Shown one piece after another: positions 1 to 32,000 of a stretch of DNA of 32,000 bases. The stretch is from Chlamydiota bacterium (GTDB taxonomy: Bacteria; Auribacterota; JACPWU01). The position numbers were made by a program, and so were the translations under genes. How positions within the stretch are numbered: the stretch's first letter is position 1; each line of letters begins with the position of its first letter. Location of the stretch: the NCBI GenBank assembly GCA_016196885.1, contig JACPWU010000011.1, positions 90,001 through 122,000 of the forward strand, in the 5' to 3' direction. A model generated the notes under the pieces. It was not told the origin of the DNA and searched no databases. It saw nothing but the letters and a program-made list of their open reading frames with translations.

Positions 1-33
1 TAGACCTAAAATCCAATTTAGGATTTTGGAATT

Positions 34-444
34 TCACGCTCTAAAAACCAAGATGTGGGACTTCAAAAATTCTGCATCAAAGGTTTCCAAAAAACCGAGC
101 CGCCCCAGAAGAGGAGGAATTTCGTCCGTATTAAAAAATGCAACAGGAACCTTGCGCAGAAGGTTGCCCAGCTTAACCAAAACCTTTTTTCTGCACAGGT
201 AAATCGTTTGTTCTCCTCCCACACCTCTGGTTGTATCAATTGCACAATCAGATTCAAGAGAAACAGCCAACTCTTTTGCTAAATATTTTGGAAGAATGGT
301 AAAGTCTGCCCCGGTATCTACAACCATCCAAACATCCGTCCATTCTCGAAGACCTTGAGATTGAAAGGAGATTTTAGCTACGGGTCTATAGATAGGGCCA
401 AAAAAGGTTTTACCTTCGTACTTAAAATTAAATTTTACAGCCAT
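34..444 (-). CDS. retropepsin-like (clan AA) aspartic protease, single domain, 136 aa
   Basis: ORF carries the catalytic-type motif VVDTGADFTILP (D-T-G-A) in a ~130-aa protein. Its start overlaps the stop of the upstream small ORF by 10 nt. Confidence 0.7.
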   Translation of the reverse strand: MAVKFNFKYEGKTFFGPIYRPVAKISFQSQGLREWTDVWMVVDTGADFTILPKYLAKELAVSLESDCAIDTTRGVGGEQTIYLCRKKVLVKLGNLLRKVPVAFFNTDEIPPLLGRLGFLETFDAEFLKSHILVFRA

Positions 445-638
445 AAAATAAGGGAATGGGCTTTGGGAAGGTAGGCTATCTCAGGAGTCACACGAGGATG
501 TTTTTTACGAATACCTTCAAGTATTTTTGAAGCCCCCTCACCCGTTTTAGCAGTATAAATCTTCCCGGCAGCTAAAATAACATGCTTACCTCGATAGCGG
601 GGGTTTTTGAAAATATCCACCATCTCTACTTTTCTCAT
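435..638 (-). CDS. small DUF5678-like protein (~67 aa)
   Basis: Sequence YRGKHVILAAGKIYTAKTGEGASKILEGIRKKHP resembles the DUF5678 pattern. The tracked ORF runs to 722, but its N-terminal extension (MSSHFLSLSLGSL...) is low complexity and crosses an inverted-repeat arm. In-frame ATGs at 662, 638 and 623 are possible starts, so the start is uncertain. Confidence 0.5.
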   Translation of the reverse strand: MRKVEMVDIFKNPRYRGKHVILAAGKIYTAKTGEGASKILEGIRKKHPRVTPEIAYLPKAHSLILWL

Positions 639-690
639 AACGGTCTCATTGTAACACCCCATGAGAGGGAATAACAAGGGAGAAAGAGAA

Positions 691-876
691 CCCAAGGACA
701 GAGATAGAAAATGAGAACTCAAGAGCGACAGGTTGGCTCAGATGGACTTGAAGAAAACTCGAGGCATACCTGCAAGGTATGTCGAGATTTTCTGAAAGTT
801 CAGATGGGTCAAGATGTCATGTTTTTATAGTCCCCAGGGGATGCGTCGAATTCCATTTTCTATCTCTGTCCTTGGG
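691..876. repeat. 186-nt element closed by a 23-bp perfect inverted repeat (691-713 / 854-876)
   Basis: cccaaggacagagatagaaaatg is the reverse complement of cattttctatctctgtccttggg. There is an internal 11-bp bulged hairpin at 758-786 (ctcgaggcatacc-tgcaa-ggtatgtcgag) and two copies of cagatgg (739-745, 801-807). It lies between the HAD stop and the DUF5678-like start. Confidence 0.7.
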
Positions 877-887
877 GAGAATGGGCT

Positions 888-1586
888 TTAGGCAAAAATC
901 AGCGGCAACAATTCTTTGAGAGACCTCACCGTCGGAACAGGATGCTGCCTCTTTCCTGATCGATCAATCAGAACTGATTGGATTCCAATACGATTCGGAC
1001 CTAAAACATCATCTTTGACACTGTCCCCAATATGCAGAACCTCATGAGATTCAGCGCCACTGCGTCGCAGAGCTTCCTTAAAAATTTCCGGATGAGGCTT
1101 TGAAGATCCCACCAATGCAGAAGCCAAAATAAAATCAAATGTCTTTCCAATGCCTAACCCTTCACATAAAGGAATCAAGCGTGAATCCCAATTGGAAACA
1201 ATTCCTAAAATAAGTTCGGATTTTTTTAACTCCCTTAAAACTTCTTCCACCTCTGGGAAAAGCCTCCAGTATTCGGGTCTTGCAAAAATATCGTAAAGCT
1301 CTTCAAAAAAAGGTTCAAAATCTTTCACGCCGCCAAAATGATTAAAAACATCTTTCACCAAATTGAACCACCATTCTCGCTCCTGAGGATGTGCTTCCAA
1401 AAAAGAATGATGATCCCTCTTTTCCCATTCCATTTTAAATCGAGATTCAATCTCATCAGGCAGCAAACCAGAGCAACCGTAACGCGCCGCCACATCCCGA
1501 TAAATTTCCCCTACCGACGGCTCAGGCCTCACCAGCGTTCCCCCTGCATCGAAAAAAATAGCTTTAAATCGAGAAGTTTTATTCAT
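888..1586 (-). CDS. HAD-superfamily hydrolase, subfamily IA (REG-2-like)
   Basis: Motif I is FFDAGGTLV right after the proposed start MNKTSRFKA (ATG at 1586). Also has SNWD and GDS.KDDV motifs. The tracked ORF extends to 1661, but that extension has no homology-like features. Confidence 0.8.
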   Translation of the reverse strand: MNKTSRFKAIFFDAGGTLVRPEPSVGEIYRDVAARYGCSGLLPDEIESRFKMEWEKRDHHSFLEAHPQEREWWFNLVKDVFNHFGGVKDFEPFFEELYDIFARPEYWRLFPEVEEVLRELKKSELILGIVSNWDSRLIPLCEGLGIGKTFDFILASALVGSSKPHPEIFKEALRRSGAESHEVLHIGDSVKDDVLGPNRIGIQSVLIDRSGKRQHPVPTVRSLKELLPLIFA

Positions 1587-1671
1587 GACATCTTTCGTTT
1601 TGATCAAAATAATGGTACGGCATACCCGTTCATGATAGATTGAGAAAAGGTGAACCGTCAAATGGCATTTT

Positions 1672-2058
1672 ATGGGCTTTGAAGAAAAACGTTCTCATTT
1701 TCGAAGATATTTCAGTGAAGAAGAACGCTACTTGATCGAATATAAAGTGGCGGGGAAATTCTTTGCAAAAAAAGAAGTGGCTCTCACTCTGAACCTGAGC
1801 GCCTCAGGCCTTCTTTTCCGAGCAACGCATATCACGCCGGTCAACACCCTCCTCAAAGTTTCGCTCCAACTACCTCATCTCAAAAAAACCATTCCCCTTC
1901 AAGCCCGTGTTGCGCGCATTGAGCCAACCCACAAGGAAGGAATTTATAACATCGCTATTCACTACATTCAAATCCTGGATGCAGACAGAGCTCTTATTGA
2001 TAAATTCTGCACTGAACAAGTCCCTAAAAAAAATTCTCAAACAGGTAAAGAAAGCTGA
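1672..2058 (+). CDS. PilZ domain protein (c-di-GMP receptor type)
   Basis: RSHFRRY (RxxxR) and LNLSASGLLF (D/NxSxxG) motifs at PilZ spacing; 128 aa. Confidence 0.75.
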   Translation: MGFEEKRSHFRRYFSEEERYLIEYKVAGKFFAKKEVALTLNLSASGLLFRATHITPVNTLLKVSLQLPHLKKTIPLQARVARIEPTHKEGIYNIAIHYIQILDADRALIDKFCTEQVPKKNSQTGKES

Positions 2059-2159
2059 GCACTCATATTTTCTGAAATTAACCCACTTACTTTTTTAGGG
2101 CTACCATAAAACTGTTGTGAAAAAATCTTTTACTCCCATCTAAAAATGTAAAAGTCTCA

Positions 2160-2456
2160 TCAAGAAAATCTCTCAATCGATTTTAAAACATCAGACGCGT
2201 CTAGATTTCCCTTAATCCCTAGATCTAAAAAAAGGTCCATTGCCTCAGGCAAGCTCACATTCAAAAAACGAGCCGCTTGACGCAAAGACACCTTTCCCTG
2301 CTTATAGAGATTTCCCATATAAGTCTCAAAACCAATCTTCATCAATTTTCTCATGGCTGTAGACTCTTCAATTTTTTCTTCTTTCTCTACCCATTCAATT
2401 GCTGACATCATCGCTCCAGGGATCCTGATTGTTTTTGTTTTCACGATTTTCTCCAT
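2160..2456 (-). CDS. UPF0175-like small protein (antitoxin-type HTH)
   Basis: C-terminal half YKQGKVSLRQAARFLNVSLPEAMDLFLDLGIKG matches the UPF0175 pattern (Y..G.iS.g.AA..lg.s..EF...L...GI). No PIN/DUF3368-type partner is adjacent. Confidence 0.55.
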   Translation of the reverse strand: MEKIVKTKTIRIPGAMMSAIEWVEKEEKIEESTAMRKLMKIGFETYMGNLYKQGKVSLRQAARFLNVSLPEAMDLFLDLGIKGNLDASDVLKSIERFS

Positions 2457-2818
2457 CTAAAACAGCTTTAAAAAAGTCCGATATATGTGCTACCATAAAG
2501 CATGGGAGAAAAGTACTTTTTAAGTCGTTAGGACAAGACAACGTTCAACATCTAAGGTTTAGGATTGTAACAAAGAAAGGACGGGTTGTCGATTTTGTGG
2601 TTCAGCTCGAAGTCTGGGCAAAGGATAAATGGTACCCTGTTGTTCGGTACGATTATGCACGTGGCTTTGCACACAGAGATGTTCTTTCTCCCAAAGGTGA
2701 GGAAGAAAAAAGACCTTTAACGCTTGATTCATTGGAGCAATGTGTCCAGTATGCAGAACAAGATTTGACGGACAGGTATGAATGGTACATTGAACAATTT
2801 TTGAGAAAGTTGAGGTAA
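2429..2818 (+). CDS. hypothetical protein with VVRYDYARGFAHRD motif
   Basis: Open frame of 129 codons. The only starts are TTG at 2429 and 2435, which would overlap the divergent UPF0175-like gene. There is no in-frame ATG. The RYD-x3-G-x2-H-x-D core resembles small TA-associated families (TumE/DUF6516-like), from memory only. Confidence 0.4.
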   Translation: MFLFSRFSPSKTALKKSDICATIKHGRKVLFKSLGQDNVQHLRFRIVTKKGRVVDFVVQLEVWAKDKWYPVVRYDYARGFAHRDVLSPKGEEEKRPLTLDSLEQCVQYAEQDLTDRYEWYIEQFLRKLR

Positions 2819-2824
2819 GTGATT

Positions 2825-3046
2825 ATGACAGCAAAAGAAAGAACTCAACATGAAATTTCTGAGGCATTTGATTTCATTCGATTCTTGATAAATCATCCGA
2901 AAGAAATTCGGAACATAAAAAAAGGTTCCTCGATCAACATCTTCTGTAAAGAGATTCCTCATAAGATGCGTACTCAATCAGCGAGAAAGAGCGCCGCCTT
3001 ATTACAATTTAATTATCTGAGCGAAAGAATATTTCGCCGCGTTTAG
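2825..3046 (+). CDS. hypothetical small protein (73 aa)
   Basis: ATG at 2825 (or GTG at 2819) directly abuts the TAA of the preceding ORF (2816-2818), suggesting translational coupling. No recognisable motif. Confidence 0.35.
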   Translation: MTAKERTQHEISEAFDFIRFLINHPKEIRNIKKGSSINIFCKEIPHKMRTQSARKSAALLQFNYLSERIFRRV

Positions 3047-3091
3047 TTTCTTTTGCCTGGCTAATCTTGATATCTATAAAAAACAAGAAGA

Positions 3092-4213
3092 TTAAACAGC
3101 AAGAGGCACAGCTGAACTTTCGGAATCCTTTTGAATCCTAAAATAAGGCTCGCCTAAAACTTCATATTTCATATTTCGTCGGACGGCCTTATATCCTGCC
3201 ATTTCAATGAGGCGAACCATTTCAGGCTCTGACATACAAAAAACAGTGCCGGCGGCTTTAACTACATTTTCTTCGATCATCACACTGCCAAAATCATCCA
3301 CGCCATATTTTAAACTCACTTGCCCAATTTTTGGACCTTGTGTCACCCAAGACGCTTGCAAATGATCAAAATTATCCAGATAAATCCGGGCAATCGCCAA
3401 TGTTCTCAAATAATCGACCGTAGAAGTTTTTTCTCCACCCATCGGCGTATGATCCGGTTGAAAAGTCCAGGTGATAAAGGCTGTGAACCCATGGGTTTCA
3501 TCCTGTAACTCTCGAAGTCTTTCCAAATGTTCCACACGATCTTCAAGCGTTTCTACATGACCGAACATCATGGTGGCCGTACTTCGGAGTCCAAAGCGAT
3601 GTGTCAATCTCATCACGTCAAGCCATTCATCCGTCGTCACTTTTTTAGGATTAATAATCTTTCGAACGCGCTCAACTAAAATTTCAGCACCCGCTCCTGG
3701 TAAGGAATCCAGTCCTGAGCGAATCAAACGCTTTAACGTTTCTTCTACAGAAAGTTTTGACACCTTCGAAATAAAAACAACTTCTGACGCGGAAAGCCCG
3801 TGAATCCAAATCGGATATTTTTCTTTGATGTGGCGAAACATTTTTTCATAGAAATCAATTTTGAGAGAGGGATTGTGTCCGCCTTGAAGCAAAATCTGCC
3901 GCCCGCCTAGCTCCAGTGTCTCTTCAATTTTTTTGTCCAATTCCTCACAGGAAAGAACATATCCCTTTTTTGAGCCCGGTCTCACATAAAAGGCGCAAAA
4001 ATCACAATCGGTCACGCAAAAATTGGTATAATTAATATTGCGATCAATAATATAAGTAACCGTTTTAGGATCATTCTTACGCGTGCGCACCCAATCCGCA
4101 AGACTCCCCAATAAAGGAAGATCCGGACATTGAAAAAGGGACAGGGCTTCTTTTGAATCAATCCTGTCGCCGTTTCGAACCTTAGATGCGATGTCCTTCC
4201 AATTCATATTCAT
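3092..4213 (-). CDS. mqnC: radical SAM enzyme, cyclic dehypoxanthine futalosine synthase (MqnC)
   Basis: CVTDCDFCAF radical-SAM cluster motif; FITWTFQPDHT, LQASWVTQG and GVDDFGSVMIEENVV blocks typical of MqnC. Last gene of the mqnE-mqnA-mqnC string. Confidence 0.8.
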   Translation of the reverse strand: MNMNWKDIASKVRNGDRIDSKEALSLFQCPDLPLLGSLADWVRTRKNDPKTVTYIIDRNINYTNFCVTDCDFCAFYVRPGSKKGYVLSCEELDKKIEETLELGGRQILLQGGHNPSLKIDFYEKMFRHIKEKYPIWIHGLSASEVVFISKVSKLSVEETLKRLIRSGLDSLPGAGAEILVERVRKIINPKKVTTDEWLDVMRLTHRFGLRSTATMMFGHVETLEDRVEHLERLRELQDETHGFTAFITWTFQPDHTPMGGEKTSTVDYLRTLAIARIYLDNFDHLQASWVTQGPKIGQVSLKYGVDDFGSVMIEENVVKAAGTVFCMSEPEMVRLIEMAGYKAVRRNMKYEVLGEPYFRIQKDSESSAVPLAV

Positions 4214-4979
4214 AAAATCTCAAAGTAGGTTTTTGATGAATCAAATGATGCTTAAACGCCAAATCATAAAAAAGATCGAGCCCCTTTCGATGGGCACGAG
4301 ATTCATCGTAACAAATCGAATGAAGAAAATAATCTAAAATTTGCTCGCGTGTAAACCGGCTTTCTTGAGACAATGCTCCTGAAAGAAGCGCAATTTGCTG
4401 AATGCCCTGATCTTTTGCCTCTATTAATCGGACGACGTTTTCTGATTCAACATCCTCTTTTCCAACCCAAAAGGCATACGTAAAAGGAAGCCCACAGAAT
4501 TGATTCCAGGCTTCTCCCAAATCTATTTTCTCACCTCTATGTCGCATGCCCTCTTCCAAAGCCTGATCCCCAATCAAAAGCGCTGCATCACATGACTGAA
4601 GCATGTTTTTAAGAACGGGAGGGTAAGATTTATATTCTGGATCAATATTCAGAAACTCTTTTGTTAAAATTTTAAGCAATGTCACAGCCGTCCGAGATCT
4701 TTCATCCACTGCAACGTGACGAACTTGAGACAGAGGTTTTTTTAAGAAAAGAATCACCGACTTCACCGGCCCCTTGGAGGAAATCGTAACATTCGGGACA
4801 ATTGAAAGTCCTGACATGCGGGCATATTCAATGGAGGGAATAAGAGAAAAATCTACTTTGCTTTCTACAAGAGCCGATGCACAGGCATTGGGAGAACCCC
4901 AGAAAAAAAAATTCTCCTTTTCTTCCAACCCTTGAATAAGGGGTTTTGCATTGAGAAAATCACTGGCCGCTATTTTCAT
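4182..4979 (-). CDS. mqnA: chorismate dehydratase (MqnA)
   Basis: MKIAASDFLNAKPLIQGL N-terminus, LLIGDQAL and DLGEAW..F.GLPFTYAFW blocks of the MqnA/VitK2 biosynthesis family. Proposed ATG at 4979 (tracked ORF runs to 5090 through a GC-rich structured spacer). Overlaps mqnC by 32 nt. Confidence 0.8.
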   Translation of the reverse strand: MKIAASDFLNAKPLIQGLEEKENFFFWGSPNACASALVESKVDFSLIPSIEYARMSGLSIVPNVTISSKGPVKSVILFLKKPLSQVRHVAVDERSRTAVTLLKILTKEFLNIDPEYKSYPPVLKNMLQSCDAALLIGDQALEEGMRHRGEKIDLGEAWNQFCGLPFTYAFWVGKEDVESENVVRLIEAKDQGIQQIALLSGALSQESRFTREQILDYFLHSICYDESRAHRKGLDLFYDLAFKHHLIHQKPTLRFYEYELEGHRI

Positions 4980-5013
4980 ACATTGAAAATCTCTAAAAAC
5001 CCTTATCTGTAGA

Positions 5014-5135
5014 GACCTCTCAAAAAGGTCCCAGCTGCAAGGCGCCCACGAGCGACCGCGGAGGCGTACGTTTTCCAGTACGCCGCACAAGGGAGCGAAG
5101 TGGGCAACGCCGCAGATGGGCCTTTTTCAGAGGTC
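5014..5135. repeat. GC-rich intercistronic rod-like hairpin between mqnE and mqnA
   Basis: Arms gacctctcaaaaagg (5014-5028) and cctttttcagaggtc (5121-5135) match 14 of 15. Inner helices are cccagctgc/gcagatggg, ggcgcccac/gtgggcaacgcc (bulged) and an apical ggcgtac-N8-gtacgcc. The right arm contains the mqnE stop codon (5127-5129). Confidence 0.65.
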
Positions 5136-6230
5136 CCACATTTTAACCACTTGATAGAGCGCCCCTCTTTCGATGGGATCTCGTCCAGCCTCTCGAATGA
5201 GCCGAATCAACGTCTCACGTGTCAAAGCATCTTGCGTTTTTGCACCTGCATCGTGATAAATTTTCTCTTCAATCACAGAGCCATCAATATCATCTGCCCC
5301 ATAGAAAAGAGCAATTTGCGAAAGAGCGGGCGTCAGCATAATCCAATAAGCCTTAATATGTGGAAAATTATCCAGAAGAAGCCGGGAAACAGCCAAGGTC
5401 TTCAAATCATCTATGCCCGTCGTCCAACCCATTTTACCCATGCGATTGTTTTCAGGATGATAGGCCAGTGGAATAAAACATAAAAAACCGCCTGTTTCAT
5501 CCTGAGCCTCACGCAATTGAAGAAGGTGACGGACCCTCACATCATATTTTTCAACATGGCCGTAAAGCAGGGTGGCATTGGTCGGGATGCCTAAACGGTG
5601 AGCCGTCTTCGCAATTTCAAGCCAACGGGCTCCTGTCGCCTTCTCACCCGCAATTTTTTTGCGAATTTTCTCATCAAAAACCTCAGCCCCTCCGCCCGGT
5701 AAAGAACCCAAACCAGCTTCTTTAAAATCTCTTAAAACTTGTTCCGCTGTTTTCCCGTAAAGCTGAGCAAAAAAATCAACTTCCACACAAGTAAAGGCCT
5801 TAATGTGAAGTTTTGGATTCTCTTCTTTAATCGCTTTCAAAAGTTTTAAATAATAATCGTAAGGGAGATCTGGGTTAAGCCCCCCCACCATGTGAAGTTC
5901 TGTCAAGCCTTGATCTCGCACCTTGCGAATCTTTTCCAGAATCTGGTTTATATCCAGCGTATATCCTTCCGGATGGTCCACATCTCTTCTAAAAGAACAG
6001 AACAGACAATCCACGGCACAAATATTGGTATAATCAATATGTAGGTTGGTCACAAAATAAGCTTTATTGCCATTTTTTCTTTCTCGAGCCAGATTGGCAA
6101 GCATTCCAATAGTATTTAAATCCTGAGACTGAAAAAGCCGAAGGCCATCTTCATAAGAGAGCCGTTCCCCAGCTTCAACTTTATCCACGATCAAAGACAA
6201 CTCTGATTTTTCGAGAAGAAGATCTATCAT
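5127..6230 (-). CDS. mqnE: radical SAM enzyme, aminodeoxyfutalosine synthase (MqnE)
   Basis: CAVDCLFCSFRR cluster motif; LTELHMVGGLNP, FIPLAYHP, VSRLLLDNFPHIKAYWIM, GADDIDGSVIEEKIYHDAG and LIREAGRDPIERGALY blocks agree with my recollection of MqnE (SCO4494 family). Confidence 0.8.
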   Translation of the reverse strand: MIDLLLEKSELSLIVDKVEAGERLSYEDGLRLFQSQDLNTIGMLANLARERKNGNKAYFVTNLHIDYTNICAVDCLFCSFRRDVDHPEGYTLDINQILEKIRKVRDQGLTELHMVGGLNPDLPYDYYLKLLKAIKEENPKLHIKAFTCVEVDFFAQLYGKTAEQVLRDFKEAGLGSLPGGGAEVFDEKIRKKIAGEKATGARWLEIAKTAHRLGIPTNATLLYGHVEKYDVRVRHLLQLREAQDETGGFLCFIPLAYHPENNRMGKMGWTTGIDDLKTLAVSRLLLDNFPHIKAYWIMLTPALSQIALFYGADDIDGSVIEEKIYHDAGAKTQDALTRETLIRLIREAGRDPIERGALYQVVKMWDL

Positions 6231-6346
6231 TTTTCTAATTCTTCTAATATGACTGTTACTTTTTTCTTGAAATAATGAGAGTGGAATTTAATTTCAATGA
6301 TCTTTCGAGATCATCGTATGCAGTGAAAGTTCTCTCCATCACGCTT

Positions 6347-6399
6347 TTTTGTAGTCGCTCGATTCATCGGGCAGCCCCATAAATGGGGCGACTACAAAA
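6347..6399 (-). repeat. double-hairpin intergenic repeat, copy A (inverted orientation)
   Basis: ttttgtagtcgctcgattcatcgggcagccccataaatggggcgactacaaaa is the reverse complement (1-2 mismatches) of the elements at 17057-17103 and 20843-20901. Confidence 0.85.
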
Positions 6400-6442
6400 C
6401 GAACCTCACTTCTTTCATAACAAAAAGGAGGTCTTACCTTTT

Positions 6443-6733
6443 TCACAGGGAAACAGCCTCTTTCAAAACTCTATCTCGAATGTACCAATGAATCGCTTTT
6501 TCAGTGACCACGTCTACACCTCGCCCCAACAAACTCTGAAGTTCCATCAACAACTTTCCCACGTCAAAAAGACTTCGACCCTTGTCTAATGCAATTAAAA
6601 AATCCACATCGCTCTTAGGTCCGGCTTCTCCCCTTGCAACAGAGCCAAAAACCCTCACATGATGAGCTCCATGCTTGGCAGCAATGCGTAAGATCTCTTC
6701 CCTCTTAGATTTTAAAATTTCTTCAATGCCCAT
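6443..6733 (-). CDS. MNT-type nucleotidyltransferase (type VII TA antitoxin-like)
   Basis: [22 protein letters not shown] matches the GS-x9-SDxDxL minimal nucleotidyltransferase motif; 96 aa. Confidence 0.8.
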
Positions 6734-6790
6734 GATAAAATCCGTTGTTCGCCATTCGTGCAGCGTAGCTCGTCAAAGACCCATTCTACC

Positions 6791-6887
6791 TCACAACCCC
6801 GGCTGAGTCCAGATGCGACTCACCTTTTCTTTAACTGAAGAATCCATCACAATCTCATCGGGCCACTCTCGGTCAAAACCCTCTCTC
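6791..6887 (-). pseudogene. displaced relic of the 3' end of the UbiD-family decarboxylase gene
   Basis: The minus strand reads ..EGFDREWPDEIVMDSSVKEKVSRIWTQPGL*, against ..EGFDREWPDEIVMDRDVKTRVDEIWKKLGL* at the live gene end (7714-7810). The first 43 nt (6842-6884) are identical to 7765-7807. Confidence 0.7.
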
Positions 6888-6894
6888 CTTAGTT

Positions 6895-7167
6895 CTATCG
6901 AGATCCGGATACACCTTTTGCAATATACTGTTTAATTAAAGATTGGTAAGGAACTCTCAGTTCGTTCGCTTTTTCTTTGAGACGCATCAACAATGCCTCT
7001 GATAAACGAATAGAAATGGAACGAGAGGTCGGTTTAAGATTGGGAAATGAAACCGCTTGAAGATCGTTTGACTCAAAATAATCCGCAAGATCTATATTTG
7101 ACCAAAAATCTCTTTCTTCATCTTCATTTTTAAACTTCGGTAATTCAAGAGCTTTAGACTTTTTCAT
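6895..7167 (-). CDS. brnA: BrnA antitoxin (CopG/RHH type)
   Basis: N-terminal FKNEDEERDFW and C-terminal ISIRLSEALLMRLKEKANELRVPYQSLIKQYI ribbon-helix-helix. 4-nt overlap with brnT. Confidence 0.8.
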   Translation of the reverse strand: MKKSKALELPKFKNEDEERDFWSNIDLADYFESNDLQAVSFPNLKPTSRSISIRLSEALLMRLKEKANELRVPYQSLIKQYIAKGVSGSR

Positions 7168-7445
7168 AAGCCCCTCTCTTTTCTATTCAAGTCCCTGGCA
7201 GAAATGATTCGAATTCTTCTTCCTCGAACCGTAAATACAATAAACAATGATCTTAAAGCCTTTGAACGACCCATCAGAAGAAATCTCTTTTCCTTCCCAG
7301 CATACAAGATTTCCTTCAAAATACGCTTATGAGGATCAAAAAAAACCTCTTCGCACTCCTCACATGTCACGCTATGTTTGAGAAAATTTTTCTCTCTGTT
7401 TCCAGAATCCCACTCAAAACGAATTGGCTTACTAAAAACATCCAT
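7164..7445 (-). CDS. brnT: BrnT toxin (DUF497 ribonuclease family)
   Basis: FEWDSGNREKNFLKHSVTCEECEEVFFDP matches the BrnT signature (feWD..K...N..KH.v.feEa..vF.D); 93 aa. Confidence 0.85.
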   Translation of the reverse strand: MDVFSKPIRFEWDSGNREKNFLKHSVTCEECEEVFFDPHKRILKEILYAGKEKRFLLMGRSKALRSLFIVFTVRGRRIRIISARDLNRKERGL

Positions 7446-7522
7446 GCAAACCTGTATATACTATATGATACATCTTGAAAAAATTCAATTTCAAAAGAGA
7501 TCCGCGAAGCATTAGATGATGT

Positions 7523-7699
7523 ATTTAAAAGTGTGTCCTTTTATTGATGCGGGTGGCCCGACTGGGGGTCCCCCGCTGATCGCCAGCAGATGGAGACATT
7601 GACCCTCTTATTACATCACAACCCAACCGACATCGATGCCGTCAGCGGGGGTGAGGAGGGACAGGACCCGCCTCCTCTTAAAAGGACACACTTTTAAAT
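7523..7699. repeat. 177-nt GC-rich element closed by a 21-bp perfect inverted repeat
   Basis: atttaaaagtgtgtcctttta (7523-7543) is the reverse complement of taaaaggacacacttttaaat (7679-7699). Inner helices are gcgggt/acccgc and cccccgctga/tcagcggggg, separated by a ~15x14-nt internal loop. It starts 15 nt beyond the UbiD-family stop codon. Confidence 0.7.
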
Positions 7700-7713
7700 T
7701 ACACGATCAAGAC

Positions 7714-9159
7714 TTACAATCCCAATTTTTTCCAAATCTCATCTACTCGCGTTTTCACATCTCTATCCATCACAATCTCATCGGGCCACTCTCGGTCAAA
7801 ACCCTCTTCTTTCCACTTCCGCGTCGCATCAATTCCGACCTTGCTTCCCAGAGCCATACGACGGCCGGCATGGTCCAAGACATCAATGGGTCCCTGGGTA
7901 AACATAAAATCCCGTTCGGGATCAATGTGATTCAACGCCTTCCAGGCCACTTCCTTCACGTCCTGAATATTCACATCTTTGTCTACCACCACGACCACCT
8001 TGGCAAAACACAATTGGGCCAAACCCCAAATGGCACTCATGACTTTTCGGGCCTGACCTGGATAGCGCTTGTCAATCGAAACCAAAAGCAAATTATGAAA
8101 AACGCCTTCAGCCGGCATGTGCATATCTACAAGCTCAGGCAATTGCTTTTTTAAAATCGGAAGAAAAATTCTCTCGGTCGCCTTCCCCATGAAAAAATCT
8201 TCCTGAAGGGGTGCACCCACAATAATCGTCGGATAAACAGGATTTTTCTGCATCGTCATCGCCGTTACATGAAAAACAGGATAGAGATCCGCCAAAGAAT
8301 AATAACCCGTGTGATCGCCAAACGGGCCTTCCATTCGCATTTCTTCAGGATCCACATATCCTTCTAAAACAATTTGGGAATTAGCCGGGATTTCTAAATC
8401 AATCGTCTTACCCTTCACCATTTCTACCGCTTTATTTCGAATAAACCCAGCAAGCATCATTTCATCTACCCCTTCAGGCAAGGGTGCCGATGCAGAATAA
8501 ATCACGGCCGGATCGGGGCCTAAGGCAACTGCCACTTCCATCCGCTTCTTCATTAATTTCGCCTTGTGAAAATGAGCCGCCCCGCCCTTATGAATTTGCC
8601 AATGCATGCCGATGGTTTTCTCATCAAAAATTTGAAGGCGATACATGCCATAATTTGCAGCATCCGTTTCTGGATCTTGGGTGATCACCACGGGCAAAGT
8701 AATGTAACGCCCACCATCTTGCGGCCAACATTTCAAGGCCGGCAAATCAAAAAGCGAAAAATTTTCCGTGTTCACAATCTCCTGACAAGCCCCCTGACGA
8801 ATTGTTTTGGGTTTCAATGCTTTTAAAGTTTGCAACATGGGAAGCATTTGAACAGATTCAAAAAAAGTGGAAGGAATTTTAGGTTCTAAAAAAGAAGCCA
8901 CGCGCTCGGCCAATTCTGAAAAACTTTCTACACCGAGGGCCATGCACATCCGCTTCTCGGTTCCGAATGTATTAATCAAGAGAGGAATTTTTGAGCCTTT
9001 AACCTTTTCAAAAAGAAGCGCAGGACCTCCAGATTTGGTCACACGATCCGTGATCTCCGTGATTTCCAAAATGGGATCGACTTCAAAAGAAACGCGTTTA
9101 AGCTCCCCCCGCTTCTCAAAGGCTTTTATAAAATCGTTGAGTGTGTCGTAGGAATACAT
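7714..9159 (-). CDS. UbiD-family (prenyl-FMN dependent) decarboxylase, menaquinone-associated type
   Basis: 481 aa with UbiD blocks (GGPALLFEKVKGS, NYGMYRLQ, HWQIHKGGA, GPFGDHTGYY). Context of mqn genes suggests the SCO4490-like menaquinone decarboxylase. Confidence 0.85.
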   Translation of the reverse strand: MYSYDTLNDFIKAFEKRGELKRVSFEVDPILEITEITDRVTKSGGPALLFEKVKGSKIPLLINTFGTEKRMCMALGVESFSELAERVASFLEPKIPSTFFESVQMLPMLQTLKALKPKTIRQGACQEIVNTENFSLFDLPALKCWPQDGGRYITLPVVITQDPETDAANYGMYRLQIFDEKTIGMHWQIHKGGAAHFHKAKLMKKRMEVAVALGPDPAVIYSASAPLPEGVDEMMLAGFIRNKAVEMVKGKTIDLEIPANSQIVLEGYVDPEEMRMEGPFGDHTGYYSLADLYPVFHVTAMTMQKNPVYPTIIVGAPLQEDFFMGKATERIFLPILKKQLPELVDMHMPAEGVFHNLLLVSIDKRYPGQARKVMSAIWGLAQLCFAKVVVVVDKDVNIQDVKEVAWKALNHIDPERDFMFTQGPIDVLDHAGRRMALGSKVGIDATRKWKEEGFDREWPDEIVMDRDVKTRVDEIWKKLGL

Positions 9160-9349
9160 AAAGACCGTGCATCGTTCTTCGTACTTCGTTCGCGATATAA
9201 AAATCCATGCAAAGATATCAAAGGAGTACCTAAAAGGAAAGAAGAAGTCTCCTCATAAGATGCCTCCTATTTTCTGATCATGATGAAAAACGCGTTCAGC
9301 AAGTAACAAAGAAAGATGGGAATTAGATAACCCTCACTTAACCTCAAAG

Positions 9350-12300
9350 CTATGCCTTTCGACGACACATCATTGAAAGCATAATAATAGCCGTTTCAAA
9401 AAGGACATATCCGATAACGTAAGGCACCCCCCCTGAGCCAAATCCATAACTGTGCAGACCTGCCGCTAAAATAAAATTAACACCATAATAAGTCATTAAG
9501 ATCAGGGAAAATCCCAGAATAGCAAGTATCGAAATCCCAAAATTTCCGATCCACCCCGCATATCGCGCATGAATCATTGCCAAATATCCAAGAATAGAAA
9601 TCAAAGCCCATGTTTCCTTAGGGTCCCAACCCCAGAAACGGCCCCAGGATTCATTGGCCCAGACACCTCCCAATATAGTACCCGCTATAAGAAACATAAC
9701 ACCGATTTGGATCGTCTTATAGATAAAGCCTGCAGTTTGATGAAATGCCTCTTTTTTTTCAGGACCCAAAAAATAGAGTCCCAGATTGTAATGTGCAATT
9801 CCCATAGCCAAGGCAAAGGCACTGTAACTGAGCACAACAGTCAAAACGTGAACCGTCAACCAAAGATTGCTTTTTAAAACAGGAACCAGTTGAGTAATGC
9901 TTGAATCAATGGGCACGCTCTGGGCAATAACCAAGAGAAAAAATCCAAGAAAAGTTGCGACGGAGCTAAGCAATTTTGTCTTGTAGGCCATTTGAAGGAT
10001 CAGGGCAAAAAAACATATTCCCCAGATGAGAAAAATCAATGACTCATACATGTTTGAAACTGGAGCCCTTCCTGAAATGACGATTCTTAAGGCAATCCCC
10101 AAGGTATGGAAAACAAAACCCGCAACAAAGGGAAGTAAATAAATAATGGATCTTCCTTTGGGGGAGACAAAAAGTGAAAAGACAAAGGCTGAAAAATAGA
10201 AGACCCAGGCTTTCTGAAATGGGGCCCATTCATTATAAAGAATTTCCCTATTCAGGGAACCTTCAGATGGATAATCTCCCCCTGGCAAATTGCGAAGAAA
10301 ACGGGCAAGCTCTTTAGTAGACTCCTCAAAAGAGAAGGCATCCCTCTTTTGAAAAGAGAGCCCAACCTTCTGAAAAATTCTTTTAAATTCCTGGGCAAAT
10401 TTTGGATCGTATTGATCCATCTTTTTCAAACTCAACCATTCCCCATCCTTGTGTTGAATGTCTGGAAGAAGTGTATAGGCGTCTCCTGAAACGACATCAT
10501 GAAACTGTTGCATCTGCTGATAAAGCGCGGCAACCTTCCTTTCATAAGGGTTCAGTGCTTCCCTTTGCATTTGTTTTTGAATCATTTTTCCAAAAAGACG
10601 TTGCAAATTTTCATTCTGACTGAGTTCTTTAAACGAAAAATATTTTCTCTTCAGATCCAGCTTGGCATCTTCCATCAGTGGATGGAAGGTCACACGAATG
10701 ACCTGACGTTCAATAGCTTGTTCAGGGTCAATGGACAGAGACAGAAGATTTTCAATAGCCCTTTTCCCCTCGAATTTTTCTTTACCCGTCATCCATTTCA
10801 TAAATTCATTGGCGAAGGTCTGAAGAGGTTTTGTTCTCCCGCCACTTTGAATGGCAATTTTCTCACAATAAGAATAATTAAGTTTATCTTCAGCTGAGGA
10901 CGCTTGTGAAAGGGAAAAGAGAGCCATCATACAGAGAGAAACCGCTATTTTTTCAACCATGTTGTTTTTCTTGTTTTTAAAACGACTGGTAAAAAACAGA
11001 ATATAAATTCCTAGGATCATAACTATACTTCCTCCATAAATGAAATGAATACCGGGGTCATGGTTAATGGAAAAAATAGACACATCAGATCCATTATTTT
11101 CGCCCTGAACATAACTGGATTGAAAAATTTTAAAGCCCCTGTGTTTTAGCGGATGATTCATATAAATACTTCGATCTTGATCATGAATGATAGCAGGACC
11201 CGTTATTTTTACTTTGCTTTCATAGTTCATTGGCTGGTTAGAACCAGGATAAAATGCCAGGTTGAAATCAACAAGTTCAAGTTTAAAACCCAAAGGAATC
11301 ATTTGATGTTGATATCCTATCTCAATGTGCTCGCCATCCAGGTGCAGAACTTTGCGCCCACCTCTTTGGATCCAAATTTCACGGGTTTGATGGCCCAAAG
11401 AATTTCTTAATTTAAAACGCAGGGCTGGAGTCTGATCTTCCTTGTTGATTTCAGAAGGACTGATTCGAGACGACACCCTTGCCTTGGGAATGAAATCCTC
11501 AATCTTAAACTCAAGCCCCATCCACCCCGTTTGAAGAGGTTCTTTCAACGAAAGAGAACCTACTCGAGACAATCCAGAGCTGTTTTGGAGTTTGTAATAC
11601 AGTTTATTTCGAGGCCCTAAAAAGACGGTAAGAATATTCGCATGATCTAGATTCTTTTCGGGAATAAGGGTTTTAAGGGTTGCCGCAGGCGATAAATTTT
11701 TTTCTTTTAATTCTAGAAATAACTTTTCGACATCTTTCGTTCTTTTAATTTTCTGAAAGCAAACCGTGGCAGGACCCAATTCTAAATGGTTTTTGGCATC
11801 ATCCTCGAGGACCAGTTGATCTTCAACGGAAGTCATTGCATTGGCCAGACTAAACGAAAGAACCGGATATTTTCTCCTACCACCCGCCTTGTACACATTT
11901 TCCTGTACACTATTCTCATAATATTGATCAACCCTGAGTTCCAGGTCACTGTCAGGGATTTTTGTAATCCAGGGTGTTTGATTGAGCCCCTTGGTAAATC
12001 TTTTCTTCAGCGAATGCGTACCCTTCTGAGTCCGTATGTTTATTTCTTCAACATGACTCTCAAACGCTGTGGCACTTTCTTTTTCGCGAAGTGCAAGATC
12101 GCCTTCAACGCCAAAAAATTTGCTGACCATGGAGCCCGCCAAAAGCAAGAGAAGCCCTGCGTGTGTAATAACAAAACCCGTGTGATATTTTCTGAAGGGC
12201 CACCTTTTAAAGGTAGAAAACAAAACATTAAGAAACAACAAACCCAGAGTAACTACAAACCAATTCGTCTTGTATACCAGTTGCTGCGCAGCTTCAGTTC

Positions 12301-12421
12301 CCAGAGTGGACTCGTAGAAAGTCCCGACGGCAAGGATCATACCCAGGGCAATCATCAGGACAATGGCAAAGATATAGGATCCGGTAAAGGAAAGAATTCT
12401 TTTCAAAAGAAGCTCCATCAT
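9350..12421 (-). CDS. ccsBA: fused system-II cytochrome c biogenesis protein CcsBA (ResB-like N-terminus + CcsA/ResC C-terminus)
   Basis: 1023 aa. The N-terminal ResB-like membrane/periplasmic part is followed by a polytopic C-terminus with the WWD heme-handling motif WANESWGRFWGWDPKETWA. Confidence 0.85.
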   Translation of the reverse strand: MMELLLKRILSFTGSYIFAIVLMIALGMILAVGTFYESTLGTEAAQQLVYKTNWFVVTLGLLFLNVLFSTFKRWPFRKYHTGFVITHAGLLLLLAGSMVSKFFGVEGDLALREKESATAFESHVEEINIRTQKGTHSLKKRFTKGLNQTPWITKIPDSDLELRVDQYYENSVQENVYKAGGRRKYPVLSFSLANAMTSVEDQLVLEDDAKNHLELGPATVCFQKIKRTKDVEKLFLELKEKNLSPAATLKTLIPEKNLDHANILTVFLGPRNKLYYKLQNSSGLSRVGSLSLKEPLQTGWMGLEFKIEDFIPKARVSSRISPSEINKEDQTPALRFKLRNSLGHQTREIWIQRGGRKVLHLDGEHIEIGYQHQMIPLGFKLELVDFNLAFYPGSNQPMNYESKVKITGPAIIHDQDRSIYMNHPLKHRGFKIFQSSYVQGENNGSDVSIFSINHDPGIHFIYGGSIVMILGIYILFFTSRFKNKKNNMVEKIAVSLCMMALFSLSQASSAEDKLNYSYCEKIAIQSGGRTKPLQTFANEFMKWMTGKEKFEGKRAIENLLSLSIDPEQAIERQVIRVTFHPLMEDAKLDLKRKYFSFKELSQNENLQRLFGKMIQKQMQREALNPYERKVAALYQQMQQFHDVVSGDAYTLLPDIQHKDGEWLSLKKMDQYDPKFAQEFKRIFQKVGLSFQKRDAFSFEESTKELARFLRNLPGGDYPSEGSLNREILYNEWAPFQKAWVFYFSAFVFSLFVSPKGRSIIYLLPFVAGFVFHTLGIALRIVISGRAPVSNMYESLIFLIWGICFFALILQMAYKTKLLSSVATFLGFFLLVIAQSVPIDSSITQLVPVLKSNLWLTVHVLTVVLSYSAFALAMGIAHYNLGLYFLGPEKKEAFHQTAGFIYKTIQIGVMFLIAGTILGGVWANESWGRFWGWDPKETWALISILGYLAMIHARYAGWIGNFGISILAILGFSLILMTYYGVNFILAAGLHSYGFGSGGVPYVIGYVLFETAIIMLSMMCRRKA

Positions 12422-12444
12422 TTCTTAAATCTACTTGCAAACCG

Positions 12445-12469
12445 AATAATCATATATAATAATCATATA
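12445..12469. promoter_or_regulatory. tandem 12-mer aataatcatata x2 (Fur-box-like core ATAATCAT) in a divergent promoter
   Basis: 12445-12456 and 12458-12469 are identical. ATAATCAT is the central octamer of the classical Fur box GATAATGATAATCATTATC. More TATGAT/ATCAT words lie at 12505-12550. Located between ccsBA (-) and the cytochrome cluster (+). Confidence 0.4.
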
Positions 12470-12576
12470 CACTATAGACATAGTATTCGATTTTAATAGC
12501 AGTATTATGATACAGATCATACAATCGTGCTGTTCACCTGTCGTATCATTCTCCCAACATGTCACAAGGGGTCCGC

Positions 12577-13224
12577 ATGAAATCTAGAAACAAGAAGATT
12601 ATCACAGGATTGTTTTTAATGTTCTGCTCTGCTTTACTTCAAGCGGGACCTATCTCAGTTAAAGATATTACGGATCATCCGGAATCCTTTATTCAAGACC
12701 AAAAAATTGAACTTCGATGCCATTTTCTAAAAGAAAGTAACTCCTGGCTTCACCTGCTCAGCGATTCATCAAGGTATACGGGTCTTTTTGTGTTTGAGAG
12801 GAAGGACAGTTTGATCATAAAAGAAAAAATTACTTTTCCGTATGTTTTTGCGCAAAGACAGCTGCAAGGTAAAATCCGAAATTTGCGTTCGGGGGATTTT
12901 ATACTTATTACAGGAACCTGTTTTAAGCATCAGGCTGTCGGAAAAGAGGCTGTAGGAATTGTTGCTGATCAGATTTTGGTTTTAGGTGAAGATGGAACCC
13001 CAGAGACTGTTGACTCGGAAAAAACCGGGGAATGGTCAGGACGGTTTAATCCACCCAAAAAAGCAAGATCCCTGGATCCTTCGGGTTCAGCCTTGGCAGC
13101 AGATCCTGATTCACAGGGAACTTATACCATCCGATTAGGAAACGACTCCCTCTCAGGGCTTCATTGGGGGGAGAGGTACACCATGAATGGTATGGAGTTT
13201 GTGGTAACGAAAGATGATAAGTAG
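12577..13224 (+). CDS. secreted protein of unknown function (first gene of the cytochrome cluster)
   Basis: Signal peptide MKSRNKKIITGLFLMFCSALLQA. No heme motif. The C-terminal third is Pro/Asp/Ser-rich. An alternative ATG lies at 12559. Confidence 0.55.
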   Translation: MKSRNKKIITGLFLMFCSALLQAGPISVKDITDHPESFIQDQKIELRCHFLKESNSWLHLLSDSSRYTGLFVFERKDSLIIKEKITFPYVFAQRQLQGKIRNLRSGDFILITGTCFKHQAVGKEAVGIVADQILVLGEDGTPETVDSEKTGEWSGRFNPPKKARSLDPSGSALAADPDSQGTYTIRLGNDSLSGLHWGERYTMNGMEFVVTKDDK

Positions 13225-13261
13225 TCAAAGTAGCTAAATTAGTCAAAGAAAAAAAGGGGGG

Positions 13262-14506
13262 ATGATGAAAAAAACACTGTTCTTCGTTTTGGCAGGCTTG
13301 TTCGTTTCTCTCATCTCTGTCCAGGACAGTTGGGCCGTTGCACAATGGTCACGCAAGTACGGAGTCAGTTGCACTACGTGTCACACAGCATTTCCAAGAC
13401 TCAGTTACTTTGGTGATCAATTTGTGCAGAATGGTTTCCAGATGCCCGGAACGGAAGATGGGGATGAAGTAGCAAAGCATATCATTGGGAGCAGCTTGAA
13501 TCTCAATGAATTGACTGATATCTTCGGCCTCAGGATCGCCGTAAGTCCGCTGGAGGTAAAAACCAATAGCCGCAAAGAGGGCTCTAGCAAGGAGACGCTG
13601 TTTAACATCGGAACTCCCAATTGGCTTCAGCTTTTTACAGCGGGAACCATCTTCAAGAATACCTCCATCTTTATTGAGACAGAGGTTGAGGAGCATGATA
13701 TTGCTTTCAACTGGTTCGAGTTGGGCTATCATAATATTCTAGGATCTTCCCTCTTGAACGTTAAGGCTGGAAAAATATCCATGATGGAATTCCATTCCTT
13801 GACAGGAAGATTGAGGGGAATTCCAAACATCAGCCATCAAATCCTTTCAGGCGTGAAAAGCTCGAATGGGACAGGAGACGATTCAATTGCTGTAGCTCAA
13901 CCCGTTCCAGCCGTGGAATGGTATGGATGGACAGGTCCTTTTGTAGCCGCGTTGGGTGTGTCCAATGGTGCCAAATTGCAGGACACGAACAGTGATAAGA
14001 ATTTTTTTGGCACTCTCAAATATTTTGTGGCTGAGGAAGGTGACTTCGCAGGATCCTCAGTTTCTTTGTGGGGACTCATCGGGGCGGACACGAAAGATCT
14101 CTTGGATGAAATCACGGATGCGTATACAGGCGAAGCCGAGAATGACTTTTGGCGGTTTTCTCCAGCGTTTAACATTCGGTATCTGGAAAAATGGGATTTA
14201 CAGTTTGCCTATCTTTTCGGACATGATGATGATTTCAACCTGACCGTGGAGGATAGTCAAGACACGGATTTCCAGGGCGTCGCAACCATTTTGGGATACA
14301 TGCCCAACAACAAATGGTATCTTGCCCTGCAATTTGACTGGGTTGATTCAGATGATGCGTCGAGCCTTCAATATACGAAGCTCAGCCCATCCATCTGGTA
14401 TTTTCCCAGAGACAACATGCGGATTGGTTTGACCGGTCGATTTGATTTGGAATCTGAATCGGACAAAAAGCATGAAGCTCTCGTTCATGTAAGGTCTATG
14501 TTCTAA
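13262..14506 (+). CDS. Cyc2/Cyt572-like fused monoheme cytochrome c - outer membrane beta-barrel porin
   Basis: A signal peptide is followed directly by AQWSRKYGVSCTTCHTAFPRLSYFGDQFVQNGF (single CXXCH at 13370-13384). The remaining ~360 aa show alternating hydrophobic beta-strand patterning and end in ...VHVRSMF (C-terminal Phe, an OMP signature). Confidence 0.6.
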   Translation: MMKKTLFFVLAGLFVSLISVQDSWAVAQWSRKYGVSCTTCHTAFPRLSYFGDQFVQNGFQMPGTEDGDEVAKHIIGSSLNLNELTDIFGLRIAVSPLEVKTNSRKEGSSKETLFNIGTPNWLQLFTAGTIFKNTSIFIETEVEEHDIAFNWFELGYHNILGSSLLNVKAGKISMMEFHSLTGRLRGIPNISHQILSGVKSSNGTGDDSIAVAQPVPAVEWYGWTGPFVAALGVSNGAKLQDTNSDKNFFGTLKYFVAEEGDFAGSSVSLWGLIGADTKDLLDEITDAYTGEAENDFWRFSPAFNIRYLEKWDLQFAYLFGHDDDFNLTVEDSQDTDFQGVATILGYMPNNKWYLALQFDWVDSDDASSLQYTKLSPSIWYFPRDNMRIGLTGRFDLESESDKKHEALVHVRSMF

Positions 14507-14520
14507 GAATGAATAAACCA

Positions 14521-14556
14521 GGGGGGTGCACCCATATCGGGGCATCCCCCTTTTTT
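14521..14556 (+). terminator. intrinsic terminator/attenuator after the Cyc2-like gene
   Basis: ggggggtgcaccc-atatc-ggggcatccccc forms about 12 bp (one bulge, one G.U), followed by tttttt. It begins 15 nt after the stop codon. Confidence 0.75.
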
Positions 14557-14571
14557 ATCATGGAGGCAAAA

Positions 14572-14895
14572 ATGAGAAGTTTATGGGCGTTTTGCTCCTT
14601 GCTTATGATTCTTTTTATCACAAGCATACATGCGGATGTAGTACCTGGGGAGGAAATGTACAACAAGAAATGCAAGTCCTGTCATGGAAAATCGGGAGAG
14701 GGTAATCCTATGATGGAGAAGGCGCTGAAGATAGATCCAACGCTTTTAGTCCTGAAAGACCTTAAAAAATCAGATGATGAATTAAAGACGATCATTCGGG
14801 ATGGCAAGAATAAGATGCCTTCCTTTAAGGGTAAAATTTCTGACGATGAAATCAGTAACATCGTACAATACGTTCGCAGTTTTTCACAAAAGTAG
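14572..14895 (+). CDS. periplasmic class I monoheme cytochrome c
   Basis: GGAGG lies 5 nt upstream of ATG 14572. Signal peptide MRSLWAFCSLLMILFITSIHA, CKSCHG heme site and distal NKMPSF methionine. Confidence 0.75.
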   Translation: MRSLWAFCSLLMILFITSIHADVVPGEEMYNKKCKSCHGKSGEGNPMMEKALKIDPTLLVLKDLKKSDDELKTIIRDGKNKMPSFKGKISDDEISNIVQYVRSFSQK

Positions 14896-14921
14896 AATTT
14901 TCCAAAATCAGGAAAAGAGAC

Positions 14922-14954
14922 AGAGGGCTTGTTTACATCGCCCTCTTTTTCTTT
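14922..14954 (+). terminator. intrinsic terminator-like hairpin after the cytochrome c gene
   Basis: agagggc-N11-gccctct (7-bp stem) followed by ttttcttt. Confidence 0.6.
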
Positions 14955-14981
14955 GTGGGGCCTGAAGGTGCGTGCTAAAAC

Positions 14982-16496
14982 ATGAAACCTCAGCGTTTTT
15001 CTGCCTACTTTCACAATTTTCTTACCTACATCGGCGTTGCCCTTTCCCTATTTGTCTTTTGTCTGGAGACCCTGCTTTATCTTGCAGATACTTTCATAAG
15101 CCATAAAACTCTCTATTTGGGATTAATCACCTATCTTATTCTTCCCCCTTTTTTATTTTTAGGACTTGCCTTCATTCCCATCGGCGCTCTTTGGAAAAGA
15201 CGACAGATCTTAAAAGGAAAATCTTCATCTCGGCCACGCCCTATCCATATTGATTTATCCCGCAGCACCCATAGAAATGCCGTTTTCATATTCCTCATTG
15301 GAACGTCAATACTTATCATCGCTACAATCATTGGTCTGTATAAATCTTATCACTACATGGATTCACCTGAATTTTGCGGCAAGATGTGCCATTCGGTTAT
15401 GAATCCGGAATTCACGACTTATCAACGTTCTCCCCATGCACACGTAAAATGTGTGGAATGCCATATCGGGTCTGGCGCAGAATCATATGCAAAATCAAAA
15501 TTTACAGGAAGTTATCAGCTCTACTCTTTGATGACCCATAAGTATGAAAAACCGATTCCGACCCCTGTGAAGAACTTGGGAGCGGCCAATAAAACTTGCG
15601 AACAATGTCATTGGCCCCAATATTTCTTTTCTTCAAAGGAAAAGGTTTTCCAGCATTTCTTGGGTGATGAATTAAACACGTATTGGCCCATCAAAATGCT
15701 CATCAAGATCGGCGGCGAACAAACGGGAGCGCCGCAACAAACAGGGATTCACTGGCATATGAATATCAATAATGACCTTCAATACATCGCACGTGATGAA
15801 AAAAGACAAGATATTGTCTGGATTAAACTAACCAACAAAACAACCGGCGAAGTGAAAGAATTCATGTCTAAGGCCAATCCCCTTGCGCCAGAAGAACTCA
15901 AAAAAGCACAATCCCACACCTTTGACTGCATTGATTGCCATAACCGCCCGAGCCATCGATTTCCAACCCCTACAGTTTCTATCAACGAGGCCTTGAGTAT
16001 GTCACGACTCGATACGAAATTACCCTATATCAAGCGTGAAGCCGTAAAGGCTTTAAGCCAGGAATATTCAACCACGGACGATGCCTTGCGTACCATTCGC
16101 AAACAACTTACAGAGTTTTATCAAAAGGAATATCCTGATCTTTCTAGAAATGAGAATGCCAAAATTGAGCGTGCGATTCAAGAAATCCAGGATATCCTGC
16201 GCAATACTCAATTTCCTGAAATGAAGGCGCGTTGGAATTCTCATCCGGACAATATCGGTCATATGGAGAATCAAGGCTGCTTTCGCTGTCATGGCAACGA
16301 CGATCTAATGACCCCGGATGGGAAAACCATTGGCAGAAACTGTTCAACCTGCCATGAAATATTGTCTCAGGGACCCGATTCAGAAAACGAATCACCTGGA
16401 CAGGCAAAAGAATTCAAACATCCCGTAGATCTGGGTATGGAGCCTGAAGAGATGGATTGCATGAGTTGCCATTCAGATCCCAAGAGTCTATATTAG
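14982..16496 (+). CDS. membrane-anchored heptaheme c-type cytochrome, NapC/NirT-related, ImcH-like
   Basis: About 3 N-terminal TM helices, then FCGKMCH (CX3CH) ...SPHAHVKCVECH in a NapC/NirT-like arrangement, plus CEQCH, CIDCH, CFRCH, CSTCH and CMSCH, giving 7 heme sites in 504 aa. Size and architecture match the published description of Geobacter ImcH. Confidence 0.6.
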   Translation: MKPQRFSAYFHNFLTYIGVALSLFVFCLETLLYLADTFISHKTLYLGLITYLILPPFLFLGLAFIPIGALWKRRQILKGKSSSRPRPIHIDLSRSTHRNAVFIFLIGTSILIIATIIGLYKSYHYMDSPEFCGKMCHSVMNPEFTTYQRSPHAHVKCVECHIGSGAESYAKSKFTGSYQLYSLMTHKYEKPIPTPVKNLGAANKTCEQCHWPQYFFSSKEKVFQHFLGDELNTYWPIKMLIKIGGEQTGAPQQTGIHWHMNINNDLQYIARDEKRQDIVWIKLTNKTTGEVKEFMSKANPLAPEELKKAQSHTFDCIDCHNRPSHRFPTPTVSINEALSMSRLDTKLPYIKREAVKALSQEYSTTDDALRTIRKQLTEFYQKEYPDLSRNENAKIERAIQEIQDILRNTQFPEMKARWNSHPDNIGHMENQGCFRCHGNDDLMTPDGKTIGRNCSTCHEILSQGPDSENESPGQAKEFKHPVDLGMEPEEMDCMSCHSDPKSLY

Positions 16497-16550
16497 AATC
16501 CCGCGACCCAGAAGGAAATACCCCTGAAGCGATCAGAAAAAGGCCCCCTG

Positions 16551-16988
16551 TCATTCTACGGTGTTAAAGGGAACCGTCCTGGATATTTGAGCAATGGCAT
16601 GTCCCTTCTGAAAAACTTCAATCGTTATATTGATAAGAAATTTTCCCAAAATCCCTTTTGGAATTGTAAAACCATAACGGTCCCTTCTTGTCCCTTCCAT
16701 GGGGGATCGCTTCTCTCTATCCTTTAAAACAATATTGCCCTTGGCATCGAAAATTTCAATTTTAATAAAGGTTCTTGATTTTTTGGAAAATCCCTTTCGA
16801 GTGTATTTGATCTGAAGTGTCAATTCGCTTCCGGACTTAACCGTTTTTTCGCTCAAATCATTCCATGCATCATCATAGAGAATGACATATTGAAGTTCCA
16901 GCTTCGAACTTTCCGGATATGCCTTAACATTCAAGATGCTCGCAAAAAAAGAAACAATGAGAATATGAAAAAATACTTTTTTTGACAT
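16551..16988 (-). CDS. small secreted protein of unknown function
   Basis: ATG at 16988 gives the signal peptide MSKKVFFHILIVSFFASILNVKA. Beta-rich composition. Confidence 0.5.
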   Translation of the reverse strand: MSKKVFFHILIVSFFASILNVKAYPESSKLELQYVILYDDAWNDLSEKTVKSGSELTLQIKYTRKGFSKKSRTFIKIEIFDAKGNIVLKDREKRSPMEGTRRDRYGFTIPKGILGKFLINITIEVFQKGHAIAQISRTVPFNTVE

Positions 16989-17056
16989 AACTCTTCTCAC
17001 AATCTGATGAGAAACATACATGACTTTCAGTCACAAAGGGGGATGAAAATCACCCT

Positions 17057-17103
17057 TGTAGTCGCCCCATTTATGGGGCTGCCCGATGAATCGGGCAACT
17101 ACA
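17057..17103 (+). repeat. double-hairpin intergenic repeat, copy B
   Basis: tgtagtcgc-cccatttatgggg-ct-gcccgatgaatcgggc-aactaca. The outer stem encloses hairpins cccca/tgggg and gcccga/tcgggc. Confidence 0.85.
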
Positions 17104-17329
17104 AATCATCATAACTTATTGTATAAGAACAACTAAAGACTATTTTCAGATGAAATGCGGGCTAAAGACCAAGCCAATGCTGCCAAAATAACGCCAGGCA
17201 ATTCTATATGGCCCCCCCTACCAAGTCCAGCCAAAACGCAACATTGCCAATCTATGACTCTTCTCTATGGATTGAAGGAGTAGATTTTTTTACTGACCGC
17301 TGATCGCTGAATACTGTATCTTGTTCCTA

Positions 17330-19294
17330 ATGATTGCCTTTCATAAAGAAATTTTAAAAAATTACGAGCGAGCCTCTCACCGAGAGTGGGTGATTGGAAA
17401 CGGCCTGGGAGGCTATGCGTCTTCTACCATCTGTGGAGGAAATACACGGCGATATCACGGCCTTCTTGTTTCAAGTGTAAAGCCACCCCTCGGTCGCATG
17501 GTGATTCTCTCCAAAGTGGAAGAAACCATTCACATCAATGGAAAGTCTTATGATCTTTCTTGCAATAAATTCCCTGAAACGATTCACCCCATGGGGCATC
17601 AAAATTTAGAGCTTTTCTCTTTTGAATTTTATCCCAAATTTATTTATTCCGTGGATGGGATTAGACTGGAAAAAAACATTTACATGATTTTTGAGAAAAA
17701 TGCGACGATCATTTTTTATCGGCTTTTAGAGAGTCCCCGCCCTATTAAACTGAGCCTGATGAGCTTTATCGCCTGCCGTCGATTTCACGAGCTGACGCAT
17801 GAAAATCCATTCTTTAACCAAGAGGTGGAAGTGAACGAGGGCCTTTTGAGAATGAAGCCTTATAAAAGCTCTCCCATGATTCACCTTTTTTACAGCCCCG
17901 CCCAATTTGCAAACAATCCACTCTGGTACTTGAATTTCGAATACGAGGAAGAATACCGAAGAGGTTTAGATTATAGAGAGGATCTTTTTACACCCGGAGA
18001 TTTAACATTTGATCTGGCGCCGGGAGGTTCTTGTTTTCTCATTGCCTCCACAGATGAACTCTCCTCTTCTGATCTTCTTCAAGCCGAGTTCAAAGAAACC
18101 GAACGCAAGAAAATGATTCTCAAAAATTGTGATAAGGATAATAAAATTTCTTTTTCCCTTTTTTTGGCCGCGGATAGTTTTATTGTTCAGCGCGGAGAAA
18201 AGGGCTCGGCCTCTGTCATCGCCGGTTATCACTGGTTCAGTGATTGGGGGCGAGACACCATGATCAGTCTTCCGGGTCTGACCCTCGCCACCGGGAGATT
18301 CGACTTGGCTAAAAGTATTCTCAACACCTTTTCAAAATATGTCTCTGAGGGGATGCTCCCCAACCGCTTCCCGGATGAAGGGGAAGAGCCTGACTACAAC
18401 ACGGTGGATGCCACGCTCTGGTTTTTCAATGCCGCTTATCAATATTTTCTTTACACGGGCGATGAAGGTTTTATTCGCACCATTTTATTTCCGGTTTTTA
18501 AAGACATTATTCAGTGGCATGAAAAAGGAACCCGTTATCAAATTCATGTGGATGAAGACGGCCTCCTTTACGCGGGCGAAAAGGGCACGCAGCTCACGTG
18601 GATGGATGCCAAGGTCGGAGATCAAGCCATCACGCCCCGCATTGGGAAGGCAGTGGAGGTCAATGCCCTGTGGTACAACACGCTCAGAATTATGGAATTT
18701 TTCTCGGATCGCTTCGGCTATCAGCCGCTCCGGGACCATTACGGATCCATGGCCGAGACTGCTCGAAAAAATTTCAACCGGCTTTTCTGGAACAAGGATA
18801 AGGATTGTCTATACGATTGTATATACAAAGAAGAAATGGACCCCTCCATTCGGCCCAATCAAATTTTCGCCATCAGCCTTCCCTTCCCCATTCTGAGGGT
18901 AGAGAAACACCGCTCTGTCTTGAAAGTCATTGAAAAAGAATTGCTCACGCCTTATGGCTTAAGAAGTCTTTCTCCCAAAGATCCAAGATATGTTGGAAAA
19001 TATTCTGGGAATGTCCTTGCCAGAGACAAGGCTTACCACCAGGGAACCGTTTGGCCCTGGCTTTTAGGGCCCTATGTCACGACCTTTTTTCGGGTCTATG
19101 GACGAAACTCTAAAACCATCGAAAAGGCCAAATCTCTTTTAGAACCTTTCCGGGATCATCTCTACGAAGGCGGCCTGGGAACTATCTGTGAACTCTTTGA
19201 CGGAGATCCCCCCCATGATGCCAATGGCTGCATCTCTCAAGCCTGGAGCGTTGCGGAACTTTTACGCGTCATAGTGGAAGAATTGGGGGAATGA
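17330..19294 (+). CDS. glycogen debranching enzyme (amylo-alpha-1,6-glucosidase, GDE_C family)
   Basis: N-terminal GNGLGGYASSTI..NTRRYHGLL and central GYHWFSDWGRDTMISLPGL, DATLWF and QGTVWPWL blocks. Confidence 0.8.
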   Translation: MIAFHKEILKNYERASHREWVIGNGLGGYASSTICGGNTRRYHGLLVSSVKPPLGRMVILSKVEETIHINGKSYDLSCNKFPETIHPMGHQNLELFSFEFYPKFIYSVDGIRLEKNIYMIFEKNATIIFYRLLESPRPIKLSLMSFIACRRFHELTHENPFFNQEVEVNEGLLRMKPYKSSPMIHLFYSPAQFANNPLWYLNFEYEEEYRRGLDYREDLFTPGDLTFDLAPGGSCFLIASTDELSSSDLLQAEFKETERKKMILKNCDKDNKISFSLFLAADSFIVQRGEKGSASVIAGYHWFSDWGRDTMISLPGLTLATGRFDLAKSILNTFSKYVSEGMLPNRFPDEGEEPDYNTVDATLWFFNAAYQYFLYTGDEGFIRTILFPVFKDIIQWHEKGTRYQIHVDEDGLLYAGEKGTQLTWMDAKVGDQAITPRIGKAVEVNALWYNTLRIMEFFSDRFGYQPLRDHYGSMAETARKNFNRLFWNKDKDCLYDCIYKEEMDPSIRPNQIFAISLPFPILRVEKHRSVLKVIEKELLTPYGLRSLSPKDPRYVGKYSGNVLARDKAYHQGTVWPWLLGPYVTTFFRVYGRNSKTIEKAKSLLEPFRDHLYEGGLGTICELFDGDPPHDANGCISQAWSVAELLRVIVEELGE

Positions 19295-19357
19295 ATACGA
19301 CAGTTGTGAGGGGTGAGTCGTGCGGGGTGAGTTTAAAATAAATAAATATGTATATTT

Positions 19358-19385
19358 TAACAAATAATCCTAGGATTATTTGTTA
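19358..19385. promoter_or_regulatory. 28-nt perfect palindrome (operator and/or bidirectional terminator)
   Basis: taacaaataatcctaggattatttgtta is self-complementary. A TATAAT box follows at 19393-19398, only ~11 nt before the ATG of the ATPase gene (19409). Confidence 0.5.
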
Positions 19386-19408
19386 TTTTACGTATAATAT
19401 CTTTCCGT

Positions 19409-20731
19409 ATGAGAATCCATCGCCATTTTCTACACTCAGAGCTTTTAAAGCATTTCCAAAACCCTAAAGAAGTCATTGTCTTAGAAGGGGTTAGACAAAC
19501 GGGTAAAACAACACTCATCAAACAGTCTTTAGAAGGGAAACCCTCCCTCATCGTCACTCTGACAGATGAAACCGTTCCTGTCATTCGCTTGAGGGAAGCT
19601 GCGACCTTTGAAGATTTTTCGGAAATTCTTGCCCGTGATTTTCATTTTCATCCTCGTGACGCAAAACCGCTTGTCATTGATGAAGCCCAAAAATCTCTCC
19701 ACTTGCATAAGTTCATTCTCAAAATGCATTCTGACTGGAAGGAAACACCCCTTGTCTTGTCAGGTTCAGCCATGGGTGTTTTCTTTAAAAGAAGTGAAAT
19801 CCAAAAAACGGTTTCACCTGCCGGAAGGGTTCGACGTTTTGTCTGTCGAGTCTTTTCTTTTGCGGAATATCTGGAACTGAAAGGAGAGGAAACACTGCTC
19901 TCGCAGATCCGTCATTTCAATCTGGGTCAAACCTTACATCCAACTCTACATGAGCGCCTCATGAATCTCTTTTATGATTATCTCTCATCGGGGGGATTTC
20001 CAGAGGCGATTAAGTTTGGAACAACGGAAAAAATTTATGATTATCTGGAAACACTTCTCTCTTTTTTCTGGCAAGATGCAGACCGATACCTTAGTGAACT
20101 CATGGGTTCTAACAAAAGACAATACGGAATGTTGTTTAGAACCATTCTAGAAAGTGTTGCACGTCTAACCTGTTTTAACTCTACACGGGCGAGTCTCATC
20201 TCGACAGATTCTCCAGCGTACCGCACAGACTTGCCTGTTCTGTTGGATGCCGCAGAGGAATGGCATTTTCTGTTTCGACTTCCGACATACATGGAGTCTT
20301 TGACCCCTCAAAGGCACAGCTCCAAAAAATATTTATGGGATGTCGGCGTCGTAAACCACTTTCTAAACGTGGGACGCCCTATTTCAGGTTCATCGTCGCC
20401 GGAGCTCCTCGCCAAACTTCTGGAGTCCTTTACAGCCCAAGAACTTATTTTTGCCTTGAGACACAAAGAGAGACTCTTTTCTTGGAAGAGTCAGGTTAAG
20501 CAGCCCAAAGAAATGGATTTCCTCGCCCGCTTTCCTGAAAAAGATGTAGGTATCGAAGTCAAATCATCTTCCTCTATCAGTCAAAAGGCCATTTCCCAAT
20601 TGAGGGAATTTAAAAAGAGAAATCCAAAAGCCCCTTGTTTTGTGATTTATCTGGGCCCTGTGATGCAAATCGAAAACATCTGGTTCATTCCTCCTTATTT
20701 GCTGGGTGAACTGGCAAGATGGGTAAAGTAA
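19409..20731 (+). CDS. AAA-family ATPase with C-terminal DUF4143-like region
   Basis: Walker A GVRQTGKTTL and Walker B LVIDEAQ; 440 aa, the typical size of the ATPase/DUF4143 family. Confidence 0.75.
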   Translation: MRIHRHFLHSELLKHFQNPKEVIVLEGVRQTGKTTLIKQSLEGKPSLIVTLTDETVPVIRLREAATFEDFSEILARDFHFHPRDAKPLVIDEAQKSLHLHKFILKMHSDWKETPLVLSGSAMGVFFKRSEIQKTVSPAGRVRRFVCRVFSFAEYLELKGEETLLSQIRHFNLGQTLHPTLHERLMNLFYDYLSSGGFPEAIKFGTTEKIYDYLETLLSFFWQDADRYLSELMGSNKRQYGMLFRTILESVARLTCFNSTRASLISTDSPAYRTDLPVLLDAAEEWHFLFRLPTYMESLTPQRHSSKKYLWDVGVVNHFLNVGRPISGSSSPELLAKLLESFTAQELIFALRHKERLFSWKSQVKQPKEMDFLARFPEKDVGIEVKSSSSISQKAISQLREFKKRNPKAPCFVIYLGPVMQIENIWFIPPYLLGELARWVK

Positions 20732-20842
20732 AAATAAATCAAAAATAAAATATCAAAATGACAAACCAAAATCCAAAATGTATCTATGTCATGGATTATG
20801 AAACCATTTTAAATTTTGATTTTTGCTATGAGAGGCTCATTT

Positions 20843-20901
20843 TGTAGTCGCCCCATTTATGGGGCTACCCATGGATTTGCCCGATGAATCGGGCGACTAC
20901 A
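20843..20901 (+). repeat. double-hairpin intergenic repeat, copy C (with 12-nt internal insertion)
   Basis: Same as copy B but with acccatggattt inserted before the second hairpin. The insertion looks like a degenerate duplication of gcccgatgaatc. It ends 15 nt before the tldD ATG. Confidence 0.85.
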
Positions 20902-20915
20902 AAAGCTAAAAATTT

Positions 20916-22400
20916 ATGCAAATGAAAGAACATAAATATCATTTCACCTCCGAATCCCTCGCCCAAGAAGCGCTAGGTGAGGCTGTTAGCTTAGGAGCCA
21001 CTTATGCAGATGTGCGCCTGATCGAATCTGGCTCGAGAGCGCTCGCGACTAAAAACGGGGTTCCAACCAGTCTTGATTTTGAAGAGTCTCAAGGTTTAGG
21101 CATCCGTCTTCTTTGTCAAGGGGCTTGGGGCTTCGCGGCCACACACGACCTTTCCAAAGAAAATGTGATTCGGACTGCTTTCAAGGCTATTAAAATCGCG
21201 AGAGCCAGTGCCCTTGCCCAAAAAACCCCCGTCAAACTTGCACAAGAATCGCCGATTCAAACCGAATGGTCGACACCCTATTTAATAGATCCCTTCTCCA
21301 TATCGATTGATGAGCAATTGAATTTCCTTTTTCAAATAGACGAGGCAGCTCGAAAAATCAAAGGGATTAGCATCGTTGAGACCCAAATGCATTTTGAAAA
21401 AGAGAAAAAACTTTTTCTTTCCAGTGAGGGGTCTAGAATCCTCCAAAATTTTATCACTTCAGGAGCCGGCTTTAATGTTCTCGCTTTTAAAGGGGGAGAT
21501 TTACAAAAGCGGTCTTATCCCAACTCTTTTGGCGGACAATACCAAAGAAAAGGTTATGAACTTATTCATGAACTAAAGCTTCTAGAAAATGTCCCACGCA
21601 TGGCTGAAGAAGCCGTTCAACTTCTTTCAGCCCCCAGCTGTCCTCAAGGAGAAAAGGATCTGATTCTAGATAGCTCTCAGTTGGGCCTTCAAATTCATGA
21701 ATCGGTGGGCCATCCGATCGAATTGGACCGCGTTTTAGGAAGCGAAGCCAATTATGCAGGCAAAAGTTTTTTGACCTTAGACCAGTTGCACCATCTTCAA
21801 TATGGATCTCCCCTTGTCCATGTCGTTGCAGATGCAACAGCTTCTCATGGACCGGGACTCGGAACTTTTGGATTTGACGATGAAGGCGTCCCTGCCCAGA
21901 GAACTGATATTATTCGAGAGGGACATTTTGTCGGCTACCTCTCTTCTCGCGAAACAGCCCCTGCCATTCATGAGAATCGTAGCAATGGAACCATGCGGGC
22001 CGAAAGTTGGAATCGCATCCCGTTGATTCGCATGACCAATGTCAGCCTTCTACCTCAAGCCGGCACGTTTGAAGAATTAATCTTAAGTACGCGAGACGGA
22101 ATTTATTTAGAAACCAACCGTAGTTGGAGCATTGATGATCGAAGGCTTAATTTTCAATTTGGAACCGAAATCGGCTGGGAGATTAAAAATGGTAAAAAAG
22201 GCCGCATGGTTAAAAATCCGATTTATTGGGGGATGACCCCTGAATTCTGGAACGCCTGTGACTGGATTTGTGACGCGAATCATTGGACGCTGTGGGGCAC
22301 TCCCAATTGCGGCAAAGGCCAGCCCTGTCAAACGATGGGGACAGGGCATGGCGCGAGCCCCGCTAGGTTTCTTGCGGTAAACGTTGGGGCCAGCCATTGA
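20916..22400 (+). CDS. tldD: TldD-family metalloprotease
   Basis: HESVGHPIELD (HExxxH) and C-terminal GTPNCGKGQP-type blocks; 494 aa. Confidence 0.85.
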   Translation: MQMKEHKYHFTSESLAQEALGEAVSLGATYADVRLIESGSRALATKNGVPTSLDFEESQGLGIRLLCQGAWGFAATHDLSKENVIRTAFKAIKIARASALAQKTPVKLAQESPIQTEWSTPYLIDPFSISIDEQLNFLFQIDEAARKIKGISIVETQMHFEKEKKLFLSSEGSRILQNFITSGAGFNVLAFKGGDLQKRSYPNSFGGQYQRKGYELIHELKLLENVPRMAEEAVQLLSAPSCPQGEKDLILDSSQLGLQIHESVGHPIELDRVLGSEANYAGKSFLTLDQLHHLQYGSPLVHVVADATASHGPGLGTFGFDDEGVPAQRTDIIREGHFVGYLSSRETAPAIHENRSNGTMRAESWNRIPLIRMTNVSLLPQAGTFEELILSTRDGIYLETNRSWSIDDRRLNFQFGTEIGWEIKNGKKGRMVKNPIYWGMTPEFWNACDWICDANHWTLWGTPNCGKGQPCQTMGTGHGASPARFLAVNVGASH

Positions 22401-22412
22401 TAGCAAGATCTA

Positions 22413-22445
22413 ACGCAGATCTGTTACGCGGATCGAACGCAGATC
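22413..22445. repeat. left array of three 9-mers ACGC(A/G)GATC
   Basis: acgcagatc 22413-22421, acgcggatc 22426-22434, acgcagatc 22437-22445. Spacing is 13 and 11 nt. Confidence 0.8.
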
Positions 22446-22455
22446 TGGAGCGAGT

Positions 22456-22857
22456 ATGGCGTTACTATACCGAGATATCACGTATGAGATCAGAGGGGCA
22501 TGTTTCTGGATATGGAAAGAATTTGGAAACGCTTTCAAAGAATCTATTGTTGACAAAGCCCTCACGGAAGAACTCAGAAAAAGAGGGCTTAAAGTTACCG
22601 ATCAAAAGCGCATTGACGTTTTTTATAACAACAAAAAGGTTGGAACTTATGTCCCGGATAAAATCGTCAATGATTGCGTCCTTGTTGAGATCAAGAGGAA
22701 ACCCTTTTTGCTTAAGCAAGATAAAGAACAGTTTTGGCATTATCTCAAAGGTTCTAGTTATAAACTAGGAATGTTAATCAACTTCGGAGAAAGGGGATTG
22801 GAAATCAAGCGAGTCATCTACGACATCAAGAGAGGGATCCGCATCAGATCCGCGTAG
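22456..22857 (+). CDS. GxxExxY-family protein (PD-(D/E)XK nuclease-like fold)
   Basis: ITYEIRGACFWIWKEFGNAFKESIVDKALTEELRKRGLKV...VFYNNKKVGTYVPDKIVNDCVLVEIK follows the family pattern. The GxxExxY motif itself is degenerate (AFKESIV). Confidence 0.7.
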   Translation: MALLYRDITYEIRGACFWIWKEFGNAFKESIVDKALTEELRKRGLKVTDQKRIDVFYNNKKVGTYVPDKIVNDCVLVEIKRKPFLLKQDKEQFWHYLKGSSYKLGMLINFGERGLEIKRVIYDIKRGIRIRSA

Positions 22858-22879
22858 AGGATCCGCGTTTGATCCACGT
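22836..22879. repeat. right array of four 9-mers GATCC(G/A)C(G/A)T, the inverse of the left array
   Basis: gatccgcat 22836, gatccgcgt 22847, gatccgcgt 22860, gatccacgt 22871. Spacing is 11, 13 and 11 nt. The array overlaps the last 8 codons and the stop of the GxxExxY gene. Confidence 0.8.
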
Positions 22880-22883
22880 CAAC

Positions 22884-24224
22884 ATGAAAATACTTAGAGA
22901 AAAATCAGAACATATTTTCGAGACTATCCTCAAAGCCAGTCAGGCGGATGAGACCGAGATACACTTTTCTCAAACCGCGTACTCCCTCACCCGTTTTGCA
23001 AACAATGAAATTCACCAAAATATGGGAGATGAAGACGTAGAAATTTCTATTCGTTCTTGTTTCGGTAAAAAAACCGCTCGCGTCACCACCAACAAAACGG
23101 ATCCAGAATCTCTCAAAAAAATGACTCAACTGTCCAATCATCTGGCTTCTTTGAATCACGAAGATCCACATCTTCTGCCCATGCCAAAGCCTCAAAAATA
23201 TGAGGGGGTTCATCACGCCTATGAAAAGACAGATCACATGAAAGCCGAGACAAGAGCCCACGCCGTTAAAGTTCCGATTCAAATTGCTCAAAGTAAAAAT
23301 TTACAATCAGCCGGAATTTTCTCAAACAGCTTTACTCGGTTTGCCATCGGAAATTCAAAAGGCCTGAGGGCCTATTCAGAAGAAACGTATGCCGTTTTTT
23401 CAACCACCATGATGTCCAATTCCTCAGGATCTGGCTGGGCAAAATTTGGTCATTCAGATGCAAGCAAAATTCCCGTTGAGACACTGGCCCTCGAAGCCTC
23501 TGAAAAAGCGGTGTTGAGCAAAAATCCTATCGAACTACCTGCAGGGACTTACACCGTTATTTTAGAACCCTCTGCTGTTCTTGACCTTTTGGAATTTATG
23601 CTCATGGATTTTGGAGGGCTTTCGGTTTTAGAACAAAGAAGCGCCTTCACCGAAAAAAGAGGACAAAAAATATTTGGGTCCAACATCACCCTTCATGATA
23701 ACGTCTATCATCCCCTTCAATCAGGGGCTCCTTTTGATGGCGAGGGAATTCCAAAACAGAAAATAACATTGGTTGAAAAAGGAATCTTAAAAAATTTAGT
23801 TTACAGCCAATCGAGTGCCCATCGGGCAAACGCAAAACCGACGGGCCACGGCTTTGCCATTCCAAATGATGGGGGTGAAGCCCCTCTTAATATTGTCATG
23901 GAAGGAGGTAATACCTCTTTAAAACAAATGATTGAAAATACAAATCAGGGTTTACTCATCACCCGATTCTGGTATATTCGTGAGGTGGACCCCATGCAAA
24001 AGATTTTGACGGGGATGACGCGGGACGGGACTTTCTTGATCGAAGACGGAAAAATGAGAGATGCGGTGAAAAACTTTAGATTCAATGAAAGCCTCTTTCA
24101 TCTCTTCAACAATGTCGAAGAATTGGGAGAGCCTGTGAGAGCCTCGGGAGAAGAAGGAATCGACAGGGTCGTTCCCGCTTTGAAAGCCAAGGATTTTCAT
24201 TTTACAAGCAGTACTAAATACTAA
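22884..24224 (+). CDS. pmbA: PmbA/TldE-family protease subunit
   Basis: TldD/PmbA fold blocks (RFANNEIHQN, GLLITRFWY, DGTFLIEDGK) without HExxxH. ATG at 22884 (tracked TTG at 22869 lies inside the repeat array). Confidence 0.8.
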   Translation: MKILREKSEHIFETILKASQADETEIHFSQTAYSLTRFANNEIHQNMGDEDVEISIRSCFGKKTARVTTNKTDPESLKKMTQLSNHLASLNHEDPHLLPMPKPQKYEGVHHAYEKTDHMKAETRAHAVKVPIQIAQSKNLQSAGIFSNSFTRFAIGNSKGLRAYSEETYAVFSTTMMSNSSGSGWAKFGHSDASKIPVETLALEASEKAVLSKNPIELPAGTYTVILEPSAVLDLLEFMLMDFGGLSVLEQRSAFTEKRGQKIFGSNITLHDNVYHPLQSGAPFDGEGIPKQKITLVEKGILKNLVYSQSSAHRANAKPTGHGFAIPNDGGEAPLNIVMEGGNTSLKQMIENTNQGLLITRFWYIREVDPMQKILTGMTRDGTFLIEDGKMRDAVKNFRFNESLFHLFNNVEELGEPVRASGEEGIDRVVPALKAKDFHFTSSTKY

Positions 24225-24243
24225 ATTCGGAATACGAAACTCG

Positions 24244-24352
24244 AAGCACGAAACAAATTTAAAATTCAAATATTTAAACATTCGAAACGTTTATAATTTT
24301 GAATTTGAGTTTTAGAATTTGTTTCGAATTTCGACATTCGAATTTCGTGCTT
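24244..24352. repeat. AT-rich long imperfect palindrome built of CGAAA/TTTCG words
   Basis: aagcacgaaa (24244-24253) pairs with tttcgtgctt (24343-24352). Inner pairs are acaaatt/aatttgt and aaattcaaa/tttgaattt. TTCGAA occurs three times. Confidence 0.6.
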
Positions 24353-24393
24353 AAAAAAACTATAAAACCATTATTATCTTAGAAGGCATTTTT

Positions 24394-25236
24394 ATGAAAA
24401 TTAAAGCCATGATCCGCCTCGCCCATTCCCCCGACGCGGACGACGCCTTCATGTTCTATGGGCTCGCCAAGGGATTTATTCAAGATGAAGACATAGAATT
24501 TTCGCATACACTCTGTGACATTGAGAGTCTGAATCAAAAAGCAAAAGTTGGGTTTTACGAAGTCACGGCCCTTTCGGTCCACGCCTATCCCTATGTCAGC
24601 AACCAATACGATATTCTCTTGCATGGGGCCAGTATTGGAGATAATTACGGCCCCCTTTTAGTGGCCAGAGAAAAAATAAGAATCGAAGATCTTGCAAAAA
24701 AAACCATCGCAGTTCCAGGCACCCTGACCACTGCCTATCTCGCACTACGTCTTTTCAATCCCAATCTCAAAACGGTCATCGTTCCCTTCAACCAAATCAT
24801 TTCGCATGTCGAAGAAGGCAAGGCCGATGTGGGACTCATCATTCACGAAGGCCAACTGACTTTCTCTGAAAATGGGCTTCATAAACTATTAGATTTGGGA
24901 GAATGGTGGTATGAGAAAACAAGACTTCCCCTTCCTTTAGGGGTCAATGGGATTCGAAAGGACTTAGATCCACCCCTTCAGAAAAAAATTGCTCGGCTTC
25001 TGAAAGAAAGCATTTGCTACGCCCTCTCCCACCGCAACGAAGCGCTACAGCATGCCTTACAATTCGCCCGAGGGATGGACCCCAAACTCGCGGATCAATT
25101 TATTGGCATGTACGTCAATGAAGAAACCGTAAAAATGAGCAAGAGAAGCCAAAAGGCGATTCAAGTTCTTCTCGATCAAGCGTTCGAGGCAAAACTGATT
25201 TCTACTGACAAACCTTCTCTCCAATACATTGAATGA
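24394..25236 (+). CDS. mqnD: MqnA/MqnD-family protein, probable 1,4-dihydroxy-6-naphthoate synthase (MqnD)
   Basis: N-terminal IRLAHSPDADDAFMFYGL, DIESLNQKA and GPLLVAR blocks of the VitK2 biosynthesis (MqnA/MqnD) fold. mqnA is already present at 4182-4979, so MqnD is the likelier role. Confidence 0.6.
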   Translation: MKIKAMIRLAHSPDADDAFMFYGLAKGFIQDEDIEFSHTLCDIESLNQKAKVGFYEVTALSVHAYPYVSNQYDILLHGASIGDNYGPLLVAREKIRIEDLAKKTIAVPGTLTTAYLALRLFNPNLKTVIVPFNQIISHVEEGKADVGLIIHEGQLTFSENGLHKLLDLGEWWYEKTRLPLPLGVNGIRKDLDPPLQKKIARLLKESICYALSHRNEALQHALQFARGMDPKLADQFIGMYVNEETVKMSKRSQKAIQVLLDQAFEAKLISTDKPSLQYIE

Positions 25237-25309
25237 CTTGCCATTTAACCCCCCCATTTAGTATAATTCATTTAATTATATTTAATTATAATTATCCTAA
25301 ATTCTAAAA

Positions 25310-25903
25310 ATGAAATTTAATGATTTTCGAAAAAAAATGAAGAAATCCATCTTTGGGGTCAAAGAGGCCCAAAGAATTGCCTGGGAAACCCAGCCCGCCG
25401 TCCTTAATCTCCAACTCTATCAATGGGTTAAGGCTGGAAACCTCATCCGTATGAGACGAGGCATCTATGCATTCCCAGATCAAATTCAAAGTCAACTGGC
25501 CTTGGTCCAGACCCTTTACCCTCCGGCTTACATCAGCCTAGAAAGCGCCCTGTCCCGTTATGGCTTAATGCCCGACGTCGTGTTTGCACTGACCCTGATC
25601 ACCCCCAGGTTAACACGCCGCTTCAAAACACCGGTGGGATATTTTATTTACCATCACATGAAACAGGATTTGTTTTGGGGATTTGATCCTGATACCCTGA
25701 TGGCCCAAAAAGAAAAGGCCTTGGTTGATTATCTTTATTTCAATAGATTTCTCTTAATGCCACAGACCCAATGCTGGGAAGGTCTGCGGTGGCAAAATTT
25801 GAAGGGAGTCCATTTCAAACGGGCAAGGGCTTATGCCCGAAAGACGGGAATTAAAAAGGTTCTAGACCTCATCATTTCTCTGGAGACGTATGGAAAGAAT
25901 TAA
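25310..25903 (+). CDS. abiEi: AbiEi-like antitoxin/transcriptional regulator (type IV TA)
   Basis: N-terminal winged-helix-like region ending in GNLIRMRRGIYAF. 14-nt overlap with the AbiEii-like gene. Confidence 0.65.
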   Translation: MKFNDFRKKMKKSIFGVKEAQRIAWETQPAVLNLQLYQWVKAGNLIRMRRGIYAFPDQIQSQLALVQTLYPPAYISLESALSRYGLMPDVVFALTLITPRLTRRFKTPVGYFIYHHMKQDLFWGFDPDTLMAQKEKALVDYLYFNRFLLMPQTQCWEGLRWQNLKGVHFKRARAYARKTGIKKVLDLIISLETYGKN

Positions 25904-26723
25904 GAAAATTGTCCAAGAACTTCGAAACCGTCCCACTGCGATAACCGAGGAAGCTCTTCTCAATATCATTCGTGAATACCTTCAGGTGCTCGTCCTAAAA
26001 AGTATTTTCCAATCCAAATGGGGAACGCATCTTTCTTTCATGGGGGGAACATGTCTAAGAATTTGTTATGATTTGAAACGCTACTCTGAAGATCTTGATT
26101 TTTGTCTGGATGAGCCTTCAAAGGCCTATGATTTTTCAAAAATGGTTTATCACAGCCAGTATGATCTGGGTCTTCTGGGAATCAGCGCTGAGGTAAACAT
26201 TCATGATGACAAGATCGTCCAAAAAGCCTTCTTGAGAGTGGCCCATCTCAAAGAAATTCTCGAGTTAAAAACATTTCGAAAAGACCAAAAATTACATATC
26301 AAGTTAGAAGTGGATAGGCATCCCCCTCGTTTAAAAAAAGAGGAGCGGGAAAGTTTCTTTGTCAATCGCTTTCAGGAAATTTTTCCAATTTTAAAACACA
26401 ATCTTCCAACCCTGTTTTCCGGAAAGGTTCTGGCCATTTTACAAAGACCCTACGCTCGGGGCCGAGACTACTATGATCTTATTTGGTATTTGAGTCGCAA
26501 AACACCCGTCAATCTTAACTACCTCAATCGAGGTTACAAAGGAGAACCTTTCAAGAGTTGGCAAGACGTTCTCACCTCTTTGAAGAAAAAAGTTGAAGAG
26601 GTTCGCTCCCGTACCCTTCTCAAAGACATTGACAGATTTTTAGAAGATCCTCAGGAAAGACAATGGATTTTTCAATACCAAAACCTTTTCCGACAATTGA
26701 TCGAGGAGAATCCGAAAAAATAG
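25890..26723 (+). CDS. abiEii: AbiEii/AbiGii-family nucleotidyltransferase toxin
   Basis: FMGGTCLRICYDLKRYSEDLDF is the hallmark GGTaL...R.S.DiDf motif; also has the C-terminal RGRDYYDL block. Confidence 0.8.
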   Translation: MERIKKIVQELRNRPTAITEEALLNIIREYLQVLVLKSIFQSKWGTHLSFMGGTCLRICYDLKRYSEDLDFCLDEPSKAYDFSKMVYHSQYDLGLLGISAEVNIHDDKIVQKAFLRVAHLKEILELKTFRKDQKLHIKLEVDRHPPRLKKEERESFFVNRFQEIFPILKHNLPTLFSGKVLAILQRPYARGRDYYDLIWYLSRKTPVNLNYLNRGYKGEPFKSWQDVLTSLKKKVEEVRSRTLLKDIDRFLEDPQERQWIFQYQNLFRQLIEENPKK

Positions 26724-26751
26724 ACCTTCTCCTCCCCGCGTAAAACCCAGC

Positions 26752-27981
26752 TTACCTACCCGGCCCCGGTCTCTCTTGCCCCAAGTCACCCCCTGAAGAC
26801 CCTGGACCTGGGAGACCGCCTCCGTCAGGCTTGGGAATTTCAGGCCCAGGCTGATCTACGGGTCCACTTCCAGGAAGATTCGATCCAACAGAACCGGGTC
26901 CCGGAAGTCCACCTCCATCACCTATTTTCTCACCGAGACCCGAACTTCCTAAAACATGGGATCCCTCACTCTTGGATAAAGATTCTTTGACAGAAGAAAT
27001 ATTTTCTTTCAAAGAAGAATGAGAAGCAGAATTAAAATCGATTTGAGAATGGATCTGAGAGGTCACATCCTTCGCAAAATCCTGCCTTGGAACATCCAAA
27101 CGCCCCATCCCATTTTTAAACTGCTCGGCGAGGGTCTTAAAATCTCCTCCTTGAAGTTTGAGCATCTCTTTAAACCCTTGAAGATCTTGAGAGTTAAATT
27201 TATCCTTGAGATCATTCTTCATTTCATCGGTCAGTTTGGGTAAGTGCGTCCCCTGATGGGTTTGATAAAGTTGTTTCAACTTTGCCTTGATGCGTTCTCT
27301 TGTGCTTTCTCCACCTCTGGGCTCCTGATCCTGACCCGAAGGGAGACTGTTCGTCAATCCACCTTCTGTTTGAGCGCCTCCTGAAACAGGAACCTGAGTA
27401 CTCCCCACATACCCGCCCTGCTGATGATCGGATGAACCATGAACGCCTGAAGAATCGCCTTCCGTTTCATTGGATGAAGTAGTCTGATCTGTTTGCTGTG
27501 AAGTTTGATCGCTGGTAGAAGTTTGATCGCTGGTACTGGTGTTCGTATTAGTTCCTTCAGATCCGTCTTGAGACTCTCCCTGTGAAGAAGAATTTTCTTC
27601 CTGATAATGTTGAATGGCTTTTTTAATGAGGCGATGCCTACGATGATGACGTTTTTTAGAGGAAGACTTTCGAAGGGAAGATTTTCGATGAGATGATTTT
27701 CCGCTTTTCAACTTCTTAAAATCTGGTTTTTCTTTTGCCTTTCCTTGTAATTTCTTTTCTGCCTTTTTACCCTCCCCACCTCGCTCCTGGCTGGCATGTT
27801 CTTGAGGAGGCTCTGAAGCCTTTTCTTCGTGGGTTCCTTGCGAGTTTCCTTCCGGGGAAGCACGATTTTGCCCCGGCCCAGGCCCCCCAGCACCCGCTTC
27901 TCCGCCAGGACCTAAGTCCTGAGAATATCCGCTCAGGGCAAAGAAGATAAGGACAATAAAAAGAGTAACCTTTCGTCCCAT
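26752..27981 (-). CDS. secreted, largely disordered low-complexity protein
   Basis: Signal peptide MGRKVTLFIVLIFFALSGYSQ. G/P-rich termini (GGLPGPGS x2), an extremely basic block (KSSHRKSSLRKSSSKKRHHRRHRLIKK), an S/T/Q-rich block with the exact 18-nt tandem repeat 27500-27535 (TSDQTS x2), and one helical-looking segment. Confidence 0.55.
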   Translation of the reverse strand: MGRKVTLFIVLIFFALSGYSQDLGPGGEAGAGGPGPGQNRASPEGNSQGTHEEKASEPPQEHASQERGGEGKKAEKKLQGKAKEKPDFKKLKSGKSSHRKSSLRKSSSKKRHHRRHRLIKKAIQHYQEENSSSQGESQDGSEGTNTNTSTSDQTSTSDQTSQQTDQTTSSNETEGDSSGVHGSSDHQQGGYVGSTQVPVSGGAQTEGGLTNSLPSGQDQEPRGGESTRERIKAKLKQLYQTHQGTHLPKLTDEMKNDLKDKFNSQDLQGFKEMLKLQGGDFKTLAEQFKNGMGRLDVPRQDFAKDVTSQIHSQIDFNSASHSSLKENISSVKESLSKSEGSHVLGSSGLGEKIGDGGGLPGPGSVGSNLPGSGPVDQPGPEIPKPDGGGLPGPGSSGGDLGQERPGPGR

Positions 27982-28092
27982 AAAAAATCTCCCATTCCAC
28001 TATAATATAATAACACGGAAAGAGCGAAAGGGTAAGGGAGAGGGATAAATTTTCTTAATTATCTCCAAGACAACGTGTTACAAGGTAAAGTG

Positions 28093-28374
28093 TTACGACA
28101 AAATCTCTTTCAAAATTTTCTCGGCCTCGTCCTTTTCCACCTTAGAATACCAGACATGCCTCGGGGTCACCATCACATTAGGGCCTTGGGCACAAAGGTC
28201 AAAGCAACCCGAGCGCGTGACCCTTACTTTTCCCCTGAGACCGTGCAACTCGACATAAGACTTCAAAAACTCACAAAGAGCCTCTCCCGCCTTGCCACAA
28301 GCAGCTTCTCCCTGTTCCCGTTCTTTTGTGCAAACGAAAAGATGTTTAAGATAAGGGTTGGATGATTTTTTCAT
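28093..28374 (-). CDS. thioredoxin-like [2Fe-2S] ferredoxin
   Basis: HLFVCT...ACG...SGCFDLCAQGPNVMV cysteine pattern of the TRX-like ferredoxin family. ATGA start/stop overlap with the HEPN gene. Confidence 0.7.
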   Translation of the reverse strand: MKKSSNPYLKHLFVCTKEREQGEAACGKAGEALCEFLKSYVELHGLRGKVRVTRSGCFDLCAQGPNVMVTPRHVWYSKVEKDEAEKILKEILS

Positions 28375-28778
28375 TTTGATTCAGCCTTCAGATTTTGTTC
28401 TATTTTCTTTTGAACCTGATTAAAACCCTCTGCTACCTTCTGCCGAATAAACTCATAAATCTTTTTCATCTCTTCCTCAGAATAAACATGTGTGGTCATG
28501 TTTCGAGCATCTATAATTTCCATGAAAAGTTTTTCGTCTTCTATCAAACCCGCCTGAAAAGCAAACTTAAAACATTCCCTCGGGCTAAAGGCCTGAACTT
28601 TATGAAAACGCGCCATTTTCTTAAACGTCTTCCATAAAAGTTCATACGTAAATTCAAAACGCTGAATCACGGCATCTTGCTGAAGGGGGTGTGGCTTCTC
28701 TTTCAAAGCTTCTAAAAACCTTTGATATGCTTTCTTAAATTGTCCAAACAGACTCTCGATTTCTGTGTCTGATGCCAT
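28371..28778 (-). CDS. HI0074-family nucleotidyltransferase substrate-binding (HEPN) protein
   Basis: QRFEFTYELLWKTFKK..., SPRECFKFAFQAGLI and the RNMTTHVY (R-x4-H HEPN) motif. Confidence 0.8.
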   Translation of the reverse strand: MASDTEIESLFGQFKKAYQRFLEALKEKPHPLQQDAVIQRFEFTYELLWKTFKKMARFHKVQAFSPRECFKFAFQAGLIEDEKLFMEIIDARNMTTHVYSEEEMKKIYEFIRQKVAEGFNQVQKKIEQNLKAESK

Positions 28779-29068
28779 ATCTCAATCTCCTGAAGGGCTT
28801 CTTTTAGAAAAACGGGATCCGTTATATTTGAAAAATCAATCACGTCTACGTTTCTCAGAGTTTGAACGTGTTCACCCAAATCATCCCTCACTCTTGCAAG
28901 GACAGAACGCTCCAAAGGTTGATCACTCAGAAGGCCAATATCAATATCCGAACTGGAATCCATTTCCCCTTTAGCGAAAGATCCGAAAAGGAAAATGACC
29001 ACCTCTTCTTTTGGTAGATATTTGAAAAGAACACTCAAAATCGATGTTTTCACCGCATCAGAAACCAT
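28712..29068 (-). CDS. HI0073-like minimal nucleotidyltransferase
   Basis: IFLFGSFAKGEMDSSSDIDIGL motif. Its 3' end overlaps the HEPN gene by 67 nt. Confidence 0.8.
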   Translation of the reverse strand: MVSDAVKTSILSVLFKYLPKEEVVIFLFGSFAKGEMDSSSDIDIGLLSDQPLERSVLARVRDDLGEHVQTLRNVDVIDFSNITDPVFLKEALQEIEIWHQTQKSRVCLDNLRKHIKGF

Positions 29069-29195
29069 AACGCATTCTTTAAAATTTCTTCACATTATAC
29101 CTTATCAGCGTTTTAAAACACGACTTTTCACGAATTTTTGTAATGTCTAATTTTATATTTACTCTCTTTTGCAGAAGGTCTATGATGTTCGCGCT

Positions 29196-30050
29196 ATGAA
29201 AAAAGCTTCGATCGATGAATTAAAAAAGCTCGCTCAAGAGATGAGAAAAGACATCATTGTCATGCTTGGGAAAGCGGGATCGGGGCATCCCGGAAGCTCG
29301 CTCTCAGTCATTGACATCATCACCGCCCTTTTCTTTAATGTCATGCATCACAATCCCAAGGATCCGCAAGACAAAAACCGCGATCGCTTCATTTTGAGCA
29401 AAGGTCATGCGGTCCCCGCCCTTTATGCAGCTTACGCGCGAGCGGGATATTTCCCTTATGAATGGATTTATACCTTAAGGCAGTTGGGCTCTCCCTTACA
29501 AGGGCATCCGGATCGCCGGAAACTCTCATTTTTAGAGGCTTCGACAGGCTCTCTCGGACAGGGACTTTCTATTGGGATTGGTATTTGCCTAGCAGCCAAA
29601 CTCGATAAAAAAGATTACCGAACTTATTGCATTATCGGAGATGGAGAATCCAATGAAGGCCAAATATGGGAAGCCGCCATGTTTGCCTCCCATCATGAAG
29701 TAGATAATTTAACAGTGATTTTGGACTACAATAAATTTCAATTGGATGGTCCAGTCAAAGATATTTTGGACATGGAGCCCATGGAAAAAAAATGGTCTAG
29801 TTTCGGTTGGCATACCCAGGAAGTGGATGGGCACAACATGCAAGAAATTGTAGACGCATTAGAGAAATCAAAAACGGTTAAAAAGCAGCCTTCTATTATC
29901 ATAGCGCATACCGTCAAAGGCAAAGGCGTTTCTTTCATGGAAAACAACAATCATTTTCATGGGGTTGCTCCCACGGCGGACGAAACACGCAAGGCACTAC
30001 TTGAGCTTGGAGAATCTAGGGAAGAAATTGAAGAAGTTTTAAAAAGATAA
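29196..30050 (+). CDS. transketolase, N-terminal (TPP-binding) subunit
   Basis: GSGHPGSSLS, ILSKGH and GDGESNEGQIWEA motifs. ATG at 29196 (tracked TTG at 29169). Confidence 0.85.
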   Translation: MKKASIDELKKLAQEMRKDIIVMLGKAGSGHPGSSLSVIDIITALFFNVMHHNPKDPQDKNRDRFILSKGHAVPALYAAYARAGYFPYEWIYTLRQLGSPLQGHPDRRKLSFLEASTGSLGQGLSIGIGICLAAKLDKKDYRTYCIIGDGESNEGQIWEAAMFASHHEVDNLTVILDYNKFQLDGPVKDILDMEPMEKKWSSFGWHTQEVDGHNMQEIVDALEKSKTVKKQPSIIIAHTVKGKGVSFMENNNHFHGVAPTADETRKALLELGESREEIEEVLKR

Positions 30051-30113
30051 AAGTTGGAGGTTGGACGATAAAAATCAAAACTGGTTTTTCCTCTAACGTC
30101 TAACATCCAACTT
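30051..30113 (+). other. intercistronic stem-loop between the transketolase subunit genes
   Basis: aagttggaggttggacg (30051-30067) pairs with cgtctaacatccaactt (30097-30113): 17 positions with 1 mismatch and 1 G.U. Confidence 0.55.
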
Positions 30114-30145
30114 CTAACTTGCAACTTAATTAAAAGGCAATAAAA

Positions 30146-31102
30146 ATGTCTCTTGAAAAAAGATTAGGTGCAGCCACTCGCGACGCATATGGAAAAGCCC
30201 TTGTTGAATTGGGTAAGAAAAATCCAAACATTGTTGTCTTGGATGCAGATCTTTCCAAATCTACAAAGACGGAAGCCTTTGGGAAGGAATTCCCAGATCG
30301 CTTTATCAATTGTGGCATTATTGAAGCAAACATGGTCGGGGTCGCCTCTGGCCTTGCTATTTCTGGAAAAACCGTTTTTGCCTCTAGCTTTGCCTGCTTT
30401 ATGATGTGCAAAAGCTATGACCAATTGAGAATGGCAGTCGCCAATCCGAAAGCCGATGTCAAAATTGTAGCTTCTCATGGTGGAATCAGTGTGGGTGAAG
30501 ATGGCGCGTCTCAGCAGGCCATTGAAGACATTGCCCTGGCAACCTCTCTGCCTGATTTCACGGTTCTCCTCCCCTCAGATGAATATTGTGCAAAGGCCCT
30601 GGTGATGCAAGCTGCTCTAACCCCTGGCCCCTTTTACATGCGTACAGGAAGACCCAAGGCACCTATCGTGCACAGTGAAAATACAAAATTCGAAATTGGA
30701 AAAGGGGTTTTGATCAAAGACGGAAAAGACATCACCCTTATTGCCAATGGCCTTTTGGTTTTTGAAGCATTATCTGCAGCAGACACTCTCCAAAAACAAG
30801 GAATCAACGCTGCCGTCATTGACATGCACACGATAAAGCCCATTGATACAGCACTGATCAAACAACAATGCGATAAAACGGGAGCCATCGTGGTCGCCGA
30901 AGAACATTCCATTTGGGGCGGCCTCGGGACTACCGTTTCAAGAACCGTTTCCCTGCTTAAGCCGGTCCCCATTGAATATGTCGCGATTGAAGATGTCTAT
31001 GCCGAGTCAGGGAAACCCGAAGAATTAATGATAGCTTACCGCCTGACAGCCGAACACATTGTGGAAGCAGCGAAAAAAGCCATTCAGAGAAAACAGTTAT
31101 GA
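30146..31102 (+). CDS. transketolase, C-terminal (pyrimidine-binding) subunit
   Basis: FINCGIIEANMVGVASGLA, GEDGASQQAIEDIA and IKPID blocks; 318 aa. Confidence 0.85.
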   Translation: MSLEKRLGAATRDAYGKALVELGKKNPNIVVLDADLSKSTKTEAFGKEFPDRFINCGIIEANMVGVASGLAISGKTVFASSFACFMMCKSYDQLRMAVANPKADVKIVASHGGISVGEDGASQQAIEDIALATSLPDFTVLLPSDEYCAKALVMQAALTPGPFYMRTGRPKAPIVHSENTKFEIGKGVLIKDGKDITLIANGLLVFEALSAADTLQKQGINAAVIDMHTIKPIDTALIKQQCDKTGAIVVAEEHSIWGGLGTTVSRTVSLLKPVPIEYVAIEDVYAESGKPEELMIAYRLTAEHIVEAAKKAIQRKQL

Positions 31103-31155
31103 GAGGTGAGGGATGAGTCGTGAGTAAAAAAGCAATACCTTTCAAAAAAAATTTT

Positions 31156-31563
31156 TCAGAGCTTTTTTCGCTGCGTATAACCTTTTTCAAGCTCATGCCA
31201 ATACTGAATTTTTGATTCACCCGATTTCCAGCAAAGATTGACAATCTCATCATTTCGAATATAGAAAAAATCTACCAACCCTAAATCAATGTCTTTTAAC
31301 TGACATCCCCAATCCTCTATCTTCTTCATCTGTTCCTTAAACTCAAGAATCAGACTGCCGAGCTCCTTAACCTCTTTCTGAATCACTTGCTGGCTGGCTG
31401 CACGAGTAGAGGACTCAGACACGTCACTCACCGTTAAAGAGCTGTCAATTTGAATTTGTTTCTGTAAAATCTGGGCTTTCAAAACCTTTAAAACGGTCAG
31501 AGACTCCTCCAGTTGAGGAATCAACAGATGAGCTCCTTCTGAGCTGAAGAACTTCATATTCAT
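31156..31563 (-). CDS. DUF2203-like protein
   Basis: C-terminal GCQLKDIDLGLVDFFY....IVNLCWKSGESKIQYWHELEKGYTQRK matches the DUF2203 pattern as I remember it. ATG at 31563 (MNMKFF). Confidence 0.55.
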   Translation of the reverse strand: MNMKFFSSEGAHLLIPQLEESLTVLKVLKAQILQKQIQIDSSLTVSDVSESSTRAASQQVIQKEVKELGSLILEFKEQMKKIEDWGCQLKDIDLGLVDFFYIRNDEIVNLCWKSGESKIQYWHELEKGYTQRKKL

Positions 31564-31678
31564 AGTAAATACTCTCCAGTGGCATTTACTCACATTTCAA
31601 AAATTAATTCAAAGGAAATATTCTTCCATTTGCACTATAATTCCGCTTTATCAACTTTAATAAGGAGCGAGATAAAGT

Positions 31679-32000
31679 ATGAATTTTCTAAGAAAAATCC
31701 TAGAAATAGTCCTTCTGATCATTTTAACTCAAATTACATCCGCATTTCCTGAAAGTCAAAATGAAAATACTGTTCCAAAAGAACCTTCACAAAATTCAAA
31801 TATTTCTATGACAGGAGCCGAGGTCTATGAATTTGCCTATGCAGAAGCGATTAAATGGAAGCCTGACGCCGCGTTAAGTGAGATAAGCACTTTCAGCCCT
31901 TTAGACACTTCCGGCAAATCGGCTGGATGGACGTTGAATTTCTGGTCCCCCTCGACCAAAGGCTGGAATTCTATCATGTTTATGAATGGGAAAATAAGCA
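31679..32000 (+). CDS. secreted protein of unknown function, 5' partial (runs off the window)
   Basis: AAGGAG lies 8 nt upstream of ATG 31679. Signal peptide MNFLRKILEIVLLIILTQITSA. The frame stays open to position 32000. It is not in the ORF track because it has no stop. Confidence 0.55.
   Translation, partial: MNFLRKILEIVLLIILTQITSAFPESQNENTVPKEPSQNSNISMTGAEVYEFAYAEAIKWKPDAALSEISTFSPLDTSGKSAGWTLNFWSPSTKGWNSIMFMNGKIS

Follow-up and report, generated by a model that had tools for sequence, protein, structure and literature searches.

A UbiD-family decarboxylase gene in the window (the whole 32,000-nucleotide stretch of DNA that was analysed) carries at its 3' end a brnT–brnA cassette that is an insertion relative to the gene's close relatives and that lies between two different versions of the gene's C-terminus, which divide in base composition as the cassette and the host gene do. 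No mobility gene accompanies the insert, a MITE-like element within it is a separate insertion, and flanking repeats of the same kind recur around brnTA cassettes elsewhere. From these features we infer the source of the cassette, the sequence of events and the way in which recombination took place (one homologous crossover and one illegitimate joint), and the reading that we favour, with about an even chance of being right, is that a related donor supplied a minimal brnTA cassette, which was integrated under the guidance of homology and without a site-specific integrase.

The repeat, the two gene ends and the host locus

The window has exactly two copies of the 43-mer ATCCATCACAATCTCATCGGGCCACTCTCGGTCAAAACCCTCT, here called R, at 6842–6884 and 7765–7807 (start-to-start distance 923), and no third copy was found there when up to three mismatches were allowed, with none expected from 100 shuffles. 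Read on the minus strand, the live copy gives ...KEEGFDREWPDEIVMD-RDVKTRVDEIWKKLGL and the distal copy ...RREGFDREWPDEIVMD-SSVKEKVSRIWTQPGL, both up to a stop, such that each R is followed by a 17-codon UbiD-family C-terminus (stop included in the 17), designated tail A in the live gene and tail B past the distal repeat. Identity between the two copies is complete in R (43/43) and falls over the tails to 23/51 nt, or 8/17 codons with the stop counted; the stops of the tails are nonetheless in register (tblastx E 3e-13 between the two copies), and no homology between the copies was detected 5' of R. Both the perfect direct repeat around brnT and brnA and the diverged decarboxylase C-terminus past its distal copy had been reported in the first-pass annotation, and both are borne out. 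The features of the locus are as follows.

6443–6733, minus strand: orphan MNT nucleotidyltransferase (Pfam), without flanking repeat and without HEPN partner; context only
6791–6841, minus strand: tail B, SSVKEKVSRIWTQPGL plus stop, the displaced C-terminus with no gene body attached; probably native
6842–6884, minus strand: distal copy of R, 100% identical to 7765–7807, its 5' edge marking an abrupt end of homology
6885–6894, minus strand: 10-nt joint AACTAAGGAG (gene strand) from the brnA stop to distal R, the right-hand insert junction
6895–7167, minus strand: brnA, CopG/RHH antitoxin, 90 aa (PF12441 CopG_antitoxin, 91 bits, cutoff 28; BrnA antitoxin in the source record)
7164–7445, minus strand: brnT, putative ribonuclease toxin, 93 aa (PF04365 BrnT_toxin, 80 bits, cutoff 34.5)
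7446–7514, minus strand: cassette leader with its own predicted promoter (66 nt from the tail A stop to the brnT ATG with the MITE-like element removed)
7515–7708, no strand assigned: MITE-like element of 194 bp, a secondary insertion with ~29-nt TIRs around a GC-rich, rod-folding core
7709–7716, no strand assigned: TSD of the element, AAGACTTA, which overlaps the stop of tail A and matches its partner, AAGCATTA at 7507–7514, at 6/8 positions
7714–7764, minus strand: tail A, RDVKTRVDEIWKKLGL plus stop, the live C-terminus; probably imported with the cassette
7765–7807, minus strand: gene-proximal copy of R inside the live decarboxylase gene, encoding (E)GFDREWPDEIVMD
7714–9159, minus strand: live UbiD-family menaquinone-biosynthesis decarboxylase, 481 aa (Pfam UbiD_N/UbiD/UbiD_C), its last 17 codons being tail A

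The same stretch as R in the genes of the closest relatives is identical at only 32–35 of 43 positions (74–81%). The perfect match within the window thus records an event rather than conservation, and both copies are most simply explained as host sequence. No third tail remnant, which would be a sign of tandem accretion, was found in the interval from the MNT gene to the downstream radical-SAM gene.

The host gene, named 'menaquinone biosynthesis decarboxylase' in the source record, is part of a futalosine-pathway cluster that also has MqnA-like and CofH/MqnC-like genes. In all five distinct close relatives (78–85% protein identity, and outside the species) only 13–158 nt separate ubiD from the MqnC/E-like radical-SAM gene, compared to 1483 nt here, which identifies inserted DNA in this region; the five also have a single copy of the R-homologous stretch and no insert. 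These gaps, together with the two tails and their composition, support the proposal made earlier that the insertion at the decarboxylase 3' end brought a replacement end with it. The empty site that had been predicted, with tail B running directly into the MNT gene, was not found among the relatives, where MNT is also missing, and the MNT gene is therefore a separate insertion. A decarboxylase allele ending in tail B was absent from the protein collection, and of 87 further loci with this gene, not one (0/87) had either a displaced tail or brnTA. No repeat footprint was seen around the orphan MNT, PD-(D/E)XK, AbiEi/Eii, MNT-HEPN, DUF7718/UPF0175 and AAA_14 genes of the window.

Composition of the tails, the cassette and the MITE-like element

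Tail A has a GC content of 35%, like the cassette (30–38%), and tail B one of 49% (GC3 53%), like the host ubiD (45%; GC3 46.5%), from which it follows that tail A was probably imported and tail B is probably native, the direction being read from the composition of segments of 51 nt. In sequence, tail A matches its counterpart in the low-GC relative L002 at 37/51 nt, compared to 23/51 for tail B, and the two low-GC relatives L002 and L009 (ubiD GC3 29–30%) have the tails nearest to it (71–73%). Tail B in turn matches the tail of relative L007 at 36/51 nt and at 12/17 codons including the stop. By similarity alone, both tails fall inside the diversity of the clade, A nearest L002 and B nearest L007. 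The arrangement expected of the donor, ubiD followed directly by brnTA, was seen in 0 of 87 loci.

The two cassette genes form a type II BrnT/BrnA toxin–antitoxin pair, as judged by domain matches above the curated cutoffs, with toxicity and neutralisation predicted. BrnT has every invariant column of a 28-sequence family alignment, and its gene comes first in a single operon, overlapping brnA by 4 nt. The best sigma-70-like site in the region is a predicted TTGAAA-18-TATCAT on the minus strand (7494–7465), and the leader agrees with those of other brnTA cassettes in its length and in its GTATATAC-type palindrome. The toxin-first order, the overlapping genes and the palindrome-bearing promoter leader are all as in known BrnT/BrnA systems. 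The best BrnT relative is 70% identical, with none above that value in the search for close brnTA kin. Nothing unusual was observed in the BrnT and BrnA proteins themselves.

The GC-rich element is an independent, non-coding, MITE-like repeat family with TIRs, an 8-bp TSD and multiple copies. Its TIRs are perfect over 21 nt (7523–7543 and 7679–7699), and its core folds into a consensus rod of 29 pairs, of which five have changes on both sides. Three copies and one degenerate copy, each of 150–260 bp and without coding capacity, occur in 42 kb: a second copy has a perfect 8/8 TSD (GTCTACCC), and the copies nearby include the same ends with a different centre (L001, ~19162–19422) and the core alone (L001, 19501–19651). 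Neither a transposase nor an autonomous parent of the element was found in the 42 kb. Thus, where the insert had been described as brnT, brnA and a GC-rich element, the two genes stand, but the element, with its own TSD and copies nearby, is not island cargo. Taking it out with one TSD copy (202 bp) leaves a unit of ~721 bp in which every base between the repeats belongs to the leader, brnT, brnA or the 10-nt joint.

The element was also considered as a structured RNA and rejected, with no Rfam match at gathering thresholds nor at E ≤10, as was a guide (bridge-RNA-type) link to the local repeats, with which its centre shares longest common words of 8–9 nt, within the shuffle range. No tRNA or tmRNA genes were found.

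Flanking repeats around other brnTA cassettes

Locus-specific direct repeats flank 12 of 46 metagenomic brnTA cassettes and 2 of 62 controls, the latter being pseudo-cassettes taken from the same loci (about a quarter of cassettes versus 3% of controls; Fisher p 6e-4), and this small survey suggests that a repeat scar is common around such cassettes. When copy number was checked at 13 positive loci, exactly two locus-specific copies were present at nine. At two survey loci the 3' end of the neighbouring gene is clearly duplicated: in L119 a Mg-chelatase/ComM-like gene ends in ...IEPSHMLEALQYRAREI plus stop, followed by brnTA and then by a decayed ...IEPAHMLEAL*YRARE, and in L129 a 251-aa gene has its last ~65 codons repeated across brnTA with 87% identity. 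The geometry is also shared. In six loci 59–71 nt lie between the end of the left repeat and the brnT ATG (66 nt of leader in the window without the MITE-like element), in six loci and in the window the right repeat begins 0–16 nt past the brnA stop, and the repeat period is 656–744 bp in seven loci (721 bp in the window without the element). Moreover, L115, L116 and L156 resemble the window in having a near-identical block first and a diverged stretch after it. A second cassette, 6.5 kb away from the one described here, has a 965-bp period and a 42-nt repeat that includes a 24-nt identical block.

Two brnTA loci are integron-like, L113 with eight repeat copies at a ~700-nt period and L139 with hairpin repeats ending in RYYYAAC...GTTRRRY. 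A common att sequence was sought among R, the repeat of the second cassette and the other flank repeats, and none emerged except in the integron-like pair L113 and L139.

Routes of entry and known systems

In the route that we favour, the donor would be a related, lower-GC organism in which the cassette already lay just 3' of the same gene, so that the donor's last 17 codons (tail A) would have been carried along. Homology to the decarboxylase gene would guide entry, with the switch from host to donor sequence at the end of R, and the other end of the incoming DNA would be joined 43 bp farther upstream; joining there would double the host's R and strand the native tail B behind the cassette. 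Since the borrowed tail is in frame, the decarboxylase gene would not have been broken. The toxin–antitoxin pair could then hold against loss through addiction, even though the perfect 43-bp repeat would permit a precise deletion restoring the gene with tail B, and the MITE-like element would have inserted afterwards, directly 3' of the new stop codon. It is plausible that a single step would duplicate 43 bp of the recipient instead of deleting sequence.

Several points weigh against this homology-guided route. The donor arrangement was seen at none of the 87 loci, BrnT has no relative above 70% identity, the tail B allele is missing from the protein collection, and the composition argument uses segments of 51 nt. 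Recombination is inefficient between genes that are ~75% identical in DNA. In addition, the right junction is tight (0–16 nt past the brnA stop) across independent loci, which random illegitimate joining does not predict, and the cassette could instead have defined ends that are handled by a further mechanism. Homology-facilitated illegitimate recombination nevertheless offers a precedent, since DNA with one homologous segment can integrate either with duplication of that segment or by this route, and in laboratory constructs with identical anchors single crossovers duplicated homologous segments of 109–950 bp (PMC3240628). The likeness lies in a single homologous anchor that directs foreign DNA into the chromosome; here, in contrast to the constructs, the anchor would be a gene end from a diverged orthologue, and the outcome has become fixed in a natural population.

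In our view it is unlikely that a small circular element without an integrase, either CIME-like or the satellite of some island not seen here, integrated site-specifically with R as the att core. The gene's last 31 codons would have to be mimicked by the attP of such an element, and the integrase that mobilises it would be encoded elsewhere in the genome. The sharp outer edge of the repeat and the in-frame gene end do give the classic attL/attR picture, and the second cassette of similar size 6.5 kb away would indicate that the small unit itself moves. As in an island, direct repeats lie at both ends and the gene is completed by the element-borne, in-frame tail A. The absence of an integrase from the insert, pointed out in the first-pass annotation, is confirmed, with no tyrosine or serine recombinase and no transposase either between the repeats or in the 42 kb of contig, but this same absence tells against the analogy with att-site islands that had been drawn there. 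So do the 0/87 gene loci occupied or bearing a displaced tail and the failure to find the 43-mer anywhere else: the suggested search for copies beside other cassettes or islands gave no matches (0) in viral and metagenome collections. Nor did the inverted-repeat arm match viral contigs, or the 880-bp insert plasmid and phage records. Furthermore, an attP tail 45% identical to the host beside 43 perfectly matched bp calls for extra assumptions, and a circle with a diverged donor R would be expected to leave two unequal copies of R. Finally, the repeats beside other brnTA cassettes are specific to each locus and have no sequence in common, hence no common recombinase-binding site, and the same footprint at unrelated, locus-specific targets points to homology-guided or illegitimate recombination rather than to a fixed att site.

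Parallels to this picture are e14 and phage 21, which bring a substitute 3' end into the E. coli icd gene, have their own integrase and occupy a fixed att site in many strains. As with these, the gene's 3' end is doubled, the element completes the live gene and the original end has been moved beyond the insert; unlike them, there is no integrase here, the site is seen nowhere else and the insert measures only ~0.72 kb. CIMEs, which by definition keep attL and attR and have lost their integration genes, also have flanking repeats of this type without integration or transfer genes, but they derive from ICEs or IMEs and need a related integrase-bearing element at the same site (PMC5704250). Neither an ICE/IME relative nor remnants of island genes were found for the insert at the 87 gene loci or in the 42 kb.

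The tight junctions admit a reading that we rate as quite unlikely, in which brnTA, and perhaps other small toxin–antitoxin pairs, would form discrete mobile units of ~0.63 kb (from ~65 nt upstream of brnT to 0–16 nt past the brnA stop), inserted in trans with target duplications of 40–280 bp, often at gene ends. Such a mechanism would go beyond ordinary homologous or illegitimate recombination, and the junction geometry would be its signature.

Primary insertion with duplication of a long target, by which the whole 94-bp target (R plus tail) would have been doubled and the tails would have diverged later, appears improbable. It is a known footprint of addictive units that have no mobility genes, with repeats >30 bp, often across a stop codon (PMC2853133, PMC3874152), and L166, with a perfect 63-nt repeat and no diverged extension, is of that form. 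Neutral decay, however, cannot give tails that match at 23/51 beside a block that matches at 43/43, the tails resemble different relatives, and their GC differs in the foreign-versus-native direction. The reading that we favour also resembles this footprint. RM units, as addictive units with no mobility gene, insert with long target duplications (Nobusato et al., 2000; Furuta, Abe and Kobayashi, 2010, PMC2853133), their direct repeats being >30 bp, single copy in related genomes and often placed across a stop codon (PMC2853133). The present insert resembles them in that brnTA is alone, the unit is ~0.72 kb (<20 kb) and without mobility genes, the 43-bp repeat is single copy in relatives and the target gene survives, as it can where repeats span the stop codon. 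It differs in being a type II toxin–antitoxin pair rather than an RM system and in its hybrid repeat, of 43 perfect bp and 51 homologous nt of other origin and 45% identity, so that the target has not simply been duplicated. In the literature searched, no report of the long-target-duplication footprint outside RM units was found.

Very improbable is a remnant of a larger integrative island that lost its integrase and cargo and kept the toxin–antitoxin pair and att sites. Decay to att-flanked remnants is documented (PMC5704250) and toxin–antitoxin modules resist deletion, but the same minimal unit recurs with the same tight boundaries at nine further two-copy loci, and independent decay to the same minimum is unlikely; once the MITE-like element is removed, moreover, no island pseudogene fragments remain between the repeats. 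We give hardly any credence to an integron-type cassette, at a secondary site or as part of an attC array without an integrase: size and content are typical of such cassettes, and brnTA does occur in integron-like arrays (L113, L139), but the window repeats are housekeeping-gene coding sequence in two copies, with no array and no IntI, and have neither hairpin potential (z 1.0 and -0.7) nor R''/R' boxes. The identity of the repeats as attC was thereby rejected for the window, as for most loci, L139 being the positive contrast (fold z -3.8, boxes at the ends). An assembly artefact, in which strain variants, or an empty chromosome and a free circle, were merged through the 43-mer, is extremely improbable: the source is a short-read MAG, the repeat is shorter than many reads and a graph loop could have been threaded once, but the consecutive proteins UbiD (with tail A), BrnT, BrnA and MNT occur in identical order in two MAG records that were deposited independently of each other, those with MBI1883461–64 and MBI3265835–38, and a single assembly mistake is thereby made less likely, the brnA–R junction must exist in real molecules, and the footprint recurs in many unrelated assemblies.

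Most toxin–antitoxin pairs have no mobility gene. They are among the most horizontally mobile genes of prokaryotes (PMC2701414), and in the literature searched their entry into chromosomes was described only through carriage on other elements. The locus keeps the junctions of what would be one such entry, in the form of a duplicated 43-bp host block, a borrowed in-frame end and a stranded native end, and the scars around the same type of cassette in unrelated microbes hint at spread without a mobility enzyme of its own. If these findings are borne out, toxin–antitoxin cassettes could be traceable between genomes through their borrowed flanks, the route of long target duplication, known for RM units, would take in one more class of addictive genes, and integration anchored on one homologous gene end would provide a testable model. 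The locus also shows that a gene of an essential pathway, the biosynthesis of menaquinone or vitamin K2, can tolerate insertion at its coding end.

The brnTA locus and its direct repeat

The perfect 43-bp direct repeat (R) claimed in the first-pass annotation was recovered at 6842-6884 (distal copy) and 7765-7807 (gene-proximal copy), identical at 43/43 positions; these are its only two copies in the window, with no third at ≤3 mismatches and a chance expectation of 0. Every gene around brnTA is coded on the minus strand, in the following order.

Arrangement around brnTA, in gene direction
9350-12421, minus: CcsBA-type cytochrome c biogenesis gene
7714-9159, minus: UbiD-family decarboxylase gene
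GC-rich inverted-repeat element, between the decarboxylase gene and brnT
7164-7445 and 6895-7167, minus: brnT and brnA
6842-6884: distal copy of R and, after it, a short open frame
6443-6733, minus: MNT nucleotidyltransferase gene
Futalosine-pathway block: MqnC/E-like radical-SAM gene, MqnA-like gene, second radical-SAM gene

The live decarboxylase terminus reads ...GFDREWPDEIVMD-RDVKTRVDEIWKKLGL*, that is, R followed by a 17-codon tail (tail A, 7714-7764), and past brnA one finds ...GFDREWPDEIVMD-SSVKEKVSRIWTQPGL* in that frame, distal R followed by tail B (6791-6841). The tails are equal in length with stops in register. The copies agree at 43/43 positions in R and at 23/51 nt in the tails, with no identity upstream of distal R, which bears out the in-frame, diverged second C-terminus described earlier. 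Tail A retains the family consensus VK.RVDEIW.KLGL and the decarboxylase is intact, while BrnT has all invariant family residues. The same four proteins occur consecutively in a second deposited MAG. The source contig, 99 kb long, belongs to a MAG that carries the NCBI name Chlamydiae, a Chlamydiae/Chlamydiota label that may be imprecise; the closest GTDB-representative decarboxylase relative (L009, JAYRIK010000112.1; 82% identity) is labelled Candidatus Auribacterota.

The GC-rich inverted repeat does lie between tail A and brnT, but rather than being cargo of an island, as had been proposed, it is a separate MITE-like element whose arms and core ends recur outside the window, partly in L001, the source-contig locus reaching beyond the window edge.

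Copies of the MITE-like element
Window 7515-7708: flanks AAGCATTA and AAGACTTA (6/8 match), the latter taking in the tail A stop codon
Copy 2, L001 ~19162-19422: matching ~65-nt left and ~50-nt right ends, centre different and longer; 8-bp target duplication without mismatch, GTCTACCC
Copy 3, L001 19501-19651: GC core alone, without AT-rich arms, opposite orientation
Fourth copy, degenerate, source contig ~54485-54510: 7 kb beyond copy 3

The family has ~29-nt AT-rich terminal inverted repeats, an 8-bp target duplication and, inside, a GC-rich core that varies at its centre and is sharply conserved at its ends (GCGGGTGGCCCGACTGGGGGTCCCCC ... GGGTGAGGAGGGACAGGACCCGC); the core is predicted to fold as a 29-pair rod, with five pairs maintained by two-sided changes. 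An Rfam search gave no match, and the family was not found in the relatives' loci. Excising the element with one duplication copy (202 bp) brings the repeat period to 721 bp and leaves a 66-nt leader from the tail A stop to the brnT ATG. Within this leader lies the region's best promoter-like site, so brnTA has its own predicted promoter.

Origin of the two gene ends

The closest decarboxylase relatives are six proteins of 78-85% identity. The decarboxylase-to-radical-SAM gap is 13-158 nt in all five distinct clade contexts vs 1483 nt in the window, and therefore all DNA between these genes is extra, including brnTA and, as a separate addition, MNT. The empty site that had been predicted, with tail B followed by MNT, was not found in the same species, and the relatives instead run from the decarboxylase across that short gap directly into the radical-SAM gene. 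Since R is only 32-35/43 identical, and no better, to the relatives' decarboxylase genes, its perfect duplication is not due to conservation.

Both tails fall inside clade diversity, tail A being closest to that of relative L002 (37/51 nt) and tail B to that of L007 (36/51 nt, 12/17 codons). At 35% GC, tail A resembles the leader, brnT and brnA (30-38%), and low-GC relatives exist (L002 and L009, ubiD GC3 29-30%), whereas tail B (49%) resembles the host decarboxylase gene (45%; GC3 46.5%). Composition thus gives the direction, suggesting with moderate confidence, because the segments are short, that tail A was imported with the cassette and that the native end, now displaced, is tail B. At 90% identity the decarboxylase protein forms a cluster of one, and the protein collection has no entry for the hypothetical tail-B allele.

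The MNT gene, between tail B and the radical-SAM gene, is an orphan without a HEPN partner, is missing in 5/5 relatives and lacks flanking repeats; its promoter-like site falls within tail B (6811-6783, minus strand).

The locus had been read as site-specific integration of an att-site island at the gene 3' end. The reported lack of an integrase extends to transposases and any other recombinase domain across 42 kb of source contig. The 43-mer had 0 matches in viral and metagenome collections, and the 880-bp insert matched no plasmid or phage record. Among 87 further decarboxylase loci from diverse taxa (73/89 loci scanned in all had ≥3 kb downstream), none had a displaced C-terminus or 3'-end DNA repeat, and none had brnTA downstream. 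With no integrase, no other 43-mer and no further locus affected, a dedicated, reused attachment site is not supported by these comparisons.

brnTA cassettes elsewhere and possible routes of insertion

In a sample of 80 metagenomic brnT loci, the sequence to the left of each cassette was compared with that to its right. With 1.5-kb flanks, repeats were found in 19/50 usable loci vs 1/50 in a reversed-flank control; with 500-nt flanks, 12/46 real cassettes were positive vs 2/62 pseudo-cassettes placed elsewhere within the same loci (Fisher p 6e-4). These repeats are locus-specific. Two loci are integron-like arrays: L113, with eight copies of a ~72-nt repeat at ~700-nt period across the whole locus, and L139 (2674-3437), with hairpin repeats with RYYYAAC/GTTRRRY ends; the cassette type therefore uses at least two routes of travel. 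Nine further positive loci have exactly two repeat copies each. Two loci clearly mirror the window: in L119, a Mg-chelatase/ComM-like gene ends ...IEPSHMLEALQYRAREI*, followed by brnTA and then a decayed ...IEPAHMLEAL*YRARE, and in L129 a 251-aa gene has its final ~65 codons repeated on the far side of brnTA (87% over 283 nt).

The geometry recurs, with 59-71 nt from left repeat end to brnT start in six loci, 0-16 nt from brnA stop to right repeat start in six loci and the window, and, in seven loci, a repeat period of 656-744 bp; after MITE removal the window matches this pattern. A TTGACA-like box and GTATATAC-type palindromes are common to the cassette leaders, which places the left boundary roughly at the minimal promoter; the cassettes have no conserved terminal motif.

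What needs explaining is the sharp outer edge of distal R, a perfect yet non-conserved R, a homologous foreign tail after the live R, the lack of a recombinase and recurrence at unrelated targets. In the simplest single-event scheme, to which we give rather less than an even chance, donor DNA comprising gene end, tail A, leader, brnT and brnA would have entered with a homologous host-to-donor switch at the R/tail boundary and illegitimate joining of the far end 43 bp upstream, doubling the recipient R. Homology-facilitated illegitimate recombination, and single crossovers duplicating a homologous segment, have been shown experimentally (PMC3240628). The broader proposition, that integration was homology-guided without a dedicated integrase, seems to us evenly balanced. 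Random joining does not account for the tight right-hand junction across loci, which may reflect a dedicated mechanism, or else repeated trimming to a functional minimum. Campbell insertion of a circle with a diverged donor R would give two unequal copies, against the 43/43 observed, and pure target duplication is incompatible with 45%-identical tails adjoining a perfect block.

Toxin-antitoxin addiction is established, and the pair is therefore expected to counter-select loss of the cassette; R would allow precise deletion, restoring the decarboxylase gene with tail B. The gene-end replacement resembles that made by elements with an integrase, for example e14 in icd. Among phenomena already described, the nearest is the 'insertion with long target duplication' known for restriction-modification units, which are addictive, lack mobility genes and have repeats >30 bp often across a stop codon (PMC2853133, PMC3874152). 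CIMEs (PMC5704250) are likewise integrase-less, but their defining dependence on a related element is not seen here. Our literature search found the long-duplication footprint for restriction-modification units only and for no toxin-antitoxin cassette. Taken alone, this locus is a tidy example; what deserves follow-up is the survey result.

Other cassettes and repeats on the contig

brnTA and a second cassette ~6.5 kb away, partly past the window edge (window 34-702, L001 18458-19464), are the only inserted gene pairs in the 42 kb that sit between direct repeats. The second holds a 67-aa gene (no Pfam match), a 136-aa retropepsin-like Asp_protease_2 gene and MITE copy 2; its 42-nt repeat (period 965 bp) is identical over the last 24 nt and diverged in its first part. 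Relatives L002 and L008 have a HAD hydrolase gene then AstA at this site. Immediately upstream of the second cassette is an inverted repeat (window 691-876; 23-nt perfect arms, 140 nt of structured sequence between) of MITE-like architecture and unrelated sequence, with a right arm that runs into the cassette's left repeat copy.

Many more small selfish or defence-type modules lie between housekeeping genes (2160-2818; 19409-20731; 22456-22857; 25310-26723; 28371-29068), comprising DUF7718 + UPF0175-like, AAA_14/DUF4143, PD-(D/E)XK, AbiEi/AbiEii and an MNT-HEPN pair, none with flank duplication; the PD-(D/E)XK gene is lodged between two TldD/PmbA genes. Futalosine genes are partly duplicated (window 3092-6230 and 24394-25236), with two MqnA-like VitK2_biosynth genes ~20 kb apart and two CofH/MqnC-like radical-SAM genes that are 72% identical in DNA over a 69-nt stretch.

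A dispersed ~100-nt REP-like element, a double hairpin (TTTTGTAGTCGCCCCATTTATGGGGCTGCCCGATGAATCGGGCGACTACAAAA) with conserved flanks, has five copies in 42 kb, all intergenic:
Window 6300-6420
Window 17056-17105
Window 20840-20904
Source contig 50392-50670
Source contig 54528-54668
One copy has a ~140-nt insertion precisely in the first-hairpin loop.

Follow-up and report, generated by a model that had tools for sequence, protein, structure and literature searches.

A compact operon that appears to link the quinone pool to a Cyc2-type outer-membrane porin in an uncultured groundwater bacterium

Background

All experimentally characterized Cyc2 proteins are Fe(II) oxidases; that of PV-1 has a potential of +208 mV, and the family has been defined by the N-terminal motif A-x-P-x-F-A-R-K-Y. 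In the classic arrangement for iron oxidation, Cyc2 adjoins a high-potential c-type carrier. ImcH, by contrast, has been shown experimentally to oxidize menaquinol and to be required when the acceptor is one of high potential. Its heme potentials fall in the range -350 to -150 mV; because the enzyme is electroneutral, the proton-motive force cannot drive it in reverse. NapC/NirT-family genes are generally co-encoded with their reductase (NrfH-NrfA, NapC-NapAB, TorC-TorA).

The closest gene-cluster analog of the locus described here is mtoAB-mtoD-imoA, which comes from an iron oxidizer. A route from Fe(II) inward to menaquinone, the potential of which is low (about -70 mV), was first proposed for mtoAB-mtoD-cymA. 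In S. lithotrophicus, ImoA requires a low-potential partner (PmcA, at -143 mV) and does not interact with MtoD (+155 mV); MtoD, with its high potential, is now regarded as an oxidase donor rather than a NapC/NirT partner.

Here, we describe an operon of an uncultured groundwater bacterium that appears to connect the quinone pool, via one soluble cytochrome, to a one-heme outer-membrane porin (Table 1). Its parts are of known kinds, and we found no earlier description in the literature of a Cyc2-like protein paired with an ImcH-like protein; the module would represent a very compact form of the machinery for electron exchange with iron outside cells.

Table 1. Features of the locus, with positions in the window.
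Feature	Position	Strand	Length or remark
Gene 1, secreted protein, function unassigned	12577..13224	+	215 aa from M7
Gene 2, Cyc2-type fused monoheme cytochrome-porin, variant 'SQW' subclade	13262..14506	+	414 aa
Gene 3, periplasmic class I monoheme cytochrome c	14572..14895	+	107 aa from M22
Gene 4, ImcH-type inner-membrane heptaheme menaquinol dehydrogenase homolog	14982..16496	+	504 aa
Fused CcsBA, divergent	9350..12421	-	system II cytochrome c maturation, 1023 aa
Candidate Crp/Fnr-family operator, perfect palindrome TTATGATACAGATCATA	12505..12521	.	ccsBA/operon intergenic region
Signal-anchored protein, convergent, no family match	16551..17021	-	156 aa
Futalosine-pathway, radical SAM with CofH/MqnC C-terminal region	3092-4213		
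Futalosine-pathway gene, PF02621	4182-5090		
Futalosine-pathway, radical SAM with CofH/MqnC C-terminal region	5127-6230		
Menaquinone decarboxylase	7714-9159		TIGR03701, 645 bits
Futalosine-pathway gene, PF02621	24394-25236		

Locus and Gene Neighborhood

The four co-directional genes proposed in the first-pass annotation are all present as ORFs, separated by 37, ~65, and 86 bp in order from gene 1 to gene 4. Among ORFs of at least 80 aa in the 32-kb window (the whole stretch of DNA that was analyzed), heme c motifs occur only in the three module cytochromes. Divergent from the module, as had been noted, lies a gene for CcsBA, a fusion of ResB and CcsA (matches to PF05140 ResB, to PF01578, and to TIGR03144 CcsB at 169 bits) that is needed for heme attachment to these three cytochromes. 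The linkage between ccsBA and the module is loose, because ccsBA is not adjacent in the closest relative (locus L007); of the first 35 loci surveyed, 7 have genes for cytochrome c biogenesis next to the Cyc2-like gene. Futalosine-pathway genes were likewise recovered on both sides of the module, and the quinone biosynthesis genes in the window are of the menaquinone type only.

A TTATGAT-N4-ATCATA box in the intergenic region between ccsBA and the operon is found again ahead of the module's first gene in L007 and L051, two related loci in which the module is flanked by genes for Crp/Fnr-family regulators; the intergenic sequence around the box differs between loci. The window overall shows no enrichment of FNR-like boxes (40 vs. 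35.9 expected), and thus the argument for a candidate operator is its conserved position rather than abundance. The operon would probably be controlled by a Crp/Fnr-type regulator.

Components of the Putative Electron Transfer Module

The 414-aa protein has a signal peptide or hydrophobic N-terminus, a C-terminus ending in RSMF, and a sole CXXCH motif (CTTCH, C37-H41), with PRL at +4 and RKY three residues upstream. This motif is not a chance match, because C37, C40, and H41 are invariant across 41 homologs. The Cyc2/Cyt572 architecture that had been claimed for this protein holds for its fold and its homology: the AF2 model is a confident porin-type barrel (pLDDT 87, pTM 0.84), for which the best Foldseek matches are the 16-strand porins OmpU, PorB, and OmpF, with OprP as a further match; and hhalign recovers full-length homology to proteins with the canonical motif (probability 100%, E 3.4e-71). 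It does not hold for the strict published Cyc2 motif, from which the motif of this subclade (A-V-S-Q-W-x-R-K-Y) departs at three positions. An exhaustive profile search retrieved 3767 representative relatives, among which the canonical motif is carried by lower-scoring members. On sequence comparison, we place the protein within the Cyc2 superfamily, as a sister subclade separate from canonical Cyc2; screening by the published motif would discard it. The same MAG also encodes a Cyc2-like paralog, which stands alone.

For gene 3, the full ORF (14509 to 14895) encodes 128 aa, although translation likely begins at M22, giving a length that agrees with the NCBI call and with the L007 homolog. In the product, CKSCH comes after a signal peptide; the protein matches both PF13442 (61 bits) and PF00034, and its closest solved structures are cytochromes c6 and c552 (E about 3e-10), in agreement with its initial description as a soluble class I cytochrome c. 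Its GKNKMPSF segment aligns with GKNAMPAF of c6, which we take to be the site of the Met axial ligand, and the protein resembles the His/Met-ligated c6 and c552 cytochromes; these are high-potential as a rule.

The 504-aa product of gene 4 had been described as a NapC/NirT-related, ImcH-like cytochrome with three transmembrane (TM) segments, and it does match PF03264 (the NapC/NirT N-terminal region) at 44 bits across residues 99-189, with NrfH (2j7a) aligning to residues 105-211. It reproduces the published ImcH fingerprint of three TM segments, one atypical CX3CH, and six CXXCH motifs (Zhong and Shi, 2018). The TM segments in a hydropathy scan are at 13-39, 43-71, and 98-122, compared with 13-35, 45-67, and 100-122 in GSU3259 (ImcH; 507 aa). 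CX3CH is at 132, beside the third TM segment (C132-G-K-M-C-H137), and CXXCH at 157, 206, 316, 433, 454, and 493, a spacing nearly equal to the GSU3259 heme positions (132, 156, 205, 311, 428, 448, and 486). The earlier count of seven hemes therefore stands as seven sites, not as seven CXXCH motifs. Homologs of about 500 aa number more than 7900. Assignment to a nitrite or nitrate system was rejected: the NrfH model scores 50.8 bits against a cutoff of 134.2, and neither nrfA nor napAB lies near the gene.

Conservation of the Gene Order

The four-gene order, which had been expected to recur in related genomes, is kept in three related contigs (64-87% identity): L007, L051, and L050. Identity to the window is 87, 72, and 64%, respectively, for the Cyc2-like protein and 70, 61, and 60% for the ImcH-like protein. 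Flanking genes differ among the three, and the cassette itself is thus the conserved unit. An Ignavibacteriaceae MAG (L037) retains a decayed copy, with a Cyc2-like gene, a cytochrome c, and the truncated remains of an ImcH-like gene, which indicates that the trio was once present beyond this clade.

Of 70 non-redundant loci, about 27 have a monoheme cytochrome c encoded directly after the Cyc2-like gene. Downstream partners were counted in the 46 Cyc2-like loci, again non-redundant, for which 3 kb or more of downstream sequence was available. An NapC/NirT-type quinol dehydrogenase is paired with the porin in 14 of these, comprising six with an ImcH-like gene nearby and eight, in eight other lineages, in which the cytochrome c is followed by a small tetraheme of the NrfH/CymA type; COX1 is near in three. 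As judged from these neighborhoods, tight Cyc2-like/ImcH-like pairing is limited to one small clade, the decayed copy, and one loose case, and the general pattern is a Cyc2-like gene, then a monoheme cytochrome c, then any NapC/NirT-type quinol dehydrogenase.

Proposed Electron Flow and Alternatives

We infer, with a probability of roughly 0.75, that the three cytochromes form one pathway between the quinone pool and the cell exterior: a minimal envelope-spanning wire with one redox protein in each compartment. In the inner membrane, the ImcH-type cytochrome would exchange electrons with menaquinol at an NrfH-like quinol site beside its first heme (CX3CH); in the periplasm, the c6-like cytochrome would carry single electrons; and in the outer membrane, the porin, with its one heme held in the N-terminal domain, would be limited to reactions with small, soluble redox compounds able to reach that heme. 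The first-pass annotation had left flow in either direction open. Outward flow, from menaquinol through the ImcH-like protein, cytochrome c, and Cyc2-like protein to a soluble high-potential acceptor, is the likeliest direction, at about even odds, because ImcH is a menaquinol oxidase, the carrier is c6-like, the quinone genes are of the menaquinone type only, and NapC/NirT-type genes are typically found with their reductase. On this reading, the operon would amount to a self-contained module for a terminal reductase, the final acceptor being, for example, Fe(III) bound to a ligand, or possibly Mn(III); passage through a high-potential cytochrome c would restrict the choice to acceptors with potentials of more than about +200 mV that also fit through a porin. 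Counting against outward flow are the Fe(II)-oxidizing activity of every characterized Cyc2, the classic pairing of Cyc2 with a high-potential carrier, the iron-oxidizing source of the closest analogous cluster, and the aa3-type cytochrome c oxidase adjoining the L051 module and the Cyc2-like genes of L008 and L012.

The same observations fit the main alternative, a possible, if on balance unlikely, arrangement in which cytochrome c is a hub: soluble Fe(II) or Mn(II) would be oxidized by the Cyc2-like protein, menaquinol would be oxidized by the ImcH-like protein in place of a bc1 complex or ACIII, and an oxidase encoded elsewhere would drain both, with net inward flow across the outer membrane. 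Each known component would then run in its experimentally shown direction, and c6/c552/CcoP-like cytochromes commonly donate to oxidases, as is now thought for MtoD; COX2, COX1, and COX3 are divergent beside the L051 module. However, the window encodes no oxidase for 13 kb before the module or 15 kb after it, the 8-kb flanks of L007 likewise lack one, and COX1 occurs near far fewer loci than a quinol dehydrogenase does (3 vs. 14 of 46). An operon that held two alternative inputs but not the acceptor common to both would be less economical than one for a complete pathway, and an ImcH-type quinol:cytochrome c link to an oxidase is without a described precedent. This arrangement was absent from the first-pass annotation. 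The inward alternative that was raised there, Fe(II) oxidation through cytochrome c and the ImcH-like protein into menaquinone, follows the cluster logic of the Mto system of an iron oxidizer, but is thermodynamically the weakest reading and very improbable: the c6-like cytochrome and Cyc2 would lie roughly 300 mV above menaquinone, an uphill step that an electroneutral ImcH could not couple to the proton-motive force. The failure of MtoD to interact with ImoA is ascribed to the same unfavorable thermodynamics.

A role in iron acquisition or homeostasis is improbable; chelated Fe(III) would be reduced at the outer membrane for Fe2+ uptake into the periplasm, or excess periplasmic Fe2+ would be oxidized, with the quinone pool merely an electron source or sink. 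Iron genes do accompany some relatives (FeoB and FeoA immediately before the Cyc2-like genes of L008 and L012, FeoB in the L015 neighborhood, an Nramp transporter near the L009 gene, and an Rrf2-family regulator upstream in a Zixibacteria locus), but iron-transport genes are missing from the window and from the L007, L050, and L051 modules, the candidate regulator is of the Crp/Fnr rather than Fur type, and a dedicated heptaheme quinol dehydrogenase would be a large cost for an assimilatory flux. It is decidedly improbable, too, that the genes are adjacent without a common pathway, the ImcH-like protein and cytochrome c serving another periplasmic reductase or oxidase and the Cyc2-like gene being merely co-transcribed. 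Many Cyc2-like genes are indeed solitary, including the paralog in this MAG, and the ImcH-like protein's closest homologs from beyond the clade (L045, L046, and L047) have CbcL-like, Rieske/cytochrome b, NrfD/FeS, and MtrA-like neighbors but no Cyc2-like one. Nevertheless, the gene order persists at 64% (Cyc2-like) and 60% (ImcH-like) identity despite changing flanks, and the triad of porin, cytochrome c, and NapC/NirT-type protein recurs independently in at least eight further lineages, which is hard to explain other than by functional coupling.

Accessory Genes

The gene 1 ORF opens at 12559 (221 aa in full); a start at M7 agrees with the NCBI gene call. Its earlier description as a secreted protein of no recognized family is upheld by a signal-like hydrophobic N-terminal segment and by the lack of a Pfam or NCBIfam match. 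A single-sequence AF2 model gave no usable fold (pLDDT 41.6). Homologs in the same position occur in L007 (58% identity), L050 (49%), and L051 (42%), and were not found in the remaining Cyc2-like loci surveyed; invariant residues include H34, C48, H59, C115, and H118. The product may be a clade-specific secreted accessory protein. The convergent 156-aa protein, without a Pfam or NCBIfam match and not found in the L050 or L051 modules, probably lies outside the module; it occurs in the same position only in L007, at 66% identity.

Gene content and setting of the operon

Genes 1–4 form a compact cluster with intergenic gaps of 37, ~65, and 86 bp, and the four co-directional cell-envelope genes described in the first-pass annotation are recovered as plus-strand ORFs between 12559 and 16496. 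Heme c motifs in the 32-kb window are confined to the three cytochrome ORFs (genes 2–4), which together account for nine hemes. The surroundings are also as first described, with a divergent ccsBA and menaquinone (futalosine) genes confirmed by family matches on both sides: futalosine-pathway genes flank the operon (two MqnC/MqnE-type radical SAM proteins, two PF02621 proteins, and a TIGR03701 decarboxylase), and the quinone biosynthesis genes seen in the window are for menaquinone only. The window lacks rusticyanin and an oxidase, an MtrB/PioB-type large porin and a decaheme MtrA-type cytochrome, as well as nrfA, napA, and torA. Its base composition profile reveals no obvious foreign island, and a promoter/terminator scan of the window gave nothing above chance.

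Coordinates of the operon, the divergent cytochrome c maturation gene, and the conserved palindrome (window positions unless a locus is named)
Feature	Coordinates	Strand	Product and remarks
Palindrome TTATGAT-N4-ATCATA	12505–12521; L007, ~7239–7255; L051, ~5140–5156		candidate operator; three diverged loci
Gene 1, secreted protein without known family	12559–13224 (ORF)	+	221 aa; 215 aa from M7 at 12577 (start in the first-pass annotation and the NCBI call)
Gene 2, Cyc2-like porin-cytochrome	13262–14506	+	414 aa
Gene 3, class I monoheme cytochrome c	from M22 at 14572	+	107 aa (NCBI call and closest homolog agree); ORF 128 aa
Gene 4, ImcH-like cytochrome	14982–16496	+	504 aa
Fused ResB-CcsA (CcsBA)	upstream of the operon	divergent from the operon	1023 aa

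The gene 1 protein has invariant H34, C48, H59, C115, and H118 and a conserved G-x-C-F-K-H-x-A-x-G-K-x-A-V-G-I segment, which may mark a metal or cofactor site; its single-sequence structure model is of too low confidence for use (pLDDT 41.6).

A predicted Cyc2-superfamily porin-cytochrome

The gene 2 protein has a hydrophobic segment at residues 3–22 and a sole CXXCH motif (C37-T-T-C-H41). In an alignment of 41 homologs, R31, K32, C37, C40, H41, P45, and R46 are invariant, and nearly all of the homologs displayed end in an aromatic residue, as is typical of outer-membrane barrels. The AlphaFold2 model based on this alignment (pLDDT 87, pTM 0.84) has short N-terminal helices around the heme motif, then 16 long strands across residues 88–413, as counted from the DSSP secondary-structure listing. 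Foldseek comparison of the model with the PDB places the 16-strand general porins OmpU, PorB, OmpF, and Omp32 first (E down to 1e-12) and also matches OprP (2o4v; TM 0.55), the template of published Cyc2 models (PMC8406198); a sequence search of the PDB with the porin-cytochrome profile gave no relevant match.

Cyc2 has been delimited by a signal peptide, a single CXXCH, an upstream A-X-P-X-F-A-R-[Q/K]-[T/Y] motif, P-X-L at +4, and a 16-strand porin of at least 365 aa; the upstream motif, described as exclusive to Cyc2, decided which sequences were included, and those without P-X-F-A-R-[Q/K]-[T/Y] were dropped from the published tree (Keffer et al., 2021; PMC8406198). Gene 2 combines the signal peptide, the single CXXCH, P-X-L (H41-T-A-F-P45-R-L47), the 16-strand barrel, a length of 414 aa, and family homology. 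It departs from the definition in the upstream motif, which reads A25-V-A-Q-W-S-R-K-Y33: the residues A, R, K, and Y and the distance of three residues to the first cysteine are unchanged, and A, W, and S stand in place of P, F, and A.

A word-indexed search returned 85 homologs of gene 2, all from uncultured lineages and every one annotated as hypothetical or as a generic "cytochrome c." An exhaustive profile search of 1.84 billion representatives with the gene 2 family yielded 3767 relatives at E ≤1e-3 (1584 at ≤1e-10). Among the best 150 of these 3767, roughly the top 50 carry an S-Q-W variant, and below about E 1e-63 the canonical A-[IV]-P-A-F-A-R-K-Y occurs in most matches that cover the N-terminus; most full-length canonical-motif matches align over nearly the whole gene 2 profile. 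S/A-Q-W/F replaces P-x-F in ~50 top representative clusters and in 70 non-redundant loci, and this entire group (the SQW subclade) reads A-[VT]-[SA]-Q-[WF]-[SA]-[RK]-K-[YF]. Aligned by hhalign to 35 canonical-motif proteins, called Cyc2 solely by the published motif, the SQW subclade gave a probability of 100% (E 3.4e-71, 381 aligned columns). None of these canonical-motif proteins was traced to a cultured iron oxidizer: cluster look-up of ten gave metagenome entries only, and a homolog search seeded with one canonical-motif relative (P0327) gave 20 matches, again without a cultured iron oxidizer. The 16-strand porin model and the full-length profile homology to canonical-motif proteins uphold the earlier reading of the 414-aa protein as a Cyc2-architecture barrel, and we conclude that the predicted protein belongs to the Cyc2 superfamily, in a distinct subclade with a variant signature. 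This subclade, which lacks the canonical upstream motif, would not pass the published motif filter, and surveys may therefore undercount such porin-cytochromes.

Gene 2 shares with Cyc2/Cyt572 proteins (Acidithiobacillus ferrooxidans Cyc2, Mariprofundus Cyc2PV-1, and Leptospirillum Cyt572; PMC8406198) the signal peptide, the N-terminal CXXCH with PXL at +4, R-K-Y three residues ahead of the first cysteine, a length of ~410 aa, an OprP-like 16-strand porin barrel, and the C-terminal aromatic residue. It differs in its motif (A-V-A-Q-W-S-R-K-Y vs. A-x-P-x-F-A-R-[QK]-[TY]), and the SQW subclade has no member from a cultured iron oxidizer. The neighbors differ too, being NapC/NirT-type quinol dehydrogenases, whereas the partners in the standard model are Cyc1 together with cbb3, bc1, or ACIII.

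Both motif types are found on one Bacteroidota contig (L026), with a near-canonical A-I-P-V-F-S-R-K-Y protein and a variant T-S-Q-W-A-R-K-Y protein at 1260–2507 (minus strand) and 9779–11194 (plus strand); thus, the canonical and variant subclades coexist in one genome. Genes for an ImcH-like protein, a Rieske/cytochrome b complex, and multiheme cytochromes are present on this contig as well. The MAG to which the window belongs has a second Cyc2-like paralog of 59% identity (P0006, HYS08_05040; contig L006, 2397–3632), which shares its locus-tag prefix with the window (HYS08_04535). The paralog stands alone, without cytochrome neighbors, and adjoins an AAA_14/DUF4143 gene like that at window positions 19409–20731.

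Periplasmic and inner-membrane cytochromes

Gene 3 encodes a class I monoheme cytochrome c (PF13442, 61 bits) with a signal peptide, the nearest solved relatives of which are cytochromes c6, c552, and CcoP heme domains (E ~3e-10). Its GKNKMPSF segment aligns to GKNAMPAF in c6, which we take to bear the c6 methionine ligand, and this suggests His/Met ligation. His/Met-ligated cytochromes of the c6/c552 class typically have fairly high potentials, and the gene 3 cytochrome is probably likewise high-potential.

The gene 4 protein has hydrophobic segments at residues 13–39, 43–71, and 98–122 (Kyte-Doolittle), a CX3CH motif at 132 (C132-G-K-M-C-H137, after the third transmembrane helix), and CXXCH motifs at 157, 206, 316, 433, 454, and 493. 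The seven hemes and three transmembrane helices of the first-pass annotation therefore stand, and the heme complement is corrected to six CXXCH plus one CX3CH. The sole Pfam match is to the NapC/NirT N-terminal region (PF03264; residues 99–189, 44 bits), and the only solved relative is NrfH (2j7a_C; residues 105–211, E 1.3e-4). More than 7900 homologs were found, the best-scoring of which are ~500 aa; the phyla represented include Omnitrophota, Latescibacteria, KSB1, Gemmatimonadota, and Zixibacteria, and some of them coincide with those of published ImcH homologs (Omnitrophica, Zixibacteria, and Gemmatimonadetes).

The published ImcH fingerprint comprises 495–519 aa, three N-terminal transmembrane helices, a CX3CH beside the membrane domain, and six CX2CH motifs (Zhong and Shi, 2018; PMC6295460). 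The Geobacter sulfurreducens ImcH, GSU3259, has 507 aa, hemes at 132, 156, 205, 311, 428, 448, and 486, and helices at 13–35, 45–67, and 100–122 (PMC6295460, Table S3), and ImcH homologs outside Geobacter are 31–49% identical to it (PMC6295460). Gene 4 reproduces this layout in length, transmembrane helices, CX3CH, and the spacing of the six CXXCH motifs (heme-site intervals of 25, 49, 110, 117, 21, and 39 vs. 24, 49, 106, 117, 20, and 38 in GSU3259), and its NapC/NirT homology is limited to the third helix and first hemes. D127, K173, and Y188 stand at the numbered positions of E127, K173, and Y188, reported as conserved for purified ImcH (bioRxiv 2023.05.03.539133), a correspondence by numbering. 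The earlier likening of gene 4 to ImcH is borne out by this transmembrane and heme layout, and as a fingerprint match, set beside GSU3259 through published positions, gene 4 is assigned as putatively ImcH-type. Assignment to NrfH, NapC, or TorC was rejected: the scores fall below the cutoffs (TIGR03153 NrfH, 50.8 bits vs. 134.2; TorC, 25 vs. 455), three transmembrane helices and seven hemes stand against one-helix tetra- or pentaheme proteins, and the 32-kb window has no cognate reductase gene. The grouping with NrfH/NapC nitrite or nitrate systems that the first-pass annotation named as contrary evidence thus did not occur.

Likeness to ImcH (Levar, 2014; PMC6295460; bioRxiv 2023.05.03.539133) extends to length (504 vs. 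507 aa), helix positions, and heme spacing, and the difference lies in the partners. In Geobacter, ImcH works with the low-potential triheme PpcA and with outer-membrane multiheme porin-cytochrome complexes encoded elsewhere, whereas the operon partners of gene 4 are a class I cytochrome c and a porin, each with one heme. Zhong and Shi (PMC6295460) reported no mtrAB/mtoAB outer-membrane conduit genes beside imcH, and ImcH homologs in Fe(III) reducers only.

Conservation and gene neighborhoods

The four-gene cassette recurs, in agreement with the expectation that gene order would be conserved in relatives, at locus L007 (GCA_016178055.1; 87% identity for the Cyc2-like and 70% for the ImcH-like protein) and at L051 and L050 from sequencing-run assemblies (72 and 61%, and 64 and 60%, respectively). 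The order (unknown protein, Cyc2-like, cytochrome c, and ImcH-like) is the same at all three, and the flanking genes differ in each.

A wider survey combined species-representative genomes (35 loci, all MAGs), metagenomes (80 loci), and protein look-ups; after dereplication at 95% identity, 70 Cyc2-like loci remained, 46 of them with at least 3 kb downstream. The SQW subclade spans at least 70 non-redundant loci in about a dozen phylum-level groups. Directly downstream of the Cyc2-like gene, ~27 of the 70 have a monoheme cytochrome c. An ImcH-like gene is near the Cyc2-like gene in 6 of the 46 (the window, L007, L050, L051, a Bacteroidota MAG at ~4 kb distance, and an Ignavibacteriaceae MAG), and eight further loci have a small NrfH/CymA-like tetraheme cytochrome after the cytochrome c, these bearing labels such as Neomarinimicrobiota, Deltaproteobacteria, and Acidobacteria or being unclassified MAGs and metagenome contigs. 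The porin thus accompanies a NapC/NirT-type quinol dehydrogenase in 14 of the 46 loci. Other neighbors among the 46 loci are aa3-type oxidase subunit I (three loci), FeoB (two), and MtrA-like cytochromes (three).

The eight non-redundant NrfH/CymA-type loci (L032, L033, L035, L039, L043, L053, L055, and L081) each encode a Cyc2-like protein, a monoheme cytochrome c (two copies in L039), and an NrfH/CymA-like cytochrome of 192–217 aa with one transmembrane helix and 3–4 CXXCH motifs; this is the arrangement of the window with a different quinol dehydrogenase. Many lineages show the combination of porin, cytochrome c, and NapC/NirT-type protein. The nearest ImcH-like homologs outside the clade have no Cyc2-like neighbor and are accompanied instead by CbcL-like, Rieske/cytochrome b, NrfD/FeS, and MtrA-like genes, so the exact pairing of Cyc2-like with ImcH-like proteins is a clade-level feature.

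Several loci have other arrangements. The Ignavibacteriaceae MAG (L037, 9947–12387) encodes a Cyc2-like protein, a cytochrome c, and a 178-aa truncated ImcH-like remnant in which CX3CH has decayed to CGQICY and the reading frame stops at the second heme site; it appears to be a copy of the trio in decay. In the Chlamydiota MAG GCA_030699095.1 (L045, 6181–11341), the next-closest ImcH-like protein (54% identity) has a different partner set: two monoheme cytochrome c genes lie ahead of it, and after it come a small multiheme cytochrome, an FeS protein, and an NrfD-type membrane subunit. In Zixibacteria (L001) and Elusimicrobia (L003/L018), the Cyc2-like gene lies within large clusters that encode an MtrA-like decaheme cytochrome together with an MtrB/PioB porin, and also a Rieske/cytochrome b complex, a CbcL-like protein, and a NapC/NirT protein with 14 hemes; conduits of the monoheme and decaheme kinds can therefore coexist. 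The 556-aa NapC/NirT protein of L003 was rejected as ImcH-like, having 14 CXXCH motifs and only a 115-residue local match at 33% identity. In MAGs labeled Deltaproteobacteria and Pseudomonadota (L008, 1321–9254; L012, 1–6357), the Cyc2-like gene is directly preceded by genes for an aa3-type oxidase (truncated by the contig end in L012) and FeoB, joined in L008 by FeoA, and directly followed by Ccm genes, a context more suggestive of iron oxidation or uptake than of quinol-linked reduction.

Comparison with described pathways

The closest cluster-level analog is mtoA-mtoB-mtoD-imoA(cymA) of Sideroxydans lithotrophicus ES-1 (PMC4412085, PMC13390432), which likewise unites in one cluster an outer-membrane conduit, a class I monoheme cytochrome c, and a NapC/NirT-family inner-membrane quinone-interacting cytochrome. 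The Mto conduit is a two-protein decaheme/porin able to touch solids, whereas that of the window is a single monoheme porin; the inner-membrane cytochrome is a one-helix tetraheme rather than a three-helix heptaheme. S. lithotrophicus uses ubiquinone, whereas the window has menaquinone biosynthesis genes only, and MtoD is bis-His ligated, whereas the window cytochrome c is apparently His/Met.

In the rus operon of A. ferrooxidans (cyc2-cyc1-coxBACD-rus), Cyc2 is co-transcribed with a periplasmic c-type carrier as part of a complete pathway, and the related locus L051 adds to this likeness with an adjacent aa3-type oxidase. The window differs in having neither rusticyanin nor an oxidase, and its quinone-side partner is a NapC/NirT-type cytochrome, whereas A. 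ferrooxidans has in this place a bc1 complex, encoded by another operon. With the CymA–periplasmic cytochromes–MtrCAB pathway of Shewanella oneidensis it shares a NapC/NirT quinol dehydrogenase, a periplasmic shuttle, and an outer-membrane conduit, which in Shewanella runs outward. The Shewanella pathway is multiheme throughout, with low-potential carriers and a 26-strand porin, and reaches solid minerals, whereas the window has nine hemes over three proteins and a pore that would admit soluble species only.

Direction of electron flow

Most simply, genes 2–4 are read as one route that would connect the menaquinone pool with a small soluble redox species at the outer membrane; the three redox proteins span the inner membrane, the periplasmic space, and the outer membrane, and are inherited as a unit. 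We favor outward flow, at about even odds, by which the ImcH-like protein would take electrons from menaquinol and hand them on to the cytochrome c and then to the Cyc2-like porin. ImcH has been shown experimentally to oxidize menaquinol, has hemes at −350 to −150 mV, and is electroneutral (bioRxiv 2023.05.03.539133), and thus cannot be reversed by the proton-motive force. Outward flow is further favored by the menaquinone-only quinone genes of the window, menaquinone being low-potential, by the apparently high potential of the cytochrome c, and by the normal co-encoding of NapC/NirT-family genes with the reductase served. The operon may form a respiratory module complete in itself, with a Cyc2-family porin that would act as terminal reductase of soluble Fe(III)/Mn(III) and be fed from menaquinol via the ImcH-type protein (rough probability 0.4). 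Direct inward flow into menaquinone is thermodynamically poor, and we consider it highly improbable. In a Sideroxydans study of 2026, MtoD (+155 mV) showed no interaction with the NapC/NirT protein ImoA, whereas the low-potential monoheme PmcA (−143 mV) did interact; the potential of the window cytochrome c would thus decide which directions are possible.

The cytochrome c could also be a hub, reduced both by Fe(II) via the Cyc2-like porin and by menaquinol via the ImcH-like protein, and passing electrons to an oxidase. Every Cyc2 protein tested oxidizes Fe(II) (PMC8406198), the gene 3 cytochrome resembles oxidase donors, and an aa3-type oxidase adjoins the module in L051; we regard such a hub as a strong rival, less likely than outward flow. 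A role in iron acquisition, at which the adjacency of FeoAB in other lineages is the sole hint, is improbable, and co-location of unrelated genes slightly more so.

Novelty and implications

The component families of the module are known. What appears to be new is the pairing of a Cyc2-type monoheme porin, on the outer-membrane side, with a NapC/NirT-type quinol dehydrogenase (ImcH-type in this operon), together with a large Cyc2 subclade with a variant signature and the presence of the module in a lineage labeled Chlamydiae. The first-pass annotation knew of no described module pairing Cyc2 with ImcH, and searches of the open-access literature for Cyc2 with ImcH, with Chlamydiota, and with quinol dehydrogenases likewise gave no description of it; a preprint reports that the G. 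sulfurreducens genome holds both a Cyc2 hit and ImcH, not described as linked. The four-gene arrangement is conserved and experimentally tractable, and its function is proposed from sequence.

If the Cyc2-like porin is indeed a terminal reductase, iron oxidation would not be the sole activity in the Cyc2 superfamily, hard-wiring of ImcH-type proteins to a partner in the outer membrane would be possible, and a Chlamydiae-labeled lineage, along with at least eight other uncultured lineages that have the NrfH-type version, would respire extracellular soluble metals with only nine hemes. Extracellular or periplasmic metal redox chemistry would be added to a Chlamydiae-labeled lineage, a group not associated with it. 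Cyc2 serves as a marker for neutrophilic iron oxidation and ImcH for iron reduction, and here both occur in one conserved operon, connected by a monoheme shuttle; FeGenie-style marker calling can therefore contradict itself at the same locus, and the gene neighborhood must be read too. Because the module is small (four genes, nine hemes), it could be transferred to a heterologous host, making Cyc2-type reversal and a Cyc2–quinone link directly testable.

Candidate operator and other features of the window

The perfect palindrome TTATGAT-N4-ATCATA is found upstream of gene 1 in three of the four cassette loci (the L050 contig has no upstream sequence) and is a candidate operator. FNR-like boxes are not enriched in the window (40 vs. 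35.9 expected), so the case for an operator relies on the conserved position of the palindrome across loci only. Crp/Fnr-family regulator genes, encoding proteins without the classical N-terminal FNR cysteine cluster, adjoin the module in L007 and L051.

Elsewhere in the window, an AbiEi/AbiEii toxin-antitoxin pair and a HepT-like/NTase-substrate-binding protein (25310–26723 and 28371–28778) represent mobile-type defense/addiction genes, which lie within a few kb of the menaquinone genes. At 20916–24224 and 29169–31102 are PmbA/TldD-family metallopeptidase genes, two in tandem, and a transketolase split into separate genes for its N- and C-terminal halves.

Follow-up and report, generated by a model that had tools for sequence, protein, structure and literature searches.

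A GxxExxY-family nuclease gene between inverted motif arrays at the tldD–pmbA junction of a Chlamydiota bacterium, a candidate compact selfish cassette

Introduction

The ORF-bearing intervening sequences (IVSs) of 23S rRNA genes are among the described systems closest to the locus reported here. The IVS of Coxiella burnetii (428 nt, S23p; PMC4990558) resembles the proposed selfish cassette described below: it is a selfish insert that measures about 0.45 kb and contains a single small ORF and inverted flanks; it is likewise passive inside the host transcript, acquired horizontally and then inherited vertically. It sits, however, in an rRNA helix, whereas the cassette sits at an mRNA operon junction or, in relatives, in frame within protein genes. 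The ORF of the IVS encodes a PF05635 four-helix bundle, and that of the cassette a PD-(D/E)XK nuclease; the flanks of the former are a continuous RNase III stem, while those of the latter are arrays of a conserved motif with non-complementary spacers.

Rickettsia palindromic elements (RPEs) and intragenic MITEs (PMC10969869) are likewise palindromic, lie in frame in housekeeping genes and are translated as an extra peptide. The RPE-like members of the present family are doublets of arms without the ORF (L014 3763–3850, L005, P0249 and P0405), the copy in our window having the ORF itself. RPEs encode no enzyme and have no known autonomous partner, whereas in the full-length cassette the same arms enclose a conserved nuclease gene.

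Homing endonuclease genes and inteins also place a nuclease gene at fixed sites in conserved loops of essential proteins (for the cassette, LepA, RecG, GatB, RtcB and LeuRS), with presence/absence polymorphism and long purifying selection. Unlike them, the cassette has no intron and no Hint or splicing domain and is apparently retained in the mature protein; its terminal inverted arrays, moreover, have no counterpart in homing endonuclease genes.

Mu, Tn7 and CACTA/En-Spm elements have multiple oriented protein-binding repeats at either end, which the arrays of the cassette resemble. TnsA of Tn7 is itself a PD-(D/E)XK nuclease and is a precedent for such a nuclease cutting transposon ends. In contrast to these transposons, the whole cassette measures about 450–520 bp and encodes one 125-aa protein; a DDE, HUH, serine or tyrosine enzyme is lacking, and a target-site duplication is not clearly seen. 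The REPIN–RAYT systems likewise combine one small nuclease- or transposase-like gene with inverted short repeats, dispersed doublets, vertical inheritance and purifying selection. RAYTs are HUH/Y1 enzymes acting on REP hairpins and REPINs are extragenic, whereas the enzyme of the cassette is of the PD-(D/E)XK type and its copies occur in frame inside genes.

A PD-(D/E)XK gene, inverted arrays of a motif and an in-frame location within essential genes are found together in none of these closest analogues, and full-text literature searches returned no description of this architecture. In the literature searched, GxxExxY and PF13366 proteins are mentioned only in passing, with no function assigned.

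Results and Discussion

Organization of the cassette locus

The cassette lies in a stretch of 32,000 nucleotides from a Chlamydiota bacterium, called here the window, and its features are presented in Table 1. As the original prediction stated, the insert exactly fills the interval between the tldD stop and the pmbA ATG, and its coordinates were reproduced. Three 9-mers had been described in the left flank; all three are present, but a degenerate fourth unit at 22402 had been overlooked. The four reverse-complement 9-mers of the right flank were all found at their predicted positions, and translation agrees that the right array encodes the C-terminal residues RGIRIRSA and the stop, with units 1 and 2 overlapping the final codons and the stop of the ORF. 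The spacers between units are of 2, 4 and 2 nt, mirrored, in left and right arm alike, and the two arms together make a 39-nt inverted repeat that is 77% complementary according to the repeat finder.

Table 1. Coordinates of the cassette, its units and the adjoining host genes in the window
Feature	Position	Strand	Remarks
tldD	20916–22400	+	ORF and Pfam PmbA_TldD domains; TGA stop (22398–22400) adjoins the insert; host gene upstream
Left arm	22401–22455	+	terminal TAG and degenerate unit (TAGCAAGATC, 22401–22410), then ACGCRGATC units at 22413, 22426 and 22437
Left unit 4, degenerate, AGCAAGATC	22402–22410		overlooked in the original prediction
Left unit ACGCAGATC	22413–22421		
Left unit ACGCGGATC	22426–22434		
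Left unit ACGCAGATC, second copy	22437–22445		
GxxExxY / PDDEXK_3 gene, 133 aa	22456–22857	+	TAG stop at 22855–22857
Right arm	22836–22883	+	four reverse-complement units GATCC(G/A)C(G/A)T at 22836, 22847, 22860 and 22871
Right unit GATCCGCAT	22836–22844		
Right unit GATCCGCGT	22847–22855		
Right unit GATCCGCGT, second copy	22860–22868		
Right unit GATCCACGT	22871–22879		
pmbA	22884–24224	+	ATG at 22884; host gene downstream

The cassette ORF is co-oriented with the tldD–pmbA operon and is preceded by a ribosome-binding-like GGAG (22447–22450), located 5 nt 5′ of its ATG, and 4 nt separate the last unit of the right arm from the pmbA ATG. No promoter-like or terminator-like site was found within the cassette (22401–22883). 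The left end, where TGA is directly followed by TAGCAAGATC, resembles the terminal motif of the family, TAGAAGCnGA. No target-site duplication is visible at the junctions of the insert. The cassette is present in the 32-kb window as this one copy, and an Rfam scan of the whole window matched no family and no rRNA.

The repeats might be coincidental GATC-rich sequence, or might just code for a repetitive peptide tail, since the right array is partly translated. The exact matches to ACGCRGATC in the 32-kb window, five in number, are all inside the two arms, on the plus strand in the left arm and on the minus strand in the right one. Clusters of three matches within 45 nt occurred in 0 of 300 Markov-simulated windows. 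Moreover, the two arms are reverse complements of each other and do not encode the same peptide, and the same motif stands beside homologues in dozens of unrelated genomes, in all reading frames. These simulations, the arrays found across the family and the retention of the 9-mer in a sister genome (both described below) rule out coincidental GATC-rich sequence, and we regard this whole explanation as having a negligible chance of being correct.

The encoded nuclease

The 133-codon gene was originally assigned to the GxxExxY family with a PD-(D/E)XK-like fold, and profile matches above the cut-offs bear this out: the protein matches PF13366 (PDDEXK_3; E 4.7e-29, 101.6 bits, cut-off 22) and TIGR04256 (GxxExxY; 101.1 bits, cut-off 35). 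Residues E29, D68, E78 and K80, which form the PD-(D/E)XK constellation, are invariant in 31 sequences, and the 31 homologues share 60–80% identity across phyla. The literal G..E..Y motif is A..E..V in this subfamily. An AF2 model of the protein (pLDDT 88) gave Foldseek matches to Cas4 SSO0001, the alkaline exonuclease LHK-Exo, the Holliday-junction resolvase Hjc and MGME1. From its conserved residues and modelled fold, the cassette protein is predicted to be a minimal PD-(D/E)XK nuclease with intact catalytic residues. It is encoded by the sole ORF of the cassette, which has no transposase of the DDE, DEDD, HUH, Ser or Tyr classes; to our knowledge, a 125-aa PD-(D/E)XK protein does not belong to any known transposase class.

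A sequence search of solved structures found no relative of the protein, the PADLOC and PHROGs libraries of defence and phage families gave no match to it, and phage records held no homologue. Plasmid records contained only five distant homologues, on megaplasmids. A scan of viral contigs for three phased units returned more than 120 matches, with one weak homologue and essentially no paired arms; these matches are therefore attributed to chance or to coding repeats.

Insertion at the tldD–pmbA junction

Junctions of tldD and pmbA without the cassette, which the original prediction proposed to look for, exist in syntenic relatives. The distance from the tldD stop to the pmbA ATG is 5 nt in L058, 0 nt in L059 and 29 nt in L060/61. 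All of these have the gene order GDE–tldD–pmbA–VitK2, as in the window, and their PmbA proteins are 72–75% identical to that of the window. Since syntenic relatives lack the cassette, positions 22401–22883 (483 bases) are a discrete insert, and the cassette is a presence/absence polymorphism at the tldD–pmbA junction.

The sister genome L056 (PmbA identity 78%) shares the insertion site, where its cassette has five left and six right units of the same 9-mer. Between the window and L056 the cassette ORF presents a pN of 0.107 and a pS of 0.81, and pmbA a pN of 0.134 and a pS of 0.78. Diverged flanks at the same site in relatives, named beforehand as the sign of coincidental repeats, were not found, L056 retaining the 9-mer at a pS of 0.81. 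Because synonymous sites are saturated while the protein and the 9-mers are kept, the insert is old at this site: the copy at the tldD–pmbA junction is ancient, vertically inherited and not recently mobile. As judged from these substitution patterns, the cassette ORF and the motif are both shown to be under purifying selection.

The neighbouring slot between GDE and tldD (window 19409–20731) is also variable: it contains an AAA_14/DUF4143 ATPase gene in the window, a PF05635 gene in L056 (3078–3440) and a VanZ-like gene in L060, and is empty in L059. The window also contains two oppositely oriented copies of a REP-like palindrome about 55 nt long (TTTTGTAGTCGC...GCGACTACAAAA), one at 6347–6399 and the other, in the interval from the AAA_14/DUF4143 gene to tldD, at 20840–20904. 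An ORF-less pair of inverted 7–8-mer arrays (ACGAAAC ... TTTCGAA) is located at window 24228–24347, where it separates pmbA from the VitK2_biosynth gene. A similar unit (TTCGAAAT / ATTTCGAA) flanks the gene of a PF05635 '23S rRNA IVS protein' inserted before tldD in L056 (3040–3475). The ACGAAAC-type arrays are possibly a second cassette family of the same design. Inverted arrays as a general rule around PF05635 genes were considered and rejected; they hold in L056 and not clearly in L064.

Array design across the family

Loci with homologues of the cassette protein were collected from genomes (21) and metagenomes (32), 53 in total. About 35–40 of the 53, from several phyla and mostly from Patescibacteria (CPR), present the same inverted arrays beside genes of the same GxxExxY subfamily, a recurrence that the original prediction had put forward for examination; among loci with a protein identity of about 47% or more, almost every one has this design. 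The hosts are mostly CPR (Saccharibacteria, Doudna-, Portnoy- and Staskawiczbacteria), and further hosts are MAGs labelled Bdellovibrionales, Gammaproteobacteria and Pseudomonadales.

The design consists of 3–8 units per arm, ACGCNGA on the left and TCNGCGT on the right, in strict orientation and with a phasing of 10–13 nt; the unit spacing alternates 10/12, 11/12 or 11/13, one arm being in this respect the mirror image of the other. The unit takes the form (A)CGCN(G/A)A on the left and its reverse complement on the right. An A precedes CGC (position −1) in 72% of 179 units, although the search pattern did not demand it. The part of the unit after CGC is lineage-specific and changes on both arms together (GGA/TGA/AGA, CAA, AAG, AAA, GAA). 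Many intergenic copies terminate in TAGAAGCnGA ... TCnGCTTCTA; in these, the left TAG is at or just past the upstream stop, and the right CTA is a few bases 5′ of the next ATG. The TA at both ends of several CPR copies could belong to the inverted repeat or be a target-site duplication. Whole elements measure 450–564 bp, most of them less than 525 bp, and the upstream gene of intergenic copies is on the same strand in 21 of 21 loci.

ACGCNGA arrays are absent from distant homologues (37–40% identity; Scalindua, Chitinophagaceae). In the Scalindua loci L021 and L022 (37–38% identity), the GxxExxY gene stands instead between direct copies of an approximately 30-nt repeat (CTCTTGGTTTCCTGGCTTCCTTATAAGAAA).

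Cassette proteins of Chlamydiota and Patescibacteria are 65–80% identical, whereas the next-closest PmbA homologues outside the clade of the window reach about 52–55%, including a Patescibacteria protein at 52%; this difference indicates horizontal spread of the cassette. One identical cassette protein, P0043, is present on more than 24 contigs, always in one local gene block with a prepilin gene and a PF05635 gene, and is thus uninformative on recent transposition.

DNA sites or an RNA helix

Inverted arms around an ORF may also be read as an RNA-level element similar to the 23S rRNA IVSs. The arms would pair into a long imperfect stem around the ORF, and RNase III or the encoded nuclease would cut it, freeing the ORF RNA and parting the tldD and pmbA messages. 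The minimum-free-energy fold of 22395–22890 does pair the two arms with each other (z −3.3), and the fold of an ORF-less doublet reaches −44 kcal/mol (z −5.7). Cassette and host transcription are co-oriented in 100% of cases, the size and layout are like those of the ORF-bearing Coxiella IVS excised by RNase III (PMC4990558), and the PF05635 'IVS protein' gene of the sister genome is also found between inverted arrays.

The left arm was compared in register with the reverse complement of the right arm in 14–20 loci. Units match between arms at 89%, versus 83% between different loci, and spacers match between arms at 38%, versus 30% in the cross-locus control. The central N matches in 23 of 46 arm pairs, and transition mismatches have no strand bias, with 25 G.U-compatible in the sense and 21 in the antisense strand. 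Since the units are conserved and the spacers are not complementary, arrays of protein-binding sites are favoured over a continuous RNA stem, and the comparison favours reading the arrays as phased, sequence-specific double-stranded-DNA sites rather than as an RNase III-type stem. A maintained RNA stem receives no support from spacer complementarity, central-N covariation or G.U strand bias in these loci, though the arms pair in the fold. The terminal motif, too, is kept as sequence and not via covariation. In addition, the intragenic copies described in the next section are always open, in frame and under strong purifying selection, which argues for translation through the insert and not for cleavage; cleavage would destroy essential mRNAs. 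An element acting at the RNA level is, for these reasons, quite unlikely.

In-frame copies and ORF-less derivatives

In several loci, the cassette lacks a start or stop codon and lies in frame inside a host gene. The cassettes of L014, L015/L043, L017, L018 and L048 are embedded in lepA, between ITIKMAPVRMxY and YxLNLIDTPGH; those of L016 and L047 are embedded in recG, between DEQHRFGV and MTATPIPRT; and those of L025 and L030 read into prepilin genes. The lepA-embedded copies have a pN of 0.11–0.26 at a pS of 0.72–0.92, a constraint equal to that of the LepA G domain. Genes for LepA without the cassette, that is, empty sites, were also found. An apparent splitting of lepA by insertions, suggested by many short LepA matches, was discarded: of the two cases inspected, one was a frameshifted assembly and the other a gap of 16 nt.

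An exhaustive profile-free search of 1.84 billion representative proteins returned 816 matches at E<=1e-10. Among the best 150 of these 816, a large share are long proteins in which the domain is internal or terminal. A recognisable host protein was identified in 27 of the 30 long representatives scanned: GT4 glycosyltransferases, RecG, LepA, GatB, asparagine synthase (AsnB), RtcB, LeuRS, Wzy-type ligases and prepilins. In most of the 27 fusions the nuclease domain stands between parts of the host protein; it is N-terminal in the prepilin fusion and in a truncated LeuRS record. Array-encoded linkers are present on both sides of the domain in all seven fusion proteins inspected, and likewise in the lepA and recG copies. 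An intein was considered and rejected: Pfam found only PF13366 and host domains, with no Hint domain, and the junction peptides are variable translations of the arrays, lacking the Cys/Ser ... His-Asn-Cys/Ser/Thr nucleophiles.

Doublets of a left and a right arm without the ORF, of about 90 nt, also occur. One of them (L014 3763–3850) is in frame at a second site of the same lepA gene, another precedes a prepilin (L005 958–1042), and peptides derived from doublets are found in P0249, P0405 and P0412. Some of the 6-kb loci examined thus have an ORF-less copy in addition to the full cassette. Solitary arms occur as well.

Three further observations concern the same host genes. The prepilin leader-cleavage motif G|F(T/S)LIE is repeatedly the exact end point of full cassettes, doublets and solitary right arms (L005 958–1060; L025, L027 2409–2460, L030; L064–L073). 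The CPR LepA proteins P0241 and P0249 have other in-frame repeat insertions ('PITNYQLPI' / 'LTNYQLPITNYQN') in LepA loops that contain ACGCNGA doublets in other genomes, and the loops in question appear to be hot spots for in-frame elements of several kinds. The LeuRS fragment P0398 has, besides the GxxExxY domain, a NUDIX domain between its editing and catalytic parts, another apparent domain insertion in a CPR housekeeping protein.

Junction hairpins of intragenic copies

The intragenic copies do not have TAGAAGC termini. At their junctions, a short reverse complement of the adjoining host codons makes a hairpin of 8–16 bp beside the outermost unit, as in L014 (2955–3412), L015, L017, L018, L048, L016, L047 and L194. 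The left junction in lepA reads GTGAGAATGG-tgta-CCATTCTCAC and the right one GGTTGAGTAT directly joined to ATACTCAACC; the left junction in recG reads CTCAGCGC-aaa-GCGCTGAG, and that in gatB GAGGTTAAT.TTTCTG ... CAGAAA.ATTAACCTC. Junction windows fold to −11 to −17 kcal/mol, versus about −5 kcal/mol in control windows; the value of −25 kcal/mol at the gatB left junction is that of a 75-nt stretch, whose length differs from that of the controls. Orthologous copies present compensatory changes (GTGAGAATG/CATTCTCAC, GTCAGAATG/CATTCTGAC, GTGAGGATG/CATCCTCAC), and in two empty lepA genes a local inverted repeat of this kind is absent. The junction hairpins could be a by-product of insertion, a substrate of a structure-specific nuclease or a device acting at the RNA level.

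A compact selfish cassette or a domesticated gene

The explanation that we favour, with a probability of roughly 0.55, is that 22401–22883 is one copy of a compact selfish cassette, in which a single gene for a 125–133-aa PD-(D/E)XK nuclease lies between inverted arrays of a 7–9-nt motif (ACGCNGA; here ACGCRGATC). The arrays would be phased double-stranded-DNA binding sites for oligomers of the encoded nuclease, and the two ends, each with 3–8 sites at intervals of about 11 bp, would be synapsed in the manner of the terminal sites of Mu or Tn7. The nuclease might then cut at or near the termini (TAGAAGC...GCTTCTA in many copies), leading to excision, copying or homing into new sites. The element would persist by being harmless to its host: it would ride on host transcription with its own stop-like terminus and ribosome-binding site, and upon in-frame landing in a surface loop its arms would serve as stop-free linkers.

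We infer mobility from the presence and absence of the cassette at the same site, its identical design in unrelated hosts and genes, the high identity across phyla and the ORF-less derivatives. The proposal that the cassette is, or was, a self-contained mobile unit gains support from the recurring arrays, the empty sites and the retained 9-mers; the protein that would bind the arrays is most plausibly the encoded nuclease.

A purely selfish immobile copy should decay, yet the window and lepA copies are kept to synonymous saturation, so that either a host benefit or recurrent homing is required. The former would agree with a domesticated, host-beneficial gene, a nuclease serving for example in repair, defence or recombination at pilin loci, with the arrays as operator or recombination sites of a cassette that no longer moves. 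Purifying selection through long vertical descent, as strong as on pmbA and LepA, the maintenance of the arrays at synonymous saturation and the recurrent association with prepilin genes are all in line with such a role, and the layout parallels that of vertically inherited RAYT genes between REP sequences. However, the protein is unmatched by defence-system models and phage families, and its hosts comprise at least nine unrelated proteins besides operon junctions, with no common functional logic. The near-identical design with 65–80% identity across phyla indicates horizontal spread, and the absence in close relatives is patchy. Domestication is for us a serious though rather unlikely rival, and we retain the selfish cassette as the main reading.

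Broader reading and significance

On a wider and more tentative reading, which we consider possible though doubtful, the cassettes would represent an unrecognised class of autonomous mobile element, whose sole enzyme is a minimal PD-(D/E)XK nuclease and whose ends are arrays of its binding sites. Such a class would have a third route into essential genes beside introns and inteins, namely as a tolerated in-frame domain insertion. The junction hairpins, as inverted copies of host sequence kept by compensatory changes, would in that case be a trace of, or a functional component in, a new chemistry of insertion or excision, such as structure-specific cutting by an Hjc-like fold. There is a substantial chance that the cassettes are a distinct class with a mechanism of their own.

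GxxExxY/PF13366 is a large and widely annotated family, which now has a concrete and testable context: its gene is here the cargo of a cassette of about 0.45 kb with defined ends, which spreads across phyla and is found at operon junctions and in frame in at least nine housekeeping protein families. The defined sites, that is, the ACGCNGA arrays, the TAGAAGC termini and the junction hairpins, make biochemical tests straightforward. If the nuclease acts on the arrays, the cassette would be among the smallest autonomous elements known, would supply in-frame palindromic elements of the RPE type with the autonomous partner that they lack, and would give rise to domain insertions and annotation artefacts in CPR genomes.
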